DNA from: a virus
Taxonomy: Duplodnaviria; Caudoviricetes
Direction: 5' to 3' (one strand)
Length of the DNA stretch: 60,167 bases
IMG/VR virus record: IMGVR_UViG_3300017783_000017
Span: 1-60,167 of that record
Shown: positions 1 to 60,167 of the stretch, piece by piece
How the letters are laid out: every line of letters begins with the position of its first letter
Numbering within the stretch: position 1 is the stretch's first letter
Position numbers and translations under genes: made by a program
Notes under the pieces: model-generated
What the model was told of the DNA's origin: nothing
Seen by the model: the letters and a program-made list of their open reading frames with translations, nothing else
The model's database searches: none

Positions 1-310
1 TATAGATTGAATGTTAGCAGTCGAAAACACAAACACAGTACATAAAAACTCTTTAGCAATAGGAACGAAGCGAGAGGTATTACGGTGTAGCGTATATTTT
101 TAGAATATACGGCGTAGCGTAAGATGTCGACGTAGGTTGGGAAAGGTCAGAGCCCATTGTACTTTGTGTATAAACTAATACCTACTTCCAAGTCTCGGCT
201 GTGGCGAACTCACATGAAGTCAAGATTAGATGGAACCACTAAACAGGTTCCGTCTGACTGAAACAATCTACATGAAGTAATTACAATATGACTTACGTCA
301 TATTGCTTTA
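1..310 (+). ncRNA. 3' part of a putative large structured non-coding RNA (family unassigned, truncated by the window edge)
   Basis: No ORF. Helices seen: TAGATTG 3-9/CAATCTA 264-270; CGTATATT 91-98/AATATACG 104-111; GTAGGT 132-137/ACCTAC 180-185; AGATGGAACC 228-237/GGTTCCGTCT 246-255; terminal hairpin CAATATGAC-TTAC-GTCATATTG 284-305. Confidence 0.5.
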
Positions 311-408
311 ATTATTGTTTATCACTTCTATCATACATAATTCATTACGAAGTAAATAGTTTGAGCGTTAGCGAAAACAAATATCTACGAAGTAGATATT
401 CAAAAACA

Positions 409-416
409 TATAAATA
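409..416 (+). promoter_or_regulatory. T4-type late promoter TATAAATA
   Basis: Exact T4 gp55 late consensus 21 nt upstream of the ORF at 438, with AAGGA SD between them. Confidence 0.8.
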
Positions 417-437
417 ACAATAGTTAAAGGAACAATT

Positions 438-1070
438 ATGCGTATTGATGACATTACACCAAATCATGATTTAAATGAAGCACCCGCTAACATGTTCAAA
501 CAAGGACTTAGGCGACTTGGTGCAAAAGCCGCTGGCGCGGTAGGTATGAAAGGCGTAGCCGCTGGTTTAACTGGGGCAGCCGATACTGGAAAAGAAGCAA
601 ATGAACTTAAAGCTGGACTAAAAGGTTATGTTGGCTCTATTGGAGGCGATATGAACAAATTAGATGCAGGACAATTAAGTGCATTTCTAAAAAGCAAAAA
701 GATGCCGACGGATGGTGTACCTGCGGCAGGCGTTGTTCCACAAAAACAAATTGACGATATTATTTTAAAAGCTGTACAAGCATCTAAGAAATTAGGCGCA
801 GGTGGCGATGCGGCCACTGCTGGCGCAGCCGGAGGTGCTGGTGGAAAAGCTGGTGCCGGAGGACAAGGTGGTGCTGGCGGAGCAGGAGCTCCAGGCGCAC
901 AAGGTGCGGCCAATGCGGCAACAGCATCAGGTGGTGTACAAGGTAACACACCGGCAGCGGCTCCTACAGCGGCAGCCAATGCTGGAGCAAGTAGCATACC
1001 ACCAGAATTACAATCACAATTGGATGCTCTTACACCAACAGAGAAAAAAGCACTGGCAGGGTTGATATAA
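438..1070 (+). CDS. Ala/Gly-rich hypothetical protein, possibly head-internal
   Basis: 210-aa ORF with late promoter and SD. Its N-terminus ends in LNE, resembling a prohead-protease-cleaved leader. Confidence 0.6.
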   Translation: MRIDDITPNHDLNEAPANMFKQGLRRLGAKAAGAVGMKGVAAGLTGAADTGKEANELKAGLKGYVGSIGGDMNKLDAGQLSAFLKSKKMPTDGVPAAGVVPQKQIDDIILKAVQASKKLGAGGDAATAGAAGGAGGKAGAGGQGGAGGAGAPGAQGAANAATASGGVQGNTPAAAPTAAANAGASSIPPELQSQLDALTPTEKKALAGLI

Positions 1071-3184
1071 TGAAACTAAATGAAGTAACTCTTTACGAAA
1101 ACAAAACACATAGAATATTAAAAGAAGGTTATAGAGACCTAACAGAAGCTCAACAGTTGTATATGGGCCGTTGGGAAAAAGAGTTATGGCCATTACTTGA
1201 AGAATACAAAACAGTAATGGAAGCACAACTTACTTCAGACCAAATTGATGCTATCTTTACAAGTGCAGAAACACAAGCAATGGCTTCCGGCGACAACAAA
1301 AATATGTTGGGCAAAGCTGGTTCAGCGGCTGGTGCGGCACTTAAAGTACCAGTTGAAATTGCAAAGAAAGTTGATGCTAAAATTAATGAACTTGGCAGAG
1401 CGGCTAAAGAAGCAGGTCCTGTCAAAGATATGGATGCTAAGTTTAAACAACTTAAAGCAGACATTGACAAAAACAATCCAGACAGTAAGATTGTACAAGG
1501 TATTAAAGATGTAAGTGATTGGGCTAAAGCAAATCCGGGCAAAGCAAGTGTTGCAGTAGGTATTCTTACAGCAGTAGCGGCTTTTGCAGGTGGTCCAGCA
1601 GGTGGTGCGGCAGCAGGTTTGTTGTTGCGTTCAACAAAAGAATTACTACAAGGCGAAGACCTTTCAAGTGCAATTGGTAAGTCAATTAAGACAGCCGCTT
1701 ATGGTGCTATTGCAGGTTGGGCATTAGAAGGCATTGGCGATTGGTTAGAAGGCTTACGTTATGAAGCAGTACCGTTTGAAGCGGCACCTGGCTTAGAACA
1801 AATTGATGTAGGATTTAAAGAAACAATTTCATGGGGCGGCAATACTATCCAAAACGAATTAGGTAGTATGGTTGTACCAGCAGACCAAGTAGACAAGTTT
1901 AAAGATCTATTACAAGGTATTAAAGAAGCTACAGCAGTTACAGGACAAACAACAGATCCAGGTGCTATAAACGCATTTGAAGAACTTTGGACATTTGCAA
2001 AAACATTTGACAAAGCTGAGTTTATCAAAGATATGAATCTTGAAAATAGTGTACGACAAGCAATTGCCGCACAAAATGATTCGTTCTTACAAAACTTAAC
2101 TGCCGCAAATAATGTTATTGCCGCAACTGCCCAAGGTAGTTTACAAGCAAGTGGCAACGAAAAACTAAAAGTTGGTAGCGAAGAAATAAAACCAGAACAA
2201 GGCGAGCTTGACCTACAAGGCGGTTCAGGAACTAAAAACACTGAATCAATGGAACTTGAATTTGAAAAGTTTTTAATTGAAAAAGGTGTGCTTGATAAAA
2301 TTGGATCAGGACTTAAATCAGGTGCGGCCGCAATAGGTGGCGCTGCCAAAGCAGTTGGCAAAGAACTTGGTAACAAAATTACAAAACAAAAGTTAGTTTC
2401 ACAATGGAAAAAGATGGGTGAGCCTACAGACACAGCATCTATTTTCAACGTGCTAACAAGTGCAGGACTTACAGACGAACAAATTGCGGCCATTGCAAGT
2501 GAAACAGGAGTTGAACTTAAAGCAGGCGAAGCAGGAGCAGAAGAGCCAGCGGCTGATACAGGTACAGCAGATGCAGGCGCAGATGCAGAAGCACCAGCAC
2601 AAACAGGCGCAGATGCACCTAAAATTGAAAAAGGTAAAATTGTTAAAGGACCAGAAGGCGATGACTACGAATGGTTAGGCGCACAATGGGTAAACAAGAA
2701 AACAGGTAGAATGGCATCTAAAGATGTTGCCCCAGAACTTAATAAAACTGCAAGCGCACCAGCACCAAAGGCAGATGCACCAGCAGGTGCAGGTGACACA
2801 GCACCAGCAATAAAACCAGGTGATACAAGAGAAGTAGCAGGTAAACAATACAAATGGGAAGGCGCACTATGGACTGATTTACAAACAGGTAGACCAGTTG
2901 GTGTTATTCCATCGCTGAAGTTAGGATTACCTAATCCTAAACTTGATCCAATTGTTGCCGCGGCTAAGAAAGATCCTAAAATTGGTAAATTGATTAAAGA
3001 TCAAATTACAGCAAAAGGTGTTAAAGCAGGAACCGCAGGAGCGGCACAAGCTAAAACAGCAGGTGTCAAAGGTGATGTTAAATTAAATGCTAAAGGTGTA
3101 ACTAAGTCTGCACCATCGCCAACAGCGTCAGGCATTAGTAAGCCTAACACTGTTACGCCAAAGCCTAAACCAGCTACAGTTTAA
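1070..3184 (+). CDS. Large hypothetical protein, possibly head-internal/ejected, with a hydrophobic segment and two W-x-G-x-x-W repeats
   Basis: 704 aa, coupled to the upstream ORF by TAATG. MKLNE start, GILTAVAAFAGGPAGGAAAGLLL segment, and repeats YEWLGAQW..KTGR / YKWEGALW..QTGR. Confidence 0.6.
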   Translation: MKLNEVTLYENKTHRILKEGYRDLTEAQQLYMGRWEKELWPLLEEYKTVMEAQLTSDQIDAIFTSAETQAMASGDNKNMLGKAGSAAGAALKVPVEIAKKVDAKINELGRAAKEAGPVKDMDAKFKQLKADIDKNNPDSKIVQGIKDVSDWAKANPGKASVAVGILTAVAAFAGGPAGGAAAGLLLRSTKELLQGEDLSSAIGKSIKTAAYGAIAGWALEGIGDWLEGLRYEAVPFEAAPGLEQIDVGFKETISWGGNTIQNELGSMVVPADQVDKFKDLLQGIKEATAVTGQTTDPGAINAFEELWTFAKTFDKAEFIKDMNLENSVRQAIAAQNDSFLQNLTAANNVIAATAQGSLQASGNEKLKVGSEEIKPEQGELDLQGGSGTKNTESMELEFEKFLIEKGVLDKIGSGLKSGAAAIGGAAKAVGKELGNKITKQKLVSQWKKMGEPTDTASIFNVLTSAGLTDEQIAAIASETGVELKAGEAGAEEPAADTGTADAGADAEAPAQTGADAPKIEKGKIVKGPEGDDYEWLGAQWVNKKTGRMASKDVAPELNKTASAPAPKADAPAGAGDTAPAIKPGDTREVAGKQYKWEGALWTDLQTGRPVGVIPSLKLGLPNPKLDPIVAAAKKDPKIGKLIKDQITAKGVKAGTAGAAQAKTAGVKGDVKLNAKGVTKSAPSPTASGISKPNTVTPKPKPATV

Positions 3185-3408
3185 AAGTAAGGTAATCCAG
3201 ATTTTTTAGTTGTTTCGATATTGTCTTTAACAATGTCGTTAATCAACTGTCTATCTTCGAAGCAAAGAGCCATTGCTTCTTCGTAAGTCACACCGCCACG
3301 CATATGCCAACAAATTCTTAGCAATTCAGACTTAATTTGTTTTACATCTCCGTCAAGTCTTTTTGACTCTTCCAGGATCTCATCGCGACCGAACGATAAG
3401 ATCCTCAT
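3181..3408 (-). CDS. Small baseplate/tail assembly protein (gp51-like position)
   Basis: 75 aa, overlapping the gp26-like gene by ATGA, as in T4-like gp26/gp51 pairs. Motif WHMRGGVTYEEAM. Confidence 0.5.
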   Translation of the reverse strand: MRILSFGRDEILEESKRLDGDVKQIKSELLRICWHMRGGVTYEEAMALCFEDRQLINDIVKDNIETTKKSGLPYF

Positions 3409-4274
3409 GCGAAAAAATTTGATTGATCAAATGTAATCGGTACTTCATATGTCTCAGGTACACCTGCTTTTCTTTCTTCTTCGGTAGCAGTTATATTGAG
3501 AGGTTTGATGTTGAACTTATCTTTCTGTTTTTCCAAATGATCAGTTACTTCTTTAAAGAAGTTCTTATCGCAATTAGCAATAAACTCATCAATGTGTTTT
3601 TGACTTGTTACTTCATCATCTCCGATTTGGATAGATGAAATACTTTTAGACAAAGTTGTAATATTAATTTCAGTTAATTTTTTAAAACTTTCATTAAACT
3701 TTGCTAACTTTTCTTGTTCTGACATTTTGTCATCGTTTACTAATGCAAACACTCTCTGTTCTTCGAACGTCTTTAAAGATACGTCAGTAAACTCTCTATA
3801 TGTTAAAGGACGTAGTCTGACATGAAATTCTTCAATATCAATTTCTGTTTCAAACTGGTGTCCTGTTATATCTCCTAACAAAGAGTTTAGGTCTACACTG
3901 AAATCTTTCTCAGCGCCTGTAACAGGTGTGCTTGTGGTGAGTTCCATAGTATCACCATAAGTAGCAATTCTAATTGCTATTAGTACTGCATCAAGATCAA
4001 CACTTGGCATCATCCAAGGATCTTTGATGTTAGGTACACAACTTTTGATTAAATCAACAGTTGCTTGACCGTTGAGAAGAGCATCTGGTGTTTTCATCGT
4101 AAGCTCATCTTTTGCCGTCATTGCATATATCGGTACTTCCCCATTTTCAGGTAGGTCAATTGCACCTGGTGGGTAAAAAATCCCTCTACTTGGTAAGTTT
4201 AAATAAACTTTTGGTTGTCTAAAATACTTACGTAGCGGATTTTGTTCTTTACCGAGCTTTTCTAAATCAGCCAT
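3405..4274 (-). CDS. gp26: Baseplate hub subunit (T4 gp26-like)
   Basis: P..YL.LPS, MTAKDE, DLDAVLIAIRIATYG motifs and an F.DQSNFF C-terminus typical of T4-like baseplate hub proteins. Confidence 0.7.
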   Translation of the reverse strand: MADLEKLGKEQNPLRKYFRQPKVYLNLPSRGIFYPPGAIDLPENGEVPIYAMTAKDELTMKTPDALLNGQATVDLIKSCVPNIKDPWMMPSVDLDAVLIAIRIATYGDTMELTTSTPVTGAEKDFSVDLNSLLGDITGHQFETEIDIEEFHVRLRPLTYREFTDVSLKTFEEQRVFALVNDDKMSEQEKLAKFNESFKKLTEINITTLSKSISSIQIGDDEVTSQKHIDEFIANCDKNFFKEVTDHLEKQKDKFNIKPLNITATEEERKAGVPETYEVPITFDQSNFFA

Positions 4275-4285
4275 TCTTTTCTCCG

Positions 4286-4327
4286 TATAAATACATTATA
4301 TAAGTATATGTATCACATTTATTTATG
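4286..4327. promoter_or_regulatory. Crossed pair of late promoters
   Basis: TATAAATA on + at 4286-4293 (towards 4353) and CATAAATA on - at 4320-4327 (towards 4274). Confidence 0.65.
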
Positions 4328-4352
4328 TACGTATATAATTGGATGATTAGAT

Positions 4353-7300
4353 TTGGCTGAAGAAGTAGAAATTGGTAATGTAGGCGGAGCAGACGGTGTT
4401 GCTTCCGAAGTTACCTTACAAAAATTATTAGACGCTGTACTTAAACAAGGTATAGGCGGTTCTGGTGGTGCCGGCAAGCTACAAAAAATGCACAATGATG
4501 CATTAAAGCAAGGTGTAACAGCGGCCAAAGATCAAACAAAAGCACAAAAAGACGGCACAGAAGCTACTAAACAAGCAACTGAGTCTACAATAAAACTTTC
4601 AAGGATCATGCAGGGTGCGCTGTTAGGAAGCCTATCAGCAGTAGCAGGATCTATAAAAGGACTTGCAGGCGAAGTACTTAAAGGTAGTGAAAACCTTGGC
4701 GACTTTGCAAAACATCTACCTTTAGTAGGTGGATATCTTGCACCATTAGTAGGACTATTAGATCAAAATGTTGAAGCGTTTAGAAACATGGCTACAATTG
4801 GTGCTACGTTTGGTGACGGCTTAAACGATATAAGAAGGATTTCAGCAGAAGCTGGCGTACCATTAGGTGAGTTCCAAGAACTTGTAATGGAAAATGCAGG
4901 TGCAATGAAACTGTTTGGCGGTACTACTGCATCGGGTGCAAAAAACTTTGCTCGCATGTCTAAGGAATTTAGAGAAGGTCCAGGACAAGAATTGATGATG
5001 CTTGGTTTTTCTGCACAGCAGTTAAATCAAACACTTATTGAATATTCAGAATTTAGTCAAACACAAATTGGTGTTGACAGACGTAATAGAGCAATTGATG
5101 GTGCGCAAGCCGCAGAGTATGCAAAAACATTACAAAATGTTGCCGCGCTAACAGGTAAACGTGCAGATCAAATTGCGGCGGAAATGAAAGCCGCACAAGG
5201 CGATCAGAGAACAAGGTTAGCACTTAACCAAATGGAAGCCGGTGTACGTGAGAAGTTTATGGCAAACATGTCTCAAGCACCTGAAGGCTTACAGAAAACT
5301 TTAACAAACTTAGCATTAGGTATACCAGATGAGCTTGGTGTACAATTAGGATCATTGAGTGATACCTTTAGAGAAAAAGGTCATCAGATTAAGGACATGA
5401 ATCCTGATGAAATGAATGATTTCCTTGCACAAGTTGGTAAAGAACTTGATGCCGCAGGCGCAAGTTTTGGTAGTGCAGGTGGTTTAGTACTTGATGGTGC
5501 TCTTGGCGATGCATTACAAATTGGAGCCGCATTAAGAGACAAACGTCAACTAACTGAGGAAGAAAAGAAAGAACGTAAAGAAGCATTAGCAAGGGAAAAA
5601 GAAACTAACGCAGGAATGAAAAAATTCCATGATGCAATGCGTCAATTAAGTACTGGCGTAATGGCCGCATTTGCTGCCGAAGGTGGTCCTTTAGAAATGC
5701 TTACAAATTCTATGGGCGATCTAACAGGTATGATTACAGACTTTGTTGCAAGCCCTGAGTTTAAAGAAGGTATGAAAACTTTAACAAAGTCTCTTCAAAA
5801 CGGTGTAACACATGTAAAAGAATTTTTTGCTGATATTCAAGAATTTGGATTTGGCACAGCGTTATCAAATCTATTAGAAAAAATCAACTTCCCAAATATA
5901 TTTGCAAAAGTTGGAGATGCTATTGGAGATGCACTAAAGTCAGTGTTTACAGATCCATTAGTGCTTGGTGCTATAGCCGCAATATTTGCAGGACCCAAAC
6001 TCCTTTCAGCAGCCTCAAGTGGTGTAACTAAAATGTTTAGTGGCATGCTTGGCGGTGGTGGAGGCGGCGGAGGCGGCGGCGGAGGCGGCGGTGCCGCACC
6101 AAAAGGACGTCCAGGAGCAGGTGGAGCAAGAGCAGGAGCAAGTGTTGGTAACTTTGTAGGCCAAATGGGCGCAGGCGTAATGAAAGGCGCCGCTGCCGGT
6201 TTAAAAGCATTTGCTAATCCAGCAATACTTGTAGGTGCAGGTATATTAGCCGCTTCTATTACTGCAATTGGTGCAGGTATAGCAGGAGCAACATGGATAA
6301 TTGGTGCTTCACTTCCTAAGTTTGCAGAAGGCATGGAGAAGTTTGAAGAAGTAGACGGACCAGCATTAGTCGCAGCCGCCAAAGGCATGTTAGCAATTAG
6401 TGGAGCAATGGTAGCATTTGGCGCAGGTTCAGCAGTATCAGGATTAGGACAATTAGTAGGCGGAATAACTGAAGGCTTAGCAGGACTGTTTGGCGCAGAC
6501 GATCCGTTGACTAAGATGAAGAAATTCTCTGATGCTAACTTAGATGCTACAAAAGTAGAAGCTAACGCAAAAGCATTGGTAGCATATTCGACAGCAATGG
6601 CCGCATATGGAGGCGGAGCAGCCGCGGCTGGCTTAGGAACATTAGTTGGTGGAATAGCAACAGGTATTACGAGCTTCTTTGGAGGCGACACAGAAATACC
6701 ATTTGATAAAATTGCAAAATTTGGCACATATAATATTGACTTAGCAGGCGTAGAAAATAACGCTAAAGCATTAGTAGCATATTCAAACGCAATGGCAAAA
6801 TACTCAGCAGGTAGTGCTGGCGCAAGCATCATGGGCGCAGTGGGTAGTGTGTTTGATGCAGTAAGTGGTTTCTTTGGCGGAGAAAAAGAAGAATTACCAT
6901 TTGATAAAATAAAAGCATTTGCAAGTGTTGACTTAGGTGATACAGAAAAAATTAAAGGTAACGCAGACGCTGTAGCGGCATTTGGCAACGCTATGAGTTC
7001 ATTGCCTGCAAACCTTGATGGTGAACGCTCAGGCGGATTAATGGGTGCAGTTGCAGGATTCTTTAAAGGCGAGCAAAAGTTACCATATGATAGAATAAAA
7101 GAATTTGCTGATGTAGATCTTGGAGATACTGCAAAGGTAAAAAGTAATGCAGAAGCAGTAAGTGCATTTGGTACAGCAATGAGTAACTTACCAGCAAACA
7201 TAGACGGAGAAAGATCCGGCGGATTGTTTGGTGCTCTTGCAACAGCATTTGGTGGTGGCAAAAAACTACCTTATGAAAATATCAAAGCATTTAGTACAGC

Positions 7301-7682
7301 AGACTTAGGTAGTTTGCAAGGTGTACAAAATAATGCTAATGTTGTTAGTGCGTTTAGCACAGCATTTTCAGGTTTAAATGACGTAGAAATTGACAAAGTT
7401 ACTGATTACGCTGAAGCATTAGATACATTAACAGAATCATTAAAAGATTTAAACAAAGAACTGAAGCGAGATAATGACAGTTTACTCACAGAACGTGCAG
7501 ATGCTGGTGAATTATTATCAGGTATCAGTACTGCCAGTTCCGGCTCATCAGAAGGTATAAACCGATTAAATAGTACTATGCAATCGATAGAAACTATCTT
7601 GGGACAAATTAATAACCATAATGAGAATACAGCTAAGTATACTAAAGGGATGGCCAATGCAGATGGACTTACCTTTACATAA
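4353..7682 (+). CDS. Tape-measure-like / baseplate hub tail-length protein
   Basis: 1109 aa with TTG start. Ala/Gly-rich and helical, with hydrophobic segments, a poly-Gly tract and ~60-aa repeats. Divergent from gp26. Confidence 0.6.
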   Translation: MAEEVEIGNVGGADGVASEVTLQKLLDAVLKQGIGGSGGAGKLQKMHNDALKQGVTAAKDQTKAQKDGTEATKQATESTIKLSRIMQGALLGSLSAVAGSIKGLAGEVLKGSENLGDFAKHLPLVGGYLAPLVGLLDQNVEAFRNMATIGATFGDGLNDIRRISAEAGVPLGEFQELVMENAGAMKLFGGTTASGAKNFARMSKEFREGPGQELMMLGFSAQQLNQTLIEYSEFSQTQIGVDRRNRAIDGAQAAEYAKTLQNVAALTGKRADQIAAEMKAAQGDQRTRLALNQMEAGVREKFMANMSQAPEGLQKTLTNLALGIPDELGVQLGSLSDTFREKGHQIKDMNPDEMNDFLAQVGKELDAAGASFGSAGGLVLDGALGDALQIGAALRDKRQLTEEEKKERKEALAREKETNAGMKKFHDAMRQLSTGVMAAFAAEGGPLEMLTNSMGDLTGMITDFVASPEFKEGMKTLTKSLQNGVTHVKEFFADIQEFGFGTALSNLLEKINFPNIFAKVGDAIGDALKSVFTDPLVLGAIAAIFAGPKLLSAASSGVTKMFSGMLGGGGGGGGGGGGGGAAPKGRPGAGGARAGASVGNFVGQMGAGVMKGAAAGLKAFANPAILVGAGILAASITAIGAGIAGATWIIGASLPKFAEGMEKFEEVDGPALVAAAKGMLAISGAMVAFGAGSAVSGLGQLVGGITEGLAGLFGADDPLTKMKKFSDANLDATKVEANAKALVAYSTAMAAYGGGAAAAGLGTLVGGIATGITSFFGGDTEIPFDKIAKFGTYNIDLAGVENNAKALVAYSNAMAKYSAGSAGASIMGAVGSVFDAVSGFFGGEKEELPFDKIKAFASVDLGDTEKIKGNADAVAAFGNAMSSLPANLDGERSGGLMGAVAGFFKGEQKLPYDRIKEFADVDLGDTAKVKSNAEAVSAFGTAMSNLPANIDGERSGGLFGALATAFGGGKKLPYENIKAFSTADLGSLQGVQNNANVVSAFSTAFSGLNDVEIDKVTDYAEALDTLTESLKDLNKELKRDNDSLLTERADAGELLSGISTASSGSSEGINRLNSTMQSIETILGQINNHNENTAKYTKGMANADGLTFT
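6500..7370 (+). repeat. Tandem ~60-aa repeats in the tape-measure-like protein
   Basis: Recurring (L/I)P(F/Y)D.IK.F...DLG...(V/I)..NA.A(V/L).AF..AM unit, about 5 copies. Confidence 0.7.
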
Positions 7683-7693
7683 GAGAGAATAGA

Positions 7694-9445
7694 ATGACTT
7701 GGAAAAAATACTTTACGCCTGTAGACACTAACAATTACCAAAGAAGTAATGTAAGCCCTATTAGTGGCGGCCGAGGAGGACAAGCAGGTCCTGCACGGGC
7801 AAACTATTCAAGTTTCTTACCTGATGTATATGTTGGTACACCTAACAGAATAGAACGTTACGGTCAATACAACACTATGGATATGGATAGTGAAGTAAAT
7901 GCCGCATTAGATATATTAGGCGAATTCTGCACACAAAAGAACAAACAAAATAATACACCATTTGTATTTGATTTTAGACAACAAGCTACAAATAGTGAAA
8001 CGTTAACAATACAAAAATACTTACAACAGTGGGTAAAGTTACAAGACTTTGAAACTAAAATATTTAGAATTGTACGAAACGTATTTAAAATGGGTGATCA
8101 ATTCTTTTTGCGTGATCCAGAAACTAAACGTTGGTTTCATGTAGATCCTGCAAACGTAACACGTATTATTGTAAACGAATCAGAAGGTAAAATACCAGAG
8201 CAGTACGTAATTAAAAATATTAATTTTAATTTTAAAGACGGAATTGCAACAACACCTTATCAAACAAGTGGCAACTTAACAGGCGGTGGCGGTACACAGT
8301 ACGAACCAACTGGTGGCGCAAGAGGTATGGTAGGACAACCTCAGTCAAGTATGAGTGGAAGTAGATTCCAAACAGACGATTCTGAAGTTACTGTTGATGC
8401 AAAACACGTTGTACATTTAAGTTTATCAGAAGGATTAGATAACAATTTTCCGTTTGGTAACAGTTTATTAGAAACAATTTTTAAAGTATACAAGCAAAAA
8501 GAATTGCTTGAAGATGCGATTATCATATATCGTGTACAAAGAGCGCCAGAGCGCAGAGTATTCTACGTTGATGTGGGCAATATGCCTTCACACCTTGCTA
8601 TGCAATTTGTGGAGCGTGTTAAAACGGAAATACATCAAAGACGCATCCCATCCAAGACAGGCGGTGGCACAAATGTTATAGACAGTTCTTACAATCCGCT
8701 ATCAATTAACGAAGATTACTTCTTCCCTCAAACAGCAGAAGGTAGAGGATCAAAGGTTGAAACGCTTCCAGGTGGTACAAACTTAGGAGAAATTGATGAC
8801 CTTAGATACTTTACTAATAAGTTGGTACGCGGATTACGTATACCAAGTTCGTACTTACCAACTGGAGCAGATGATTCGGCAGCACAATATAATGACGGAC
8901 GTGTGGGCACAGCTTATATCCAAGAGCTACGCTTCAATACCTATTGTGAACGTTTGCAGAATTTAATCATTGAAGAGTTTGATACAGAATTTAAACGCTA
9001 CCTATTAGAAAAAGGCGTAAATGTCGATACAAATATGTTCGACTTAAAATTCCAACCACCACAAAACTTTGCAAGTTATAGACAAGCTGAAATTGATAAT
9101 GCTCGTGTACCAACGTATACACAGATGGCGGCAATTCCTTATATGTCAAATAGATTTGCATTAAAACGTTTCTTAGGAATGACAGACGAAGAGCTTGCAG
9201 AAAACGAAAAGCTATGGCGTGAAGAGAACGAAGAAAACTTAGAACCTATAACAGATGATACAGCAAGTCAAATTAGGGCAGGTGGAATTAGTTCAGCAGG
9301 AATAGATTCAGACCTTGGTGCTGGCGAAGATATACTTGCAGGTGACGACACAATACCAACAGACGGTGGTGATGCAACAGGACCTGAAAGTGCAACAGAT
9401 ACAGATGTAGGCGCGGCGCCTGCTAATAACGAACAAACGGTATAA
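7694..9445 (+). CDS. gp20: Portal protein (T4 gp20-like)
   Basis: LLEDAIIIYRVQRAPERRVFYVDVGNMP, EDYFFP, GRGSKVETLPGG.NLGEIDDLRYF motifs. Confidence 0.95.
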   Translation: MTWKKYFTPVDTNNYQRSNVSPISGGRGGQAGPARANYSSFLPDVYVGTPNRIERYGQYNTMDMDSEVNAALDILGEFCTQKNKQNNTPFVFDFRQQATNSETLTIQKYLQQWVKLQDFETKIFRIVRNVFKMGDQFFLRDPETKRWFHVDPANVTRIIVNESEGKIPEQYVIKNINFNFKDGIATTPYQTSGNLTGGGGTQYEPTGGARGMVGQPQSSMSGSRFQTDDSEVTVDAKHVVHLSLSEGLDNNFPFGNSLLETIFKVYKQKELLEDAIIIYRVQRAPERRVFYVDVGNMPSHLAMQFVERVKTEIHQRRIPSKTGGGTNVIDSSYNPLSINEDYFFPQTAEGRGSKVETLPGGTNLGEIDDLRYFTNKLVRGLRIPSSYLPTGADDSAAQYNDGRVGTAYIQELRFNTYCERLQNLIIEEFDTEFKRYLLEKGVNVDTNMFDLKFQPPQNFASYRQAEIDNARVPTYTQMAAIPYMSNRFALKRFLGMTDEELAENEKLWREENEENLEPITDDTASQIRAGGISSAGIDSDLGAGEDILAGDDTIPTDGGDATGPESATDTDVGAAPANNEQTV

Positions 9446-9448
9446 ATA
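9441..9448 (+). promoter_or_regulatory. Late promoter TATAAATA giving a near-leaderless transcript
   Basis: Consensus ends 4 nt before the ATG at 9453, with no SD. Confidence 0.65.
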
Positions 9449-9452
9449 CAAT

Positions 9453-9698
9453 ATGATACTTAGAGAACTATATTATTTTGACGATCAGGGTAAACCTGTT
9501 GAAGATGAAACTTATGAGCCTATTCATGATGATGGTCCTCTAACGTTTGACGACACTCGTAAAACTAAACTAACACTAAAACAAATCAATAGAATCCGCA
9601 AAGCATCTGAAACACACACTGAAGAATCTAAAAAAGATTTAGAGTTTATTAAACAGATGTATGGTATTGCAGCCAATGCTGAGGCCGGCGGAGTATGA
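9453..9698 (+). CDS. Small head-module protein
   Basis: 81 aa directly after portal. MILREL start and DDTRKTKLTL.QIN.IR motif. Confidence 0.65.
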   Translation: MILRELYYFDDQGKPVEDETYEPIHDDGPLTFDDTRKTKLTLKQINRIRKASETHTEESKKDLEFIKQMYGIAANAEAGGV

Positions 9699-9701
9699 TA
9701 A

Positions 9702-10295
9702 TTGGACAGTGTAGCATTTGTACTCGGTAACGGGACAAGTAGAGCATCTTTAGAATTAAAAAATCTTAGGGGAAAAGGAACTATATATGGTTGTAATGCC
9801 ATTTATAGAGATTTTGATCCTGATTATATTATTGCAGTAGACACAAAAATGGTGCTTGAATTAAACAAGCATAATGTACAACACAGAGTATCTACTTGGA
9901 CAAATCAAAATAGATCATACCAAAAACTTGTAGGGTTTAACTTCTTTAATCCATCTAAGGGTTGGAGCAGTGGACCTACTGCCTTATGGAAAGCATGTAA
10001 GGACGAACATAAAATTGTTTATATATTTGGATTTGATTACGTAGGCTTAAATAATAACACATTAGTAAACAATTTATATGCAGGCACACAAAACTATAAG
10101 AAAGAACATGAACGTGCAACCTATCATAATAACTGGTTAAAACAAACAATTATTACAATACAAGCACATCCTGAAATACAATTTTATAGAGTTACAGCAG
10201 AAAACGGCGAATTTATACCAGAGGCTTTCAGTAATTTAAGCAATTTAGACCATATAGGTATGCAAGATTTTAAGGATTTTTATGACATTTTATAA
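9702..10295 (+). CDS. Maf/DUF115- or CstII-like nucleotide-sugar transferase-fold protein
   Basis: TTG start. FVLGNGTSR, GCNA, SSGPTAL, VYIFGFDY motifs resemble sialyltransferase/Maf-type GNGPS...TSG...IYLxGxD motifs. Confidence 0.5.
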   Translation: MDSVAFVLGNGTSRASLELKNLRGKGTIYGCNAIYRDFDPDYIIAVDTKMVLELNKHNVQHRVSTWTNQNRSYQKLVGFNFFNPSKGWSSGPTALWKACKDEHKIVYIFGFDYVGLNNNTLVNNLYAGTQNYKKEHERATYHNNWLKQTIITIQAHPEIQFYRVTAENGEFIPEAFSNLSNLDHIGMQDFKDFYDIL

Positions 10296-10366
10296 GAAAT
10301 GATCATTTTGAGCCTATTTCTACGTACTTTTTTGTCTATTTGTTAAATATTATATGACAGCCCATA

Positions 10367-10383
10367 ACCAGACTATGTCTGGT
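10367..10383 (+). promoter_or_regulatory. Leader hairpin upstream of the prohead core gene
   Basis: ACCAGAC-TAT-GTCTGGT just before the AGGAG SD of 10405. Confidence 0.4.
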
Positions 10384-10404
10384 GCTTATTTATAGGAGAA
10401 AACA

Positions 10405-11376
10405 ATGGCAGACACAAATAAATTTGAACAAATGCTCGAGCTCCTTGTTAACGAAGACAAGGAAGGCGCTGAAGCATTATTCCACGAAATTGTAGTTGAA
10501 AAGTCACGTGACATATATGAGTCACTACTTGAAGACGAAGCGGAAATTGATGAAGCTACTGATGAAGAAGTAGATGAATCATCCGACGAAGAAACAAACG
10601 AAGCATCCGACGAAGAAGTAGATGAAGCTACTGACGAAGAAGTTGACGAAGCTAAAGACGAAGAAGTTGATGAAGGTTTTGACCTTGATGAATTTGAAGT
10701 TGAAGCAGATCCAATGGACGATGCAGGCGAAGATAAAACTGATGACATGATGTCCGACTTAGGTATGGACGACGAAGGTGAAGAAGGCGACGACGAACCA
10801 GAAGGTGACGTTGAAGATCGTGTAGAAGACCTTGAAGATGCATTAGAAGATCTTAAAGCAGAATTTGAAAAGATGATGGGCGACGAAGACGCTGGCGACA
10901 GTGACGACGAAGGCGATATGGACATGGACATGGACGCTGACGACGAAGCTGACAAAGAAGAAGCAGTTGCTTTTGAATCATCCGACGAAGAAGTTGAAGA
11001 AGCTACTGATGAAGAAGTTGACGAAGCATCCGATGAGGAAGTTGACGAAGGCGAAAAATCAGCAAGCGAAACAATGCGCGAATATGTAGAAAAAGTATCT
11101 GCAACAATGGGCGACAACGGTGACAACACTAAATCCCCAATAGCAAGCGCAAATAACATGGGTGGTACCTCTGCAAACATCGCTAAAGGCGGTGAAGAAA
11201 AAGGTGGCGACCATGCTGGCTTAGGTGATAGCAATGCTAAAGAAGATAGCGCAGGGAATGTAAATGTTCCAGGTGGTAAGGCTTCTAAAGCAAATAAAGC
11301 TCAACCAGGTCACGGGGCTGAGAAAAAAGGTAAGCCCGAACAAGCAGCCGACAAGAAATCAACTCTTGGAAGCTAA
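10405..11376 (+). CDS. Highly acidic prohead core/scaffold protein
   Basis: 323 aa, D/E-rich with DEEVDEA(T/S/K) repeats, located between portal and protease like T4 gp67/68. Confidence 0.7.
   Translation: MADTNKFEQMLELLVNEDKEGAEALFHEIVVEKSRDIYESLLEDEAEIDEATDEEVDESSDEETNEASDEEVDEATDEEVDEAKDEEVDEGFDLDEFEVEADPMDDAGEDKTDDMMSDLGMDDEGEEGDDEPEGDVEDRVEDLEDALEDLKAEFEKMMGDEDAGDSDDEGDMDMDMDADDEADKEEAVAFESSDEEVEEATDEEVDEASDEEVDEGEKSASETMREYVEKVSATMGDNGDNTKSPIASANNMGGTSANIAKGGEEKGGDHAGLGDSNAKEDSAGNVNVPGGKASKANKAQPGHGAEKKGKPEQAADKKSTLGS
10546..11052 (+). repeat. Two blocks of 24-nt (8-aa) DEEVDEAx repeats
   Basis: GA(C/T)GAAGAAGT(A/T)GA(C/T)GAAGC.. units at about 10546-10675 and 10975-11052. Confidence 0.75.
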
Positions 11377-11390
11377 ATTAGGAATTTTAG

Positions 11391-12011
11391 ATGAGTAATT
11401 ACCTAAGCGAACAGTTAAGTTTTGACCAAGCTCAAATAGTTGTTGAAACTGCCAACGAAGGCAAAGACCTTAAAATGAAAGGTATTTGTATCCAAGGCGG
11501 AGTGCGCAATGCTAATCAGCGTGTGTACCCAGTTGAGGAAATAGGCAGGGCTGTCAAAACTCTCAACGATCAAATTGAGAATGGTTATAGCGTTTGTGGA
11601 GAGGTAGATCATCCAGAAGGACTAAACATAAACCTTGACCGTGTGTCACACATGATTGAATCATGTTGGATGGACGGTGCTAATGGTTACGGAAAATTGA
11701 AAATCTTACCAACTCCTATGGGAAACTTAGTTAGAACAATGCTTGATGCAAAAGTTAAATTAGGTGTTTCCAGTAGGGGCTCTGGTGAAGTAGATGGTCA
11801 AGGAAACGTAAAAGACTTTGAAATAATCACCGTGGACATTGTGGCACAGCCAAGTGCCCCTGGTGCATATCCAACACCGATTTATGAGCATATCATGAAC
11901 ACTCAGGGAGGATATAAGGCATTTGAATTAGCAAAGGCAACACAAGAAGATCAAAAGGCACAAAAGTATCTTAAGGAATCGTTGGTTAATATAATCAACA
12001 ACCTCCGATAA
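11391..12011 (+). CDS. gp21: Prohead protease (T4 gp21-like)
   Basis: N.NQRVYP, GEVDHP, VSHMI, TPMG, LGVSSRGSG, D.VAQPSAPGA motifs. Confidence 0.95.
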   Translation: MSNYLSEQLSFDQAQIVVETANEGKDLKMKGICIQGGVRNANQRVYPVEEIGRAVKTLNDQIENGYSVCGEVDHPEGLNINLDRVSHMIESCWMDGANGYGKLKILPTPMGNLVRTMLDAKVKLGVSSRGSGEVDGQGNVKDFEIITVDIVAQPSAPGAYPTPIYEHIMNTQGGYKAFELAKATQEDQKAQKYLKESLVNIINNLR

Positions 12012-12025
12012 ACGAGGAGAATGGT

Positions 12026-13123
12026 ATGATAGATGCACTGAAACAACTCTTCGAAAGCGATGCAATAAACGAAGATATCAGAGCTGAAATTGAAGAAGCT
12101 TGGAACGCAAAAGTCAAAGAGAACAAACAGTCAGTGACTGCTGAACTCCGCGAAGAATTTGCTGCCAAGTACGAACATGACAAGCAGGCAATGGTTGAGT
12201 CAATCGACCAAATGCTAAGTGAAAACTTAACTGCTGAGATTGCAGAATTTGCAGAAGACCGCAAAGCACTTTCAGAGCAAAAAGCAAAATATGCTGTTGC
12301 AATGAAAGAAAATGCACATCTCTTAAAAGACTTTGTTGTAAATCAATTACAAAAAGAAGTAAGCGAATTACGTTCAGACAAAGTTAAAATGGCAGAAAGT
12401 TATTCAAAACTTGAAGAGTTCGTTGTAGAAGCTCTTACTTCCGAAATTGCAGAATTTCAAGAAGATAAAAATGATTTGGCTGAAACAAAAGTACGTTTGG
12501 TCAAAGAAGCAAAAGCACATCTTGCTAAAGTTAAAGACAACTTTATCAAGCGTGGTGCTACTGCCGTATCCAATCTTGTTAGTGAAAGTCTTAACAAAGA
12601 AATTCATCAACTTAAAGAAGATATTGATACAGCACGTAAAAATGATTTTGGTCGCAAAATTTTCGAAGCATACGCAGCCGAGTATGGCACTTCTTACTTA
12701 AATGAGAAGAGCGAGACTGCAAAACTTCTAAAAGTAATCGACACAAAAGATAAACAGTTAGCTGAAGCAAAGGCATTCGCTGCCAAAGCTAAAGACATAG
12801 CTGTAAATGTAGACACTTCACGTAAAGCACTTGAAGAGTCTATCAAAAGAGAAAAAATAATTAACGATTTGGTTTCACCGTTAGGTAAAGACCAAAAAGA
12901 AATTATGACAGATTTACTGGAATCAGTACAAACTGCAAGATTAACAAAGCAGTTTGAAAAATATTTACCAACAGTTATTGACGGTAATACTCCAGCAAAG
13001 CAGAAGGCAGTATTAAAAGAAGGCAAAGAAGTAACAGGCAACAGAGAACAACCAACTAACGTTAGTAGTGAAGCAGACGAATCAAATGTCATTGACATCA
13101 AACGTCTTGCTGGTTTAAATTAA
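12026..13123 (+). CDS. gp22: Prohead scaffolding protein (T4 gp22-like)
   Basis: Coiled-coil protein between protease and capsid. GRKIFEA motif and C-terminal KRLAGL. Confidence 0.8.
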   Translation: MIDALKQLFESDAINEDIRAEIEEAWNAKVKENKQSVTAELREEFAAKYEHDKQAMVESIDQMLSENLTAEIAEFAEDRKALSEQKAKYAVAMKENAHLLKDFVVNQLQKEVSELRSDKVKMAESYSKLEEFVVEALTSEIAEFQEDKNDLAETKVRLVKEAKAHLAKVKDNFIKRGATAVSNLVSESLNKEIHQLKEDIDTARKNDFGRKIFEAYAAEYGTSYLNEKSETAKLLKVIDTKDKQLAEAKAFAAKAKDIAVNVDTSRKALEESIKREKIINDLVSPLGKDQKEIMTDLLESVQTARLTKQFEKYLPTVIDGNTPAKQKAVLKEGKEVTGNREQPTNVSSEADESNVIDIKRLAGLN

Positions 13124-13133
13124 GGAGATAATT

Positions 13134-14309
13134 ATGTCAGAACTACTCGAAAGTCGCTGGCAGGATACAAAGACAGCACTTCTTGAAGGCCTTAAGGGCA
13201 ACAAGAAATCAGTTATGGCTGCAACTTTGGAAAATACGAGAGCGTATTTGTCAGAGTCAGCAACAGCTGGTGCTACATCTGCCGGTAATGTCGCAACTCT
13301 TAATAGAGTTATCCTACCAGTCATCAGACGTGTTATGCCAACAGTGATTGCAAATGAACTTGTTGGGGTACAACCAATGACCGGTCCAGTGGGTCAAATC
13401 CACACACTAAGAGTCCGTTATTCGGACACTTACGCAGGCACAGCAGGCGGTTCAACAACCGCAGGCGAAGAAGCTCTTTCACCATTCAAAATAGCTGAAG
13501 GTTATTCAGGTAATGCAAATGGTAAAGCAGATGCTACAGCAACTAAAGAAGGTACAGCTGGAAATCAACTAAGCATCCAGATCCTCAAGCAAACAGTCGA
13601 AGCTAAGACACGTAAATTGTCAGCTCGCTGGACATTTGAGGCGGCTCAGGACGCTCAGTCACAGCACGGTATTGACGTAGAAGCTGAAATCATGGCAGCA
13701 CTTGCACAAGAAATTACTGCTGAAATCGACCAAGAGGTCCTTTCAAGTCTTAATACTCTTGCAGGTACAGCCGCACTTACATACGATCAGGCCGCTGTAT
13801 CAGGTACAGCAACATTCGTTGGTGACGAACACGCCGCATTGGCAGTTCAAATCAATAGAGTTGCAAACTTGATTGCACAGCGTACACGTAGAGGCGCAGG
13901 TAACTGGGCCGTAGTTAGCCCATTTGCGCTAACGATCCTACAAAGTGCAACAACTTCAGCATTTGCAAGAACTACTGAAGGAACTTTTGAAGCTCCAACT
14001 AACACTAAAATGGTTGGTACTTTGAACAACGCTATGAAGGTATATGTTAACACATATGCAGCCGACAGTGCAAACGTACTTGTTGGTTACAAAGGTTCAA
14101 GCGAATCAGATGCGGCAGCGTTTTATTGCCCATACATTCCGCTAATGAGCTCAGGTGTTGTATTAGATCCATCAACATTCGAACCAACAGTATCATTTAT
14201 GACACGTTATGGTTATGTTGAGCTAAACAATACTGCTTCATCGCTTGGTAACGCCGCTGATTACTTGGCTGCCGTTGCAATTACCAATGGTAATGTATCT
14301 TTTAGCTAA
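13134..14309 (+). CDS. gp23: Major capsid protein (T4 gp23-like)
   Basis: RRVMPTVIANELVGVQPMTGPVG, VEAKTRKLSARWT.E.AQD, AEIDQE, FYCPYIPL, TRYG motifs. Confidence 0.97.
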   Translation: MSELLESRWQDTKTALLEGLKGNKKSVMAATLENTRAYLSESATAGATSAGNVATLNRVILPVIRRVMPTVIANELVGVQPMTGPVGQIHTLRVRYSDTYAGTAGGSTTAGEEALSPFKIAEGYSGNANGKADATATKEGTAGNQLSIQILKQTVEAKTRKLSARWTFEAAQDAQSQHGIDVEAEIMAALAQEITAEIDQEVLSSLNTLAGTAALTYDQAAVSGTATFVGDEHAALAVQINRVANLIAQRTRRGAGNWAVVSPFALTILQSATTSAFARTTEGTFEAPTNTKMVGTLNNAMKVYVNTYAADSANVLVGYKGSSESDAAAFYCPYIPLMSSGVVLDPSTFEPTVSFMTRYGYVELNNTASSLGNAADYLAAVAITNGNVSFS

Positions 14310-14332
14310 GATATAAAGCATAGCAAAATTGG

Positions 14333-14360
14333 AAATAGGCCCTTCGGGGCCTATTTTTTT
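14333..14360 (+). terminator. Rho-independent terminator after the capsid gene
   Basis: AAATAGGCCC-TTCG-GGGCCTATTT followed by a T run. Confidence 0.92.
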
Positions 14361-14373
14361 GACTAAATATTAT

Positions 14374-14419
14374 TACGTTCATCCTACGGGACGGAAGTAG
14401 CATTAGCGAAGGAACGCAC
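14374..14419 (+). ncRNA. Glutamine riboswitch (glnA RNA motif), compact form
   Basis: P1 CGTTC 14376-80/GAACG 14412-16; P2 TCC-TACG-GGA; conserved CGGAAGTA E-loop strand; P3 GC-ATTA-GC; GAAGGAACGC end. Confidence 0.8.
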
Positions 14420-14444
14420 TTTAACTTTAACGAGGAGAAGTGTA

Positions 14445-14543
14445 ATGGACAACTATACGCTTTGGTGCTTTCAACAGCTTATCAAACTGCACCATAAGAA
14501 AAAAGTTGACTTTTTATTGCAAAAAGTGCAAAAAAGTGGTTGA
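14445..14543 (+). CDS. 32-aa basic peptide MDNYTLWCFQQLIKLHHKKKVDFLLQKVQKSG downstream of the riboswitch
   Basis: GAGGAG SD at 14432-14437, ATG at 14445, TGA at 14541-14543. Too short for the ORF track. Confidence 0.55.
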   Translation: MDNYTLWCFQQLIKLHHKKKVDFLLQKVQKSG

Positions 14544-14567
14544 CTTTTATAATATAGATGCTATATT
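14540..14567 (+). promoter_or_regulatory. Sigma70-type (early) promoter
   Basis: TTGACT 14540-45, 16-nt spacer, extended -10 TGc-TATATT 14559-67, and upstream A tracts. Confidence 0.65.
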
Positions 14568-14573
14568 AGTAAC

Positions 14574-14792
14574 ATAAGCAATAAAAGAGTAATTAACTTT
14601 TATTTTTTAGTGCATCGAAGAGGCTCTTACCAGAGGGTTGAAGATGACAGCTTAGGGGTGGTACCCAGGCATGGTTGCAGAAATGCGTTGTGTCACATCG
14701 CTCTACCGAGCGGAAGTTGGTTCCCGGGATTCAGACAGGTATCTGTGTCGAAGGGTTGTAGGTGAAACCGAGTCCTACCTAAAATTGCTTAT
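14574..14792 (+). ncRNA. ~220-nt structured RNA, manA-motif-like
   Basis: Closing helix ATAAGCAAT 14574-82/ATTGCTTAT 14784-92; two TACC-loop hairpins and two GGTA loops; GCA-GAAA-TGC GNRA hairpin; GTAGG/CCTAC. GC-rich with no ORF. The GGTGGT...ATCG..TACC..CGG pattern recalls the manA motif. Confidence 0.7.
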
Positions 14793-14806
14793 TCTTAAAC
14801 AGGCGC

Positions 14807-15070
14807 TTAGGCGTCTGTTTTCTTATTAAAAATTCCAAACTTTTTACATTTAGCAATAAACGTTGTACGTTTGATTCCTAAAGATTTGCTTGCATGTGTT
14901 TGATTGTAGTTGTGTTCAATTAAAGCATCTTTAATTTTATCTATTATAAAATCTTCTGTTTCTTTATCTAAATTTTTTGTAGGTACGTTCTGGTCATCTT
15001 TGATATTATGATGTCGACTCATTTCCTCAAAAGCTTCGAACATTACATCCTGTTCTGACTTTAGCACCAT
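14807..15070 (-). CDS. Stand-alone Fis-family (HTH_8) DNA-binding protein
   Basis: IKDALIEHNYNQTHASKSLGIKRTTFIAKCKKFGI matches the C-terminal HTH of Fis and NtrC/FleQ-type activators. No AAA+ domain. Confidence 0.8.
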   Translation of the reverse strand: MVLKSEQDVMFEAFEEMSRHHNIKDDQNVPTKNLDKETEDFIIDKIKDALIEHNYNQTHASKSLGIKRTTFIAKCKKFGIFNKKTDA

Positions 15071-15093
15071 TTAGATTCCTGACCTTATTAAGA

Positions 15094-15101
15094 TATTTAT
15101 G
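15094..15101 (-). promoter_or_regulatory. Late promoter CATAAATA for the Fis-like gene
   Basis: TATTTATG on the + strand, about 24 nt upstream of the ATG at 15070. Confidence 0.6.
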
Positions 15102-15146
15102 CAGTGTTTGCAAAACAATTACAATGATCGGAAACATATTACATAT

Positions 15147-15164
15147 GTGTTAAAATTTTAACAC
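15147..15164. promoter_or_regulatory. Perfect 18-bp palindrome, candidate CRP/Clr-family or Fis-type operator
   Basis: GTGTTAAAATTTTAACAC = TGTTA-N6-TAACA / TGTT-N8-AACA, 5 nt upstream of the csgF late promoter. Confidence 0.55.
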
Positions 15165-15169
15165 CAAGC

Positions 15170-15196
15170 GATAAATACAAGTGGAGGGCTTCCTTT
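15170..15196 (+). promoter_or_regulatory. Late promoter and leader of the csgF operon (copy 1 of the 19-bp element)
   Basis: GATAAATA followed by CAAGTGGAGGGCTTCCTTT and ATG. 15171-15189 is identical to the reverse complement of 24455-24473. Confidence 0.75.
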
Positions 15197-15685
15197 ATGA
15201 AGATAAGAAATATACATATCATCGGTCTGACTTTAGCACTTACATTTGCTATACCCAATGTTGCCGCAAGTGACTTGACTTGGAGTTTTAAATCTCCAGC
15301 ATTTCATTATGGTAACGGCTACAGTACTCACGTACTAAGTGTAGAACAGCTACAGTTTAACCGCAGAAAAGAAATTGCAGATGCACAGAAAGCAGAAGCG
15401 GCTCGCTTAGAGCGTGAATTAGAAAATACTACACTTAATAAATTTATTAAGAACGTTGAATCAAGAATATATGCACAACTATCAAAACAAATGGTTGATA
15501 GTATGTTTGCTGATTGTGATGCCACAACAGGCACATGCCCAACATCAGGAACAGCAGAAATCGAAGGTTCAACTATATCATGGGTTAAAGATGCTATAAC
15601 TGGAGAAATCACTTTGACTGTTGTTGAAGAAGATGGCTCTACTACTGAAATATCGATACCAGGATCAGGAGAGTTTAATTTTTAG
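15197..15685 (+). CDS. csgF: Curli assembly protein CsgF-like
   Basis: Signal peptide, then SDLTWSFKSPAFHYGNG (cf. CsgF GTMTFQFRNPNFGG). FIKNVESRIYAQLS and a C-terminal G.TTEI.IP. Immediately upstream of csgG. Confidence 0.85.
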   Translation: MKIRNIHIIGLTLALTFAIPNVAASDLTWSFKSPAFHYGNGYSTHVLSVEQLQFNRRKEIADAQKAEAARLERELENTTLNKFIKNVESRIYAQLSKQMVDSMFADCDATTGTCPTSGTAEIEGSTISWVKDAITGEITLTVVEEDGSTTEISIPGSGEFNF

Positions 15686-15686
15686 T

Positions 15687-16490
15687 ATGCTGAAAACTGT
15701 TTGTGCCATTCTTACCCTTGCATTCCTAACAGGCTGTGCAGGCATGCAAAGCATGGAAAAATTAATAGATTCACAGGACAGTCCTGGATTACAGGTGTCA
15801 CCTATTAAAGATAGAATGATGAATGTTCGTCCTATAGATGGACCAAAAATTACAATAGCAGTATACCAATTTGCAGATAAAACAGGACAACGTAAACCTG
15901 CAGATAATATTGCTAATTTAAGTAGCGCAGTAACACAAGGAAGTGAAGTTTGGGTTATTAAAGCTCTACAAGAAGTAGGAAACGGAACGTGGTTTGAAGT
16001 TGTTGAAAGAGTGGGCATGGACCACTTGATTAAAGAACGTCAGTTGATACGTAACACACGTGACGTGTATGAAAAAGATTTACCTAATGGTCCAACGCCA
16101 TTAAAACCTATGTTGTTTGCGGGCTTATTGCTTGAAGGCGGCATTGTAGGATACGACAGCAATGTTGCAGTCGGAGGAATTGGAGCAAGGTATTTAGGAA
16201 TAGGAGCACAAACAGAGTACAGAATAGACACTGTTACTATTGTGATGCGCCTTGTTAGTGTTAGCACCGGTAAGGTGTTGATGAGCATAGCAACCGAAAA
16301 AACGATTGCAAGCTACAGGTCCGGAGCGGACATCTTCAAGTTTTTGGATTTGGGGACTAAATTAGTGGAGTCGGAAGCCGGCTTCAGTGTTAATGAACCA
16401 GTTAATTATGCTGTGAGGGCAGCCATTGAACAAGGCATAATAGAGCTGGTAAACGAAGGAGTTAATAAAGGACTCTGGAAGTTTAAATAA
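15687..16490 (+). CDS. csgG: Curli secretion channel lipoprotein CsgG
   Basis: Probable start is ATG 15687, giving lipobox LTGC. AVYQFADKTGQRKP, SSAVTQG, WF.VVER.G...L.KERQLIR, EGGIVGYDSN, GG.GARYLGIG motifs. Confidence 0.93.
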   Translation: MLKTVCAILTLAFLTGCAGMQSMEKLIDSQDSPGLQVSPIKDRMMNVRPIDGPKITIAVYQFADKTGQRKPADNIANLSSAVTQGSEVWVIKALQEVGNGTWFEVVERVGMDHLIKERQLIRNTRDVYEKDLPNGPTPLKPMLFAGLLLEGGIVGYDSNVAVGGIGARYLGIGAQTEYRIDTVTIVMRLVSVSTGKVLMSIATEKTIASYRSGADIFKFLDLGTKLVESEAGFSVNEPVNYAVRAAIEQGIIELVNEGVNKGLWKFK

Positions 16491-16503
16491 GAGGGTAACT
16501 ATT

Positions 16504-17250
16504 ATGAAAAGTATAAAATTGTACTTAACAGCTATACTCTGGTTTACTGTATCTACTGCTCTGGCAAACGATATTTACATCGAGCAGGTCGGAGACACAT
16601 TAGACTTAGACATAGTACAAGATGGTGCGAATAATGTTATAGGCACAGCAACAACTGCGGCTATTTTAGAGGGCGACGGTATGACGTTCGATATTACACA
16701 GACAGGAAGTGCAAACGTTATTGCGGCAACTATCAAAGGAGTGAACTACGAAGGAACATGGGATTTTACTGGTGATCGTAACACAGTAGACATGTTATGT
16801 TCAAGCGCAAGTTCGGGTAATTGTGATGACGTTACGTTGAATGTCACTGTAGATGGTGATGACAACGAATTCAAGTTTTATGTAGGGCAATCTGCAGATG
16901 CAGAAGATTTACTTGCGGCATTCACTGTTGATGGAGACGGAAACGTTTTTGACGTTGACGTTGACGGAACAGATGCAAACATAACTGTCACTGTAGATAA
17001 CAGTGCATCGTTAGCATCTAACCAAGTCCAATCAGCTACCGATAATAATCTTTCAACAAGTGTTGCTGGAGGAAATATTATTGATTTAGATATAGACGGT
17101 AATGGAGATACAAACGGGCATGAAATTATCTTAGATATTACAGGCGGCGGGTCATCTTACACCATTAACCAAAGTGGCGTTAACGACAACAAAGTTGATG
17201 CAACTTTTTCAGGTGATGGTCAAACTGTCAATATAACGCAGAGTGACTAA
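16504..17250 (+). CDS. Secreted curlin-like beta-solenoid repeat protein
   Basis: Signal peptide ending ALA. Repeats such as IYIEQVGDTLDLDIVQDGANN, ITQTGSAN, V.VDGDDN, INQSGVNDN. Directly after csgG. Confidence 0.7.
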   Translation: MKSIKLYLTAILWFTVSTALANDIYIEQVGDTLDLDIVQDGANNVIGTATTAAILEGDGMTFDITQTGSANVIAATIKGVNYEGTWDFTGDRNTVDMLCSSASSGNCDDVTLNVTVDGDDNEFKFYVGQSADAEDLLAAFTVDGDGNVFDVDVDGTDANITVTVDNSASLASNQVQSATDNNLSTSVAGGNIIDLDIDGNGDTNGHEIILDITGGGSSYTINQSGVNDNKVDATFSGDGQTVNITQSD

Positions 17251-18385
17251 AATGTTAAGATTAATTCTAACATTCGCATTTTTTCTTTCGAGCACCTCAA
17301 CCGTTTATGCTAATTTGTCAGCAGGCAATATTGGCGAAATGAAAGGCTCTGGCGTGCTTGAAAGGCGAAATGATGTAATTACAGGTGGCGCAGGCGTAAG
17401 TGTGCAAAGTATGGACACTGCGGTTACAGCTAACGGTAAAATGAGAATTGATTTTATTGACGAAACACGAGTAGATTTAACAGAACATTCAAGACTTTTG
17501 ATTGACGAGTTTGTCTATGACCCTGCAAACGATATAGGCAAACTTTCAATTAAGGCCTCCTTAGGAGGTGTGAGATATGCTTCAGGCCAAATAGCAAAAA
17601 AATATAGACAAAACGTACAAATTAAAACACCATCTGCTACAATCGGAGTTAGGGGAACCGATTTTATATTAGTAGTAGACGAGGCGGGCGGCACGATGGT
17701 AACACTTTTACCCTCTTGTGATGTAGATGGGTATTGCTACACAGGAGAAATAGAAGTGGAAACCGATGCTGGCTTTGTAATTATGAACCAAGCCTTCCAA
17801 TCCACCATGGTTACACACGGCATGCGTCCCCCGACTCCCCCTTTAATTTTAGATATAGGCGAATCAGAAATCAACCAACTATTAATATTACGTAAGAAAA
17901 AACCTTATGAAGAAGAGGAAGATGAAATACGTAAAAAAACAAAAAAGATGTTTGATTTTCTTGATATAGATTTTTTAGAATTTGACGAACTTAATAATGA
18001 TGCACTAACATCAGATGTGCAAAATATATGGGCTACAGAGTTAGATGATAGCGATTACTATCTATCTGATTTGTTAGTTGATATGTTAGATGTTTTAAAT
18101 TTAGCATTAGCTAACTTATTTAGAGATCAACTTAAACTGGAAAACCAAGAAATATTTAGACAAAAACAAATTACAGGATATGACGAAACAACACGTATAT
18201 TCCTTGATTACGAAGAACCTACATATCATATAAGAAGAAAAGATATTTCGTTAAACAACAATATAGATATAAAATTAAATGATCAATACGGTTATACTCT
18301 AAACATAGAACAGCAAGACGAAGCAGTGTATGAATATCTACTTGGTGTAGGTGCTAATAGTATAGATATAAAGCAGAGACAATAA
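17243..18385 (+). CDS. FecR-domain periplasmic protein
   Basis: Signal peptide. D...T......I.F.D.T.V.L.E.S.L.ID and IKTPSATIGVRGTDF motifs of the FecR domain. Confidence 0.85.
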   Translation: MTKMLRLILTFAFFLSSTSTVYANLSAGNIGEMKGSGVLERRNDVITGGAGVSVQSMDTAVTANGKMRIDFIDETRVDLTEHSRLLIDEFVYDPANDIGKLSIKASLGGVRYASGQIAKKYRQNVQIKTPSATIGVRGTDFILVVDEAGGTMVTLLPSCDVDGYCYTGEIEVETDAGFVIMNQAFQSTMVTHGMRPPTPPLILDIGESEINQLLILRKKKPYEEEEDEIRKKTKKMFDFLDIDFLEFDELNNDALTSDVQNIWATELDDSDYYLSDLLVDMLDVLNLALANLFRDQLKLENQEIFRQKQITGYDETTRIFLDYEEPTYHIRRKDISLNNNIDIKLNDQYGYTLNIEQQDEAVYEYLLGVGANSIDIKQRQ

Positions 18386-19839
18386 TGAAACTAACAGGAA
18401 CACATTTAGGAATCTTAGTTATAGCATTATACTTTGTTTTTCAGGCTTGTCCTGTGCAAGCTAATGATGCCTTTATATATTATAGTAACGGTAGCCCAGG
18501 CACCACCGCTCAATACAATCATTTAAAAAGCGAACTTGAAGATTTAGGATTTACTGTGACAGGAAGTACAAGTGGCACAGTAAGTTCAAGTGCAATATCA
18601 GGCCAAGATTTAGTTATTGATATGGCAGGAACTTCAAACTGTGGTAGTACTTGTAAGACAGCGTATGACAACTATGTAAATGGTGGTGGTAAATTACTCA
18701 TAGTAGGAGTCAACGGTGCAACCAACAGAAATGGCAATATAGAATCACTGATTGAAAATAAAATGGGTGTGGGATCAATGACATGGTATTCCCAAAGTTG
18801 TAGCGGCTGTTTTGCTTCAGTTGCAGTAGGCGATTATGCTTCAAGTACATCAAGTGAAAACACATTGCCAGGACCAGACAAATTGTTTACAGCAAGTGGC
18901 GGTACAGCAATGGCCAAAAACAGCACAGGTAATAATTATATGAGTTGGTATAAATGGGGCTATGGTTCCAATGGTGGTACCGTAATGGTCACTACTGGTT
19001 ATGGACAGTTTTTATCATATAATTCTCTTGTTGATAATCAAAATGCTTTCTTGTTAAGAGCATTGCAAGAAGAAGGATTAGTTGCAACAACAGTGACTTA
19101 CACATCAAGTATAAGCAATGCACAGACCACACAAATAACAACATCAAGAGCAGTAACACATAGTGGTAATGGTATATACATCGAGCAAGTGGGCAATGAC
19201 AACGAGTTAACTATCGACCAAGAAGGCGATAACAATCTTATCGCAGGCACTGGTAGTACAACTACTAATTATGAAAATGCAGAAATTACTGGAAGTAACA
19301 ATGTTACTACGCTAAATCAAAATGGTACTAACAATGTAATGTTGTTTGATATCACAGGCAACTATAACGATACAACTGTTGACCAAGGCGGTACTACAGG
19401 TTCAGACGATAACAGAGCCGAGTTTAACATCAATGGCGGCTTTAATACAACAAGTATTACGCAAAATCATGCCAATGGTATTGGAACTAATGGACACTTT
19501 GTTGCATTAGATCTTGACGGTGACGACAACAATGTTTTGACAAGTCAACTTAATGATGGAGATAAGAAAGCATTTCTAAGTGTACAAGGTGACGACAATG
19601 ATATAGACCTATACCAACAAGGCTCAGGCTCGCACTATGCAGAAATATCTGTAGGCAATGATCAAACAATTGATGTAACACAAGACGGAAGTGGCAATCA
19701 CAATGCCAGTATTTCAATGTCAGGTTATACATCAGGTTTGGATCTTACACAAGATAGTTCAACAGGAAAAACTTATTCTATAATGCAAAATTGCTTAAAC
19801 GCAAATGGTTGTGGCACAACTACTATTACACAAAACTGA
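18385..19839 (+). CDS. Secreted protein with an N-terminal alpha/beta (GATase-like) domain and C-terminal curlin repeats
   Basis: Signal peptide ending VQA. LKSELEDLGFTV...YVNGGGKLLIVG. C-terminal IEQVGNDN, IDQEGDNN, LNQNGTNN, QQGSGSH.A, TQDGSGNH.A repeats. Confidence 0.7.
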   Translation: MKLTGTHLGILVIALYFVFQACPVQANDAFIYYSNGSPGTTAQYNHLKSELEDLGFTVTGSTSGTVSSSAISGQDLVIDMAGTSNCGSTCKTAYDNYVNGGGKLLIVGVNGATNRNGNIESLIENKMGVGSMTWYSQSCSGCFASVAVGDYASSTSSENTLPGPDKLFTASGGTAMAKNSTGNNYMSWYKWGYGSNGGTVMVTTGYGQFLSYNSLVDNQNAFLLRALQEEGLVATTVTYTSSISNAQTTQITTSRAVTHSGNGIYIEQVGNDNELTIDQEGDNNLIAGTGSTTTNYENAEITGSNNVTTLNQNGTNNVMLFDITGNYNDTTVDQGGTTGSDDNRAEFNINGGFNTTSITQNHANGIGTNGHFVALDLDGDDNNVLTSQLNDGDKKAFLSVQGDDNDIDLYQQGSGSHYAEISVGNDQTIDVTQDGSGNHNASISMSGYTSGLDLTQDSSTGKTYSIMQNCLNANGCGTTTITQN

Positions 19840-19857
19840 AAGGGAAGGATTAAAAAA

Positions 19858-20133
19858 ATGGAAATGGGCTTTAACGAGATAGCAAAAACTTGTCTCGATT
19901 TAGAAGGGTATGATAGAAACTTACCTGTTGAAGAAAGATTTGAAGAATTTGATTTTAGAAAGGCCGCAGGGTGTGCATCTAAGGGTAGAGTTGCACTATA
20001 CATAAAAGATAATTATGATACTGCGGCTTTCTTAAAAGCAAATCCTCATTTCAGATATCCAGGCGGATCAAATGGAAACATAGACCCGTGCTGGGGCAAG
20101 AACAAAAGATATCTTGCAAACGGAGGATGTTAA
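19858..20133 (+). CDS. Hypothetical protein (4 Cys)
   Basis: 91-aa ORF with purine-rich SD, in operon orientation. Confidence 0.55.
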   Translation: MEMGFNEIAKTCLDLEGYDRNLPVEERFEEFDFRKAAGCASKGRVALYIKDNYDTAAFLKANPHFRYPGGSNGNIDPCWGKNKRYLANGGC

Positions 20134-20134
20134 A

Positions 20135-20350
20135 ATGAGTAACTTTAATCAAGATCATATGTTTACAAAGCTACAAAAAATGTATTTTTTAGGATGTGGT
20201 ATATTAGTAGCATTATGTATGACTTACATTACATTTTTATATTTTGAGTATAGAGTAGTAAATGCAACATGGGAAACTACATTTGTTTCGCCTGCGGCAT
20301 TTTGGGACGAAGTACCGGACTGGAAATGGGAACCTATATTTAAGGGGTAA
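20135..20350 (+). CDS. Small single-pass membrane protein
   Basis: GGAGG SD before ATG 20135. Hydrophobic segment YFLGCGILVALCMTYITFLYF. Confidence 0.6.
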   Translation: MSNFNQDHMFTKLQKMYFLGCGILVALCMTYITFLYFEYRVVNATWETTFVSPAAFWDEVPDWKWEPIFKG

Positions 20351-20358
20351 ATAAACAC

Positions 20359-20616
20359 ATGTTCGGATGGTTTCAAAAGGAGCACACAGATGCAGAACAA
20401 CAAGAGGATTGGATTCCTAAGCGAGTTGCAGAGCTTAAATCCAGAATCGCCGCTCTTGAAAGCCGCATCGGAAGGCATAAAGAATCCAATCAAAGTACAC
20501 AAGCACACTCCGAGCATGTGGTGGATACGCGAACAGAGAAAACTGAATCAGCCCAAGCCAGCAAAAAAGATCTTGAAATGATGGCTCTAAAAGCCAAACT
20601 TATGGGTAAAAGATAA
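20359..20616 (+). CDS. Small coiled-coil hypothetical protein
   Basis: 85 aa, AAGGGG SD, RVAELKSRIAALESRI heptads. Confidence 0.55.
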   Translation: MFGWFQKEHTDAEQQEDWIPKRVAELKSRIAALESRIGRHKESNQSTQAHSEHVVDTRTEKTESAQASKKDLEMMALKAKLMGKR

Positions 20617-20619
20617 ATA
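20612..20619 (+). promoter_or_regulatory. Late promoter GATAAATA
   Basis: Consensus followed by a ~70-nt leader containing GAGGGC and a CACC-TTTC-GGTG hairpin. Confidence 0.6.
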
Positions 20620-20688
20620 CACTTGTAAGCGAAGCGTGAGGGCGTTTCAGAAAGTCACCTTTCGGTGCATTCACAGAAAGCAATACCC

Positions 20689-21171
20689 ATGATCGATCCC
20701 GTATCGGCTATAGGAATGGCAACAGCCGCATATCGCGGAATTAAGTCAGCAATAGACACTGGGCGAGAACTGCACGACATGGCAGGGACTCTATCTCAGT
20801 GGGCAGGTGCAATGTCTGACTTAGACTTTTCACACAAACAAGCCGAAAATCCACCAATGTTCAAAAAACTGTTTGGCGCAAGCCAAATAGAACAAAATGC
20901 TCTGGAAATTTGGGGGCATAAACAAAAAGCAAAAGAAATGCGCGATGAAATGAAAACACACATAAGTTTTTATTATGGTCCAAGTGCCTGGGATGAAATT
21001 GTACGCATCGAAGGCGAAATGCGCAAGAAACGTGCGGCAGAAGTTTATAAAGCTGAAGAACGTAAACAATTAATCTTAGAATGGGTAGTCGGAATAACTT
21101 TAGCGGTAGTAGGCCTATCTGTATTAGCTTTTGTTTTTTGGTTAATAGGAGTTGGCACAGGAAAATGGTAG
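20689..21171 (+). CDS. Membrane-anchored coiled-coil protein with C-terminal TM
   Basis: Likely start MIDPVSAIGMA at 20689. C-terminal WVVGITLAVVGLSVLAFVFWLI. Confidence 0.65.
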   Translation: MIDPVSAIGMATAAYRGIKSAIDTGRELHDMAGTLSQWAGAMSDLDFSHKQAENPPMFKKLFGASQIEQNALEIWGHKQKAKEMRDEMKTHISFYYGPSAWDEIVRIEGEMRKKRAAEVYKAEERKQLILEWVVGITLAVVGLSVLAFVFWLIGVGTGKW

Positions 21172-21172
21172 T

Positions 21173-21361
21173 ATGTGGATATTAATTTACTTGGCATTAT
21201 CTGCAGGCGGAGCCATGCAAAATTATCATATAGGAACATTTACTACACAAGAAGAATGTGCCGCAGAACTTAGCAAAGCACATGTGTTAGTAAAATCAAA
21301 AGGCCAGTCTATAGATTGCATCGAAATTGTAATTGACGAGACTTACATAAAACTTAACTAA
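21173..21361 (+). CDS. Small exported protein with a Cys pair
   Basis: MWILIYLAL hydrophobic start, F.TQEEC...C pattern. Confidence 0.55.
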   Translation: MWILIYLALSAGGAMQNYHIGTFTTQEECAAELSKAHVLVKSKGQSIDCIEIVIDETYIKLN

Positions 21362-21369
21362 ATAATTGT

Positions 21370-21573
21370 ATGTTATTAGAGTTGGCTATGGCTGGCTTCT
21401 TAACCTGCAACTTATACAAGCAAGAAATTGTAGGTGAAGATAGGCAGTGTTATTATAAATGCACAGACACTTCAAAGGATTACGCATCTACTTTGAAACA
21501 GTACCAATGCCCTAAACGACTACAAGTAGACAGACCTCCTTTAAAATTTAAAGACCGTATCAAAGACAAATAA
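21370..21573 (+). CDS. Small Cys-rich exported protein
   Basis: 67 aa with TC.L...RQCYYKC...QCPK. Confidence 0.55.
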   Translation: MLLELAMAGFLTCNLYKQEIVGEDRQCYYKCTDTSKDYASTLKQYQCPKRLQVDRPPLKFKDRIKDK

Positions 21574-21576
21574 ATA
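21569..21576 (+). promoter_or_regulatory. Late promoter AATAAATA giving a near-leaderless cyclase mRNA
   Basis: Consensus ends 4 nt before ATG 21581, with no SD. Same geometry as 9441. Confidence 0.6.
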
Positions 21577-21580
21577 CAGT

Positions 21581-23632
21581 ATGACCAAGTATATTACACA
21601 TTGGGCTGTGGCCTTAGTTACGGCTTTTATTATGATAGGTTTCCACTACAATGATAGCTCTGTAGTGCAAACGGCTCGGCTGAAGTCATTTGATATACTT
21701 CAACAAACAGATCAGCCAACATTATCCCAAGATATTGCTGTCGTCACTATCGACGAAAGCGCCATTGAAAAGTACGGACAATGGCCTTGGAAGCGTGATG
21801 TTCTTGCAGATATAATCTGGAAGCTTCGTGAAGCAGGTGCTGGCATTATTGTAATGCCTATGTTATTTTCAGAGCCAGATAGACTTGGCGGTGATATAGC
21901 ATTAGCCGAAGCACTTGTAGATAACGGCGTAGTGATTGCTCAAACAGGATCTACACAAGCCAATCGCAACTCGGTCCCGCGAGGAATTGCGAAGATAGGA
22001 GACCCACTGCCATACATGTTTGAATGGCCGGGGATGCTGGGACCTATTCCATTGTTAGGAGAGAATGCAGACGGTGTAGGAGTGTTGAACACTTTCCCAG
22101 AGATCGATGGCGTTGTACGTAGAGTACCTCTTCTTATGCGTATCGGGGATGATACGTATCCTGCTTTAGCAGTGGAAGTAATCAGAGTAGCAACAGGAAA
22201 TCCAAGCTATCAAGTGAAAGCTAATCAAGGTGGGATTGAAAAAGTAAGAGTTCCGGGGTTTCCAATAATAACCACAGATCCAAATGGACAAATTTGGTTA
22301 CGTTGGAATAAAGATTTTGAAACTATAAGTGTTGCTGACAATGATTTAAGTACAGTAGCAGGTAAAACTGTTATTGTAGGAGTAACTGCTGAAGGAATTG
22401 GCGGAATGATAGCATCACCAACTGGTCCAAAATATAATTACATTCCTTCAGCAGTTATGCTCCAGACTGTAATAGATGGAGATCAGATACAACGTCCATA
22501 CTGGGCGTTTTTGGCTGAACTACTTACTACAGCTATTTTAGGCCTTTTATTAGTATTATTAGCTCGTTTTACACCATATTACATAGTTGGTGGGTCTATA
22601 CTACTCTTTAGCGGAAGTCTTGCTTACGGAGCGTTATACGCTTGGCAAGAGTACCTTTATTTGCTTGATGTTACTATGCCGGTGATTACAGTTCTAATCG
22701 TCGGATTACATGCAGTGTTTAATAGATTTGTAAGTGAATACACACAGAAACAAGCAATTAAGAAACAGTTTGCAGGATATGCAAGTCCAACAGTAGTACG
22801 TTTACTACAAGAAAATCCTTCATTAATTAAAGAAGGAATGAAAAAAGAAGTTAGTATACTGTTTAGTGATTTGCGTGGCTTTACACCATTAGGCGAATCG
22901 TTCGGTGATGATGTTAAAGGCTTAACTAAAATTATGAATGGCTATATGGATGCTATTACGCAACCTATATTAGATTCAGACGGTATGGTTATTAAGTATA
23001 TCGGCGATGCAAGTATGCACATACACAATGCGCCAATAGACGATCCAGAACATCCTAAAACAGCAATACAATGTGGATTGAATATGTTAAGTGCAGTGGA
23101 GAAATTTAATGATAAAATTACAGCAGAAGGAAGGCCGCCCGTTGGAATGGGTGCCGGCATCAATACCGGCCTTGGCTATCTTGGAGAAATGGGTAGCACA
23201 GCAAGACATTCGTACGATGTGTTGGGAGACGCAGTATCAACAGCCGCAAGAATTGAAAGCAAGTGTAAAGAATACGGATGTCTCCTCTTAGTAGGCGAAA
23301 GCACATACAAAGAAACTAAAGATGATTTCTTTTATCTAAAAGTAGATGACTTACAAGTAAAAGGTAAAAGTGTAGGATTAAGCATTTATACTGTGTTAGA
23401 TTTAGAAGGAACACACGCTCAAAAGAAAAGTCAAGAAATGCACGAGCGTATGCACGATGCATACAAAGAACAAAAGTTTGATGAAGCTATTTACATATGC
23501 GAAAGACTAAAAAGGCACTTTAATGCAAAAATGCAAGGCTATTATGATATGTGGATTGAACGCTGTGAATACATGAAAACACAAGACCTACCAAAAGATT
23601 GGAATGGTGTGTTTATAGCAACTTCTAAATAA
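21581..23632 (+). CDS. CHASE2-domain class III adenylate/guanylate cyclase
   Basis: N-terminal TM; CHASE2 (IDE.AI..YGQWPW.R, DGVVRRVPL); three TMs; cyclase motifs FSDLRGFT, KYIGDA, GINTG, YDVLGDAVSTAARIE, VKGK; C-terminal W.GV. Confidence 0.92.
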   Translation: MTKYITHWAVALVTAFIMIGFHYNDSSVVQTARLKSFDILQQTDQPTLSQDIAVVTIDESAIEKYGQWPWKRDVLADIIWKLREAGAGIIVMPMLFSEPDRLGGDIALAEALVDNGVVIAQTGSTQANRNSVPRGIAKIGDPLPYMFEWPGMLGPIPLLGENADGVGVLNTFPEIDGVVRRVPLLMRIGDDTYPALAVEVIRVATGNPSYQVKANQGGIEKVRVPGFPIITTDPNGQIWLRWNKDFETISVADNDLSTVAGKTVIVGVTAEGIGGMIASPTGPKYNYIPSAVMLQTVIDGDQIQRPYWAFLAELLTTAILGLLLVLLARFTPYYIVGGSILLFSGSLAYGALYAWQEYLYLLDVTMPVITVLIVGLHAVFNRFVSEYTQKQAIKKQFAGYASPTVVRLLQENPSLIKEGMKKEVSILFSDLRGFTPLGESFGDDVKGLTKIMNGYMDAITQPILDSDGMVIKYIGDASMHIHNAPIDDPEHPKTAIQCGLNMLSAVEKFNDKITAEGRPPVGMGAGINTGLGYLGEMGSTARHSYDVLGDAVSTAARIESKCKEYGCLLLVGESTYKETKDDFFYLKVDDLQVKGKSVGLSIYTVLDLEGTHAQKKSQEMHERMHDAYKEQKFDEAIYICERLKRHFNAKMQGYYDMWIERCEYMKTQDLPKDWNGVFIATSK

Positions 23633-23953
23633 TTATTTTTTACCAGTGCTGTCAAATTTTTGATTTGTTACATCACTGTATTTGTTGACAATTTCTTCAA
23701 GTTCAGCTCTACGCTCTTTATCAAGTTTTGCTTCGTTTTCTAAAGCCATAGTAAGTTTTGTATTCAAGCGTATCATGTCGTTGTCTAACATGCGAACTCT
23801 GTCAACCAGTTTTATTAGTGTAGCCATAGCATCACCAACGACAGGTTGAATTTCGGTCGTAACCCATTTCCAAATATAATATACAAAGTAACCTAACCCA
23901 GTAGCCGCGACTATTGGAAAACCATAATCACTTACTACTTGACTTAGATCCAT
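23633..23953 (-). CDS. GFPI-motif (YvrJ-like) single-TM coiled-coil protein
   Basis: YGFPIVAATGLGYFVYYIW, then RVRMLDNDMIRL. Paralog of 24168-24446. Confidence 0.7.
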   Translation of the reverse strand: MDLSQVVSDYGFPIVAATGLGYFVYYIWKWVTTEIQPVVGDAMATLIKLVDRVRMLDNDMIRLNTKLTMALENEAKLDKERRAELEEIVNKYSDVTNQKFDSTGKK

Positions 23954-24167
23954 ATTTTTCCTTTTCGTATTTCATTAATAACGTGTTCACCTCGTCTGAC
24001 TTAACAAGCCATCCGTTTTCGTTAACAATAAAGACATCGCCTGGTTTATATAACCAATGAGATTTTGGCGTACCGTCTTTTTGAACACCCATTACTTCTC
24101 CGGGCCAATCACCTTTGACAGTAAAATTATCTCCAGCTTGTTCTACAGTATAGTCTAACCAAATCAC
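23928..24167 (-). CDS. Hypothetical small beta protein
   Basis: 79 aa between the two GFPI genes. LYKPGDVF.V motif. Confidence 0.6.
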   Translation of the reverse strand: MIWLDYTVEQAGDNFTVKGDWPGEVMGVQKDGTPKSHWLYKPGDVFIVNENGWLVKSDEVNTLLMKYEKEKYGSKSSSK

Positions 24168-24446
24168 TTAATCTCTCCTTGCATCTTCTTTGCCTTCATT
24201 TGCCGCAATCCTATCTACATTAGGTTTTACCTTTAGTGCATGGCTCATAAGCGCATCGATCTTCACAAGATCATTATTCATAGTTTGCACACGATTGTCA
24301 AGACCACTTGTAATATTTTTTAATCCCTTGACAGAACCTGTAACACCTGCTAATATAAATTTTAATGTAGTAAAAACAAATAAACCGGCTGCCAATGCTC
24401 CTGCTATCGGAAACCCTAAATCTGCTACTAAACTTAAAAAGTCCAT
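24168..24446 (-). CDS. GFPI-motif (YvrJ-like) single-TM coiled-coil protein
   Basis: LGFPIAGALAAGLFVF, then NRVQTMNNDLVKID. Confidence 0.7.
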   Translation of the reverse strand: MDFLSLVADLGFPIAGALAAGLFVFTTLKFILAGVTGSVKGLKNITSGLDNRVQTMNNDLVKIDALMSHALKVKPNVDRIAANEGKEDARRD

Positions 24447-24474
24447 AATGGATTGCCCTCCACTTGTATTTATA
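24447..24474 (-). promoter_or_regulatory. Late promoter and leader (copy 2 of the 19-bp element)
   Basis: The minus strand reads TATAAATACAAGTGGAGGGCAATCCATT then ATG. Confidence 0.75.
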
Positions 24475-24490
24475 ACAAAATCTTACGTTT

Positions 24491-24592
24491 GATAAATACA
24501 TATGTCAGATAGTGTGCCGCAAGGCGGACTTATGCTGTACCCACAGCGTAGCTCATAGAACGGGCATAGGACTACTATTATAGGAGAAAACA
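24491..24592 (+). promoter_or_regulatory. Late promoter plus multi-hairpin structured 5' leader
   Basis: GATAAATA 24491-98; ATAGT 24509-13/ACTAT 24574-78; GCC-GCAA-GGC; TATGCTGT-ACCC-ACAGCGTA; GCTC/GGGC. Confidence 0.6.
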
Positions 24593-25042
24593 ATGGGAAG
24601 ACCACTTAATAAAAGGTTGATGGGAACGCCGACAGCAGCCGGCAACGAAATCAAAGTAAACTTTCATAACGGCACAGCAGTTAAAGAAGGTTATATCGTA
24701 AAGCAAAAAGGCTCAAAGAAATTTGTATGTGAAGAAATTGGAACAGCAGGCGAATTTACTTGTACACTAACAACTGGTAAATTACCAGCGGCATTAGCGG
24801 CAGGCGAAATGGCTATTTCATTCAAAATGGACGACAGTGAAACTTACACAGTAAGTAAAATTGCTGGACGTAAAGCAACTTTATCTGCTCCAAGTGGAAC
24901 AGGTGCAAACGCTTATGACGGACTTAGTGTAGCGTGGAACTTTAGCACAAGTACTTCAGATGGTGCGGCACAAGTTGAAGAAGCTGGTGACGACAACACA
25001 TTAGTAGGTACTGATGACGACGACTTCACAGAAGACGCATAA
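24593..25042 (+). CDS. Conserved hypothetical virion-associated protein
   Basis: 149 aa, strong AGGAG SD, MGRPLNK...GYIVKQKGSKKF motif. First gene of the structural block. Confidence 0.65.
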   Translation: MGRPLNKRLMGTPTAAGNEIKVNFHNGTAVKEGYIVKQKGSKKFVCEEIGTAGEFTCTLTTGKLPAALAAGEMAISFKMDDSETYTVSKIAGRKATLSAPSGTGANAYDGLSVAWNFSTSTSDGAAQVEEAGDDNTLVGTDDDDFTEDA

Positions 25043-25059
25043 AGCATAAGGATTGAATC

Positions 25060-26034
25060 TTGAAATACGTTAAAGTATCCGATAATAGTTACAAACTTTC
25101 AGTTACTGACGGTGGAACTATCTATCTTTACACCGGAGCAGAAACTGGTGAGGTTCGTATATCTGGTGACTTAATTGTTCAAGGTAATACAACTACAGTA
25201 CAAAGTGAAGAACTTACTGTTAAGGATAATATTATTATTCTTAACCAAGGTGAAACTGGTGCAGGCATCACATTAGATGAAGCAGGCATTAGAATTGACC
25301 GTGGTACTTTACAAGATGCTTATATTGTATTAGATGAGGACATCACTAATTCACGAACAGGATTACCTGGCGTATTTGCTTTTAAATTTAATGACGGATC
25401 AGCGGCAGCGATAAGAACAAATGCTATCAACACCGCTGGTTCCGATTTACATTTAATTAATTCAGGAACAGGTGTTATTACAGTTACTGGTACAACTGAT
25501 TATGAAAATCAAGTAACAGACGACGATGACATCACAAATAAAAAATATGTTGATGATGCTATTAGCACAAGTTTTGCTACTGTATTTTTAAAACAGATTG
25601 GTGACGGCGTATCAAGCCCGTCAAGCATTAGAATCTTTGATAGTGAACCATCACCAGATGGTAGCGGTGTTGATCATAGTAAAATAACTTTTACAATTGA
25701 CGGCGTAATTCATGCAGAGATGTACGATGATAGATTAGAGTATGGTAATTTAAGATTTACTGATACAATAATTGAAACAATCTCAAGTAACGATGACTTA
25801 GTTTTAAGAGCACCTGGTACAGGCGCTGTTAGAATTGATGATACTTTACATATTAACAGTACACCCGGCGACGACGATGTAGCAATAGAACCAACACAGC
25901 CAATAGACGGATCTAAGATTTATATTAGTACACAGTCTACTGGTAAGTCTGGTATTTACTTCGTAAACGACGAAGCAAACAGAGATGAATTGGTAAGTAA
26001 GAATAGAGCATTACTATTTGGAATGCTTTTTTAA
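25060..26034 (+). CDS. Virion structural / tail-fibre-like protein
   Basis: G.L.VQG.TTTV.S..L.VKDNII.LN and NKKYVD fibre motifs. Confidence 0.65.
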   Translation: MKYVKVSDNSYKLSVTDGGTIYLYTGAETGEVRISGDLIVQGNTTTVQSEELTVKDNIIILNQGETGAGITLDEAGIRIDRGTLQDAYIVLDEDITNSRTGLPGVFAFKFNDGSAAAIRTNAINTAGSDLHLINSGTGVITVTGTTDYENQVTDDDDITNKKYVDDAISTSFATVFLKQIGDGVSSPSSIRIFDSEPSPDGSGVDHSKITFTIDGVIHAEMYDDRLEYGNLRFTDTIIETISSNDDLVLRAPGTGAVRIDDTLHINSTPGDDDVAIEPTQPIDGSKIYISTQSTGKSGIYFVNDEANRDELVSKNRALLFGMLF

Positions 26035-26043
26035 GGAACAAAC

Positions 26044-26379
26044 ATGGCAATAACTAACGCACAATTAACTACAACACAATTAGACCTAATTACTGTTCCA
26101 GCAGATAAATCATATGCAATTACAAATATATTAGTTTGTAATAACCATGCAAGTGATACAGCGGCATTTGATATGCACTTAATTCCAAATGGCGCACCAT
26201 TGAATAACGCTGTGACAAGAGTTATAAGTAATTTAAGTTTACCAGCAGGTGAAACATTTACATTTGATAGTGAGAGAGTTGTTTTAGAAACAGGAGATAA
26301 AGTTTCTTTTACTGCTGATCCTGATATTGGTAGCTCTAACACAAATTTATCATGCACTATAAGTTATTTGGAAGTATAA
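26044..26379 (+). CDS. Small beta-sandwich virion protein (paralog of 32902 and 44778)
   Basis: TVPA...I..CN...LPAGETF...E.VVL..GD pattern. Confidence 0.6.
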   Translation: MAITNAQLTTTQLDLITVPADKSYAITNILVCNNHASDTAAFDMHLIPNGAPLNNAVTRVISNLSLPAGETFTFDSERVVLETGDKVSFTADPDIGSSNTNLSCTISYLEV

Positions 26380-26380
26380 A

Positions 26381-26938
26381 ATGCGTCTAATTAAAGCACA
26401 AAGCACTAACCTAAGAAGTATTACCGGACAAGGTGTAAAATACGATACTGATACGCAAGTTATTGCGGATAGTGAACGTGCTTTGCTTTTACCTAAAGGT
26501 GCAGATGCAACTCGCCCAGGCGAAGCAGGAATATCAACTGCGTCAAACAATGGGCAAATACGATATAATACTACAAGTAATGAAATAGAAGCATATCAAA
26601 ACGGTGCTTGGAGAAAATTACGCTTCAAAGAGCCTAATCAAAATCCAGGTATTGTATTACAAACATTTGGCCCGGGTGACGGCACAGAAACTGTGTTTGG
26701 ACTATTAGCAAGTGGTGATACAGATAATCCTATACCAGCGGCAGCACAAAACGTTTTAGTTTTAGTTGAAAACGTTTTACAAATACCTACAACAAACTAC
26801 ACATTAGAACAAAGCGATGGAACAAATGTTCCTTCAACTGGACCTAATCCGGCTTATGCGGCAGGATGGTACATAGTATTTGGTACAGCAGTTCCTGTAG
26901 GCAAGTTCGTAACAGTCATACACAACTTCGACAAGTAA
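26381..26938 (+). CDS. Virion structural protein
   Basis: LPKG...RP and GQIRYNT...E.Y..G.W motif shared with the following fibre genes. Confidence 0.6.
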   Translation: MRLIKAQSTNLRSITGQGVKYDTDTQVIADSERALLLPKGADATRPGEAGISTASNNGQIRYNTTSNEIEAYQNGAWRKLRFKEPNQNPGIVLQTFGPGDGTETVFGLLASGDTDNPIPAAAQNVLVLVENVLQIPTTNYTLEQSDGTNVPSTGPNPAYAAGWYIVFGTAVPVGKFVTVIHNFDK

Positions 26939-26942
26939 ATCC

Positions 26943-26950
26943 TATAAATA
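26943..26950 (+). promoter_or_regulatory. Late promoter TATAAATA
   Basis: Exact consensus with AGGAG SD before 26971. Confidence 0.75.
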
Positions 26951-26970
26951 CACTGTAGGAGAATACTTTT

Positions 26971-29433
26971 ATGGCACAAGTTGGTCGCATATCGGGCGGT
27001 TTATTACAAGCAAATTTATTACGTAATGGCATTGATCTAAAGTTTGCCAATACTTCTACTGAAATAGCAAGTAGTACTCCTTTGTTACACCTTGATGTAA
27101 CAAACAATAAAATTAATATTAATTCAGAATCATCTACAGATGTTCTAAATATTCCTACAACACTTGCAACAGTAAATTCAATAGGTACAGTAGCAAACAT
27201 CGCTGATATTACTGTAGATAATTCTGCTATAACATCTAACAATGGCAATCTAAATTTAAATGCAGGTACTAATATATTTGCAACATCATTAGCTACCTCA
27301 GGCATTAAGATAGATTTTAATACCATATCTTCAAGAACTACGGATCAGAATATTGAACTTAGACCAAACGGCAATGGTACAGTTAATATTAGAAGTAATT
27401 TAAACAGCACAGGCGGTATACACGCTACAGGAGATATAAACTTTGGCGGTAGTCTAACAATAGGTAATGACGACACTGATGACTTAGTATTCCAAGGTGA
27501 GCTAACAAGTGATTTAATCCCAGACGCAACTGATACATATGACTTAGGTAGTGCAGATAAAAATTGGGGCGATATACATACCCAGTCATTCAATACTGAG
27601 AACACAAATGTAAACAACTTTATTATCGGTACATCAACAATGAATCGCCGACAAGGTAACATGTTTTATGTAAGTACGCTTGGAGACGATACAAATGTTG
27701 GAGATCATCAACACGGTGCATTTAGAACATTACAACATGCATTAGAAGTTGCAGATGCAAGTACAGCAGGCCCAGTAGCAATACATATTTTTCCTGGCAC
27801 ATATCAAGAAGTATGTCCTTTAATAGTTCCTGAAAGAATTACAATCATAGGGCATGATATAAGAAACACAATAATTACACCTACTTCGGATACAAACACA
27901 AATGACATTTTCCAAATACAAGGAAATGTTACTATTGAAAATCTTACAATAAAAGATTTCTTTTCACCTGGACACGCATTTAGTTTTGTTCCTAATGGTT
28001 TAGTAAACGAAAGATCACCTTACATTAGAAACATAACAGTTATTACACAGGGTAGTGTAACTTCTGCAAGCGACCCAAGAGGATATTTGCAAGGAGACGC
28101 AGGTAAAGGTGTTTTAGTAGACGGAAGTATATTAGACTTTGATAGTATAGAAGCAAGTATGTTGTTTCACTCGTGTACTTTTATTACACCTGGCGTTGAT
28201 GCAATTACAATGACAAATGGTGTAAGAGTTGAATGGTTGAATTGTTTTACATATTTTGCTAATAGAGGTTTGTATGCTACAAGAGGCGCTATAGGAAATG
28301 CAAATCCTGATAGCAGTATGCGTTATGGTGCAGAAGTTAGAAGTATAGGTTCTGCATGTGTGTACGGTAATATTGGTGCAGAAGCAGATGGTGCTGATAC
28401 AGTGATGTATCTAATAGGACATAACTTTGCATATATTGGTGTCGACGGTAATGTTACAAATGACGATACATTACATCAGCAAGCAGACGAAGTAATAGAA
28501 ATTAATGATGGTAAGATACACTATGTATCTACTGATCAAAAAGGTACTTTTAGAGTAGGTGAGACTTTTTACGCTGATTATGACACAGGTATTACAAACA
28601 TTGATGCAAATAGTTTAGACTTTACAGGCATACAACAATTAGCAGTAAATGACGGTGTAAGCCAATCTGTTATACAAGGTAACCAAATAGATACTGGAAA
28701 TATTAGAATATCTGGTAATACTATAACAACAACAGACGGTGAATTAGATCTTTCACCTAATACACAAATACTTAATTTAAATAATGCACATTTAACTTTG
28801 CCTAAAGGTTCTGATTTTAATCGTAATGAAACTGAAGGTGACATACGCTATAATACTGATACAAATTTGTTTGAAGCATATTCATCAGGCAATTTAAGTT
28901 TAGGCGGAATATATTCAGATAATCGAGAAACTTATGTAGATGCAACAACTACATCAAATAAATTAGTAATGTATGCGGATAGTTTACTTGCAGGTGAAGT
29001 TGATAATACAGGTATAGTAAACTTAGCTGGATTATCGTCTGGAGATATACTATTTGATGATGCATTAATTACTACGACATTAAGTAATTCAGATTTAGAT
29101 TTAGTGCCAAACGGCACAGGCATTTTGCAAATAGATGACATTGAAATATCAGATCAGTATATAAAAAATCTAAGCAATAATGCACTTACTATAGATCCTG
29201 CAGGAACTGGTTGGGTGAAGTTTGATTCTACAAACGGACTTAGAATTCCAACAGGTACAAACAGCAACAAATATAGCAGTCCTGAATTAGGACATACAAG
29301 ATACAATTCAGAAGCAGAATACATGGAAGTTTGGAATGGAGTTTCATGGCAGCAAGTGGCTGGAGATGGCGGCGGCGTTGACGTTGACGACATAAATGAT
29401 TTGCTTGATTTATACGTGCTTGTATTAGGATAA
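26971..29433 (+). CDS. Tail fibre/spike-like protein with a pectin-lyase-like beta-helix
   Basis: 820 aa. YDLGS..K.W, YVS..G.D...G...F.T, IFPG.Y.E, SPYIRN motifs. Paralog of 29568. Confidence 0.65.
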   Translation: MAQVGRISGGLLQANLLRNGIDLKFANTSTEIASSTPLLHLDVTNNKININSESSTDVLNIPTTLATVNSIGTVANIADITVDNSAITSNNGNLNLNAGTNIFATSLATSGIKIDFNTISSRTTDQNIELRPNGNGTVNIRSNLNSTGGIHATGDINFGGSLTIGNDDTDDLVFQGELTSDLIPDATDTYDLGSADKNWGDIHTQSFNTENTNVNNFIIGTSTMNRRQGNMFYVSTLGDDTNVGDHQHGAFRTLQHALEVADASTAGPVAIHIFPGTYQEVCPLIVPERITIIGHDIRNTIITPTSDTNTNDIFQIQGNVTIENLTIKDFFSPGHAFSFVPNGLVNERSPYIRNITVITQGSVTSASDPRGYLQGDAGKGVLVDGSILDFDSIEASMLFHSCTFITPGVDAITMTNGVRVEWLNCFTYFANRGLYATRGAIGNANPDSSMRYGAEVRSIGSACVYGNIGAEADGADTVMYLIGHNFAYIGVDGNVTNDDTLHQQADEVIEINDGKIHYVSTDQKGTFRVGETFYADYDTGITNIDANSLDFTGIQQLAVNDGVSQSVIQGNQIDTGNIRISGNTITTTDGELDLSPNTQILNLNNAHLTLPKGSDFNRNETEGDIRYNTDTNLFEAYSSGNLSLGGIYSDNRETYVDATTTSNKLVMYADSLLAGEVDNTGIVNLAGLSSGDILFDDALITTTLSNSDLDLVPNGTGILQIDDIEISDQYIKNLSNNALTIDPAGTGWVKFDSTNGLRIPTGTNSNKYSSPELGHTRYNSEAEYMEVWNGVSWQQVAGDGGGVDVDDINDLLDLYVLVLG

Positions 29434-29444
29434 TCTACTAAAAC

Positions 29445-29567
29445 GATAAATACTATTAATGCAGTACAGCGACCTTTGTATTGCAGGGTCAAACTGTGGT
29501 TCGCCGGCAAAGAGCAAATGCTGAGAATTTGGCGAGAGGGACAGGATCCCCGTATTGAGGAGAAGAG
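29445..29567 (+). promoter_or_regulatory. Late promoter plus GC-rich structured leader
   Basis: GATAAATA 29445-52; TGCAGTACA/TGTATTGCA; GACCTT/AGGGTC; TCGCCGG/TTGGCGA; GAGGAG SD. Confidence 0.55.
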
Positions 29568-32500
29568 ATGGCACTTGGTCGCATTAGTGGTCCGCTCTTA
29601 AAAGCTAACCTTCTAAGGGAGGGTGTAGATCTGGCTTTTGAGAACGACTTGCTATATTTAGATGTAAATAATAGCCGGATTGGTATAAAAACCAACACAC
29701 CCCAATACGATTTAGACGTTAACGGAACAGCAAGAGTTCCACAATTAGAAGTTTCCACAAACGCTAATATTGCAGACGTTACTATATCTGGTAATACAGT
29801 ATCTACGACTAATCCGCAACTTACTTTAGGTACAGCGGATACAGTAGTCTATCAAAACAAAGCACAAATAGATAGCATAGATATTGAAAACAATACTATT
29901 AGCACAAATACAACAAATGAGAATTTAGAATTTGCACCCAACGGTACAGGTACTGTAGAAATATTTGCCGATACAAATGTTTACGGAAATATTGTTGCTA
30001 CAGGTTCAATTACTGCTGACGGTAATATTACCATAGGCGATGCAGATACAGACGATATTACAATTAACGCAGAAGTTGCATCTAATATTATTCCAGATGC
30101 TTCTGCTACATATAACCTTGGTTCAGCAACAAAGCGTTGGAATCAAGTTTTTACAAATACATTATATGCAGACACTGTTTCTGCTAATGACTTACTTGTT
30201 GGTGGTATTGATTTAGCACTTAGACAAGGCAACATGTTATATGTTGCAGAGAATGGTGATGATACACTTACAGGTACACACCCTAATGATCCTTTTGCAA
30301 CTATTCAACAGGCATTAAGTGTAGCAACAGCAGGTGACACAATTCACATATTTCCTGGATTATATCAAGAAACATTTCCAATGACAGTGCCTGCAGGGGT
30401 TACTGTAAAAGGACACAGTATACGTAGTGTCAATATTACACCAACAGCATTATCAAACACTTCAACAGCATTTTATCTTAACGGTGAAAGCACAGTTGAA
30501 GACTTAACAATTAAAGATTTTTTTGCCCCAGGATATGCGTTTGCATTTAATCCAACAGGAATCACAGTCACTACAAGATCACCTTACATTAGAAATGTAA
30601 GTGTGATTACAGCAGGTAGCGTTACTTCTGCAAGTGACCCGAGAGGTTACTTACAAGGTGATGCAGGTGGTGGTGCATATTTAGATGGTGAACTTGCAAC
30701 AGTAGGCAGTAGAGAAGCAGGTTGCTTATTTCATAGTGTAACATTTATTGTACCTAATGCAGATGCACTTAGTTTTACTAATGGTACAAGGGTTGAATGG
30801 TTAAATTCATTTACATATTTTGCACAGCGAGGCTTATATGGTTTTGATAGTGCTAATGGTTTAAAAGGTACAGGACAAACACAAATACGTGTTACTGGAG
30901 GCTCAGGAACATTTAGCGCAGGCCAAACTTTTACTTACTACGACACAGACGGTGTAAGTGTATTAGCACAAGGCACTATTGATACAGTTGATGCTGATAA
31001 TAAATTTTATATCACAGGCAATCTTACAGGACTTACTACAGCCCAAGACAGAGGCGGTAAAACTATAGTAAGATACCAAAATCCTGTAACAGATACAGCC
31101 AAACAAAAATTTGGTGCAAGTAGTTTACAATTAGACGGCACAGAAGATTATATTGGCGTTGGCTCAAACAACGATTTTGGTTTTGGTACAGGCAACTTTA
31201 CAGTTGTAACTTGGATACATCCAACATCTGTAACAGGCACTCGTGTTATTGCAGATATGAGAGCAGGAGCAGATACAGATACGGGACTATTGTTAACAAT
31301 GGCATCAGGTGTTGCATCTGTTTACATAAACGGCTCAACAATATTGACAGCTGGAACTACAACAATGACAACATCAACATGGTATCATGTTGCAGTTGCA
31401 CGTAGCGGAACAACTATCAAATTATTCATTAACGGAAATGAAGAAGCAAGTGCAACTTATAGTGCATCAATGGGCACAGCTAAACCACTAATCATTGGCG
31501 CAAAATACGACGGCAGCGGAGAGTTTTTTGAAGGCAACTATGATGACTTTAGAATTAAAAAAGGCACAGCTCAATACACTGCAAACTTTACAGCACCTAC
31601 AACACAATTAGTTGGAGACAGTGCAACGGTATTATTATTACAATTTAATAATGCTTTAGATAGCAGTATTGAAATAATAGACAATGTAACTACAAGCCAA
31701 GACTTAAGATTTAGTGGAGGCGCAACTGCTGACTTTGTAACTTTAGCTGACAAAACTGACTTTGGCGGAGAGTTACGTTCAATAGCAAGTGCTTGTGTAT
31801 ATGGAAACTACGGAGCATACGGAAATGGTAATGGTGTGCTTATGTATCTCATTAGCCAAAACTTTGCATATATTGGAACTGGTAAAGAAGTAGATAACGA
31901 TATTAATGATGTTGTGCAAGTCAATGAAGTTACAGAATTAAGTAATGCACAAATTAGATTTAGCTCTGTTGATCACAACGGTGATTTTAGAGTAGGTGAT
32001 TTATTTTATGTAAATCAAAAAGATGGAACTATCAATTTTACATCTGCTGATTTCAATGTTAATTCGCAAAATGGTATTACTATTGTAGACGGATCCGATG
32101 TAACAACTATACTCGGTGATCAAATTACAACTGGAAATTTAAAATTTGCTGGCAATACAATTTCAAGTGTTGCAGGTGATATTAATTTAGATAGTGCAAC
32201 AGGACATTTAAAACTTACTGCAACAGGCGGATTACAATTACCTAAAGGTACAACAGCACAGCGTCCAGGAAGTCCTGCTACAGGTCAAATTAGATACAAT
32301 ACAGATACTAATATGTTTGAAGGTTATGACGGTAATTGGATTGCACTTAATGGCGTATATGATTTAGATTTAGACACTTATATTACTGCTGAAAACACAC
32401 CAGGTGCAAATGATGATACTATTAGAATGTATGTTGGTGGTAGTGAAAGAGTTAATATTACAAGTGCAAGATTAGATACTCCAAGAATTGAAGTTGATGA

Positions 32501-32897
32501 TATTTTTGTAGACGGAAATGTAATTGGAACTATTACTACCGACACAGATTTAAATTTATCTGCCAATGGTACAGGCAAGGTAAATATAGATGATATAGGT
32601 TTTAAAGATAGTACTATCACAAATAACCTTGCAGACACTGCATTGGAATTTCAGCAAGCAGGCAACGGCTACTTCAAAATTGAAGGCACAGGCGGCTTTG
32701 TTGTACCAAGCGGAACAAGTGTTCAAAGACCTTTGCCAGCATACAGAGAAACTGGTATGATAAGGTTTAACACTCAGGAAGGATACTTAGAAGTATTCGA
32801 CGGAACAAGTTGGGTGTCAGTTGCAGGTGAATCAGGTAGTATTACTTTTGCGGCAGCAGAAAATCTTGTGATTGAGTATGTATTGACGTTAGGATAA
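29568..32897 (+). CDS. Tail fibre-like protein with beta-helix and LamG/ConA-like domain
   Basis: 1109 aa. KFGASSLQLDG..DY, FT...WI, WYHVAV.R.G..IKLFING, G.YDDFRI.KG.A.Y..NF LamG motifs. Confidence 0.7.
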   Translation: MALGRISGPLLKANLLREGVDLAFENDLLYLDVNNSRIGIKTNTPQYDLDVNGTARVPQLEVSTNANIADVTISGNTVSTTNPQLTLGTADTVVYQNKAQIDSIDIENNTISTNTTNENLEFAPNGTGTVEIFADTNVYGNIVATGSITADGNITIGDADTDDITINAEVASNIIPDASATYNLGSATKRWNQVFTNTLYADTVSANDLLVGGIDLALRQGNMLYVAENGDDTLTGTHPNDPFATIQQALSVATAGDTIHIFPGLYQETFPMTVPAGVTVKGHSIRSVNITPTALSNTSTAFYLNGESTVEDLTIKDFFAPGYAFAFNPTGITVTTRSPYIRNVSVITAGSVTSASDPRGYLQGDAGGGAYLDGELATVGSREAGCLFHSVTFIVPNADALSFTNGTRVEWLNSFTYFAQRGLYGFDSANGLKGTGQTQIRVTGGSGTFSAGQTFTYYDTDGVSVLAQGTIDTVDADNKFYITGNLTGLTTAQDRGGKTIVRYQNPVTDTAKQKFGASSLQLDGTEDYIGVGSNNDFGFGTGNFTVVTWIHPTSVTGTRVIADMRAGADTDTGLLLTMASGVASVYINGSTILTAGTTTMTTSTWYHVAVARSGTTIKLFINGNEEASATYSASMGTAKPLIIGAKYDGSGEFFEGNYDDFRIKKGTAQYTANFTAPTTQLVGDSATVLLLQFNNALDSSIEIIDNVTTSQDLRFSGGATADFVTLADKTDFGGELRSIASACVYGNYGAYGNGNGVLMYLISQNFAYIGTGKEVDNDINDVVQVNEVTELSNAQIRFSSVDHNGDFRVGDLFYVNQKDGTINFTSADFNVNSQNGITIVDGSDVTTILGDQITTGNLKFAGNTISSVAGDINLDSATGHLKLTATGGLQLPKGTTAQRPGSPATGQIRYNTDTNMFEGYDGNWIALNGVYDLDLDTYITAENTPGANDDTIRMYVGGSERVNITSARLDTPRIEVDDIFVDGNVIGTITTDTDLNLSANGTGKVNIDDIGFKDSTITNNLADTALEFQQAGNGYFKIEGTGGFVVPSGTSVQRPLPAYRETGMIRFNTQEGYLEVFDGTSWVSVAGESGSITFAAAENLVIEYVLTLG

Positions 32898-32901
32898 TTA
32901 G

Positions 32902-33231
32902 ATGGCAACATTATTTAAAAATAAAGTAGTAAAAGATATAGGAAAATTACCTATAACAGCAATAGCAACCGATGCAAGTACAAGAAGTACAATCGTTGGT
33001 ATAACTGTAGCTAATCTTACTACCGACACAGTAAAAGTAAGCCTTATTGTAGGAGACGATACCAGCGTTAAAGGTTTTTATTTAAAGGATGTAGCAATAC
33101 CTACAAATGCAACATTGAAAGTAATCGGTGCAGGTGATAAACTTATTTTAGCACCAGAAAATTCATTAGAAATACAAGCAGACGAAGATGACGCTTTAGA
33201 TGCTGTAATAAGTTATGTGGATATTGTTTAA
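32902..33231 (+). CDS. Small beta-sandwich virion protein
   Basis: 109 aa, paralog of 26044 and 44778 (G...AN, IP..ATL...GDKLIL). Confidence 0.6.
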   Translation: MATLFKNKVVKDIGKLPITAIATDASTRSTIVGITVANLTTDTVKVSLIVGDDTSVKGFYLKDVAIPTNATLKVIGAGDKLILAPENSLEIQADEDDALDAVISYVDIV

Positions 33232-33243
33232 GGAGAATATGTT

Positions 33244-33633
33244 ATGTCGTTGACTATAATAGGCGGACCAGGAGAAGGTAACTCGGGTTTTACATCTGAA
33301 GTAAGATTCTTTTACGGATTACGCAGAACAGACAAAGGTGAATTGTTCTTTGGTAGATTAGATCAATTTAATGATAACGACAGTATTAACATTAATAAAC
33401 CAGGTGACGTTGAAGAACAATTTAACGAATTTACAGAAGGACAAGATTTCTTTGAAGGCAGAGATGTCGATCATGAATTAGTTTATAATAATTTAAATTA
33501 TGAACAATACAAATGGGACAACAGAAACATATATTATTATGTGAATGACGAAGGCGAATTGGTTGCAAGGGTAAATCAAAAGCAAACATACAATGACGGT
33601 GATTCATCAAATGGATTACAGCAGTACGGTTAA
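33244..33633 (+). CDS. Conserved hypothetical virion protein
   Basis: FFYGLRRT..GEL and YEQYKWD...IYYY....GELVARVN motifs, with SD. Confidence 0.6.
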   Translation: MSLTIIGGPGEGNSGFTSEVRFFYGLRRTDKGELFFGRLDQFNDNDSININKPGDVEEQFNEFTEGQDFFEGRDVDHELVYNNLNYEQYKWDNRNIYYYVNDEGELVARVNQKQTYNDGDSSNGLQQYG

Positions 33634-33644
33634 AGGTATAGAAC

Positions 33645-36600
33645 ATGGCAGAGTTTAAGTTAGATAGATTAAAATTTAGATGGAGAGGAAACTGGGCTTC
33701 AACTATCAATTACCGTAAAGATGACGTAATAACTTATCAAGGTAAGGCTTACGTTTGTTTACAAGCCCACGTTGCTTCAACAAATTTTTATACAGATAGA
33801 GATCCAGCAACCGGCGAAACAATTGCTGTAAGAGTGGGAGCTGATGCATTAAATAATCAAGCACAAGGACAGTTTACATTTGATAACATAAATGCTCCTG
33901 TGCAAAATCTACTACAAGGTAGAACATATACTTTTGATTGTAGCGACAACACAACAATTAATTTCAATACAGCAGTAAACATTTTAAAGTTTAGTTCAAC
34001 TAAAGACGGTAAATGGAACGGTGGAGACACTTACAACATTGGTGTTAGTTATGAACTTGATAGTTTACCTGTAACTGAAACAGAATATGATGATGGTTAT
34101 TCAACTGCTACTACAAGACACATTATTATCACAGTTAGTGCAGACTCGCCTGAAAGATTATATTACTTTAGTACAACAAACCCAGGCATGGGTAATGAAT
34201 TACAAACAAGATATGGTAGCTATTGGGAACTTATGTCCGATGGACAAGTTTGGAAAGGCGATTGGATTCGCGGCCAATACTATAGCGAAGGAGAAATTGT
34301 AAAGTATCGAGGACGTCAATATAAATGTATTGTTCAACATACATCACAAGTTATATTAGATTTTGAAGACGATATTGCACATTGGGAATTATTTAAGACA
34401 GGCTACGATTGGAACAACACTTGGACAGAAAGCACCGACTATAAAGTTGACGATGTAATACGTTATAATGGTGTAACTTATATTTGTAACACTGCACACA
34501 CATCTAATTCAGTTTTAGCAGGATTAGAATTTGATATTGCAAAATGGACAATTATAAGTGAAACTGAAAATTGGAAAGGTGACTGGACCATCAGCACCAG
34601 ATACATGCTCCATGACGTAGTTAAGTATGGTGGATATGTATATAGATGTATACAATATCATACATCTGCAGACAACGCAAATGTTGACGGATTAGAACTC
34701 GATCAAGCTAAATGGGTAAGCCAAGTTCAAGGTATTGAATACAAAGGTGATTGGTCCGGTGCAACAAGATATAAAATTGGTGACGTAGTAAAAAATGATG
34801 CGTCATTATACAAGTGTAAACTTGGACATACATCAGATGCTACTGCATTACGTAATGACGAATCAGCCGCATGGGATCTATATATTCCTGGATTAGATTT
34901 TGAAGGTCGCTGGAATAGTACAACTGAATATCAAAAAGGTGATATAGTTTTACATGGCGGTTATGTTTATACTGCACTAACTAATAATATTGATTCTGTA
35001 CCAGGCGCTAATGGATTGGCACAAGATACTGGCGATTGGGAAGTTACGCTTACAGGGTATAGAGCTTTAAATGATTATGATGAAACATTACAGTACCGCA
35101 CAGGTGATGTAGTACGTTACAGCGGATATTTGTACCAAGCAAAAGTTGACACACTTGCTGAAAGCCCAACACAACAACCATTAAGTTGGCAAATATTAGT
35201 ACCAGGACGTCAATTTAGAAACGCATGGGAAGACGATGTAACTTATTACGTAGGTGATATTGTAACGTGGGCTGGAACAACATACGAATGTATCTTAGAG
35301 CATACTTCTACAAATAGTGATAGTAGACCTGATTTAGATATTATACAACCAGATCAAAACTATTGGAAAATAAGCATTAAGGGTGCAGAAGGTAATAAAT
35401 TAACAAACTTCGGCGATATTAAAGTTTATGATACTGAATCTACAAGATTAGCAGTTGGATCATCGGGTAATGTGCTTAAAGTAGGAACTGATTCTATTCC
35501 AAAATGGGAAGCATTTGAAGAAGTTGATAGAGCTTTCTTTGTGTCACCTGAAGGTACAGATTCAGCTGTAAATGGTAAAACGGCGGCAGAACCTTTTAGA
35601 ACTGTAAAATTTGCTTGTGATTATGCAAGAACTAATCCAGCATTTCTTTATGAACCAAACCTAACTACATCTGATTACCAAGATAATTTAACAGGTATTG
35701 GGTTAGCCATACTACAAATACAAGCTGGCGCAGATATACCAGATGCACCAAACTTCAAAGCGTTTTTACAAACACAAACAGATGACGGTTATACGTATGC
35801 TGATATAGTTCGTGATAGCACAGATTCGACAGACGATGCTAACTTTTTTGAATTGTATAAATTAGCACCAGAAGATGCACCATCGCAAGACATAACAGAT
35901 TCTATTAACAATATTATTATTGAACTAACAGAAAACACTACTCCTTACATAGGAGAATATGTAGAGTACAACGGTACTAATTATTCTTTAATAAAAAGTA
36001 TTCCTAAAACAACTACAATTAATATTAAGACAGGTGTATATAGAGAACAAATTCCAATACTTGTCCCTGCAAATACTGCTTTGGTAGGCGACGAATTAAG
36101 AAGCACAAGAATTGAACCAGCTCCAGGATTAGAGACTGCAAACATGTTCTACGTAAGAAACGGATCTGGTATACGTAATATGACTCTACAAGGGTTGACA
36201 GGCGAATTAGGTGCACCAAACGCTAATAACACCAGACGTCCGACAGCAGGAGCATATGTTTCACTTGATCCAGGAGACGGTTCAGACGATACTGCGGCAT
36301 GGATTACAACAAAGTCACCGTATGTGCAAAATGTTTCTACATTTGGTACAGGGTGTGTAGGTATGAAAGTAGATGGTGCATTACACGATGGCGGTAATAA
36401 ATCAATTGTTGCTAACGACTTTACACAAGTTTTAAGTGATGGTATTGGTTACTGGGCAAACAAAGATGGCAAGTCAGAACTTGTGTCTGTGTTTACGTAC
36501 TACAATCATATCGGTTACTTGTGTACAGATGGTGGAAAGTTACGTGCAACCAACGGTAACAACTCATATGGAGATTACGGTTCAGTTGCAGAAGGATTTA

Positions 36601-39521
36601 ACGCAGACGAAGTTCCTGTTACAGCTAAAATAGACAACAGAACAAAACAAGCTGAAACTGGAAGATTATTTACATACGGTACAGACGAACAAAAACTTCT
36701 TGCAGTAGCTTATAAAAATGCTGGAGAAACATATACATCAGCAACAATATCATTTGCTGGCGCAGGACAATATGGTACTGGTAAAATTGATGAAATTAGA
36801 AACGGCGCAGTTAGCAATGTAAGAGTAGATCCAAAAGGTGACAGTACTGTACCAGGTGGTTTTGATTACCAATTTGTTGCCAACACTGCACAGGGTGGTG
36901 ATACTTTATCTATTACACTTGCACAGGCAGATGTAGGTACACAAGCAAAGTATATAGGACAGAGAATTGTTATTGTTTCAGGTAAAGGTGTAGGACAGTA
37001 TGGTGAAATTACTGACTTTGATGAAACAGGAAAAATTGTTATTGTAAGTAGAGAATCAGATGGAAAAAATGGTTGGGATCATTTCCAACCTGGATATCCA
37101 ATAGAAGCAACTTTAGATTCAACTACAAGATATAATATTGAACCAAAAATTACATTTACTGAACCATTGTTTGAAGCAACAAACGTAAATGGTCCTGAAA
37201 GTGGAAGTTGGCAGTACATAGTTTATGGAGGATCCAAATATGTTGCTGCCACTACAGACGGTAAGGTTGCAGTAAGTACAGACGGAACAAGTTGGACCAG
37301 CAATACTGTAACAAGTGATACTTGTGAAGTAAGTGGACTTGTTTTTGACGGAACGAATTTTATTATTAGTTTCGGAAGTTACGACAATGCCGCAACAGAT
37401 AAGTTTGCATATACTACTACAGGTAGTTCATGGACAGTTTCAACAGGGGCTATAACAGCTAACTGGCATACTATGTCAACTATAAACGGTAAGACTGTTA
37501 TGTTAGCACGTAACGGCTCTTATCAATATAGTGATGCGGCAGCCATAGGAACATGGGCTGGTAAGTCAGCAAGCGATGCTAATAACCCGTTAGTTACAGC
37601 AACACAAGCAGGCAGAGATTTTACAATAATTAGAACATTGGACAATAGGAAATGGGTTGATCCGCATTGTATTTTACAAGCAATGCAAGGATCGGGCGGA
37701 TTACTTGGCGACTTTATGGACGAAACAGTACAAGCTACTGGATTTGTAAGAAAAGATATTAACAATTCCGGCGGATTTACTTCTAAAGATACAGATTGTT
37801 TTACTGCTTGGCTTGCAGGAACAAATGGCGCAGACGCCGACGATGAAGTAACATATAATAGAAGTTTAAGAATTGAACAAATATTTGAAGACTTAGTTGC
37901 ACGTAAAATTAGTAATAGTACGTCTATTGAAGATAATTATGGCGGCAAACAAGTTTTCTATGATGGTGTTCATATTGCATTTGATGCAACAGATGGATAT
38001 TTTGCATGGTCTGTTGATGGCGAATATTGGATAACTTGGGACCACGTAGGAACTTCCGGATTACCAGTTTCTCCAAGAAGAGTACCACAATTCCAATATT
38101 CAGATGGTGCGTACGGAGCAAACAAATTAGTGCTTATAGGTGCTGAAGAAGCAGATAGTGCATTTGGATTTATACCAACTGTAGTTACACAAAACGGACA
38201 GATTTTTGAAACAGGTTATATACAAGAAGGTATATTTACAAATATAAGTTACGCTACAGGAACATTCCTTGCAACAGGTAATAGTTCTTTTGCGGCAAAA
38301 TCAACAAACGGATTGTATTGGAATACATACGGAGATGACAGTACAACGTTATCTATGACTGACTTCAAGAGCTTTACAGCAAGTGCAAGTGCAGGAGATA
38401 ATGACTGGATAGTTCTTGTTGACGGATCAAATCAATGGGATAAAGTTTCTACAGGAACACGAGCTATTGGTAGAGTAATTGTTACAACATCAAGAATAGC
38501 GGAAGTTGAAGTATACGAACCTGGTTCAGGATATACTGACGGATTATGTTTTGCTACACTTTATGATAATGAAAATACAAGAGACGCAATTTTAGATGTA
38601 AATATCAGAGATGGAGTTTTAGGTCCACCAACAATTACATATGCAGGAGAAGGATACACAACTGCTACTGCAACAATTACCGGAGATGGATATGCAGACA
38701 ATTATCAAACAGGTACAACTTTGTTTGTTAAAGACTTATCAGCAATACCAGGACCTGGATCAAACTTAAACATTGGCGGCATCGACGAAGTTCTTTATTC
38801 AGTAACAAAAGTGAGCAATCAAGAATTGATTAGTGGTAGTTGGTCTGCAGAATTTTTAATTAGCCCAAGTTTACAAGCTGATGAATCACCAGCACACGAA
38901 GTAGACTGTACAATACGTGAACAATTTAGTCAAGTAAGATTAACAGGGCACGATTTCTTAGATATTGGTACAGGAAATATTTCCAGCACACGTTATCCAA
39001 CATTATACTTAGAAGGTGAAAATCCAGTAGATGATCCTAAACCTTTTAATGAAACAATTATATATAACGGTGGTAGAGTATTCTATACAAGTACTGACCA
39101 GGACGGTAACTTTAAAGTAGGTGACTTATTTGAAGTTGAACAGGCCAGAGGTGTTGTTACAATTAGTGCAACACAATTTAATTTAAGCGGACTTACAGAA
39201 TTATCACTTGGTGGTATTCAAGTCGGCGCAAGCGCAGTTGTAATTAGAGAGTTTTCAAAAGAAACATCTTTTATTGCTAACAGTGATAATATTGTACCAA
39301 CACAAAAAGCTATTGCGGCATACTTAGAAAGCAGGATTAGCGGCGGTGGTTCAAATGCTACTACAAATACATTAGTAGCTGGACAAGTACAAATAACCTC
39401 AAACACATTAAGTTCGGCGGCAGAATTATATGTTAATATTGATGCACCAGTAAACGCAATTGGCGGCATTGACGGACATTTATTAGCCACACAATACTTA
39501 TTAGGAAGTAGCGGTGAATAA
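33645..39521 (+). CDS. Giant virion/fibre protein with CBM5/12-like repeats, beta-helix and Asp-box region
   Basis: 1958 aa. About a dozen W.G.W...Y..(D)DVV.Y.G..Y.C...HTS repeats; STDG.SW-type Asp boxes; C-terminal RLTGHDFLDIGTG...GGRVFYTSTDQDGNF. Confidence 0.7.
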   Translation: MAEFKLDRLKFRWRGNWASTINYRKDDVITYQGKAYVCLQAHVASTNFYTDRDPATGETIAVRVGADALNNQAQGQFTFDNINAPVQNLLQGRTYTFDCSDNTTINFNTAVNILKFSSTKDGKWNGGDTYNIGVSYELDSLPVTETEYDDGYSTATTRHIIITVSADSPERLYYFSTTNPGMGNELQTRYGSYWELMSDGQVWKGDWIRGQYYSEGEIVKYRGRQYKCIVQHTSQVILDFEDDIAHWELFKTGYDWNNTWTESTDYKVDDVIRYNGVTYICNTAHTSNSVLAGLEFDIAKWTIISETENWKGDWTISTRYMLHDVVKYGGYVYRCIQYHTSADNANVDGLELDQAKWVSQVQGIEYKGDWSGATRYKIGDVVKNDASLYKCKLGHTSDATALRNDESAAWDLYIPGLDFEGRWNSTTEYQKGDIVLHGGYVYTALTNNIDSVPGANGLAQDTGDWEVTLTGYRALNDYDETLQYRTGDVVRYSGYLYQAKVDTLAESPTQQPLSWQILVPGRQFRNAWEDDVTYYVGDIVTWAGTTYECILEHTSTNSDSRPDLDIIQPDQNYWKISIKGAEGNKLTNFGDIKVYDTESTRLAVGSSGNVLKVGTDSIPKWEAFEEVDRAFFVSPEGTDSAVNGKTAAEPFRTVKFACDYARTNPAFLYEPNLTTSDYQDNLTGIGLAILQIQAGADIPDAPNFKAFLQTQTDDGYTYADIVRDSTDSTDDANFFELYKLAPEDAPSQDITDSINNIIIELTENTTPYIGEYVEYNGTNYSLIKSIPKTTTINIKTGVYREQIPILVPANTALVGDELRSTRIEPAPGLETANMFYVRNGSGIRNMTLQGLTGELGAPNANNTRRPTAGAYVSLDPGDGSDDTAAWITTKSPYVQNVSTFGTGCVGMKVDGALHDGGNKSIVANDFTQVLSDGIGYWANKDGKSELVSVFTYYNHIGYLCTDGGKLRATNGNNSYGDYGSVAEGFNADEVPVTAKIDNRTKQAETGRLFTYGTDEQKLLAVAYKNAGETYTSATISFAGAGQYGTGKIDEIRNGAVSNVRVDPKGDSTVPGGFDYQFVANTAQGGDTLSITLAQADVGTQAKYIGQRIVIVSGKGVGQYGEITDFDETGKIVIVSRESDGKNGWDHFQPGYPIEATLDSTTRYNIEPKITFTEPLFEATNVNGPESGSWQYIVYGGSKYVAATTDGKVAVSTDGTSWTSNTVTSDTCEVSGLVFDGTNFIISFGSYDNAATDKFAYTTTGSSWTVSTGAITANWHTMSTINGKTVMLARNGSYQYSDAAAIGTWAGKSASDANNPLVTATQAGRDFTIIRTLDNRKWVDPHCILQAMQGSGGLLGDFMDETVQATGFVRKDINNSGGFTSKDTDCFTAWLAGTNGADADDEVTYNRSLRIEQIFEDLVARKISNSTSIEDNYGGKQVFYDGVHIAFDATDGYFAWSVDGEYWITWDHVGTSGLPVSPRRVPQFQYSDGAYGANKLVLIGAEEADSAFGFIPTVVTQNGQIFETGYIQEGIFTNISYATGTFLATGNSSFAAKSTNGLYWNTYGDDSTTLSMTDFKSFTASASAGDNDWIVLVDGSNQWDKVSTGTRAIGRVIVTTSRIAEVEVYEPGSGYTDGLCFATLYDNENTRDAILDVNIRDGVLGPPTITYAGEGYTTATATITGDGYADNYQTGTTLFVKDLSAIPGPGSNLNIGGIDEVLYSVTKVSNQELISGSWSAEFLISPSLQADESPAHEVDCTIREQFSQVRLTGHDFLDIGTGNISSTRYPTLYLEGENPVDDPKPFNETIIYNGGRVFYTSTDQDGNFKVGDLFEVEQARGVVTISATQFNLSGLTELSLGGIQVGASAVVIREFSKETSFIANSDNIVPTQKAIAAYLESRISGGGSNATTNTLVAGQVQITSNTLSSAAELYVNIDAPVNAIGGIDGHLLATQYLLGSSGE

Positions 39522-39531
39522 TATGTGGGTA

Positions 39532-39539
39532 GATAAATA
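39532..39539 (+). promoter_or_regulatory. Late promoter GATAAATA
   Basis: Consensus upstream of 39560. Confidence 0.7.
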
Positions 39540-39559
39540 CATAGAAGACGGAGCATCAA

Positions 39560-42500
39560 ATGGCAGAGTTTAAGTTAGGACGAATTAGATTTGTATACAA
39601 AAGTGATTGGGTAACCAGCACTACATATTACAAAGATGATATAGTTAGATATGGTGGTAATACATATGTATGTATTGGCGGCCATACAGCGGCAGCAGAT
39701 TTTTACACAGATCTAAGCGCATATTGGAATAAAATTACTGACGGTCAGCAATGGAAAGGAGACTGGGATAATGCCCAGCTTTATAAAATTAATGACGTTG
39801 TTCAATATGGCGGTAACTTATACATTGCTAACGAAGGTCACACATCAGCTGATAATTCAGATGCAGTAAATACAACATTTACGGTTACTGTAGCGGCTAA
39901 ATCAGGCGGCGGCGGAAATGCATTTTATATTGATGGAACAGAAGCTCCAGTATTACAAATTGTTCCAGGCGCAGTTAATACATTTAATTTAGACAACGCA
40001 ACAAATGCTACACATCCGTTTTTACTTAGTACTTCCTCAGACGGTACTTTAGCAGGTGGAGTATTATACGATCCAAATTCAGTAACTTATCAATTAGATG
40101 GTACTACTGTTGATGTCACTGCATACATAGCAGGATTTCAAGCGGCAACTACAAGAAGATTAATACTTGACCTAACTGGTACTTTTGATGAACCTTTACA
40201 CTACTATTGTAATGCACACACAGGCATGGGCAATAGTATTATTATTACTGCAAATAGTTTAGAAACAGATAGTACAAAATGGGATCTATACGGCGAAGGA
40301 TTTGCATATAAAAACGAATGGACAATTGCAACATATTATAAAACAAATGATATTGTAAAATACAATGGTATACAATATCTTTGTGTAACACCGCATACAT
40401 CATCAGGAACAGTTGCTGAAGGTTTAGAATTTGATCAAAGTAAATGGAATGAATTTACACAAGGTTTTGATTGGAAAGGCGACTGGACAGCAGAAGCAAG
40501 ATACAGAAGAAACGATATTGTAAAATATGGTGGACAAATTTACGTATGTAACACAGGACACACTGCGGCAGCAACAAACGCACTTGGTTTAGAAAACGAT
40601 CAATCTAAATGGGATTACTTCCATAAAGGTATAGAATACAAAGGTGAATGGACACAAGGCACACGATACAAAGTAAACGACATTGTTAAGAGCGGTGGCG
40701 GAACTTGGATCTGTACAGCTTACCATACAGCAACAGGAATAACTCTACGTTCACAAGAAAGCAACTGGGCCGAGTTTGTTGATGGATTAGAATTTGAAGA
40801 TACATGGAATAATGATACCGAATATAATGCAGGCGACTTTATTACATACGGTGGTTATGGTTACGTTGCTGTTATAAACAACAGAGGCGAAGTACCTACA
40901 GAGAATCTTGGTACTTGGGATTTGTTTACTTCAGGATTTAATCATAGAGGTGAATACGGTGACGATTCATCAAACCAAGATTATAGAACAGGGGATGTTA
41001 TAAGTTTAGGAGGTTACACATATCTTTGTATACAAGATAGTAACGGTAACAGACCTCCGAATACAACTTACTGGATGAGATTAAACCAAGGTTTTTATTG
41101 GAAAGATGCTTGGACTGATTCAACATATTATGATCTCGGAGACGTAGTACGTTATAGCGATAGTAGTTACATTTGTGTATTATCACATACATCAGACGAA
41201 ACAGTTGCTCAAAATAGACCAGACCAAGATTTAGATGGTAGTGAATGGAACTTGATGTCAGGTGGTCCTGAATCAGGTACACTAACAACAGACGGTGATA
41301 TAGTTTACTTTGCTGGAGCAGGTCCAGCAAGATTACCAATTGGTCAAGCGGGACAAGTTTTAAAAGTTAACGCGGCAGGTAATGCACCAGAATGGGACTT
41401 CCTTGGAAGTGTGCCAAATGTTGTTTATGTTGATTCAAACGCAGGAAGTGATACTCCTCCACCAACCTATGGTATTACACTTGATCAACCTTTCAAAACA
41501 ATTAGATATGCACTTGAACAAATTGATATGGGAACTAACAGACGTAATAGTTCGTATTTGATAGATTTGAATAGAAGTTTTATACAAGCAGAAGCAGTTG
41601 AATGGGTTGATTATCAAGTAACTAATACAGTATCTCCATTTACAGGATCATTTACATATGATAAGACTGTATGGCGTGTTTTAGTTGGGCGTATTGTTGA
41701 CGCATTAATATATGATTTGAGACACAACGGTAATAAAGGAATAAGAGATTTAACTTTAGAGATATTTGATGATTCAACTATTTCTGGTAAAGAAACAGAA
41801 TTCAACGCAATGTTAACTTATGTTATTGAAACATTAATTGATGATGCTATATATCCTAACTTAGATCCAGCAACTAATTTCCAAACAGCAAATGGCGTTG
41901 GATCACCAATTACACAACAAAAACCAACAGGATATGATCAAAGCACTGAAGAAGTTGATGCGCAATCGTTTACTGAAACTAAAATTGCAGTCCTTAGTTC
42001 TGCAATTACAGCAGGTAATACAACAAGCACAGAAGCAGAATATATACCTAACAATACATGCTATGTAAAGACAGGACAATTTGAAGAACATCTTCCAATG
42101 ATAATACCTGAAAGAACAGCAGTTGTAGGAGACGAGTTACGTTCTACAAGAATTAAACCTTCTCCAGCAGTGACGTCTGCATCAGACACTCCTAAGAGTT
42201 TGGCAGCAATTGCAAGAATAGAAGCTGTTATATCAGACATTGTACAAAACATAAGTATTACGAAGTCAACTGGTAACTCTGATACGCAAGTAACAACAAG
42301 ACCAGCTGGTACATCAGCTGTTGGAACTGTAGCGGCAGACTTGTTTAGACAAATTTATGATTACATAGATTTTAGAATTAATGGCGCAAGCGGAGACTCA
42401 ACTACTCCTCTAACAGCAGGAACAAATACTCCACAAACATCTACAGACTATACATATTCAAGAGAAGTTATTGAAGCAAATAGAGATTTTATTATTGCAG

Positions 42501-44767
42501 AAGTACATGCTTACATTGCAGTAACTTATCCAAGTTACACATATAGTTTAGCGGCTTGTGCAAGAGATGTTGGTACATATCTTGATGCAGTAAAATATGA
42601 TTTAATTTACACAGGTAATTACAAATCATTATTAGCTGCCAGATACTATGCAAACAGTGTAGAAGGTAGCGGAACTGAAGATATGTTCTACATGAGAAAT
42701 GCAACAGGATTGCGTAATTGTACACTTGCTGATTTAACAGGTGTATTAGGTAGTGCAAACACATATGGTACTAAACGTCCAACAGCAGGTGCATATACAT
42801 CACTTGATCCGGGCTGGGGACCAGACGACGACAGAGTTTGGATCTCAGGTAAATCACCATATATCCAAAACGTAACTACATTTGGTACAGCATGTGTGGG
42901 TTGTAAAGTTGATGGAGACTTACATAACGGTGGTAACGATTCTATTGTTGCTAACGACTTTACACAAGTATTAAGTGACGGTATTGGATATTGGGTTACA
43001 AACTTAGGTAGAGCAGAACTTGTGTCAGTGTTTACTTACTATAACCACATTGGTTATTTGTCTGAAAACGGTGGTAAGATTCGTGCTACAAACGGAAATA
43101 ACTCTTACGGTGCATTTGGATCGGTTGCTGAAGGAGTTGACGATACAGAAATTCCAATTGATGCAAAAGTAAATAACCAGTATTCAGAAGCAGTAGTAGA
43201 CAGTGTGTTTACCGATGGAAATAATATTTTAGTGCTTGAATTTTTAAATGCAGGTACAGGATATACAGCCGGCGGAACAACTACAAACATAGCAGGTGAA
43301 GGCTTTGGAGCCGCAATTTCTGCAAGTAATGTTGTTGACGGCGGAGTTATGGAAGTAAGACTACTTGACACTGATGTTGATGTTGACGGAACTTTTGATA
43401 CAGGCGGTGCTGGCTACATAGAAGCGTCTAATGCGGCACAAGGTGGTAATGCAACACAGATTACAATTTCTAATACTGATATACGTTTAAGTTCACAGTA
43501 CATAGGAATGGCAATATTCATTATATCTGGTACAGGTGCAGGGCAATATGGATATATTGCTACATATAACTCTGGTACAAAGATTGCAACAGTAAATAAA
43601 ATGAGTGACGGTACAGCTGGATGGGACCATTTAGTTTCTGGCACTGCTATTGAAACAGAATTAGACGGAAGTACTACATATTCAATTGAACCAAGATTAA
43701 GTTTTGCGGCACCAGCAAGCGGACTTTATGCAGACACTACTAAAGGTAGAGTTGTATTAGATGCTGACAAGGTTGCAAAATTTAAAATATGGGATCCGGG
43801 TAACGGATATACAGTTGCTCCAGTACTTACTATTACAGATCCAAATAATACTATTGAAGTACCATTCCAGGTACGTATAGGTGATGGTGTAGTTACACAG
43901 CCTACTTGGAGTAATAGAGGTAGTGCATATGTAACTGCTGAATCAACTATATCAGGTGACGGGTATGCAGATATATTCCAACCAGGAGAATTTGTGCAAG
44001 TACAAAACATGACAGTTGAACCAAAAGCAGGTTCTAACGTAGTGTTTGATCATTTGCCGAACAAAGTGTTTAAATTGGTAACAGTAAGAAGTTTAACTGG
44101 TAGTGTACCAAACTTAGAAGCACAGTTACAAATATCTCCTAAGTTAGAAATAAATGAAGCACCGAGTCATTTACAAGATTTAGAGATGCGTATTAGATAT
44201 TCGCAGGTGCGTTTGACAGGACACGATTTCTTAGATATTGGTACTGGTGGATTTACCACTACTAACTATCCAGGAGTACCGTCACTTGCTCCGGACGCAA
44301 CAAAAGAAACAAACGATTTTGGTGGAGGACGAGTGTTCTACACCAGTACAGACCAAGATGGTAACTTTAGAGTTGGTGAACTGTTTAGCGTTGAACAGTC
44401 AACAGGTACAGCTACACTAAATGCTGATGCATTTAACATCTCTGGTTTGCAAGAACTTTCCTTAGGTGAATTAGGATTGGGCTCTGCAGGAGCAACAATT
44501 ACTGAATTCAGTACTGATGGAACGTTTACAGCAGACAGCGATAGCATTGTCCCGACGCAAAAAGCTATCAGAACATACATCACATCACAAATTGGTGGTG
44601 GTGCGGCAACACTCAACGTAAATAGTATCACAGCTGGTGTTGTAAGAATAACCAGTGATACGATTGATACAACAAATGGAGCACAAATAAACATTAATGC
44701 TAAACTTAATTTTAAGCGTGGCGTCAATGGTGCACCAGTTGCAATGAATTACTTATTAGGATCATAG
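39560..44767 (+). CDS. Giant virion/fibre protein, paralog of 33645, with a cupredoxin-like domain
   Basis: 1735 aa. Same N-terminus (MAEFKL.R), repeats and C-terminus as 33645. NATHPF...YYCNAHTGMG motif. Confidence 0.7.
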   Translation: MAEFKLGRIRFVYKSDWVTSTTYYKDDIVRYGGNTYVCIGGHTAAADFYTDLSAYWNKITDGQQWKGDWDNAQLYKINDVVQYGGNLYIANEGHTSADNSDAVNTTFTVTVAAKSGGGGNAFYIDGTEAPVLQIVPGAVNTFNLDNATNATHPFLLSTSSDGTLAGGVLYDPNSVTYQLDGTTVDVTAYIAGFQAATTRRLILDLTGTFDEPLHYYCNAHTGMGNSIIITANSLETDSTKWDLYGEGFAYKNEWTIATYYKTNDIVKYNGIQYLCVTPHTSSGTVAEGLEFDQSKWNEFTQGFDWKGDWTAEARYRRNDIVKYGGQIYVCNTGHTAAATNALGLENDQSKWDYFHKGIEYKGEWTQGTRYKVNDIVKSGGGTWICTAYHTATGITLRSQESNWAEFVDGLEFEDTWNNDTEYNAGDFITYGGYGYVAVINNRGEVPTENLGTWDLFTSGFNHRGEYGDDSSNQDYRTGDVISLGGYTYLCIQDSNGNRPPNTTYWMRLNQGFYWKDAWTDSTYYDLGDVVRYSDSSYICVLSHTSDETVAQNRPDQDLDGSEWNLMSGGPESGTLTTDGDIVYFAGAGPARLPIGQAGQVLKVNAAGNAPEWDFLGSVPNVVYVDSNAGSDTPPPTYGITLDQPFKTIRYALEQIDMGTNRRNSSYLIDLNRSFIQAEAVEWVDYQVTNTVSPFTGSFTYDKTVWRVLVGRIVDALIYDLRHNGNKGIRDLTLEIFDDSTISGKETEFNAMLTYVIETLIDDAIYPNLDPATNFQTANGVGSPITQQKPTGYDQSTEEVDAQSFTETKIAVLSSAITAGNTTSTEAEYIPNNTCYVKTGQFEEHLPMIIPERTAVVGDELRSTRIKPSPAVTSASDTPKSLAAIARIEAVISDIVQNISITKSTGNSDTQVTTRPAGTSAVGTVAADLFRQIYDYIDFRINGASGDSTTPLTAGTNTPQTSTDYTYSREVIEANRDFIIAEVHAYIAVTYPSYTYSLAACARDVGTYLDAVKYDLIYTGNYKSLLAARYYANSVEGSGTEDMFYMRNATGLRNCTLADLTGVLGSANTYGTKRPTAGAYTSLDPGWGPDDDRVWISGKSPYIQNVTTFGTACVGCKVDGDLHNGGNDSIVANDFTQVLSDGIGYWVTNLGRAELVSVFTYYNHIGYLSENGGKIRATNGNNSYGAFGSVAEGVDDTEIPIDAKVNNQYSEAVVDSVFTDGNNILVLEFLNAGTGYTAGGTTTNIAGEGFGAAISASNVVDGGVMEVRLLDTDVDVDGTFDTGGAGYIEASNAAQGGNATQITISNTDIRLSSQYIGMAIFIISGTGAGQYGYIATYNSGTKIATVNKMSDGTAGWDHLVSGTAIETELDGSTTYSIEPRLSFAAPASGLYADTTKGRVVLDADKVAKFKIWDPGNGYTVAPVLTITDPNNTIEVPFQVRIGDGVVTQPTWSNRGSAYVTAESTISGDGYADIFQPGEFVQVQNMTVEPKAGSNVVFDHLPNKVFKLVTVRSLTGSVPNLEAQLQISPKLEINEAPSHLQDLEMRIRYSQVRLTGHDFLDIGTGGFTTTNYPGVPSLAPDATKETNDFGGGRVFYTSTDQDGNFRVGELFSVEQSTGTATLNADAFNISGLQELSLGELGLGSAGATITEFSTDGTFTADSDSIVPTQKAIRTYITSQIGGGAATLNVNSITAGVVRITSDTIDTTNGAQININAKLNFKRGVNGAPVAMNYLLGS

Positions 44768-44777
44768 GAGAAAAAAC

Positions 44778-45098
44778 ATGGCTTCAGGTAAATTAGGAAG
44801 TAGTGAACTTGTTACAGGAACTAATACAACAGTGTACACCGTGCCAGCTGATACATTTACAGTTGCAAGTGTAAGTTTTTGTAATAAGGGAAACAGCGCA
44901 GTGTCAGTAAGACTTGCTCTTGCAGACGCAGACACACCGACGGACGCAGAGTACTTAGAATACGATGTAGAACTACAGTCAAAGATGGTGTTAGAGAGAA
45001 CAGGTATTGTATTGTCAGCAACACAAAAAATTGTTGCATACGCTACCTCAGCAAATGTTTCTGTAGTAGCATTTGGAATTGAAACGCCAACGGCATAA
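44778..45098 (+). CDS. Small beta-sandwich virion protein
   Basis: VYTVPA...V..CN...VRLAL...EYLEYD...VLERTGIVL. Confidence 0.65.
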   Translation: MASGKLGSSELVTGTNTTVYTVPADTFTVASVSFCNKGNSAVSVRLALADADTPTDAEYLEYDVELQSKMVLERTGIVLSATQKIVAYATSANVSVVAFGIETPTA

Positions 45099-45101
45099 AT
45101 A
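45094..45101 (+). promoter_or_regulatory. Late promoter CATAAATA
   Basis: Consensus upstream of 45123. Confidence 0.65.
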
Positions 45102-45122
45102 CATAGGTAAAAGGAAATAACA

Positions 45123-45455
45123 ATGGGAAGATTTATAAGCACAACAGGAACTGCATCACCTACTTTAATTTCTGTAACTTCCGCGCACAGTACTAAATCT
45201 AATGAAAGGGTACTATGTGATACAGGAAGCACAGCATTTCAAGTTACTCTGCCAGCAGTGGCAGATGTTATGGTTGGCGATCAGATACAAATTATTGATA
45301 TTGGAAATAATTTTAATAGCAATAACCTTACTGTTGGAAGAAACAGTCATAACATTAATAGCACAGCTGAAGATTTAATATTAGATATTGACGGAGTTAT
45401 TGTAACTCTATTATATACTGGTACTACAAACGGTTGGGTTATTACAAGTACTTAA
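45123..45455 (+). CDS. Baseplate/fibre attachment domain protein (T4 gp9/gp10-like N-terminal module)
   Basis: CDT...AF.VTLP....GD.I.IID...F..NNLTV.RN...I....DL.LD...L.Y...GW. Confidence 0.6.
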   Translation: MGRFISTTGTASPTLISVTSAHSTKSNERVLCDTGSTAFQVTLPAVADVMVGDQIQIIDIGNNFNSNNLTVGRNSHNINSTAEDLILDIDGVIVTLLYTGTTNGWVITST

Positions 45456-45473
45456 GAGTTTAGGAAACACATT

Positions 45474-46454
45474 ATGGCATCACTTAACGCAATATTAACA
45501 GACAAAGCAAATGACGTAGAGACTTCACTCGCTGAGACTAACATGGAAGCTGGGACACTAAATTACTTTACTCCTGGTACTATGTTCTCCGATCCTCACA
45601 CATGTTTTTGCTGGTTAGCTCCTTCAAACGGACAAGCTATTATTGAAATATGGGGTGCAAGCGGCACAGGAGCGGCGCAATGTTGTTGTTCATACGGCAT
45701 GGCTGGCAATCCAGGAGGCTACGGAAAGAAAACTATTGAGATGACAACAGGACAAATGATTTGCGGACACTTAGGTAGAAGCTGTCATGGTTCAAGTAGT
45801 TTTTTATGCGTAGGCGGCCTAAGCGAACCTTCATGTATATGTTGGGTATCTTCAACTGGTAACGGCACAGTTTGTGCTGGCGGCGGACAAGGTGGCTATT
45901 CATACTGTAGTGGTTCAGGTAACAGTATATATTGCTGTTTTGTTGCAAGAGGACATCCGGTTACACAATTTGGTGGTACAGGTTGCGGAGTAGTTTGTAA
46001 TTACTGTGCGTCTCAAGTACCAAATGTTACAGGTGCTGATGTTACATATACCCCATTATATAGTAAGATGAATATAGGTCACTGTAATTCGTGCTGTCAT
46101 TGTTCACATGTTCAATGTGTAGCACTATCACCAGGATTAGGATCAACAAACGGCGGATACCTAATGTATTCAAGTTCAATGGGTGGCTATGGTAAATATA
46201 GACCAGCAGGTGGATCACTTGGTAACCAGTTAACGGCCTTAGAAAGTTTTAATAGAAAACCAGTAGGCGGCGGACGCCCAGGACACTGTTGGAGTGGTGG
46301 CCAGCTTTGTAGCTGTTACGAATATGAGTACAGTTGTAAAGGTTATTTGCCACATGGAGTACCCGGAGGCGGAACAATGCCTTGTGAAGGTGTTAGAGAT
46401 TACGGTGTAAGAGGAGGCCACGGCGCAGTAAGAATACAGTTTATTGCAAGTTAG
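45474..46454 (+). CDS. Cys/Gly-rich fibre-like protein, paralog 1
   Basis: IEIWGA.G.GA..CCC; C-terminal C..VRD.G.RGG.G..RI.F. About 27 Cys by hand count. Confidence 0.65.
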   Translation: MASLNAILTDKANDVETSLAETNMEAGTLNYFTPGTMFSDPHTCFCWLAPSNGQAIIEIWGASGTGAAQCCCSYGMAGNPGGYGKKTIEMTTGQMICGHLGRSCHGSSSFLCVGGLSEPSCICWVSSTGNGTVCAGGGQGGYSYCSGSGNSIYCCFVARGHPVTQFGGTGCGVVCNYCASQVPNVTGADVTYTPLYSKMNIGHCNSCCHCSHVQCVALSPGLGSTNGGYLMYSSSMGGYGKYRPAGGSLGNQLTALESFNRKPVGGGRPGHCWSGGQLCSCYEYEYSCKGYLPHGVPGGGTMPCEGVRDYGVRGGHGAVRIQFIAS

Positions 46455-46465
46455 GAAATAATAAT

Positions 46466-47458
46466 ATGGCAAATTTATCAGACATAGTAGCATCAAGAGC
46501 GGCATACGTAGGCGGCACAGAAACTAACTTAGAAGACGGCGAAATTTATGTATGGGTCGGTACACACGACGAAAACGAAGCATTCCGTTGTAATATATGT
46601 TGGCAGCCAGGCGTAGCAGGAACTGCAACTATAGAAATATGGGGAGCAGGTGGTACTGGTTCAAAACAATGCTGTTGTGCTAACAATGTTCCAGCAAACT
46701 CAGGCTCATATGCAAGAATGACTGTTGATATGAATTCAAGTGATTGTGTTTGTGGATTTGTCGGAATGAGTTGCAGGCACAACGACGGATTGTGCTTTGA
46801 AGGATGTAGTCAAGCTACATGTATTAGAGTAGAACACCTTGGAGGATGTACATGTATGTGTGCGCAAGGTGGGCAAGGTGCAAGAGTGCATTGTAGTACA
46901 AGTACAGCAATTGCATGTTGCTTTGGGTCACAGTATGGACTATATTGTTCGTACACAAATGACTATTGTAGATTATATTGTAACTGTTGTTGGAATCAGT
47001 GGGGTTGTTCAAACATTGCTGGATCAATGACAGGAGTAAGTAACAACGTATGTAAACCAAGTAGATGGGGCTGTGTATGTTTTTATCATTGTAATGCATG
47101 TTGTGACTGTACACATGTTTATTATGTTCCAACAGCGCCAGCAACATTTGCAACAGAAGGTGCAACAATTATTTACACAGGTATTGGTGATACTGTACAA
47201 CAGGTTAAACCAGGTAGTGGAATAGGTAATGTAATTGCAGGATTGGCAGCCGCTTCAAGAGGTGGTATGCATGGTCATACAAATGCACACTGTTGGAACA
47301 GCAACAGAGGTTGTGGTTGTTACATTAACTGGCAGTGTGCTACATATCTTCCATACGGAATGGCCGGATTTGGCACACACGTATGTAGTAGCGTAAGAGA
47401 CTATGGACACAGAGGAGGCCCGGGTGCAATCAGAATTAAATTTAAACCGAGCACATAA
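46466..47458 (+). CDS. Cys/Gly-rich fibre-like protein, paralog 2
   Basis: Same architecture. About 35 Cys in 330 aa by hand count. Confidence 0.65.
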   Translation: MANLSDIVASRAAYVGGTETNLEDGEIYVWVGTHDENEAFRCNICWQPGVAGTATIEIWGAGGTGSKQCCCANNVPANSGSYARMTVDMNSSDCVCGFVGMSCRHNDGLCFEGCSQATCIRVEHLGGCTCMCAQGGQGARVHCSTSTAIACCFGSQYGLYCSYTNDYCRLYCNCCWNQWGCSNIAGSMTGVSNNVCKPSRWGCVCFYHCNACCDCTHVYYVPTAPATFATEGATIIYTGIGDTVQQVKPGSGIGNVIAGLAAASRGGMHGHTNAHCWNSNRGCGCYINWQCATYLPYGMAGFGTHVCSSVRDYGHRGGPGAIRIKFKPST

Positions 47459-47470
47459 GGAGCAGAACTA

Positions 47471-48448
47471 ATGGCAAGATTAAAAGATTTAGTTAAAAGC
47501 AGAGAACCGTTCGGTCCAAGCTCGGGAAATGAAACGAACTTAGACGATGGTTACATCTGGACATGGACACAAGTTCATTGTAGCTGTTTCCAATATGGAA
47601 CATTCTGGCATGCGCCAGGAAACGGCACAGCAACTATAGAAGTATGGGGCGGCGCAGGCGGCTCAGCACAGATGTGCTGTTGTGGAGGAATGGTACCAGG
47701 TAACGCTCCAGCATACAGTAAGAAAACAATAGATACAACATCAAGTACATGCGTTTGCGGATGTATAGGTAAAGCATGTTCACATGGTGATGCATTGTGT
47801 TTTGTAGGATGTAGTGCATCTTCAGGCATGTGTTACAACAATAGTCCAAGCATGGGCAACGGTTGTATGTGTGCGCAAGGCGGACGTTCAGCAGTTTCAA
47901 TATGCCACGAAAACAGTGGTAGTGCAATGTGTTGCTTAGGTAACAACGGAAGTTTATGTATTACAAATTTACCAGGATTTAGTAGCGGATGCGGCGTAGT
48001 ATGTAACGCACCAACCTGGGCAAATGCAAGTGCATATGGTGGAGATATTAACTGTCAAGGCTGTTACAGTAAAGTATTCTTCTGTCATTGTAATGCACTA
48101 TGTTGGCATCAAACATCTTATGAAATTTATTCCCCTGCAGGAATGTATGGACCAGATCCGGCAGTGTTTTGTTTACGTAGCGAGTGCGCTCATGCTTGTA
48201 AAGGCGGAGCTCCGCGTTTTAGTTACTGGCATTCACTGGGCGGAATAAAAAGACAACCATCACCCGTCCAATGGGAAGGTTCGTGCTATCAAAGCGGATC
48301 ATACTGTGGTTGTTACGAACAGCAAGGGTGTGTAGATTTTTGGCCACCCGGCATGCCTGGATTAGGTGGAACACCTTGTTCAAGCGTAAGAGATCACGGA
48401 AGTCGTGGAGGACACGGCTTCTTGAAAATAACATGGAAACCAAGCTAA
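47471..48448 (+). CDS. Cys/Gly-rich fibre-like protein, paralog 3
   Basis: Same architecture. About 33 Cys by hand count. Confidence 0.65.
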   Translation: MARLKDLVKSREPFGPSSGNETNLDDGYIWTWTQVHCSCFQYGTFWHAPGNGTATIEVWGGAGGSAQMCCCGGMVPGNAPAYSKKTIDTTSSTCVCGCIGKACSHGDALCFVGCSASSGMCYNNSPSMGNGCMCAQGGRSAVSICHENSGSAMCCLGNNGSLCITNLPGFSSGCGVVCNAPTWANASAYGGDINCQGCYSKVFFCHCNALCWHQTSYEIYSPAGMYGPDPAVFCLRSECAHACKGGAPRFSYWHSLGGIKRQPSPVQWEGSCYQSGSYCGCYEQQGCVDFWPPGMPGLGGTPCSSVRDHGSRGGHGFLKITWKPS

Positions 48449-48460
48449 GGAGTATATAAC

Positions 48461-49126
48461 ATGGCAAGAGATTTTACTATTAATATCCCTGATGAGCCTT
48501 TCAAGTCTACCTTTGATGACGGAAAAACACATACCGTAACTTATACAGGTCCAAGGTACGTTGTTATCTCCGTTGACCCAAACGATAGTAACAAAGTAAA
48601 AGGCATAGAAGGTGAATCAAACGATGCGGCAGATATCAATATTGACGAGTACGTTGATGATAACTGGGACCATTATATGGTCGACGCATACAAAGATGAT
48701 AACACATTACTGCATATTTCAAGATTGAGTAATGCTTATTTGTGTCAAACTGAAATTGACAACTACGTGGAGGCAATTCCAGGTGGCGACGGTTCATTAG
48801 AATATGATTACGATTATCCGGAAGAAAGCATATTAGGTGCTATCTACAAATATCCGCAAAATATGACATACAATCCTGGAACAAAAGAATTTGGTGGCTT
48901 ACAATTAATTGAGCCAGCATGTACCAGAGATGAAATTGTAGGTAATCATCCTGATCGTATTGCAGAAATCGATGCAGAACTTGCTGACACAGCAGGTCAA
49001 CCGCAATCATGGATAGATGAGCTGAACGCAGTAAAAACATGGTATCAAAATTTTGATAGTGTGTACGGTTCAACTGATCACTGGAAAATTCCATATCCAG
49101 CAATTCCGCCAAGACCTTTTAATTAA
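48461..49126 (+). CDS. Putative fibre assembly chaperone
   Basis: Acidic 221-aa protein after the fibre paralogs, ending W...L...W...WKIPYP..P like tail fibre assembly proteins. Confidence 0.45.
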   Translation: MARDFTINIPDEPFKSTFDDGKTHTVTYTGPRYVVISVDPNDSNKVKGIEGESNDAADINIDEYVDDNWDHYMVDAYKDDNTLLHISRLSNAYLCQTEIDNYVEAIPGGDGSLEYDYDYPEESILGAIYKYPQNMTYNPGTKEFGGLQLIEPACTRDEIVGNHPDRIAEIDAELADTAGQPQSWIDELNAVKTWYQNFDSVYGSTDHWKIPYPAIPPRPFN

Positions 49127-49209
49127 GTTTTAGCAGAACCAAAAACAATAACGCTTTTGATTGGTGCCTATAAGTAACTGTGTAATAACACAAACTTATA
49201 GGATACCAA

Positions 49210-50151
49210 ATGAAATCAAAAGCGTTTTTTGTGAATGGCGGTTACGGTCGCGTACTATGCTCTATACCTGCATTTGAAAAATATCTTGAAGAAAATAAGG
49301 ATGACGATTTTATCATTGTTTGCGAAGGCGGAACTGATGCATTCAAAGGTCACCCGGATTTAGACGAACGTGCTTACGATCACTGGCACAAAAACTTATT
49401 CAAAGAAAAAATTAAAGACAGAGAAATTGTCACTACAGAACCGTATAGAATATACGAATATTACAATCAAGAATGTAGTTTAGCTCAAGCCTTTGATATT
49501 CAAATCAACAACAAAGGTGTAAGAGATTTACCTCCTCCTACTCTACGTCTAAACAAAGACGAAGTGCTTGTTGGAAGAAAACTTGTTCGTGAAGTAAAAG
49601 AAAAACTCAAAAAAGATAAAGTAATTGTTATTCAACCGTTTGGCCGTGGTGTACAAGTAATGGAAAATAATTTTGTAGACCAAAGTAGCAGAAGTATAGA
49701 ATACAAAGACTTAAAAGTTTTAATTAAGCATTGTCAAAAAGAGGGTTTCGGTATTGTGCTAATGTCAGAATTACAATTCGACTTTAGCGGCGATAACTTT
49801 CCAGATGAAATTGCTATGCCAGAAGGCGTAGGTTTAAGACAATGGAGTGCAATTATCAAAGAAGCAGATCACTTCTTAGGTTGTGATAGTGTAGGACAAC
49901 ACATGGCATACATAGGCAAAACTCCATCGACAGTAGTAATAGGATCAACATTTCCAGAAAATGTTTCATATCCAGACTGTGAATTTATGAACATAGTTGA
50001 TCTTGGAATGCACGATAGAGTATACGATCCTATACGTATACAGCCAGACGAATATGTAAATAGGAAAAACGAAGGCATTATGGTTATGACTAAGCCTATA
50101 CATGAATATATAATGAATAACATTTGCGGTAGACCAAACGAAGAAGATTAG
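49210..50151 (+). CDS. GT9-like (heptosyltransferase-fold) glycosyltransferase
   Basis: GG.GR.LCSIPA, IVIQPFG, LRQWSAIIKEADHFLGCDSVGQHMA....P..VV.GST motifs. TATAAGTA promoter at 49169. Confidence 0.7.
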   Translation: MKSKAFFVNGGYGRVLCSIPAFEKYLEENKDDDFIIVCEGGTDAFKGHPDLDERAYDHWHKNLFKEKIKDREIVTTEPYRIYEYYNQECSLAQAFDIQINNKGVRDLPPPTLRLNKDEVLVGRKLVREVKEKLKKDKVIVIQPFGRGVQVMENNFVDQSSRSIEYKDLKVLIKHCQKEGFGIVLMSELQFDFSGDNFPDEIAMPEGVGLRQWSAIIKEADHFLGCDSVGQHMAYIGKTPSTVVIGSTFPENVSYPDCEFMNIVDLGMHDRVYDPIRIQPDEYVNRKNEGIMVMTKPIHEYIMNNICGRPNEED

Positions 50152-50154
50152 TAA

Positions 50155-51060
50155 ATGAAACGGTTATTTGCATTAGGTTGTAGTTTCACAAGTTACGCTT
50201 GGCCGTCTTATGCTGACTTTGCAGGCTTATACTTTGACGAGTACGAAAACTGGGCTTTTCCGGGGCTGGGGAATAGAGCATTATTAGAACGGTTATCAGA
50301 AATTCATGCAACTAAAAATCTTACCAAACAAGACACTGTAATTATACAATGGACTAATCCTTTTAGAAACGACACTCATAAATTTAGTGAAGGTCACTGG
50401 AGAACAAAAGGTAGTATTTTTAATTTTATAAATTCAGATAGATATAATAGAAAATGGTTAGATGAATTTTTTGATGAAAAAAGTTTTTGTTATCACACGC
50501 TTAATAATATACACATTGCAATTCATATGCTTGAAAGTATAGGATGTAAATGGTATTTTACAAGCATGGGTGAAATTAACAAAGCCGGTAGTGATTACAG
50601 AAAAGATGATGTGAGAGATCACGGAGAAGATATTTATACTGGTGAAGATTTGTGGGAAGATAAAGACTTAAAAGTTTATAAAGATAAAATTTATACACCG
50701 TTTAAAGACCATTGGCTAACTCCTGTAGGTTTGTATGCTTGGAAAAGTAAACACGACTGCTATACATTTTTTAATAATCAATATCCTAAAGGTAACACTG
50801 CTAACTGGTTTATTGGATCTAAAGAAGATAGTTACAAAGACACACACCCGTCGATACTACAACACAAAGAATATTTGGATAATATCATTATTCCTGCACT
50901 TGGCTTAGATAGCCAGAACGAACCTACGCAGATCAATAAGTGGATAGATACAGTACAAGAACTTTACACCAAGTGTGGTAGGTCATTTAAATCTTTTACA
51001 AAAAGTATAGATGATGATCACAGAATGAAAAATTGGTACATAAAATATAGAGGTATGTAA
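50155..51060 (+). CDS. SGNH/GDSL-like hypothetical protein
   Basis: RLFALGCSFT, G.GN, IIQWT...R, D.HP motifs. Confidence 0.5.
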   Translation: MKRLFALGCSFTSYAWPSYADFAGLYFDEYENWAFPGLGNRALLERLSEIHATKNLTKQDTVIIQWTNPFRNDTHKFSEGHWRTKGSIFNFINSDRYNRKWLDEFFDEKSFCYHTLNNIHIAIHMLESIGCKWYFTSMGEINKAGSDYRKDDVRDHGEDIYTGEDLWEDKDLKVYKDKIYTPFKDHWLTPVGLYAWKSKHDCYTFFNNQYPKGNTANWFIGSKEDSYKDTHPSILQHKEYLDNIIIPALGLDSQNEPTQINKWIDTVQELYTKCGRSFKSFTKSIDDDHRMKNWYIKYRGM

Positions 51061-51063
51061 TAT

Positions 51064-52848
51064 ATGAGTAATACAGGATACATCGCAGCCATAACAAGAG
51101 GTCACAACGCTGGCGTATGCTTGCTTAAAGATGGTGAAATTGTATTTGCTATTGAAGAAGAACGTTTTTCAAGACACAAATATGATGGAGGCCCATATGC
51201 AAGTATGGTTAAAATATTAGAATACACAGACAAAATTGATTATCTGGTAGTAGCACACACCCAATCTTTAGCTGAAACAGCAGGACGAGTTGACTTTACT
51301 GGCGATGATGTGTATACTGGTTTAGCACGTAAATTAGGATTAATAAGTAGAAAAGAAAATCCATACGAGCATCCGCAAGTGGTAGATCTCAGTCATATGC
51401 ACCATAGACTGCACGTTGCATGTGCTTTTTATAGAAGTGGTTTTGAAACAGCCGCTGGCGTTATTATAGACGGCGCTGGAACTTTTATTCCATTAAGTAT
51501 GAACAACGAAGAAACGACAGGGTGGGAAACCGAAACTTTATATTCTTGTGCTTATCCAAATGACTTGAACACAATTTGGAAACACATTGGTATTAGAGGA
51601 CCTGCTATCGGCGGCGAAGTTGAAGCTGTAGATGAGATGGGCGGCAAATATCCTGCATTTGTAAATGAAAGAGCAGGCTTGGTAAAAGCCTATGAAGCAG
51701 TTACAGAATATTGTGGATTTAGTGCCATCGAAGCAGGCAAAACAATGGGCTTATTTCCATATGGCAAAGAAAACGACGGTATACCAAAAATTTATGACAG
51801 AACCAGCGTTATTCCATTAGTCAATAGAAATTTAATTATACCAACATATCCTAACTCGGGCAAAGTAAATTCTTTATCATTTGATGCGCTGAAACAGAAT
51901 CCAGACGAAAATGAAGATGCTACAAAGATGCAAAATAGAAGAGATATGGCTTACGCTGTACAAACACAAACACAACAAAGAGCATTAGAATTAATTTTAC
52001 AAGCAGTTGAAATGACTGGAGAAAAAAATGTTGTAGTAAGCGGTGGGTATGGTTTAAACTGTGTTGCAAATTATTTTTACTTAGACAAATTAAAAGACAT
52101 GGGTATTAATTTATACGTAGAACCTATTTCAAATGACGCAGGCACAGCAATAGGCGCGGCATTAATGTTCCATAGATCTCTAACACAAGATGAGTCAGTT
52201 TTAGAAAGAAGCGACGATTTGTATCTTGGACCAAAGTACAATATAGACACCAAAGAAGTTTATGCAATTTCTAAACAATACAAAGCAGATGTAACAGATG
52301 CAACAAATGAAGACGTAATAAAATTAATTACTGATAAAAATATTGTAGCAGTATACCAAGGCCGTTCTGAAAATGGACCACGTGCATTAGGCAATAGAAG
52401 CATACTATACGATCCAACAGACCCTAATGGTAAAGAACATGTAAACATGGTAAAACGTAGAGAATATTTTAGACCATTTGCAGGTAGTATATTAGAAGAA
52501 GATGTACACGAATGGTTTGATTTACGTGGTATGGAAAGCTCACCTACAATGATGTATGCTGTAAACTGTCAGCCTGGTGTTGAAGAAAAGATTCCTGCTA
52601 TTATTCATGTAGACGGAACTTGCCGTATACAAACTGTAAATAGGGAACAAAATGAAAATTATTATGACCTTATAAAAGCATTTAAAGATGCTACAGGTTG
52701 TCCTATAATTTTCAACACAAGTTTTAACTTAGGTGGCGAACCTTTAGTTGAAACACTTGAAGATGCACTATGGACTTTACAGCAAAGTGATATTGAATAC
52801 TTGTACCTTCCTGAACATAATAAATTACTTACTATCCTAAATGATTAA
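51064..52848 (+). CDS. O-carbamoyltransferase (NodU/CmcH/TobZ family)
   Basis: EEERFSR.K, HH..H, DGAG, GKTMGL, SGG..LNCVAN, DAG.AIGAA, GPRALGNRS, KRRE.FRPFA, HVDGT.R.QTV, NTSFN motifs. Confidence 0.92.
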   Translation: MSNTGYIAAITRGHNAGVCLLKDGEIVFAIEEERFSRHKYDGGPYASMVKILEYTDKIDYLVVAHTQSLAETAGRVDFTGDDVYTGLARKLGLISRKENPYEHPQVVDLSHMHHRLHVACAFYRSGFETAAGVIIDGAGTFIPLSMNNEETTGWETETLYSCAYPNDLNTIWKHIGIRGPAIGGEVEAVDEMGGKYPAFVNERAGLVKAYEAVTEYCGFSAIEAGKTMGLFPYGKENDGIPKIYDRTSVIPLVNRNLIIPTYPNSGKVNSLSFDALKQNPDENEDATKMQNRRDMAYAVQTQTQQRALELILQAVEMTGEKNVVVSGGYGLNCVANYFYLDKLKDMGINLYVEPISNDAGTAIGAALMFHRSLTQDESVLERSDDLYLGPKYNIDTKEVYAISKQYKADVTDATNEDVIKLITDKNIVAVYQGRSENGPRALGNRSILYDPTDPNGKEHVNMVKRREYFRPFAGSILEEDVHEWFDLRGMESSPTMMYAVNCQPGVEEKIPAIIHVDGTCRIQTVNREQNENYYDLIKAFKDATGCPIIFNTSFNLGGEPLVETLEDALWTLQQSDIEYLYLPEHNKLLTILND

Positions 52849-52862
52849 CGGTTAAAGATTCT

Positions 52863-52870
52863 GATAAATA
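52863..52870 (+). promoter_or_regulatory. Late promoter GATAAATA
   Basis: Consensus upstream of 52894. Confidence 0.7.
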
Positions 52871-52893
52871 CTTTGTATTAGGATCTAAACCAT

Positions 52894-53289
52894 ATGAGCA
52901 TATTAAACTACTTTCTACGTGGAAAGAGCAACACATTAATCATAAAGAACAACGGTGGGTTTACTCACTCGGGTCCTTGGGCAAGCCTAAGCGACAGCGT
53001 TGTTGTTGATAGATGGTACTTAGGTGATTTCATTTCAGTAGACTATACAATTAGTGTAGACTTAGACGCAAACAATAAAGAAATGGTTAAATTTATGGTT
53101 ACTGCAACTATGAATGATGCCAACATGGTAGAATATGCACGTAGCACAACAGGTACACAGCTAATCACATTAAATGCACAAGTTAACAATTCGTATGTAA
53201 ACATAATTGCAAGTCCTGCAATTCCTTTAGCTAAAGGTGCCAAATATATTTTTAGCACAGAGCGATATACAGGAGCAAGCATACTATGA
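52894..53289 (+). CDS. Hypothetical virion protein
   Basis: 131-aa beta-rich ORF under a late promoter. Confidence 0.55.
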   Translation: MSILNYFLRGKSNTLIIKNNGGFTHSGPWASLSDSVVVDRWYLGDFISVDYTISVDLDANNKEMVKFMVTATMNDANMVEYARSTTGTQLITLNAQVNNSYVNIIASPAIPLAKGAKYIFSTERYTGASIL

Positions 53290-54212
53290 CCAGAGCATTA
53301 TCTAACGCAACACAAACACCGTTCCAATCAGGGTTTGGTTTTTCCAGTCCTGGGTTTAGTGTAGACTCTGCAGGTAATATTATTGCGGCAAGTTTTAATA
53401 TTGCAGACACAGATAGTGGTATAGTTGTTGATTACACATTTTATGACAGTGGCGGGTTTTTTGGAACAGTAGAAGGACAATTTGATAATCCAGAACTAAC
53501 ATTAGAAAGAGGTAAAAGTTATAATATTGCTCTTTCATTAACTGATTTTCAGTTTTGGATTAGACAACTTGATACAGATCCAGAAGCAGAAGAAGGAGCT
53601 CAAATACCATACAACGACGGACTTACGCATAGTGGCGGCGGCGTTGGAGTAGGAGCGCAAGGTAAAACTTCTGGAACGTTAAAGTTTACAGTGCCGTTGA
53701 ATGCACCTGATACATTATACTATGCAAGTGCCTCTACAGCAGGCACAACGGTTGTAATAAACATTATAAATCCTACAGGAATATTTGGTTCATTACAAGT
53801 AACAAATTCAACACAAGCAACTGGACAAAATACTGGTGCAGTGCAACTTGCAGGCGGTATGTCTGTAGCAAAAAATATAAGTGTAGCAGGACAAATAAAA
53901 CTTGACGGTGTAGGAATACCCGACTTAATATCAAACACAAATTTAAACTTTGGTGCGGCAAATAAAGTAATCATCAAAATGGATGGTACTTCTATAGGCT
54001 ATATTGATAGCGACGGAATTTCAGCACCAATTAACAGTAGTGCAATAACAAATAGTACAATAGATAACACAACTATCGGAGCAATTACTCCGAGCACAGC
54101 AGCCTTTACATCGGCAAGTGTATCGACAAGCCCGCTAAATACTACTGATATAGCGAATAAAAATTATGTAGATCTTCAAGCGATCTCATTCTCAATAGCA
54201 TTTGGATTGTAA
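53286..54212 (+). CDS. Virion/fibre-like protein with a degenerate cupredoxin-like domain
   Basis: NP.LTL.RG..Y, F.VPLNAPDTLYY, G..GG.SVAKN, ANK.YVD motifs. Confidence 0.6.
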   Translation: MTRALSNATQTPFQSGFGFSSPGFSVDSAGNIIAASFNIADTDSGIVVDYTFYDSGGFFGTVEGQFDNPELTLERGKSYNIALSLTDFQFWIRQLDTDPEAEEGAQIPYNDGLTHSGGGVGVGAQGKTSGTLKFTVPLNAPDTLYYASASTAGTTVVINIINPTGIFGSLQVTNSTQATGQNTGAVQLAGGMSVAKNISVAGQIKLDGVGIPDLISNTNLNFGAANKVIIKMDGTSIGYIDSDGISAPINSSAITNSTIDNTTIGAITPSTAAFTSASVSTSPLNTTDIANKNYVDLQAISFSIAFGL

Positions 54213-54215
54213 TAA

Positions 54216-57200
54216 ATGGCAAAGACACTAATACAAGATTATAAATTTAAACCGGGTTTAGGAGCATTAGAAAATCTTTATCCTAATGCATATGACTTAT
54301 TATCCAACAACAAAGAATTTATACAAAAAGAATCGGCAGCCTGGATAGCACTACAAGTTAGTCAAGGTGCAACAGGATTTGTTGGTTACACTTACAATAC
54401 AGAAAAGTGTGAAAGAGATGTTGGCTATAATGTTGATGCATGGCTAAAATGTTTACGCTACGGCGGTAACAAGCCACTTTATGATATTGTAAAATATTAT
54501 TGGGACGGGGATACTCCACAAGTTGACGGAGATAGACAACCTGAAATTCTAACATATTCATTTATAAATTCTTTAATTACAAGTTTTATTTTAACAAATA
54601 CAGCTTACGGTAGTATAAATGGTAGTGTAACACAAACTATTGATGCTACTAAGACATCTGAATCAACCGCAATAACTACAATGACAACTTTAATTACACA
54701 GACGTCAAGTGTTATTGCTAATGGATTATCAGCATTTGGAACAATTACTGATACTGGTTTAGGGTATATTAAGTTTATGGGCAACCATACTTTAGCAGAT
54801 ATATTACTTGTAACAAACACAACAAAAAATGAAATAATATATAATTTTGCATCGCAAACTACTGGCGGCAAAGCACTTGTAAAGACAGATACATTTGGTT
54901 ACAAAGACGAAGATTTTGCAAAGTATACGCAAAAAACTGATCAAATTACAACATTAGAATTTAATTATAGTACGTCTACACATTCCGCTACTGACGAATT
55001 ACAAGTATTCATAGAAAAAACAGAGAACGGAAATAGTCAAGTTATAACAAGACCATTTGATTTTGGTACTGATGCTATTGAACGTTTGCGTGTTGCACAA
55101 CCATTATCAATGCTTGATGCTGACTTTGAGTACGGACTACAGCCTACTAAGTGGGCGGCAATTGCTACACTTAGAGGTTATCCTTCTGTATATGAATTAG
55201 CAGGTACAGATACACCGGTACAAAGTGTTACAACAGATGCAAGTGCTGGTTCATCTGGTATTGGTGCTTCATTGATTACAGTTACTACAACTGCCGCACA
55301 CGGTTTTGAAGTAGGACAGGCTATTACTATCAAAGCGTTAGAAAATAGTGTTGCAGGTGCGGCAAGAGCAGAAGGTAGTTTTATTATTACTACAGTGCCG
55401 AGTACAATTACTTTCCAATTTTATGCAAAATCTAAAGTTGGCTCAAGTAACGGCGAGGTATTATCAACTACATATACACAATTACGTGAAGCTAATTTTT
55501 ACACAGGTGCTACTATTAGTTCTGATCCAACATTTACTGTTGCAAGTAACGGTTACTCAGGAACAATATTTCCAGAATTAGATAACCCTACAGGATCAAC
55601 ATTAATTACATTTGATGGATTTAGTCCTGCAATTGGTGCTCCGTTAATAGGAACAGGTCTTGTTACTGGTACACAGGTTACAAATATAACTGATATATCA
55701 AACGGTGGCGGCCGCTATATGACAGTAAGCGTAGTAGGTGATTATAGTACAGGCGATAATGTTATTACTTTAGAGGATGCTACAGGCGTAGTTGACAACT
55801 TAGGTTTAGACAGAGGTGACGGTACAGCAACATTTATTCAAAGTGTTGACTTTGGCGCAACAGATACTATTACACTGACCAGTAGTGTACAGGGTAATAT
55901 TATTGGTAACAAGACAACTTATACATCTGTTAGCGGCGACAATGTAAACAGTAACGGTTTGTTTGCAGAATTTGATATTTCAAGATCAAATGAAGTTTAC
56001 ACAGTTGATGCTGTATCCAGAGGTGGTGAAAACTATAATGAAGGTGATAGATTAAGAATATCAGGCTCCCAATTAGGCGGTACTACACCAGCAAACGATT
56101 TAATATTAGTTGTAACAGAAACATTTTCCGATGGTGGTGTATTAACTGTAGATGTAGAAGGTACAGCATATGATGGCGAAGGAACATTCAACGCATTGCA
56201 ACCAATAGTAAATGGTGGTACAGGTTTTGGGTGCTCTTTTGATATTGCATACACAAATAACGCATATGCCGTAACACTTGATTTACCAGGATCAGGATAT
56301 ACTTTAAATGATAGACTTTTAGTAAATGGACCTATATTAGGTGGCGATACAACAAACAACTTAATAATCACAGTGACAGGTGTTGGTGCAAGTGGAGAAA
56401 TAACTACAATTACATCAGCAGGTACTGCTCCAGATGGTAGTGCCTCTTATAACAATCCTGCACAAACATATTCAGGTAGCGGTGTAGATGCTACATTCAA
56501 TATTTCAAGAACCGGTACAACTTATACTGCAACTATACTTACAGCAGGTACAGCATATGTTTCTACAGAAACTATTGTAATCGACGGAGCATTATTAGAT
56601 GGTGTTTCTTCAACAAACGATTGTACAATTACAATTGACAATGTTGGTGGTGCGGGAGAAATAACACTTATAAGTGTATCAGGTACAGCAGTAAATACAG
56701 GTTCGAATCCAGACATAACGCCGAGTAACTTAGTTGGTAATGGTGGTACTTTTAATATAACATCAAGTGGCGGCACATATAATGTTACTATTGACAATGG
56801 TGGTGTAGATTACGGTCCTTCACAAACATTTACAATCCTTGGTAACCTATTATCAGGCGAAACTCCTACGCACGATGCAACTATTACTATCAACACAGCT
56901 GATGCATCAGGCACAATAACCGGAGTAAATATTTCAGGTACAGCAAATGGAGACACAGCTTCTTACACAAGTGTTACAACTGAAATACAGCAACCAGCAG
57001 GTACAAATGCATTATTTAATGTTTTAAGAGACACTGAAGATTCATCAGCATTTTACAATACAACTATAGCGTCAGGCGGCGCAGATTATGCAATCGGTAA
57101 CACAATAAAAATTGAAGGCGATAGCTTAGGTGGTGTTGCTCCGTTAAATGATTTGACATTACAAGTCACAGGCGTAGACGAATCTGGAGCAATTACATCA

Positions 57201-60023
57201 GTTCAAGATAGTTTTGTTGAAGCATATGCTGGCGATGTTGTTGAATTATATTGTTCTTTGGGGTTAAGTGAACCAACAAATGATATTAGTCCTCGTAATA
57301 CTTCTGTGACATATAGTGCATTGGCAACTATTAGAGTTGCATTTCCGGCAGCACACGGTTTGGTACCGGGTGACACATTTATTGTTGCTACAGAATCAGA
57401 TGACGGTTCAAACAATCACGGTTTAGCAGACGGATCATTCTTTGCTACAAATATTCCAGAAATTAATCAATTAGAATTCCAAGCCAGAGCGGCTGGCGCA
57501 ATTGATACTTCGGCAACGCCTATATTAGGTGTTGTTTATCCAAGACCAGATTCGTTCTTTATACACAGACCATTTGATGGCGGTGTACAATTAGGAACAG
57601 GTGGTCCACAACACGGTGCTCAAGCAATACGTCAAAGTAAAAAGTATATTAGATACCAGTCAGGTAAAGGTATTATGTACACAACTGGTGCTCTATTTGC
57701 TCCAAGTTATGACTTACGTAGTGTAGAAGCGGAAGATACTCCAATTGGTAGCTTAATAACAATTATAACAGACGATAACGATCATGGATGTCAAGTAGGC
57801 GGAGTAATTCGTTTGTTAGGTATTGAAATCGCAGGTTTCAATAGTGGTCCTGAAACAGCAGTACCTCCACGCTTTGATTACGAAGTAGTACAAGTAGTAG
57901 ACGAAAGAACACTCAAAGTTAGAGCACAAAGAATATTAGGTGATACTTCAGCTACCTTAGGCTTTAACGCACAAATGAGTGTTGTAGAATGGCATGGTGC
58001 AACTGTGCGTTCAGGAATATTTGATGACCAAAACGGAATTTTTTGGGAATATGATGGAACACAGTTGAGTGTTGTACAACGTACAAGTACAAAACAAATT
58101 ACAGGAACAGTTGATATTGCTGTAGATACAAATAATATTACAGGTGCAAATACCAAATTCACAGATCAATTAAAAGCAGGCGACAGGGTTGTTATAAAAG
58201 GAATGACGCATGTCGTAACGCATGTACAAAGCGATACAGCATGTACAGTAGCACCTGACTGGCGCGGAGTAATAGATTGTTCTGCATCTAAAATGATGCT
58301 TATTTCAGATAAAAAAGTAGAGCAAAAAGACTTTAATATGGATAGAATGGACGGCACTGGTCCAAGCGGTTATAACTTTGATTATGCTAAGATGCAGATG
58401 ATTGGAATACAATTTAGTTGGTATGGTGCTGGTTTCATTGACTATATGGTACGTGGTGCAGATGGTAACTTTATATTTGCACATAGAATGCGTAATTCAA
58501 ACATTAACACAGAAGCGTTTATGCGTTCAGGAAACTTACCTGTTAGGTACGAAGTTGCTAACGAAGGACCTCCAGGCAAACTTGCAGAAGCTATGACAGA
58601 TGTGCAAACGTCTTTGGTTTTAAGAGATAGTAGTTTCTTTCCAAATGCTGGTACAGTATATATTGACAACGAAATTATAGAGTTTACAGCAAACGATCAA
58701 TCAACCAATACTTTATCTGGATTAACTCGTGGGGCAAACTTTAGCAATTTCCAAGCAGGCGCAACAAGAACATATAGTGCAGGAGCTGCCGCTGTTCATG
58801 CTAATAAAACTGGTGTTGTGCTAATTAGTAATACAGTTACACCGCTGATTAGTCACTGGGGTTCTGCGTTTATTACAGACGGCATGTTTGATGAAGATAG
58901 AGGATATATCTTCTCATACGCAGAAACAGGTATCCAAGTAAGTACAACAAGACAAACTGCATTTTTGATTAGACTTGCACCAAGTGTTTCAAACGCTATT
59001 GTTGGAGACTTAGGTGAAAGAGAACTACTTAACAGAGCTCAGTTGTTGCTACAAGGTTTAGAGATTACATCAGAAGCAGGTAGTGACGATAAAGGTATTG
59101 TTGTTGAAGGTATTCTAAATCCACAGAACTATCCTGTAAACCCAGCAGATATTGGTTGGACAGGATTAGCAGGGGTTGCACAAGGTGGACAGCCGAGTTT
59201 TGCACAGATTGCTTCAGGTGGTAGTGTTGTTTGGTCAACTGGCGAGGCAGCGACTACCTCAAATATAAACAGTATTGCACAAGTTAGCACACAAATGGAT
59301 AGTGGATTATATACGAGTAGAAGAAATAATCGATTAATTTATATAAATGGTTCTGATTACAGAACAACATTTGGTGGCGTAGACTTAACACCAGTTCTTG
59401 GTAAAGTTATTACAGGCGCTAATATAGGATCTAATGTTACTATTACAGGCGGCTATATATCCAACAGCGGTAGCTATGGTTACTTTAGAATAAGCAGTGG
59501 ACCAACCTCAAATATTAATGGGAATCAATCAGATTATTTTACAATTCTTTTCAACGAAGCTCTTGTTAACAGAAACTTTGCATATTTGGACCAAGGCCAG
59601 TTCCAAGCATCAGGCGCTAAGGTAGGTACAGCGGTTACAACAGGCGGAGGTAGTGTTACATTTCCTTCACAGACATATATTAACGATATTGAATTAGTAA
59701 CATGGGCTGGAAATTCATTTTATCAAATTGATTTTAACAACTCATTTACTGGTACATTAGCTCTAAGCTCTGGTGTTATACAGTTTGAATTTGTACAACC
59801 ACCGTATGCACAACCGGGCGAAACAATCTTTGCATTTATTGCTACACCAGGAGAACGTGCAACAACTGACTTTAAAGAACTAAAAGAACTTACTAACACA
59901 CCATTAGGTGGTAGAGGAACGTATCCAAACGGTCCTGATGTGTTAGGTATTAATGTTTATAAAGTTGGTGGCGCCGCTATTGAAGCTAATATTGTTCTTA
60001 GATGGGGTGAAGCGCAGGCTTAA
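54216..60023 (+). CDS. Giant virion structural protein with five tandem beta repeats
   Basis: 1935 aa. DADFEYGLQPTKW and IRQSKKYIRYQSGKG motifs; five F.I....Y......G..Y...I.G..L.G...ND repeats at about 55960-57200. Confidence 0.7.
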   Translation: MAKTLIQDYKFKPGLGALENLYPNAYDLLSNNKEFIQKESAAWIALQVSQGATGFVGYTYNTEKCERDVGYNVDAWLKCLRYGGNKPLYDIVKYYWDGDTPQVDGDRQPEILTYSFINSLITSFILTNTAYGSINGSVTQTIDATKTSESTAITTMTTLITQTSSVIANGLSAFGTITDTGLGYIKFMGNHTLADILLVTNTTKNEIIYNFASQTTGGKALVKTDTFGYKDEDFAKYTQKTDQITTLEFNYSTSTHSATDELQVFIEKTENGNSQVITRPFDFGTDAIERLRVAQPLSMLDADFEYGLQPTKWAAIATLRGYPSVYELAGTDTPVQSVTTDASAGSSGIGASLITVTTTAAHGFEVGQAITIKALENSVAGAARAEGSFIITTVPSTITFQFYAKSKVGSSNGEVLSTTYTQLREANFYTGATISSDPTFTVASNGYSGTIFPELDNPTGSTLITFDGFSPAIGAPLIGTGLVTGTQVTNITDISNGGGRYMTVSVVGDYSTGDNVITLEDATGVVDNLGLDRGDGTATFIQSVDFGATDTITLTSSVQGNIIGNKTTYTSVSGDNVNSNGLFAEFDISRSNEVYTVDAVSRGGENYNEGDRLRISGSQLGGTTPANDLILVVTETFSDGGVLTVDVEGTAYDGEGTFNALQPIVNGGTGFGCSFDIAYTNNAYAVTLDLPGSGYTLNDRLLVNGPILGGDTTNNLIITVTGVGASGEITTITSAGTAPDGSASYNNPAQTYSGSGVDATFNISRTGTTYTATILTAGTAYVSTETIVIDGALLDGVSSTNDCTITIDNVGGAGEITLISVSGTAVNTGSNPDITPSNLVGNGGTFNITSSGGTYNVTIDNGGVDYGPSQTFTILGNLLSGETPTHDATITINTADASGTITGVNISGTANGDTASYTSVTTEIQQPAGTNALFNVLRDTEDSSAFYNTTIASGGADYAIGNTIKIEGDSLGGVAPLNDLTLQVTGVDESGAITSVQDSFVEAYAGDVVELYCSLGLSEPTNDISPRNTSVTYSALATIRVAFPAAHGLVPGDTFIVATESDDGSNNHGLADGSFFATNIPEINQLEFQARAAGAIDTSATPILGVVYPRPDSFFIHRPFDGGVQLGTGGPQHGAQAIRQSKKYIRYQSGKGIMYTTGALFAPSYDLRSVEAEDTPIGSLITIITDDNDHGCQVGGVIRLLGIEIAGFNSGPETAVPPRFDYEVVQVVDERTLKVRAQRILGDTSATLGFNAQMSVVEWHGATVRSGIFDDQNGIFWEYDGTQLSVVQRTSTKQITGTVDIAVDTNNITGANTKFTDQLKAGDRVVIKGMTHVVTHVQSDTACTVAPDWRGVIDCSASKMMLISDKKVEQKDFNMDRMDGTGPSGYNFDYAKMQMIGIQFSWYGAGFIDYMVRGADGNFIFAHRMRNSNINTEAFMRSGNLPVRYEVANEGPPGKLAEAMTDVQTSLVLRDSSFFPNAGTVYIDNEIIEFTANDQSTNTLSGLTRGANFSNFQAGATRTYSAGAAAVHANKTGVVLISNTVTPLISHWGSAFITDGMFDEDRGYIFSYAETGIQVSTTRQTAFLIRLAPSVSNAIVGDLGERELLNRAQLLLQGLEITSEAGSDDKGIVVEGILNPQNYPVNPADIGWTGLAGVAQGGQPSFAQIASGGSVVWSTGEAATTSNINSIAQVSTQMDSGLYTSRRNNRLIYINGSDYRTTFGGVDLTPVLGKVITGANIGSNVTITGGYISNSGSYGYFRISSGPTSNINGNQSDYFTILFNEALVNRNFAYLDQGQFQASGAKVGTAVTTGGGSVTFPSQTYINDIELVTWAGNSFYQIDFNNSFTGTLALSSGVIQFEFVQPPYAQPGETIFAFIATPGERATTDFKELKELTNTPLGGRGTYPNGPDVLGINVYKVGGAAIEANIVLRWGEAQA

Positions 60024-60167
60024 TCTTTACTGTCTAAGTATTTTACAAAGTCAGCTAAGTCGTCAAACACAAGCGTTACTTTTTTAAGTGGTCTATATGT
60101 GAATCTTTTGTTTAAAAGCTCTTCAGTTTCTTTACCATGTCCTGTTCGAACTAAGATAGGTTTAGCA
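60020..60167 (-). CDS. gmhB: C-terminal fragment of a HAD-IIIA phosphatase (GmhB-like heptose bisphosphate phosphatase)
   Basis: The minus strand reads AKPILVRTGHGKETEE...VFDDLADFVKYLDSKD*. LV.TG.G and F.DL..F are typical of the GmhB C-terminus. Truncated by the window edge. Confidence 0.55.
   Translation of the reverse strand, partial: AKPILVRTGHGKETEELLNKRFTYRPLKKVTLVFDDLADFVKYLDSKD

Follow-up and report, generated by a model that had tools for sequence, protein, structure and literature searches.

What a manA-like RNA may do where the next gene runs towards it is the question raised by this locus of the window, the term used here for the whole 60,167-nt stretch of viral DNA that was analysed. 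The manA family is classed as cis-regulatory in Rfam (RF01745) and in the available text of Weinberg et al. 2010 (PMC2864571), which rates it a riboswitch candidate and draws a "pseudoknot?" inside the motif. Named a "riboswitch candidate" in 2010, it has stayed an orphan, and the 60-mer described in 2026 is known only from the test tube, without biological context.

Family membership and relatives of the RNA

The original prediction had called the RNA manA-like and proposed an Infernal search against Rfam as a check. That search placed RF01745 (model positions 1-192) at 14580-14788 on the plus strand with 59.8 bits, above the gathering score of 55.2 (cmscan, E 9e-13), and the same RNA was recovered in a repeat profile search (E 2.2e-16). 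Judged from its sequence, the stretch holds a new copy of the manA family, carried on a piece of the genome of an uncultured giant marine phage. The covariance-model architecture (positions 1-192), the GGU/ACC-type loop complementarity of the Rfam consensus line and the marine phage origin are common to the window copy and canonical manA, as found in cyanophage P-RSM6. The canonical P-RSM6 copy, however, scores 188 bits and lies 27 nt before the transaldolase gene talC, whereas the window copy reaches 59.8 bits and comes with a promoter, terminal helix and terminator of its own and a convergent gene behind it.

Relatives were collected from uncultured phages as loci found by capsid similarity and by two sequence patterns, for one of the patterns among the matches listed, and they form a biased sample in which unique relatives are counted as sequences, not as independent lineages. 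Column counts refer to a MAFFT alignment of relatives (A2). For the full structure, 86.2% of the cells in A2 are paired, as compared with 67.3% in shuffles (0 of 500 reaching it) and 36-51% in slid controls. A profile search of 100 related records with RF01745 gave a match in 25, but its first-look filter missed divergent copies that were found by pattern (for instance L004), and this search was therefore excluded from the frequency estimates. When cyanophage relatives were sought by blastn of the best-scoring relative, L105, against a phage collection, no match was found. The unannotated manA RNA of Pelagibacter phage Mosig (MT647606.1) is 78.6% identical to the window over 14574-14781, with the same promoter type, the same UACC and GGUA loops and compensatory changes in three hairpins. 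It differs in having a leader layout, in which no terminator is present and a ribosome-binding site and the start of a rubrerythrin gene follow about 30 nt after the RNA.

Promoter, terminator and the layout of a separate gene

The predicted sigma70 start at about 14574 had been said to coincide with a 9-bp helix pairing to 14784-14792, and both parts of this claim hold: the promoter is near-consensus, and ATAAGCAAT at 14574-82 matches ATTGCTTAT at 14784-92 over all 9 bp as its exact reverse complement. A promoter of the same form was found in 93 of the 100 unique relatives listed that have at least 80 nt upstream. Of the 92 promoters analysed, 50 have TTGACA as the -35 box and 37 have TTGACT; the spacers measure 16-17 nt, and the -10 box is TATATT in 55 and TATAAT in 23, with TGn before it in 77. 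For the terminal helix, cognate leaders and tails complement each other better than permuted ones do (z -3.6; as low a value in 2 of 2000 permutations), and the column pair 14-245 of A2 reads GC 43, AU 22 and other 7.

The terminator hairpin stands 4 nt after the closing helix and is followed by TCTTATT. Terminators at most 30 nt behind the RNA occur in 57 of the 102 unique relatives listed; their stem sequences are varied, their hairpins have a mean of -14.1 kcal/mol (range -7.4 to -20.4), and their T runs are long. Among the other unique relatives, 8 of the 102 are leader-type, with the RNA 23-33 nt before an ORF, and 23 have a late-promoter-like box behind the RNA. Within the window, the statistics are weak for the promoter (4 sites, against 5.3 expected from shuffles), the terminator (4 terminator-like sites, against 1.3 in shuffles) and the fold (z-score of the window sequence alone, -1.45), and the weight rests on the conservation of promoter, terminal helix, terminator and loops in the relatives.

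Table 1. Features of the manA locus in the window (positions in the window; loop names as used in the text)
Feature	Positions	Strand	Remarks
Upstream glutamine riboswitch (14374-14420) and 32-codon ORF (14446-14543)	14374..14543	+	ORF stop (14541-43) overlaps the -35 box
Sigma-70-type promoter	14540..14567	+	TTGACT 14540-45, 16-nt spacer, TG 14559-60, TATATT 14562-67; predicted start ~14574
Terminal closing helix P0, 5' strand AUAAGCAAU	14574..14582	+	begins at the predicted start; last 3 nt overlap the 5' hairpin
manA RNA core	14580..14788	+	RF01745 match; compensatory changes at 25 of the 30 nested consensus pairs (73 relatives listed)
Hairpin 2 loop ACCA (L3)	14629..14632	+	UACCA with U14628; complementary to GGUA 14738-41
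Hairpin 3 loop GUGGUA (L5)	14658..14663	+	minimum-energy fold; GGUA 14660-63 pairs with UACC 14704-07
GNRA tetraloop GAAA of the long hairpin (L6)	14680..14683	+	GNRA string in that loop region in 62 of 73 relatives listed
Hairpin 4 loop UACC (L7)	14704..14707	+	minimum-energy fold; partner of 14660-63
Hairpin 5 loop CAGGUA (L8)	14736..14741	+	candidate partners UACC 14628-31 (4 bp) and ACC 14767-69 (3 bp)
Hairpin 6 loop UGAAACCGAGU (L9)	14763..14773	+	ACC 14767-69; best non-nested covariation in the family
Terminal closing helix P0, 3' strand AUUGCUUAU	14784..14792	+	complement of 14574-82; covariation in relatives
Intrinsic terminator	14797..14830	+	10-pair hairpin 14797-14820 (-12.2 kcal/mol), then TCTTATTAAA
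Convergent 87-aa ORF, HTH_8 (Fis-type)	14807..15070	-	Pfam HTH_8, E 2.4e-6; stop inside the terminator hairpin

The original prediction had also argued that the RNA is not a 5' UTR here, and this is borne out by its own promoter, the closing helix, the strong terminator, the lack of an antiterminator signal, the convergent next gene and the promoter-like GATAAATAC box that csgF, farther downstream, has for itself, as do genes behind the RNA in relatives. The statement that no gene lies downstream stands in so far as the next ORF is convergent; this arrangement is, however, peculiar to the window, as tblastn of the convergent HTH_8 ORF against the stored loci gave no match outside that of the window. 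The context feature of manA, which is not part of the covariance model, is absent here, where a terminator and a convergent gene follow, and 57 of the 102 listed relatives likewise lack it. Comparison with relatives supports a manA RNA that is encoded as its own gene in an uncultured giant-phage lineage, with predicted transcript ends. The leader copies in 8 of the 102 listed relatives, in P-RSM6 and in Mosig mean that the family may still act in cis elsewhere, and the trans-acting role that the original prediction drew from the layout is, as far as a regulator is meant, conjectural.

A transcription-terminating riboswitch, with manA as the aptamer and the hairpin at 14797-14820 as the expression platform gating read-through, would agree with the published classification of manA as cis-regulatory and as a riboswitch candidate. 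It would also agree with the co-orientation of the next ORF of at least 60 aa in 39 of the 51 terminator-bearing relatives with enough sequence, and with the one RNA-library contig that spans the terminator. This reading appears quite unlikely, however, as the terminator arms have no excess complementarity to the RNA. Judged by z-scores against shuffled arms, the pairing of terminator arms with the RNA body that an antiterminator would need was no better than that of shuffled arms in the 57 relatives listed (5' arm, mean z -0.05, below -2 in 2 of the 57; 3' arm, mean z -0.46, below -2 in 4). In addition, the terminator stems vary freely among relatives while the 3' part of the RNA is conserved, and the hairpins are strong and have long T runs. 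Read-through in the window would run antisense into the convergent gene, and the downstream genes are equipped with a promoter-like box and, in relatives, with a freshwater-2 leader of their own.

The sequence upstream allows a further reading, according to which the RNA belongs chiefly to the 3' region of the message that begins with the glutamine riboswitch and encodes the 32-aa peptide, either stabilising this message as a 3' UTR element or arising from it by processing, and the promoter-like site is minor. No terminator was found between the riboswitch with its small ORF and the manA RNA, so that longer transcripts from the riboswitch probably carry the manA RNA too, and the riboswitch-then-manA order is also present in L105, L106, L107 and L118 (4 of the 20 loci scanned). 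When four RNA-library runs were compared with 13000-16600, short pieces were found over 14373-14902 at a depth of 2-5, unstranded and with DNA carry-over possible, which neither prove nor contradict a discrete transcript; the runs available for expression consist of assembled contigs only, and bare stretches have no meaning. One contig, X4 (14391-14600), spans the promoter with no mismatch, in agreement with such a joint message, and another, X2 (14752-14902), spans the terminator. On the other side, the near-consensus extended -10 promoter is found in those 93 of 100 listed relatives, many of them without an upstream riboswitch, and the conserved closing helix starts exactly at the predicted start. 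An origin mainly as the 3' part of this message is thus improbable, but the two readings are compatible.

Pairing among the hairpin loops

The two TACC sites (14628-31, 14704-07) and the two GGTA sites (14660-63, 14738-41) that had been noted are each placed in a hairpin loop by the minimum-energy fold. For the hairpin at 14628-31 the loop is present but the register is another one, with the stem CUCUU/GAGGG and the loop ACCA at 14629-32; this register is fixed by a compensatory C-G to G-C change in phage Mosig. The set of loops was incomplete, lacking the ACC-bearing loop of the last hairpin (14767-69), the third of its kind. The description of the loops as self-complementary had to be given up, for they are complementary to one another, and relatives do not keep the GGTACC palindrome of 14660-65. 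Exclusive pairing between TACC and GGTA was likewise rejected, since L8 (14738-41) can also pair with ACC 14767-69, the combination with the strongest covariation.

Loop-loop covariation among homologs, the test named in the original prediction, was found for the L5-L7, L8-L9 and L3-L8 pairs. For L8-L9, columns 193-224 read GC 52, UA 14, AU 5 and GU 2, with none unpaired, and columns 192-225 read GC 48, AU 15, CG 4 and other 6; in the window itself the pairing, of GGU 14738-40 with ACC 14767-69, is of 3 bp only. For L5-L7, the column pair 102-155 reads GC 27, AU 20, GU 3 and other 23, and the covarying types in relatives are GGUA:UACC, UAGU:ACUA, UGU:ACA, UGC:GCA and UAU:AUA. For L3-L8 (columns 68-71 with 192-195), 75.5% of cells are paired, which 0 of 500 shuffles reach, and the imperfect loop columns of A2 lower rather than raise such percentages. 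Many distinct compensating pair types are present among the loop pairs of relatives. The control pairings L3(68-71)-L5(102-105) and L7(152-155)-L8(192-195), taken jointly, were 58.7% paired in the alignment and 58.7% in shuffles, 250 of 500 shuffles being as high.

In an all-against-all duplex test of 21 loop pairs, cognate loops exceeded permuted ones at 21 or fewer of 2000 permutations in only four pairs, namely L8-L9 (z -10.2; 0 of 2000), L3-L8 (z -4.8), L3-L5 (z -3.3) and L5-L7 (z -2.3); the enrichment of L3-L5 arises because L5 and L8 both read UGGUA in the sequence type concerned. Contiguous runs of at least 5 bp, a statistic that discriminates poorly with the wide loop windows used, were found for L8-L9 in 40 of 73 relatives (34% of non-cognate pairs), for L3-L8 in 42 of 73 (24%) and for L5-L7 in 34 of 73 (15%), as compared with 26 of 73 (34%) for the control L7-L8. 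The sequence GGCA in L8 of three relatives (L011, L056 and L154) is accompanied by no compensating change in L3 or L9, and both the GGCA and the GGAAU variants of L8 leave L3 unchanged. L3-L8 was kept as one of the two candidate pairings of L8 because of its 75.5% of paired cells and the L3-L8' contact described in the available text of a preprint (Ren et al. 2026, 10.64898/2026.07.01.735769).

Given its promoter-to-terminator anatomy, which resembles that of bacterial sRNAs, the RNA could be a small RNA that controls messages of the host or the phage by base pairing through an exposed single-stranded seed. This is very improbable, as the conserved positions are structural, in helices and mutually pairing loops, and do not form a free seed.

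One sequence type has a hairpin 2 loop with the same sequence as the 5' strand of hairpin 5, either of the two being able to pair with the 3' strand of hairpin 5; this may amount to a two-state switch.

Assembly between copies or pairing within one molecule

According to the available passages of the cryo-EM study by Ren et al. 2026 (10.64898/2026.07.01.735769), manA RNAs assemble via intermolecular kissing loops into pentamer-based oligomers. A0F1 forms a 60-mer cage, which makes manA the first natural RNA reported as an icosahedral 60-mer; 67AA, pho_A28C and pho34_A767 form decamers, and 6FAB forms an octamer or decamer. The pentamers are built via L5-L7' and L8-L9' contacts, or via L6-P6' (GNRA), L5-L7' and L3-L8' contacts. 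The RNAs were refolded T7 transcripts of less than 200 nt, observed in vitro, and are called putative cis-regulatory elements; neither "in vivo" nor genomic context or expression is mentioned in the text available.

On the basis of helix order and the GNRA loop only, the loops of the window appear to correspond to L3, L5, L7, L8 and L9 of the preprint. The cage-forming RNAs are of the same family, and the equivalents of the L5-L7', L3-L8' and L8-L9' contacts given in the available passages are complementary here and covary in relatives. The GNRA loop at L6, which makes the loop-receptor contact in pho34_A767, is matched by GAAA at 14680-83, and a network of the pho34_A767 type agrees with the two UACC and two GGUA loops of the window. 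The oligomers, however, were seen in vitro on relatives, whereas the window RNA is known from sequence alone. The earlier suggestion of multimerisation via these loops gains weight from both sides, as the loop pairs are intermolecular in relatives in vitro (10.64898/2026.07.01.735769, text available) and covary in nature.

It is plausible that host RNA polymerase would start at the strong sigma-70-type promoter (about 14574) and stop at the terminator (about 14820-14830). The product would be an RNA of about 250 nt, both ends of which would be zipped by a helix of 6-9 bp. The RNA would fold into the nine-helix manA core and show five loops, UACCA, GUGGUA, UACC, CAGGUA and one with ACC, which most likely pair between copies, as in the solved relatives. 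GGUA 14660-63 would pair with UACC 14704-07 of another copy, and GGUA 14738-41 with UACC 14628-31 and/or ACC 14767-69. The RNA would then serve as a self-assembling particle, either a pentamer-based closed oligomer or a cage, and not as a switch for a downstream gene.

Covariation cannot separate pairing within a molecule from pairing between molecules and fits both equally well, and the paired loops lie on neighbouring hairpins of the same junctions. The RNA might thus be a monomeric structured RNA acting in trans, with its loop pairs inside one molecule, as a decoy, sponge or sensor for a protein or small molecule. The "pseudoknot?" placed inside the riboswitch-candidate motif in the available text of Weinberg et al. 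2010 (PMC2864571) is in line with such a monomer, and so is the restriction of the published assemblies to refolded T7 transcripts in a preprint text without "in vivo". In all the manA variants described in the available passages of Ren et al. 2026, however, the kissing loops are intermolecular; several of the loops are just 4 nt long (UACC, ACCA) and fully used in pairing, and the gene associations found indicate no ligand or protein partner. A monomer of this kind is accordingly unlikely, though worth keeping in view. An own-gene manA RNA with loop pairing between copies, forming a self-assembling particle, is the best explanation as a whole, with moderate confidence. The transcript ends, the assembly of the window RNA itself, its occurrence in infected cells and whatever the particle might enclose or serve are what we infer.

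The manA family and the in vitro multimerisation of its relatives were already known, and what the sequence comparisons appear to add is the own-gene layout in giant phages and the covariation at the interfaces. In the text of the literature searched, the stand-alone layout of a manA gene was not found, nor was covariation in nature of loop pairs at the mapped intermolecular interfaces. That the loop pairs of the mapped interfaces covary in nature speaks for selection acting on the contacts and possibly on the assemblies as well. The question of whether RNA cages exist in cells, and when, gains defined constructs and predicted transcript ends, and the cultured phages Mosig and P-RSM6 have related leader-type copies that are usable for experiments.

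Much further reaching, and rather doubtful at present, is the possibility that giant marine phages make an RNA-only capsid-like shell in the infected cell. The promoter would flood the cell with the 250-nt manA RNA, and pentamer-based cages would enclose or display a host factor, a metabolite or phage RNA; the stand-alone layout would be the natural one and the 5'-leader copies derived. If true, such a shell would be the first case of an RNA compartment that has a function in biology. On this view, selection would have maintained the loop contacts in at least three sequence types, and the stand-alone gene would sometimes share an RNA-only operon with a tRNA.

Comparable RNAs and the capsid gene neighbourhood

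ROOL and GOLLD are large RNAs of phages and prophages that are independently transcribed and form RNA-only multimers via loop contacts, and their genes are often near tRNA genes. This proximity is paralleled by manA in L128 and L149, where a tRNA-Gly gene lies within a few bases 3' of the RNA, in agreement with the expectation for a stable RNA gene. The protomers of ROOL and GOLLD have several hundred nt and their assemblies are dihedral, not icosahedral, according to the available text of the preprint (10.64898/2026.07.01.735769).

The manA gene of the window directly follows the genes for the prohead protease, scaffold and major capsid proteins. In its capsid protein this lineage shares 65-70% identity with Phosso, PA5oct and 121Q-type phages and about 33% with cyanophages and pelagiphages, and a pattern search found 28 of 45 related capsid loci to be without the RNA at the same place. 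The prohead RNA of phi29 is phage-encoded, about 170 nt long and transcribed from an early promoter, and it forms rings via intermolecular pairing of two 4-nt loops. The comparison of the window RNA, with its gene behind capsid genes, to prohead RNA is an analogy only. To our knowledge, T4-type packaging needs no RNA. The likeness to prohead RNA comes with no evidence of homology and with a difference in neighbourhood, as the manA RNAs of other phages adjoin metabolic genes.

Identity and setting of the manA RNA in the window

The Rfam manA model RF01745 matches positions 14580-14788 of the plus strand over its whole length (59.8 bits, E 9e-13; seen again in a second search), against a gathering score of 55.2, and the covariance-model check thus bears out the identity proposed by the original prediction. 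The canonical manA of cyanophage P-RSM6 reaches 188 bits and lies 27 nt before talC, and the Mosig copy, 78.6% identical to that of the window, precedes rubrerythrin by about 30 nt. The promoter, end helix, TACC and GGTA loops and convergent gene read earlier from the sequence were all found; the list of four loops stands, but a third ACC, at 14767-69 in the last hairpin, had been left out of it. The loop of the first hairpin, read as TACC, is corrected to ACCA (14629-32) by a compensatory C-G to G-C change in Mosig. Taken alone, these features of the window are not beyond chance, with 4 promoter-like sites against 5.3 in shuffles and a fold z-score of -1.45, and the case therefore depends on relatives.

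Features of the window around the manA RNA, with assembled RNA-library contigs (runs X2, X4, X7 and X8)
Feature	Position	Strand	Remark
Gp23-type major capsid protein gene	13134-14309		Upstream of manA RNA; preceded by prohead protease, then PHROG-only protein
GC hairpin and T run	~14331-58		After capsid gene; read by eye, not listed by terminator scan
Glutamine riboswitch RF01739	14374-14420		49.6 bits; upstream of manA RNA
32-codon ORF (MDNYTLWCFQQLIKLHHKKKVDFLLQKVQKSG)			Between riboswitch and manA RNA (together with riboswitch 14374-14543); stop codon inside manA promoter -35 box
Promoter-like site, -35 TTGACT	14540-45	+	16-nt spacer to -10
Extended -10, TG	14559-60	+
Promoter-like site, -10 TATATT	14562-67	+
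ATAAGCAAT	14574-82	+	Fully complementary to ATTGCTTAT (14784-92)
TACC in hairpin loops	14628-31, 14704-07	+
GGTA in hairpin loops	14660-63, 14738-41	+
Terminator	14797-14820	+	10-pair hairpin, then T-rich tail
Convergent 87-aa ORF	14807-15070	-	Pfam HTH_8 (Fis-like), E 2.4e-6
GATAAATAC	15170-78		Ahead of csgF-like gene
csgF-like (PF10614), csgG-like (PF03783) and FecR-domain protein genes	15197-18385		The 'curli pore' module of phages, as treated for Melnitz and pelagimyophages
Freshwater-2 RNA RF02980	24513-24595		65.8 bits; before 149-aa ORF 24593-25042
Contigs, run X2	14373-14523, 14564-14714, 14752-14902
Contig, run X4	14391-14600
Contig, run X7	14630-14813
Contig, run X8	14393-14555

The window, an IMG/VR virus record, is 22% complete by CheckV. 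Its capsid protein shares 65-70% identity with that of giant phages including Phosso, PA5oct and the 121Q/RaK2 type and only about 33% with the counterparts in Melnitz, HTVC008M and cyanophages or marine T4-like phages; the window is therefore part of the genome of a marine giant phage that is uncultured, and not of a cyanophage. The cultured giant phages with a similar capsid (Phosso, 469 kb; PA5oct, 287 kb; 121Q/RaK2 type, about 350 kb) infect soil and gut bacteria. RNA elements and curli genes are common to the window and the pelagiphages Mosig and Melnitz, despite the ~33% capsid identity to marine T4-like phages.

Past the capsid gene the order is GC hairpin, glutamine riboswitch, 32-codon ORF, manA RNA with its terminator, convergent HTH gene, and csgF-/csgG-like genes. 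Among the loci gathered the HTH_8 gene gave a tblastn match at the window's own locus only, which suggests that it was recently inserted between the terminator of manA and csgF. The earlier claim that no gene lies downstream accordingly describes the window, where the next gene is convergent, and does not extend to a general rule; what is general is the RNA's own promoter and own terminator.

Gene contexts among relatives

Loci were gathered by capsid similarity, a 16-nt window pattern and a degenerate core pattern, a way of fetching that biases the sample, and unique sequences are not independent lineages. At least 118 unique manA cores were found by script among the matches listed, 16 of them truncated or false, and contexts were counted for the 102 unique, complete cores that are followed by 60 nt or more of sequence. 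Among the matches listed, an intrinsic terminator starts within 30 nt past the RNA in 57 of the 102 (mean hairpin -14.1 kcal/mol), a TATAAATA-like box 6-12 nt past the RNA is followed by an ORF in 23, a Mosig-like leader layout with an ORF start within 45 nt occurs in 8, and other arrangements make up 14, including loci L128 and L149 with tRNA-Gly(UCC). Sigma-70-type promoters precede 93 of the 100 cores with enough upstream sequence, again among the matches listed; in the 92 analysed for promoter form, the -35 box is TTGACA (50) or TTGACT (37), the spacer 16-17 nt, the -10 box TATATT (55) or TATAAT (23), with TGn before it in 77.

Where relatives have the terminator, a GATAAATAC box comes next, often with a freshwater-2 RNA leader, so the downstream genes have their own start signals. 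That the terminator serves as a riboswitch platform is unlikely, because complementarity of its arms to the RNA body does not exceed that of shuffled arms (mean z -0.05 and -0.46; z below -2 in 2 and 4 of 57 relatives among the matches listed) and its stems vary freely across relatives. We regard the manA RNA of the window as quite probably an independent RNA gene. Transcripts starting at the glutamine riboswitch probably carry the RNA as well, since they meet no terminator before 14797; the contig of run X4 reaches from 14391 to 14600. All the RNA-library contigs tabulated are of depth 2-5, with strand unknown and DNA carry-over possible, and they speak neither for nor against a discrete transcript.

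Of 45 related capsid loci long enough to judge, a pattern search found manA within 2.5 kb downstream of the capsid gene in 17 and did not find it there in 28; the element is accessory. Of 20 loci scanned, 4 (L105, L106, L107, L118) repeat the order of riboswitch and then manA. In 7 of the 20 (those four, L113, L117 and L129) a freshwater-2 RNA comes immediately past the manA terminator, preceded by a GATAAATAC box and followed by a csgF-like ORF, so that glutamine riboswitch, manA and freshwater-2 form a three-RNA island.

A tRNA-Gly(UCC) gene lies a few bases past manA in L128 (105-392, minus strand) and L149 (~4140-4439, plus strand), so that the two make up an RNA-only unit whose manA 3' end would be set by RNase P cleavage. 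In Pelagibacter phage HTVC008M (NC_020484.1 5037-5223) a weak, manA-like match falls below the cut-off at 25.9 bits; it lies 72 nt before the ssDNA-binding protein gene and overlaps hypothetical ORF gp008, a call that may be spurious. In Melnitz (MZ577097.1 45984-46471) an annotated tmRNA 'SsrA' overlaps a stretch 86.7% identical to the window's glutamine riboswitch, an arrangement discussed in PMC9004378, where manA goes unmentioned in the passages covered.

Covariation of the terminal helix and hairpin loops

For 73 manA representatives below 94% identity from the matches listed, aligned by MAFFT with the window as first row (alignment A2), RNAalifold gave 30 nested pairs, 25 of them with compensatory changes. 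When the terminal helix and two loop pairings are added, 86.2% of the fuller structure is paired; shuffles give 67.3% (0 of 500 as high) and slid controls 36-51%. The shuffles, here and for the loops below, ignore relatedness, so significance is overstated, and a stronger argument comes from the large number of distinct pair types. Covariation is seen in the terminal helix (column pair 14-245: GC 43, AU 22, other 7), with types including AAGCAA:UUGCUU, AUGCA:UGCAU and AUAGCAAAA:UUUUCUAU, and in a per-sequence test cognate leader-to-tail pairing is stronger than permuted (z -3.6; 2 of 2000 permutations as low).

The original prediction would have been refuted by a lack of loop-loop covariation among homologues; three pairings covary. 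By mutual information with APC correction, the best non-nested pairs (columns 193-224, 192-225, 194-222) join the loops of hairpins 5 and 6. When duplex energies of unique cognate combinations were compared with 2000 permutations for 21 loop pairs, all against all, none was as low for hairpins 5 and 6 (z -10.2) or 2 and 5 (z -4.8), 2 were for hairpins 2 and 3 (z -3.3) and 21 for hairpins 3 and 4 (z -2.3), and the remaining 17 pairs gave no enrichment. Paired shares in A2 are 74.8% for 5:6, 73.5% for 3:4 and 75.5% for 2:5 (0 of 500 shuffles as high for the last), and control helices 2:3 (66.4%) and 4:5 (51.7%), tested jointly, give 58.7%, the shuffle mean (250 of 500 as high).

Compensating types comprise GGUA:UACC, UAGU:ACUA, UGU:ACA, UGC:GCA and UAU:AUA for hairpins 3:4; CUGAU:AUCAG, AAUGAUC:GAUCAUU, AGGAU:AUCCU, AUGGAAU:AUUCCAU, CAGAA:UUCUG and CGAGA:UCUCG for 5:6; and ACAGA:UCUGU, ACAAA:UUUGU, GUAGA:UCUAC, GUAAG:CUUAC and GCAGC:GUUGC for hairpin 2 with the 3' side of hairpin 5. 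Two observations count against the pairings: the window's 5:6 pairing is only GGU:ACC, and compensation was not found in three relatives with GGCA in hairpin 5.

Proposed correspondence with published manA assemblies

In the part covered of Weinberg et al. 2010 (PMC2864571), manA comes from marine metagenomes, T4-like cyanophages and two γ-proteobacteria, 'commonly in potential 5' UTRs', as a riboswitch candidate with a 'pseudoknot?' of weak covariation; the covered part of a pelagimyophage survey (PMC7029224) reports no riboswitches in those phages. According to the covered text of Ren et al. (bioRxiv 10.64898/2026.07.01.735769), in which manA is a putative cis-regulatory element and 'in vivo' nowhere appears, in vitro-transcribed manA RNAs below 200 nt assemble into a T=1 icosahedral cage of 60 subunits, into decamers and into an octamer, every assembly being built from pentamers. 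One group's pentamers form via intermolecular kissing loops L5-L7' and L8-L9', and the other's via an L6-P6' GNRA-receptor contact with L5-L7' and L3-L8'.

Loops were mapped to that numbering by helix order (the closing helix first, P2 second, and after them the junction stem and hairpins 2 to 6) and by the GNRA loop on the long hairpin, which is GAAA at 14680-83 and GNRA in 62 of 73 relatives among the matches listed. Hairpins 2, 3, 4, 5 and 6 would thus be L3, L5, L7, L8 and L9 and, if the mapping holds, the three covarying pairings would be the three published intermolecular interfaces; the two TACC loops would be L3 and L7 and the two GGTA loops L5 and L8, as in a pho34_A767-type network.

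In the mechanism judged most likely, host polymerase would start at 14574 and stop at the terminator, producing an RNA of about 250 nt with paired ends and a core folded as manA, and the loops would link copies into closed particles based on pentamers. A serious rival is a monomeric RNA whose kissing loops pair internally, since covariation cannot separate intra- from intermolecular pairing, and we give the whole statement, assembly into particles included, an even chance. Both the family and its ability to multimerise by way of these loops are known; in the literature searched, neither the stand-alone layout nor covariation of the interface loops in nature was found.

In one sequence type, exemplified by L004, L185, L210 and L183 (A2 columns 62-80 and 176-206), the hairpin 2 loop repeats the 5' strand of the hairpin 5 inner stem; L210 has UAGACAG at both places, both copies being complementary to the same 3' strand. 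The repeat may represent a switch between two states, or else L8 may be a large loop that offers two docking sites side by side. In some members (L181, L183) the hairpin 5 inner stem is lost and both loop contacts are kept.

Follow-up and report, generated by a model that had tools for sequence, protein, structure and literature searches.

Curli-type (type VIII) secretion genes are already known from viruses. A viral curli module has been published (Zaragoza-Solas 2020, PMC7029224), and the accessible portions of a later paper describe a module with CsgA/B-like fibre genes, FecR, and a cyclase in both myo- and podo-pelagiphages (Wittmers 2022, PMC9599517). In the same portions, FecR and the cyclase are described as missing from some carriers, with the cyclase missing especially in podoviruses. 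The deposited annotations of HTVC008M (KC465899) and Melnitz (MZ577097) give the order CsgF, CsgG, curlin-repeat protein, FecR, curlin-repeat protein, and CHASE2 cyclase. The first-pass annotation of the DNA described here had held that these two phages carry csgGF without curlin substrates. The sources are conflicting on this point: the Melnitz paper, in the text available, agrees with it (PMC9004378), whereas the deposited annotations and the available sections of PMC9599517 contradict it.

FecR-domain proteins and CHASE2 sensors also occur side by side in bacteria. In Sinorhizobium meliloti, where the system includes CyaD1/D2 and Clr, the gene immediately upstream of the annotated cyaK on pSymB encodes a 1197-aa 'FecR domain-containing protein'. 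According to the sections available of two papers (PMC7529298, PMC13001267), CyaK, a CHASE2 class III adenylate cyclase, makes cAMP in response to a signal, and genetics show that it needs the FecR-domain envelope protein NsrA to do so. In the 'BiofilmReg' system of Burkholderia and P. aeruginosa, as far as the available text describes it, the gene for an exported FecR-domain protein adjoins that for a CHASE2 membrane sensor, and in Burkholderia the LysM-FecR protein and a CHASE2 kinase form an operon (PMC5192318). BiofilmReg differs from the phage arrangement in that its output is a histidine kinase and response regulator instead of a cyclase, its FecR protein carries LysM, and no secretion pore is described there.

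The window analysed here is a 60,167-nucleotide stretch of viral DNA (Duplodnaviria; Caudoviricetes). A Pfam profile search of the window placed HTH_8, CsgF, CsgG, FecR, Curlin_rpt, and CHASE2 with Guanylate_cyc where the first-pass annotation had put them, so its gene inventory was correct, and the ORF list contains an intact ORF for every gene that it named. The block is almost certainly a copy of the published viral curli-FecR-adenylate cyclase cassette, because its core genes match Pfam families, its CsgG matches the E. coli structures, its gene order is shared with HTVC008M and Melnitz, and the module is in print. In other words, the gene set is known and is not new to this window, and neither is the picture of a pore, substrates, a transducer, and a cyclase. 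What the window adds to the known cassette is an insertion site, a jumbo-type carrier, a linked trio of small genes, and late-promoter-like motifs. Protein identity to HTVC008M and Melnitz is 51% and 46% for CsgG, and 46% and 67% for the cyclase. The cassette follows gp32 in those two phages but lies between gp23 and structural genes in the window, which also has six extra small ORFs and an HTH_8 gene.

The pore genes resemble those of E. coli curli, which likewise has a CsgG lipoprotein pore, a CsgF with a conserved N-terminal segment, and secreted curlin-repeat proteins. The CsgF homologue (162 aa, 15197-15685, plus strand; Pfam CsgF 2.2e-10) has a signal-peptide-like N-terminus with a hydrophobic segment at residues 6-24 by hydropathy. 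Its mature N-terminal motif reads F-K-S/N-P-A-F..G-N-G-Y-S-x-H-x-L-S-x-E-Q-L, and the core is invariant across 63 orthologues. The CsgG homologue, an outer-membrane lipoprotein pore subunit (15687-16490, plus strand; Pfam CsgG 7e-49), matches the solved E. coli CsgG structures at 2e-51, and its translation shows an L-T-G-C lipobox; its start was set at the ATG at 15687, the longest ORF opening at a TTG at 15621. In the constriction loop, Tyr51 of E. coli is replaced by small residues (A/S/G) and Phe56 by Leu in 53/53 orthologues, and position 55 is N in 36 of the 53 or otherwise S. With neither aromatic residue at its constriction, the channel may carry cargo other than curlins. Unlike E. coli curli, the phage operon embeds a FecR protein and a cyclase, and no counterpart of CsgE, CsgC, or CsgD was detectable within the block by Pfam and profile searches. 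Upstream of csgF, an 87-aa Fis-type HTH protein is encoded on the minus strand (14807-15070; Pfam HTH_8 2.4e-6, 27.6 bits against a cut-off of 22). Of 82 related loci, 12 have a homologue, which is on the opposite strand in every case and either precedes csgF or follows csgG ahead of curlin-1. The HTH gene is a facultative companion of the cassette. Related loci are here the best 80 of 581, ranked by how closely their CsgG resembles that of the window.

The two curlin-repeat proteins are longer and far more acidic than the E. coli substrates. Curlin-repeat protein 1 (248 aa, 16504-17250, plus strand) has a signal peptide, a net charge of -36, and three QxGxx[N/D] motifs. Taken alone it falls under the Pfam cut-off (Curlin_rpt E 0.03); its repeats are seen in alignment, and 17 of 23 orthologues match Curlin_rpt, the best at 4.4e-7. 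Curlin-repeat protein 2 (484 aa, signal peptide, 18385-19839, plus strand; Curlin_rpt 6e-8) has an N-terminal domain of ~235 aa without a known family, which HTVC008M and Melnitz lack; its curlin repeats are C-terminal and start near residue 264. Residues 264-479 hold four QxGxx[N/D] motifs and 11 hxhxQ strands. Orthologues of curlin-2 range from 222 to 441 aa. Among 22 window proteins, QxGxx[N/D] is limited to these two.

Between the curlin genes lies the gene for an exported FecR-fold protein of 380 aa (17243-18385, plus strand; Pfam FecR 8.8e-10). Its start overlaps the curlin-1 stop and its stop overlaps the curlin-2 ATG, which suggests translational coupling to both. Behind the signal peptide come a FecR beta domain (29-190) and helices, then a disordered, acidic linker (241-269), and the C-terminal part is a seven-strand beta domain (312-378). 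An AlphaFold2 model (pLDDT 76) resembles the C-terminal signalling domain of PupR in Foldseek (6ovk_R 2e-5, 4m0n 1e-5). NsrA is ~1200 aa with its own outer-membrane barrel, as stated in the accessible part of PMC7529298, and a domain search of a verrucomicrobial NsrA relative gave FecR, TPR, and a TonB-type barrel. In contrast, neither the AlphaFold2 model nor the domain search gave an outer-membrane barrel in the phage protein, which, unlike NsrA, is encoded together with a CsgG/CsgF pore and curlins.

The cyclase is a CHASE2 class III adenylate cyclase of 683 aa (21581-23632, plus strand; Pfam CHASE2 1.5e-41, Guanylate_cyc 1.1e-16). By hydropathy it has TM1, a periplasmic CHASE2 domain (~23-305), three further TM segments, and a cytoplasmic cyclase domain. 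The Lys/Asp pair of class III cyclases specifies ATP, and five of the six catalytic residues are kept: D430 and D476 (metal), K472 and D546 (adenine), and R557. The remaining position, an Asn, is Ser553 here and serine in 44/45 viral orthologues; this Asn-to-Ser change at the transition-state position may lower or change the activity. The nearest cellular homologues are from SAR116 (31-34% identity over the full length), and true cellular homologues reach at most 34%.

Six small ORFs (91, 78, 85, 168, 69, and 67 aa; 19858-21573, plus strand) separate curlin-2 from the cyclase and appear as variable cargo. The first-pass annotation had called them small membrane/Cys proteins, a description that fits some of them: two have hydrophobic segments and two have four Cys apiece. 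Pfam gives nothing over the curated cut-off for any of the six, with weak sub-threshold matches only, and the 168-aa ORF matches phrog_32327 (1.2e-13). Across 82 related loci (best 80 of 581), homologues were found in 14 for the 168-aa ORF, five for the 91-aa, four for the 67-aa, three for the 78-aa, and none for the 85-aa and 69-aa ORFs. A joint from 19824 to 21569 in contigs X16 and X20 (side 21) skips all six.

A trio of genes downstream of the cyclase behaves differently from this variable cargo. In the window, unlike in HTVC008M and Melnitz, it lies downstream on the opposite strand: m106 (23633-23953, minus; phrog_18771 5e-30), m79 (79 aa, 23928-24167, minus), and m92 (24168-24446, minus; phrog_18771 1e-30). 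The two GFPI membrane proteins of the first-pass annotation were thereby confirmed as m92 and its paralogue m106. Each has a single N-terminal membrane helix followed by a coiled coil, as judged from alignment and hydropathy, and both are probably inner-membrane accessory parts. The small soluble protein m79, usually located between them, has no family match in profile searches; a homologue was present in 43/82 related loci (best 80 of 581), adjoining m92/m106 every time. The pair was found in 37/37 related loci with enough flank (best 80 of 581), and in HTVC008M and Melnitz as well. Conversely, a cassette gene was present at 47 of 48 m92/m106 loci. The most conserved protein of the set is m92 (66-85% identity in most loci), and its only records in the isolate-phage collection are six, those of Melnitz and HTVC008M. 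The trio is a constant companion of the cassette.

Linkage extends to the core genes. Wherever a related locus (best 80 of 581) reached 8 kb or more downstream of csgG, curlin-1, FecR, and the cyclase were all present (41/41), bearing out the expected co-occurrence in related phages. The gene order was fixed in all 41, although the capsid proteins of the carriers are only 37% identical.

The claim that the whole block is under late promoters was upheld in part. The exact T4 late motif TATAAATA is not enriched (7 found, 7.7 expected), and the ATAAATA core is depleted overall (17 against 27 expected). ATAAATA nevertheless heads four units: the HTH gene (15094-15100, minus strand, 23 nt upstream), csgF (15171-15177, plus strand, 19 nt before the start), the 168-aa ORF (20613, 45 nt upstream), and the m92 trio (24467-24473, minus strand, 20 nt upstream). 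For eight of the 17 copies a same-strand start follows at a distance of 5-80 nt (P 1.9e-8), and this rises to 10 of 17 when CsgF and m92 are added to the gene set. Among related regions (best 80 of 581 loci), the motif occurs within 100 nt upstream of csgF in 21/61 distinct regions and upstream of m92 in 33/47, and is found before csgG in 0/63 and before the FecR gene in 0/54.

The block, ~10 kb with approximate boundaries at 14439 and 24490 and no single strand, carries the whole cassette. It lies between capsid and tail genes, as had been proposed: the gp23 major capsid gene is upstream (13134-14309; Pfam Gp23, 1.8e-99) and baseplate-wedge homologues begin downstream at 26971. In 74/74 viral contigs related by structural genes, gp23 is located 181-1702 nt upstream of a p149 homologue without a cassette gene between them. 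Further evidence comes from two RNA-library contigs that skip the block, X15 joining 14438 to 24490 (side 43) and X16 joining 14364 to 24491 (side 30). The absence of the block from this site in relatives, together with these joints, shows that it is an insertion, flanked by the major capsid gene and the structural gene that follows. The capsid protein of the carrier is nearest to those of jumbo myoviruses (65-70%), not to those of pelagimyophages/Kyanoviridae.

How might these parts work together? We infer any role in infection from the genes of the cassette. In the preferred model, Sec-exported lipoprotein CsgG and CsgF would form an outer-membrane channel late in infection, and both very acidic curlin-repeat proteins would use it to leave the cell and form polymers on its surface. 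The FecR-fold protein would couple the state of export or of the surface structure, or bound matter, to the CHASE2 domain that the inner-membrane cyclase exposes in the periplasm, modelled on the way that the FecR-domain outer-membrane protein NsrA acts for CyaK. The cyclase would then raise cAMP in the infected cell, and cAMP would act on host receptors. A phage-encoded target would be less easy to propose: the cNMP-binding domain PF00027 was found in 0/6 records (the window, two complete isolate genomes, and three large contigs), and these encode no counterpart of the Clr-like receptor of S. meliloti. Trans-envelope signalling by FecR and CHASE2 appears reasonable because NsrA-CyaK shows the same pairing of a FecR-domain gene with an adjacent CHASE2 cyclase gene, and the pairing recurs in bacteria. 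A FecR-domain ORF was present in the cyclase flank in 20 of 62 non-phage bacterial loci, and the neighbours recur in SAR116 and Verrucomicrobiota. In SAR116 (Puniceispirillales), the CHASE2 cyclase is directly followed by a FecR ORF (~235 aa) in 4/4 loci and is coupled to protein export, as in the phage. The SAR116 exporter, encoded next to the cyclase, is of type I (C39-ABC, HlyD, TolC-like), and cAMP has an obvious target there because its proteins carry cNMP-binding domains, on the ABC protein in locus L095 and on the HlyD protein in L093; the phage cassette is without such a domain. The relay by itself is tentative and falls a little short of even. Taken as one statement, a cassette in a marine jumbo-type myovirus plus this relay is the best explanation and stands just on the probable side.

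Another model is that a curli-like amyloid coats the infected cell and sticks it to neighbours or particles ('sibling capture'), with FecR and the cyclase merely regulating fibre production and no outside sensing. The full pore, the two curlin-repeat proteins, and the conserved CsgF N-terminal motif are consistent with such a fibre, which has been put forward in the available text of PMC7029224 and PMC9599517. However, under the conditions that they used, the Melnitz authors saw clumping neither in cytograms nor by TEM, as reported in the accessible part of PMC9004378, and late-promoter-like motifs imply expression just before lysis, leaving scant time for a biofilm-type role. An adhesive coat also leaves unexplained the CHASE2 sensor and the m92/m106 pair kept at every locus with enough flank, and we consider it unlikely.

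It is improbable that the cassette times lysis in the style of T4 lysis inhibition, as hypothesised for Melnitz in the portion available of PMC9004378, with CsgG/CsgF as a gated outer-membrane pore, m92/m106 as holin/antiholin-like inner-membrane proteins, and FecR-CHASE2-cAMP timing the breach of the envelope. The membrane helix plus coiled coil of m92 and m106 and the late-promoter-like motifs would suit such a device, and m106 weakly matches a holin (phrog_4898, E 0.002). This match is far under any cut-off, though, and the Pfam likeness is only a weak one, to YvrJ/TM140 (10 and 11 of 31 members, best E 0.0076). Furthermore, a pure pore model leaves the conserved curlin substrates unexplained, and Pfam and profile searches of the block yielded neither an endolysin nor a spanin. 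Highly improbable is a chance neighbourhood of two unlinked cargo functions, a curli export set and a cAMP-making enzyme of host takeover through metabolic reprogramming or interference with host signalling: the lack of a cNMP receptor in the six records, the accumulation of unrelated small ORFs in the interval from curlin-2 to the cyclase, and the inconstant cyclase, notably of podoviruses in the sections seen of PMC9599517, would fit it, but the order is fixed in the 41 informative loci (best 80 of 581) despite divergent capsids, and the FecR-CHASE2 pairing that recurs independently in bacteria, together with the nesting of the FecR gene between curlin genes, ties the cyclase to the export genes.

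Near-identical contigs occur in RNA libraries from three studies, which are no proof of transcription because DNA carry-over is possible, and near-identical DNA was found in 14 DNA runs (shares 0.88-0.96) under 10 study codes (P1-P10).

All of the genes that the first-pass annotation had named between positions 14807 and 24473 are present as intact ORFs, and they form a ~10-kb cassette (about 14439-24490). The block is flanked upstream by genes for a portal, a prohead protease, a scaffold-like protein, and gp23, the major capsid protein (13134-14309), and downstream by baseplate-wedge homologues. A minus-strand gene at 14807-15070 encodes a Fis-type HTH_8 protein (E 2.4e-6, 27.6 bits against a cut-off of 22) whose match lies C-terminally, in residues 46-78. 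The genes that follow are on the plus strand up to 23632. csgF (15197-15685; E 2.2e-10) and csgG (likely start ATG 15687; E 7e-49, then a lipobox LTGC) are adjacent, followed by a curlin-repeat gene called curlin-1 (16504-17250; 248 aa), a FecR gene (17243-18385; 380 aa; E 8.8e-10), a second curlin-repeat gene called curlin-2 (18385-19839; Curlin_rpt 6e-8), and an adenylate cyclase gene (21581-23632) with CHASE2 and Guanylate_cyc domains (E 1.5e-41 and 1.1e-16). Curlin-1 alone matches Curlin_rpt at E 0.03, below the Pfam threshold. The stop codon of curlin-1 overlaps or adjoins the start of the FecR gene, whose own stop overlaps the ATG of curlin-2. Six small ORFs ahead of the cyclase (19858-21573) gave weak, sub-threshold matches and no Pfam family above the curated cut-off. 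The cassette ends with three small minus-strand ORFs: m106 (23633-23953), m92 (24168-24446), and a 79-aa ORF, m79, between them. m92 and m106 are paralogous 'GFPI' proteins (phrog_18771). No ORF of the block has a Pfam match to CsgE, CsgC, or CsgD, and these are likewise reported as absent from alphaproteobacterial and viral modules (Wittmers 2022, PMC9599517).

CsgG of the window is 51% identical to that of Pelagibacter phage HTVC008M and 46% to that of Methylophilales phage Melnitz. Both phages carry CsgF, CsgG, curlin, FecR-type, second curlin, and adenylate cyclase genes in the order of the window, and in Melnitz all of them are annotated as such. The curli cluster was first reported in pelagimyophages, for which 'sibling capture' was proposed (Zaragoza-Solas 2020, PMC7029224). 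Buchholz 2022 proposed a lysis-timing pore and stated csgA/B as missing (PMC9004378). Wittmers 2022 assigned the fibre genes, FecR, and the cyclase to a single conserved viral region, which was reported at all 65 GOV2.0 stations and in metatranscriptomes (PMC9599517). Among ocean viruses the cassette is very common. Both the module and the main ways of interpreting it have been published, and the discovery is modest. Four modest additions are made here: a jumbo-type carrier whose insertion site is clean, an unnamed trio (m92/m79/m106) that strictly accompanies the cassette, the conserved Asn-to-Ser change in the cyclase, and explicit parallels with the NsrA-CyaK system and with SAR116 bacteria.

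The CsgG sequence matches the solved E. coli CsgG structures in the PDB at 2e-51. Across orthologues, the constriction carries A, S, or G at the position of Tyr51, N (36 of 53) or otherwise S at the position of Asn55, and Leu at the position of Phe56 in 53 of 53. The PDB CsgF was not matched by sequence from the CsgF of the window. The mature N-terminus of CsgF, the segment that binds the CsgG barrel in curli systems, is strongly conserved in 63 orthologues, and its motif probably resembles that of E. coli CsgF. Curlin repeats are plain in the alignment of curlin-1 orthologues, and Curlin_rpt matched 17 of 23 of these (best E 4.4e-7); a search of solved structures with the curlin-1 profile found none. 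Among the 22 tabulated proteins of the window, the curlin core motif QxGxx[N/D] occurs only in curlin-1 and curlin-2, and the Atlas matches of the curlin-2 N-terminal domain are viral curlin-repeat clusters only. Both proteins are very acidic, with net charges of -36 (curlin-1) and -31 (curlin-2). Judged by sequence, curlin-1 and curlin-2 are putative CsgA/CsgB-type secreted subunits made of curlin repeats. In an alternative reading, which seems to us unlikely, the cassette makes a pure aggregation fibre.

The m92/m106 family is large and viral. A search of 5.8 billion proteins returned 8000 scored candidates, all of which passed E 1e-3, so the family has at least 8000 members, and none of the 120 matches listed has a name or a Pfam domain. 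The corresponding Atlas clusters are 100% viral and unnamed, with a YvrJ lead at 0.88. In Pfam, the likeness to YvrJ and TM140 is too weak to name the family, which is still without a name or a Pfam model. Among 50,697 isolate phage records, only six have m92 (Melnitz and HTVC008M). The m92/m79/m106 trio shares the strand of the cassette and precedes csgF in 36 related loci; it follows the cassette in the others, on the opposite strand in 25, as in the window, and on the shared strand in 2. One or two 'histidine kinase' genes are reported to precede the viral curli region (Wittmers 2022, PMC9599517). No HisKA or HATPase_c match was found in m92, m79, or m106 (92-106 aa). The trio may correspond to the 'HK' genes of that paper. 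A second alternative, which we hold to be rather improbable, takes the cassette as a lysis-timing pore, with m92 and m106 as holin-like partners.

Linkage of the genes was followed in relatives. A scan of viral contigs with CsgG gave 581 relatives, of which the best 80 were mapped together with two isolates (82 loci). As the first-pass annotation had expected, the genes co-occur in related phages: within this set, every one of the 41 loci that reach 8 kb or more downstream of csgG has curlin-1, FecR, and the cyclase, and all 37 loci whose flanks are long enough on either side have m92 plus m106. The reverse test, which started from an m92/m106 profile, found a cassette gene in 47 of the 48 loci that continue for 3 kb or more downstream. 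For csgG and for m92 alike, the searches gave more than 560 viral contigs. Other members are facultative, since the HTH gene occurs in 12 of the 82 loci and the small ORFs in 0 to 14 of the 82. According to Wittmers 2022, FecR and the cyclase are not universal in viral curli regions (PMC9599517). That the genes are unrelated cargo merely sitting together is very unlikely, because fixed synteny across distant carriers speaks against it.

The block is an insertion in a phage lineage other than the pelagiphages. By gp23, the nearest relatives are jumbo myoviruses, namely Sinorhizobium phage Phosso (70%; 469 kb), Vibrio phage 2.275.O (68%; 349 kb), and the PA5oct group (67%; PA5oct 287 kb). CheckV gives the 60-kb record a completeness of 22%, which corresponds to a genome of roughly 270 kb. 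Judged by its capsid, the carrier is not a SAR11/OM43-type myo- or podovirus, unlike the carriers of the cassette of Wittmers 2022. The insertion site is visible in relatives of p149, the 149-aa gene downstream of the block. In these relatives (82-94% identity), gp23 (80-89% identity) lies directly upstream across a gap of 181-1702 nt with no cassette gene. The cassette is absent between gp23 and p149 in all 74 loci with gp23 upstream, and the other six have an upstream flank of <2 kb. RNA-library contigs also skip the block, with joints 14438->24490 and 14364->24491, and contigs joined 19824->21569 skip the six small ORFs. Because each joint is a single contig with sides of 21-43 letters at 90% likeness, the joints are supporting evidence only. 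These contigs show presence, not transcription, strand, or starts, and uncovered bins are uninformative. Near-identical block DNA was found in 14 marine DNA runs (shares 0.88-0.96; 10 study codes, P1-P10), and a megablast search of the block against isolate phages gave no match. The whole block, m92 trio included, moves as one unit into unrelated phage lineages, which argues for a self-contained device. The structural region of the window also holds three very large plus-strand ORFs (33645-39521, 39560-44767, and 54216-60023; 1958, 1735, and 1935 aa). Among other jumbo phages, five that infect Brevundimonas (348-357 kb; ON529851-ON529860) encode a distantly related CsgG homologue, which is mostly annotated as hypothetical and aligns to 69% of the query at ~30% identity (E 1e-8).

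The first-pass annotation had placed all of these genes under late promoters, a claim that holds in part. The exact T4 late promoter TATAAATA is not enriched in the window (7 copies against 7.7 expected), and the core ATAAATA was used instead. The late-promoter consensus of marine T4-like phages is NATAAATA. ATAAATA is depleted in the window, with 17 copies found against 27 expected, and for 8 of the 17 a start on the same strand follows after 5-80 nt (binomial P 1.9e-8). The count rises to 10 of 17 once csgF and m92, which were missed by greedy gene picking, are included. Several units are headed by the motif, at a distance of 23 nt for the HTH gene, 19 nt for csgF, 45 nt for a 168-aa ORF, and 20 nt for m92; a further copy, only 4 nt ahead of the cyclase, is ambiguous. 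Among distinct upstream regions from related loci, the 100 nt ahead of the gene contain the motif in 33 of 47 cases for m92 and 21 of 61 for csgF, and in none for m106 (0 of 50), m79 (0 of 35), csgG (0 of 63), or the FecR gene (0 of 54). Such a placement fits operons that begin at late promoters.

In the model of the FecR protein (pLDDT 76), a signal helix and a beta domain come first; two helices and a disordered, acidic linker then lead to a second beta domain of 67 aa. The model contains no outer-membrane barrel. In Foldseek, the first beta domain matches the C-terminal cell-surface signalling domain of PupR (6ovk_R, 2e-5) and 4m0n (1e-5). The C-terminal 67-aa domain is modelled confidently (pLDDT 84) and has no Foldseek match (best E 0.56). 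A curlin-like nature of this domain is not supported: hhalign of the full FecR profile with curlin-1 gave a sole C-to-C match (E 0.0012, probability 19%), which drops to 11 columns and E 0.018 for the domain alone. A match of the full model to the 'cell surface anchoring domain' 5ix9 (rank 18, E 0.12) was also dropped, as it is absent for the C-terminal domain alone. Hydropathy of the cyclase indicates TM1, a periplasmic CHASE2 domain, and three more membrane segments. A complex prediction for the periplasmic CHASE2 domain (23-305) and the FecR domain (25-205) scored 0.10 against a mark of 0.32, a value that counts neither for nor against binding. Aligned to solved cyclases, the enzyme retains the metal Asp residues D430 and D476, the Lys/Asp pair specifying ATP (K472/D546), and the transition-state residue R557, all of which are conserved in 44-45 of 45 viral orthologues. 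The class III transition-state Asn (V-N motif) is replaced by Ser553, with Ser in 44 of the 45 orthologues. The roles of these positions (metal Asp, Lys/Asp substrate pair, transition-state Arg/Asn) are those that we take from the class III literature.

Are there cellular counterparts of the FecR-CHASE2 pair? The cyclase profile gave two kinds of match in prokaryote genomes: phage-type cassettes in MAGs and true cellular homologues. The phage-type cassettes (L084-L092 and L094) have 48-80% cyclase identity and carry m92/m106 where the contig is long enough, as do all of L084-L088. Their MAGs are labelled Pirellulales, Legionellales, Rhodobacteraceae, Chitinophagaceae, Marivivens, Verrucomicrobiaceae, and Algoriphagus; these cassettes are probably mis-binned viral contigs, whose labels are no evidence of host range. 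The nearest cellular homologues are from SAR116 (31-34% identity over full length), where a FecR-domain ORF of ~235 aa directly follows the cyclase in 4 of 4 loci. Type I export genes lie upstream of the cyclase in two SAR116 loci, with a cNMP_binding-Peptidase_C39-ABC protein in L095 (2915-12685) and a cNMP_binding-HlyD membrane-fusion protein in L093 (1388-8980); in both proteins the cNMP-binding domain is N-terminal. From its domains, the SAR116 cluster resembles a peptide exporter that is gated by cyclic nucleotides and has an envelope sensor of its own. In Verrucomicrobiota, ~1200-aa proteins with FecR, TPR, and a TonB-type barrel (as in L110) precede the cyclase. Overall, a FecR-domain ORF was detected with our own HMM in the flank of 20 of 62 non-phage bacterial loci. 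On pSymB of S. meliloti, the annotated cyaK comes right after a gene for a 1197-aa 'FecR domain-containing protein'. This gene is presumably nsrA, and the pSymB annotation suggests that NsrA carries a FecR domain. NsrA is reported to be required for CyaK-dependent cAMP signalling (PMC7529298, PMC13001267). The signal reported for the pair is ribosomal protein uL2 in its free form, a component of the extract of any lysed cell (PMC7529298). A LysM-FecR and CHASE2 kinase operon has also been described in Burkholderia (PMC5192318). The window and NsrA-CyaK have in common a FecR-domain envelope protein encoded beside a CHASE2 output enzyme. However, the phage FecR protein (380 aa), unlike an NsrA-type relay, is not fused to an outer-membrane beta-barrel.

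How might the cassette work? What is directly observed is the set of genes, their order, their movement as a unit, and the late-promoter-like motifs. The trans-envelope signalling role proposed in the first-pass annotation is supported in part, for a cassette that was already in print. In the favored model, CsgG and CsgF would form an outer-membrane channel late in infection, through which the two curlin-repeat proteins would be exported. The FecR-fold protein, co-translated with the curlins, would link the CHASE2 cyclase to the state of the surface structure or of export, as in NsrA-CyaK. The resulting cAMP would act on host receptors, because the phages appear to encode no cNMP-binding domain (PF00027 in 0 of 6 records: the window, two complete isolate genomes, and three large contigs). 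A narrower version of this model, to which we give little credence, treats the cassette as a split, phage-borne NsrA-CyaK relay that senses the debris of lysed neighbours. The CsgG/CsgF pore and the acidic curlin fibre (-36, -31) would replace the acidic barrel loops of NsrA as the surface antenna, and the FecR-fold protein would carry the signal to the CHASE2 cyclase. Because the NsrA-CyaK signal is uL2 from lysed cells, the phage version could sense neighbour debris, i.e., the local density of ongoing infection, and the infected cell could respond through cAMP by changing late functions or the time of lysis. The links to NsrA-CyaK and to the SAR116 cNMP-gated exporter offer a concrete, testable frame for what CHASE2 domains sense and for why lytic phages of curli-less hosts carry a curli system.

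RNA motifs flank the cassette and do not travel with it. An nhmmer search of 82 related loci with the three RNAs of the window found only a glutamine riboswitch in Melnitz, ~4.3 kb upstream of csgF, and no manA motif next to a cassette. In the window, a glutamine riboswitch aptamer (14374-14420, plus strand; RF01739, 49.6 bits against a cut-off of 35) lies just 3' of the gp23 terminator, followed by a Shine-Dalgarno-like GAGGAG and a 32-codon ORF (14445-14543), as read by eye. The contig joint 14438->24490 separates the aptamer from this ORF, so that in block-less relatives the aptamer would precede the p149 leader. A sigma-70-like promoter, TTGACT-16-TATATT with TG (14540-14567), stands before a manA motif (14580-14788, plus strand; RF01745, 59.8 bits against 55.2), and a terminator-like hairpin (14797-14820) comes after it. 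The first same-strand ORF 3' of this motif is csgF at 15197, and read-through would be antisense to the HTH gene. At the other end, a freshwater-2 motif (24513-24595, plus strand; RF02980, 65.8 bits against 49.9) makes up the 5' leader of p149, the 149-aa gene in the structural region whose start is at 24593, and a copy of ATAAATA lies just upstream of it at 24492.

Follow-up and report, generated by a model that had tools for sequence, protein, structure and literature searches.

Why should a perfect 19-bp inverted repeat enclose a curli-type gene module of 9.3 kb in a phage genome, and do its two copies mark a mobile or invertible segment, a site of common regulation, or the beginnings of two transcription units? 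In this study, the question was investigated in a window, meaning the whole stretch of DNA analysed, which is the entire IMG/VR record of 60,167 bases (CheckV completeness 22, i.e. about 22% of the genome), and whose major head protein is closest to those of PA5oct-like jumbo phages (66-70% identity). Our data favour the reading that the two 19-mers are probably opposite-orientation copies of one promoter-leader cassette, duplicated or converted. Their identity is most likely due to shared function (late promoter, ribosome-binding motif and short leader) together with recent common descent.

The module and its inverted repeat

The features of the locus are as follows.

14370-24491, no strand: variable island, with the major head gene on one side and the tail/baseplate genes on the other
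14807-15070, minus strand: 87-aa Fis-family HTH (HTH_8) gene, divergent from csgF, with ATAAATAT ahead of it at 15101-15094 (minus strand)
15147-15164, no strand: perfect 18-bp palindrome GTGTTAAAATTTTAACAC, the only copy in the window, separated by 6 nt from the left cassette downstream
15171-15199, plus strand: left promoter-leader cassette, with the predicted late promoter ATAAATACA, AGT, GGAGGGC, TTCCTTT and the csgF ATG; its first 19 bases are the repeat
15197-20616, plus strand: first part of the plus-strand unit, with CsgF, CsgG, a 248-aa protein, a FecR-domain protein, a 484-aa curlin-repeat protein and three small ORFs
20613-20648, plus strand: predicted internal late promoter ATAAATAC and then the box GAAGCGTGAGGGCGTTTC, which may form a 6-bp hairpin with the loop UGAGGG, upstream of a 168-aa ORF
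21570-23632, plus strand: predicted late promoter ATAAATAC and the gene of the CHASE2 adenylate/guanylate cyclase, whose ATG follows after only 3 nt
23633-24446, minus strand: minus-strand unit, with G92 (24168-24446), a 79-aa ORF and G106 (23633-23953)
24444-24473, minus strand: right promoter-leader cassette, with ATAAATACA, AGT, GGAGGGC, AATCCATT and the G92 ATG
24492-24595, plus strand: predicted backbone late promoter ATAAATAC and the freshwater-2 RNA leader of the ORF at 24593-25042, outside the module

The genes csgF (15197-15685) and csgG (ending at 16490, plus strand) lie side by side, and their products match PF10614 (E 2.2e-10) and PF03783 (E 5.6e-49), respectively. The cyclase gene and G106 are convergent, with their stops abutting at 23632/23633 without any spacer. 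G92 and G106 are paralogues belonging to phrog_18771, a family without known function; G106 also gave a weak holin match (E 0.0021), and the nearest named Atlas cluster to G92, YvrJ (0.88), is a lead only. The original prediction that the csgF block and this 'GFPI' block (G92-p79-G106) form one system is supported by 64 of the 132 related loci carrying CsgF and CsgG (redundant loci included), in which G92-(p79)-G106 immediately precedes csgF in the same orientation.

The 19-mer ATAAATACAAGTGGAGGGC was confirmed at 15171-15189 on the plus strand and its exact reverse complement at 24455-24473 on the minus strand, bracketing the module as first described. These two copies, one forward and one reverse, are the only ones in the whole record. 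With up to three mismatches allowed, the window still harbors two matches against an expectation of 0.02, and none of 100 shuffles gave two or more; between 13000 and 26000 it is also the longest perfect inverted repeat. As the original prediction had stated, TCC.TTATG follows in both copies, the left one reading GGGC-T-TCC-T-TTATG up to the csgF ATG at 15197 and the right one GGGC-AA-TCC-A-TTATG up to the G92 ATG at 24446-24444. The exact 19-mer had no match in other IMG/VR contigs (the scan possibly left out its own record), indicating that the cassette as such is not conserved. Furthermore, the module DNA found no near-identical match in the 'phages' collection, and neither tRNA nor tmRNA genes were detected in the window.

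Predicted late promoters, the leader signature and candidate regulators

The motif ATAAATAC was observed 12 times in the window against 5.2 +/- 2.2 expected, a count reached by none of 100 shuffles. Eleven copies are on the plus strand and one on the minus strand, each facing a gene, and all 12 lie outside same-strand ORFs of at least 100 aa. An ATG-ORF begins within 3-114 nt downstream of 11 copies and a TTG-ORF follows the 12th; among the genes behind them are that of the baseplate wedge and further large structural-region ORFs downstream of it. Ten of the 12 sites have ATAAATACA in common. These counts, positions and shuffles bear out the claim that a late-type promoter occupies the 5' part of the 19-mer, which by analogy would be the generic T4-type late promoter of this phage; late timing and transcription start at the cassettes would likewise be expected. 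Sigma-70-type sites in the region were not above shuffles (32 against 33.4 expected), no terminator-like site was detected at either cassette copy, and none of the 20 runs holding the stretch is on record as an RNA run. The backbone promoter at 24492 and the right cassette point away from each other, with 18 nt between them.

GAGGGC occurs five times in the window on both strands, always between 15184 and 24460, and three of these copies are at most 25 nt downstream of ATAAATAC (15171, 20613 and 24473). The same scan agreed with the earlier remark that the other late promoters lack the GGAGGGC extension, apart from a GAGGGC after about 20612. Among 94 non-redundant related IMG/VR loci, GAGGGC follows [AT]TAAATA within 40 nt at 41 of 387 sites in modules versus 2 of 562 in flanks, and four permuted-hexamer controls gave counts of 0-3. 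The genes behind it are G92 (12), CsgF (11), p248 (3), p168 (2), p91 (2), p69 (1) and ORFs of unidentified kind (12), and its position in these loci is mostly 1-10 nt before the ATG. Again, TGGAGGGC or GGAGGGC recurs in the csgF and G92 leaders of many relatives, 5-6 nt after TAAATA. We infer that GGAGGGC is a ribosome-binding motif acting in translation initiation.

A dedicated regulon, which we regard as an unlikely but still arguable extension of this picture, would make GAGGGC, alone or in the AGCGTGAGGGCGTT box, the binding site of a module-specific factor such as an RNA-binding protein, a nuclease or a specialised ribosome component. By this means csgF, G92, p168 and other module genes would be placed under post-transcriptional co-control, and the identity of the 19-mers would mirror selection for the same operator; such a regulon does not conflict with the cassette reading but extends it by a factor. 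It is favoured by the roughly 25-fold enrichment of GAGGGC after late promoters in modules over flanks, by its presence ahead of at least six gene families in modules sharing 49-100% CsgG identity with the window, and by the trailing GC, which pairing with CCUCC, the usual anti-Shine-Dalgarno sequence at the 16S 3' end, does not explain. There are also 37 distinct promoter-proximal TGAGGG sites, about 20 of them in the conserved AGCGTGAGGGCGTT box. The pairs at box positions 1-5 are formed in 20-25 of the 37 instances and are nearly invariant, however, so that the box is almost without covariation. Moreover, no candidate for such a factor was found, of 32 convergent modules only 7 carry the signature at either end alike, and GAGGGC mostly stands at the ordinary Shine-Dalgarno distance from the ATG, for which a plain strong ribosome-binding site suffices. 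Of the original proposal, a module-specific leader signature is supported, whereas a dedicated factor acting via the 19-mer is not.

Co-regulation of both blocks through the 19-mer was not borne out either, as the HTH_8 gene, the only DNA-binding gene in the module, pairs with a palindrome upstream of csgF only. This palindrome is present upstream of csgF in 12 of 32 convergent modules and upstream of G92 in none of 76 modules. The HTH_8 protein is a candidate dedicated regulator with the palindrome as its candidate operator, on the csgF side only.

We also consider, with similarly low expectation, a private cis-code in which GAGGGC, as ribosome-binding site or in the AGCGTGAGGGCGTT box after late promoters, flags module mRNAs for a dedicated controller while the cassettes provide homology for block swapping. 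If true, a horizontally mobile accessory module would keep a private regulon embedded in late expression across widely differing host phages, and short promoter-leader cassettes would be the homology at which module blocks get inverted and swapped. Judged by title, no relevant earlier literature was found on GAGGGC leaders at phage late promoters or on curli genes with TATAAATA.

Origin of the two copies

In the favoured reading, each cassette would consist of the late promoter ATAAATACA, three bases, GGAGGGC and an ATG 7-8 bases later. The left copy would start the csgF-csgG-...-cyclase unit and the right copy the G92-p79-G106 unit, the two converging stop to stop. Through recombination or gene conversion, G92 would most likely have received a copy of a csgF-type leader from another cassette, in a short-homology exchange of the kind that shuffles blocks in T4-type phages.

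The layouts among relatives show where such a second promoter is required. In the tandem layout, one late promoter is followed by G92, G106, csgF and csgG in turn, as in Pelagibacter phage HTVC008M, in which TATAAATA-N5-ATG stands in front of the curli operon and the tandem genes lie behind that one promoter. In the convergent layout, to which the window belongs, the blocks are separated and each needs, and has, its own promoter. Consistently, TAAATA is upstream of G92 in 36 of 44 same-strand modules but upstream of csgF in only 3 of 44, while 25 of 32 convergent modules have it upstream of both genes. Sequence identity with the two small HTVC008M proteins is 49% for G92 of the window and 44% for G106, and the CsgG proteins of the two phages share 52%. 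In a CsgG tree (FastTree, 74 typed rows), tandem and convergent modules are interleaved with at least six changes, and four loci display further arrangements. A path by a single inversion was also tried and rejected: neither inversion between the two 19-mers nor any other single inversion turns the tandem order MCP+ G92+ csgF+ into the layout of the window.

Constraint alone is a competing explanation, and one that we hold to be fairly improbable: two independently arisen combinations of late promoter, short leader and GGAGGGC, with the free bases agreeing by chance and without copying. Nine of the 19 bases are the generic promoter ATAAATACA and 7-8 further bases, (T)GGAGGGC, are the recurrent module motif, so that 16-17 of the 19 are promoter plus GGAGGGC consensus and just 2-3 bases and the spacing agree without evident functional reason. 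Exact identity could hence come from constraint without recent copying, the remaining agreement having a chance of 1/16 to 1/64, and both the sharing of ATAAATACA among the window's promoters and the recurrence of TGGAGGGC or GGAGGGC at 5-6 nt from TAAATA in relatives fit this view. The likeness persists beyond the 19-mer into TCC.TTATG, however, and the tail of the window's G92 leader, AATCCATTATG, is of csgF type, being identical to the csgF tail of the related locus L050 and unlike other G92 leaders. When the G92 leader of the window was aligned with the L050 csgF leader, 13 + 5 + 11 bases agreed across a 41-nt insertion, a score matched by none of 300 shuffles. In two further loci, L021 and L028, the two leaders within one genome share bases that differ between genomes, which is the same resemblance with different bases. 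Overall, leader similarity is 6.0 of 16 positions within a genome and 5.31 between genomes, a slight difference (permutation p = 0.035, n = 25), and strong similarity within a genome (13/16 each) was observed in the window and L021 only.

Copying of one cassette is thus preferred to constraint for the origin of the repeat, and two other proposals were made for its role. A mini-hairpin over the ribosome-binding site, by GGA-loop-TCC or GUGGAGG/CCUUUAU pairing, would throttle translation of both first genes alike. Both leaders can indeed fold a small stem over this motif (-5.5 kcal/mol in the left 37 nt and a 6-bp stem on the right), and TCC follows GGAGGGC in 4 of 9 csgF leaders. Nevertheless, the leaders fold no better than shuffles: z-scores were -1.0 and -2.0 for pieces of 37-38 nt and +0.45 and -1.1 for pieces of 60 nt, and 37 and 7 of 200 shuffles fold as well. 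The two predicted stems also use different pairing partners, and TCC is missing from 8 of 9 G92 leaders, the one exception being the window itself. Moreover, at T4 late promoters transcription starts about 6 nt after ATAAATA, and a start at the same distance here would leave the 5' arm AGUG outside the RNA. A common mini-hairpin is accordingly improbable.

The repeats had also been suggested as ends of an invertible or mobile cassette. Hin, Gin and Cin are known to invert segments site-specifically with the assistance of Fis, and the window resembles such systems in its short inverted repeat around a multi-kb segment with a Fis-family HTH gene adjoining the left repeat. The whole module is further part of a variable island, in which the HTH gene, a glutamine riboswitch and a manA RNA accompany it; relatives either have no such island or carry other content there, and their layouts are distinguished by block inversions. 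In difference to the Hin, Gin and Cin segments, no invertase gene was found in the record, the contigs show only one orientation, and the repeats have an ordinary, predicted promoter function. Neither PF00239 (resolvase/invertase) nor PF00589 (tyrosine recombinase) had a match in the 60-kb record, itself about 22% of the genome, in searches whose controls matched in 12 and 14 of 14 genomes, and no transposase family was found among the module proteins beyond a weak HTH match to phrog_296 (E 0.0032). Contigs of four runs from four studies cross both repeats colinearly in the window's orientation only, bearing in mind that contigs drop rare variants, and no strand change at the repeats was seen among the 15 + 4 contig joints listed. 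The inverted isomer, with the palindrome before G92, was found in 0 of 76 related modules; the repeat flanks differ (…CCAAGCG and AACAAAA…) and do not form a target-site duplication. Again, related contigs join about 14364-14369 to 24488-24491, so that the island does not end at the repeats, its left end lying about 800 nt outside the left one. With the predicted promoter role fully explaining both repeats, it is very improbable that they are sites at which the segment is inverted by recombination, or the inverted ends of a mobile cassette with the module.

Relation to known phage systems and meaning

T4-type late promoters carry TATAAATA at about -10, are recognised by gp55 acting together with gp33 and the gp45 clamp, and have no -35 element. 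The window is similar in its core (T)ATAAATA, in the position of this core on the coding strand before structural genes, in its short or nearly absent leaders and in the lack of sigma-70-type enrichment; it differs in its consensus ATAAATAC(A), the first-position T being present in some copies only. HTVC008M, annotated as Kyanoviridae and with T4-like gene clusters in its record, has TATAAATA before its curli operon. In the available text of the respective papers, the T4 late motif TATAAAT was used for Methylophilales phage Melnitz (PMC9004378), and TATAATA and TTGAC motifs are reported for PA5oct (PMC7318152).

The curli operons described for pelagimyophages and Melnitz comprise, as far as the available text goes, CsgF, CsgG, a curlin-like protein, a FecR-domain protein and a cyclase, together with two proteins of equal size, about 93 aa (PMC7029224, PMC9004378; HTVC008M annotation). 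The window shares with them the CsgF/CsgG pair, the CHASE2 and cyclase gene, and G92/G106 homologous to the HTVC008M pair. Unlike the co-directional HTVC008M operon with its one promoter, however, the G92 block of the window is inverted at the far end with its own promoter-leader copy, an HTH_8 gene with a palindrome is added, and the module lies between head and tail genes instead of the region that the available text describes for pelagimyophages. According to that text, late-promoter prediction failed in pelagimyophages (PMC7029224), and late promoters and GAGGGC leaders are thus not described in that part of the source.

The PeSLs of T4-type phages are a further close parallel to the cassettes; the available text (Arbiol et al. 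2010, PMC2839356) gives them as terminator stem-loops fused to an early promoter of sigma-70-like type. In both cases short repeated regulatory cassettes bound accessory gene blocks in variable regions, and recombination is held to shuffle the blocks in the account available for PeSLs (PMC2839356). The window cassette differs from the PeSL definition as a late promoter with a ribosome-binding leader and without a terminator, and its copies would only presumably have recombined.

Curli operons in abundant marine phages are a known puzzle, and the available text reports their promoters as unpredictable in pelagimyophages (PMC7029224). This study offers a simple, testable transcription map with predicted late promoters at 15171, 20613, 21570 and 24473, and assigns the two small 'GFPI' proteins to the curli system. 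For regulation, the GAGGGC leader specific to the module and the candidate HTH_8/palindrome pair at csgF provide two handles, which may be useful for understanding the timing and purpose of module expression. That blocks are shuffled repeatedly at promoter cassettes is moreover documented for a module common to hundreds of uncultured phages.

The inverted 19-mer and its late-promoter motif

The sequence ATAAATACAAGTGGAGGGC was confirmed at 15171-15189 (+), with its exact reverse complement at 24455-24473, and the pair forms the longest perfect inverted repeat in 13000-26000. No further copy was detected in the window with up to three mismatches allowed (expectation 0.02; none of 100 shuffles gave two). 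Since the window is the entire IMG/VR record, there are only two copies in the searchable genome, which is this record of 60167 bases, an estimated 22% of the genome. Both copies run into start codons, the left as GGGC-T-TCC-T-TTATG (csgF ATG at 15197) and the right as GGGC-AA-TCC-A-TTATG (ATG of the 92-aa gene G92 at 24446). The features of the curli-like module and its borders are as follows.

14374-14420, +, glutamine riboswitch aptamer (49.6 bits)
14580-14788, +, manA RNA (59.8 bits)
14797-14820, terminator-like hairpin after the manA RNA
14807-15164, unit of HTH_8 gene and palindrome
between the repeats, +, CsgF, CsgG, a 248-aa protein, a FecR-domain protein, a curlin-repeat protein, several small ORFs and a CHASE2 adenylate/guanylate cyclase
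20631-20648, window copy of the AGCGTGAGGGCGTT box
between the repeats, -, G92, a 79-aa ORF (p79) and G106
24513-24595, +, freshwater-2 RNA

The 5' part of the repeat was proposed to be a late promoter, and the number and placement of the ATAAATAC sites bear this out. We observed 12 of them in the window versus 5.2 +/- 2.2 expected, a count reached in none of 100 shuffles; eleven are on the plus strand, as are nearly all genes, and the twelfth is the right-hand repeat, which precedes the minus-strand unit. All 12 lie outside same-strand ORFs of at least 100 aa; an ATG-started ORF begins 3-114 nt after 11 of them, and a TTG-started ORF comes after the remaining one. Ten read ATAAATACA. ATAAATA was also noticed upstream of the other two minus-strand units (3405-4274 and the HTH gene, 14807-15070), and among the genes behind ATAAATAC are a baseplate wedge gene and, from the tail/baseplate region, large ORFs. 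ATAAATAC is a T4-type late-promoter motif, so that nine of the 19 repeat bases belong to the phage's predicted general late promoter. The curli operon of the Pelagibacter phage HTVC008M opens similarly, with TATAAATA, five bases and ATG, and the search in the Melnitz study used the T4 late motif TATAAAT (PMC9004378). The right repeat stands back to back with the late promoter preceding the freshwater-2 RNA, 18 nt apart.

Some late promoters (ATAAATACagtATG) have only 3-4 bases before ATG, at 9442-9455 and 21570-21583 in the window and in the related loci L021 (13183, 7679) and L028 (6999), so that their mRNAs would have no leader or almost none; this form is retained at the cyclase gene in both relatives. 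At L021 4176 (-) a late-promoter motif immediately precedes a tRNA gene belonging to a seven-tRNA cluster (1906-4163), which adjoins a related module.

Leader signature and layouts among relatives

The rest of the 19-mer, AGTGGAGGGC, contains GGAGG at Shine-Dalgarno distance from ATG. GAGGGC occurs five times on both strands of the window, every copy within the module, and three copies lie at most 25 nt downstream of ATAAATAC (at 15171, 20613 and 24473), so the partial GAGGGC originally reported after 20612 was correct. Across 94 non-redundant loci, [AT]TAAATA was followed by GAGGGC within 40 nt at 41 of 387 sites in module spans versus 2 of 562 in flanks; four permuted-hexamer controls gave 0-3 matches in all, and plain AGGAG differed little (49/387 versus 44/562). 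The genes behind promoter and GAGGGC were G92 (12), CsgF (11), p248 (3), p168 (2), p91 (2), p69 (1) and unidentified ORFs (12), the p-names denoting ORFs by length in aa, with GAGGGC usually 1-10 nt before ATG. Of 37 distinct promoter-proximal TGAGGG sites, about 20 have the motif within a conserved box, AGCGTGAGGGCGTT, which might fold into a hairpin of 5-6 bp with UGAGGG as its loop; the pairs scarcely vary. Promoter and GAGGGC stand at csgF and G92 alike in 7 of 32 convergent modules.

IMG/VR contains over 400 contigs with a G92 relative and over 580 with a CsgG relative; the window's module proteins were mapped on 157 loci kept.

Layouts of 132 loci that have both CsgF and CsgG (count includes redundant loci)
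Tandem, G92-(p79)-G106 directly upstream of csgF on the same strand: 64 loci
Convergent, as in the window: 46 loci
Other orders: 4 loci
Not reaching G92: 18 loci

The tandem order in HTVC008M runs from TATAAATA through a dioxygenase gene and two proteins of 93 aa, one 49% identical to G92 and the other 44% identical to G106, to CsgF and CsgG and on to the cyclase; the pelagimyophage curli operon of Zaragoza-Solas et al. lists "two hypothetical proteins" of equal size (PMC7029224). Of 44 same-strand pairs, 36 have TAAATA upstream of G92 but just 3 upstream of csgF; of 32 convergent pairs, 28 have it upstream of G92, 29 upstream of csgF and 25 upstream of both. The tandem layouts and these positions indicate that the two blocks form one operon in many phages and have a late promoter each where separated, which supports the earlier view of the csgF and G92 blocks as one system. 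On the CsgG tree (FastTree, 74 typed rows) at least six changes between tandem and convergent layouts are required, and the blocks have repeatedly been rearranged or exchanged.

Descent of the two leaders and competing readings

Promoter and (T)GGAGGGC account for 16-17 of the 19 bases, so exact identity by itself is weak evidence of copying. The likeness between the leaders, however, extends past the 19-mer up to ATG. The tail AATCCATTATG and head ATAAATACAAGTG of the window's G92 leader are both present in the csgF leader of the related locus L050, with a 41-nt insertion between them, and none of 300 shuffles scored as high. A TCC-type tail after GGAGGGC was found in four of nine csgF leaders versus one of nine G92 leaders, that one being the window's own; by both comparisons the window's G92 leader is of the csgF type. 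In L021 and L028, the csgF and G92 leaders agree within each genome at bases where the two genomes differ from each other (TTA after ATAAATA in both L021 leaders, CTTA in both L028 leaders), and the other late promoters of L021 are without the bases common to its two leaders. Within-genome identity was 6.0 of 16 positions versus 5.31 between genomes, a small effect (25 convergent genomes, permutation p = 0.035). The continued likeness to ATG, the csgF-type G92 leader and the sharing in L021 and L028 point to common descent, and we interpret the pair, with moderate confidence, as a duplicated or converted promoter-leader cassette.

A dedicated factor acting through the 19-mer had also been proposed. 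An 87-aa Fis-family HTH gene (PF02954, E 2.4e-06) lies left of csgF, divergent, and between it and the left repeat is a perfect 18-bp palindrome, GTGTTAAAATTTTAACAC, the sole copy in the window. Of 32 convergent modules, 12 carry the form GTGT[AT]A-N4-10-T[AT]ACAC no more than 110 nt upstream of csgF; none of 44 same-strand modules has it, it never stands upstream of G92 (0/76 related modules), and it accompanies the HTH gene in 10 of the 11 loci having that gene. A dedicated transcription factor, if there is one in the module, would act at csgF only; the two promoters would therefore not be equivalent upstream of the repeat. In some relatives (L106, L109, L156, L157, L064, L066) the HTH gene stands between csgG and the gene that follows it, on the opposite strand.

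The repeats were alternatively read as ends of an invertible or mobile cassette, which the evidence also opposes. No resolvase or tyrosine recombinase family matched in the record, an estimated 22% of the genome with the other 78% unseen. Eighteen public runs (14 studies, no RNA run among them) contain the stretch nearly unchanged, and contigs of four runs (four studies) span both repeats, orientated as in the window and with 0-2 differences; no strand change at the repeats was found among the 15 joints listed, nine more lying outside the listing, or 4 in a further table, though contigs drop rare forms. The palindrome expected before G92 after inversion was found in 0 of 76 related modules. 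Relatives' contigs connect about 14364-14369 with 24488-24491, and in many the likeness ends shortly before 24492. The replaceable island would thus begin immediately behind the head gene and stop just short of the backbone promoter, its left end some 800 nt beyond the left repeat; the joints' sides are only 32-37 nt, a hint of island ends and not proof. In three of the four runs, related-phage contigs skip about 10.1 kb, from the head-gene region straight to the promoter at 24492, so that the whole island is present or absent among close relatives; one such contig has 27 other bases between its joined ends. Finally, a mini-hairpin over the ribosome-binding site is not supported: the leaders fold no better than shuffles, the two predicted stems differ, and conservation of the TCC arm is lacking at G92. 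The late promoter and the single system of the original prediction were thus retained, and its hairpin, 19-mer factor and cassette ends were not.

Surroundings and exchange of the module

Structured RNAs flank the module, the glutamine riboswitch and manA RNA on the left and the freshwater-2 RNA on the right. No plausible plus-strand ORF was found between the head gene and csgF, so the riboswitch would control a non-coding RNA; this arrangement recalls the riboswitch-tmRNA pair reported for phage Melnitz (PMC9004378), and neither left-hand RNA was found in five related loci scanned. The freshwater-2 RNA (also L069 9929-10015, L078 19476-19549) lies between the late promoter and the first tail-side gene and is retained in same-backbone relatives, and thus belongs to the backbone as leader of ORF 24593-25042, outside the module.

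G92 and G106 belong to phrog_18771 and are paralogues, 28% identical to each other. A weak holin match was obtained for G106, and the nearest cluster of G92 is YvrJ-like, a lead only; in the closest module, L046 (CsgG 84%), the gene divergent from G92 (9412-9987, -) matches tail-lysozyme/endolysin families. These small proteins may be connected with lysis. Within the coding region of the cyclase is a perfect 16-bp inverted repeat whose arms are 43 nt apart (22383-22398/22442-22457). The cyclase and convergent G106 genes end without spacer (23630-23635). The two units abut stop-to-stop at 23632/23633, where no terminator-like site was detected, so late transcription from the two cassettes should collide or yield antisense RNA.

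Phage curli operons (PMC7029224, PMC9004378), T4-type late promoters and shuffling at short regulatory cassettes, the PeSLs (PMC2839356), are of known kinds, and late-promoter prediction is reported as failed in PMC7029224. In the literature searched, the late-promoter map of the module, its confined GAGGGC leader signature, the HTH/palindrome unit of the convergent form and the recurrent tandem/convergent rearrangement appear undescribed.

The major head protein (MCP) is closest to PA5oct-like jumbo phages (66-70% identity), which fits the 22% completeness estimate and indicates that the module is not restricted to pelagimyophages. Nine loci share head genes with the window (MCP identity 75-77%) but have a tandem module in which CsgG identity is only 45-50%, two of them also with the freshwater-2 RNA after it, and the modules closest to the window's (CsgG 75-85%) lie amid unrelated genes (oxidoreductases, methyltransferase, lysozyme). 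The repeat pair is probably an ordinary but neat regulatory duplication. The module thus passes from one phage backbone to another, though the 19-mers do not delimit the unit that moves.
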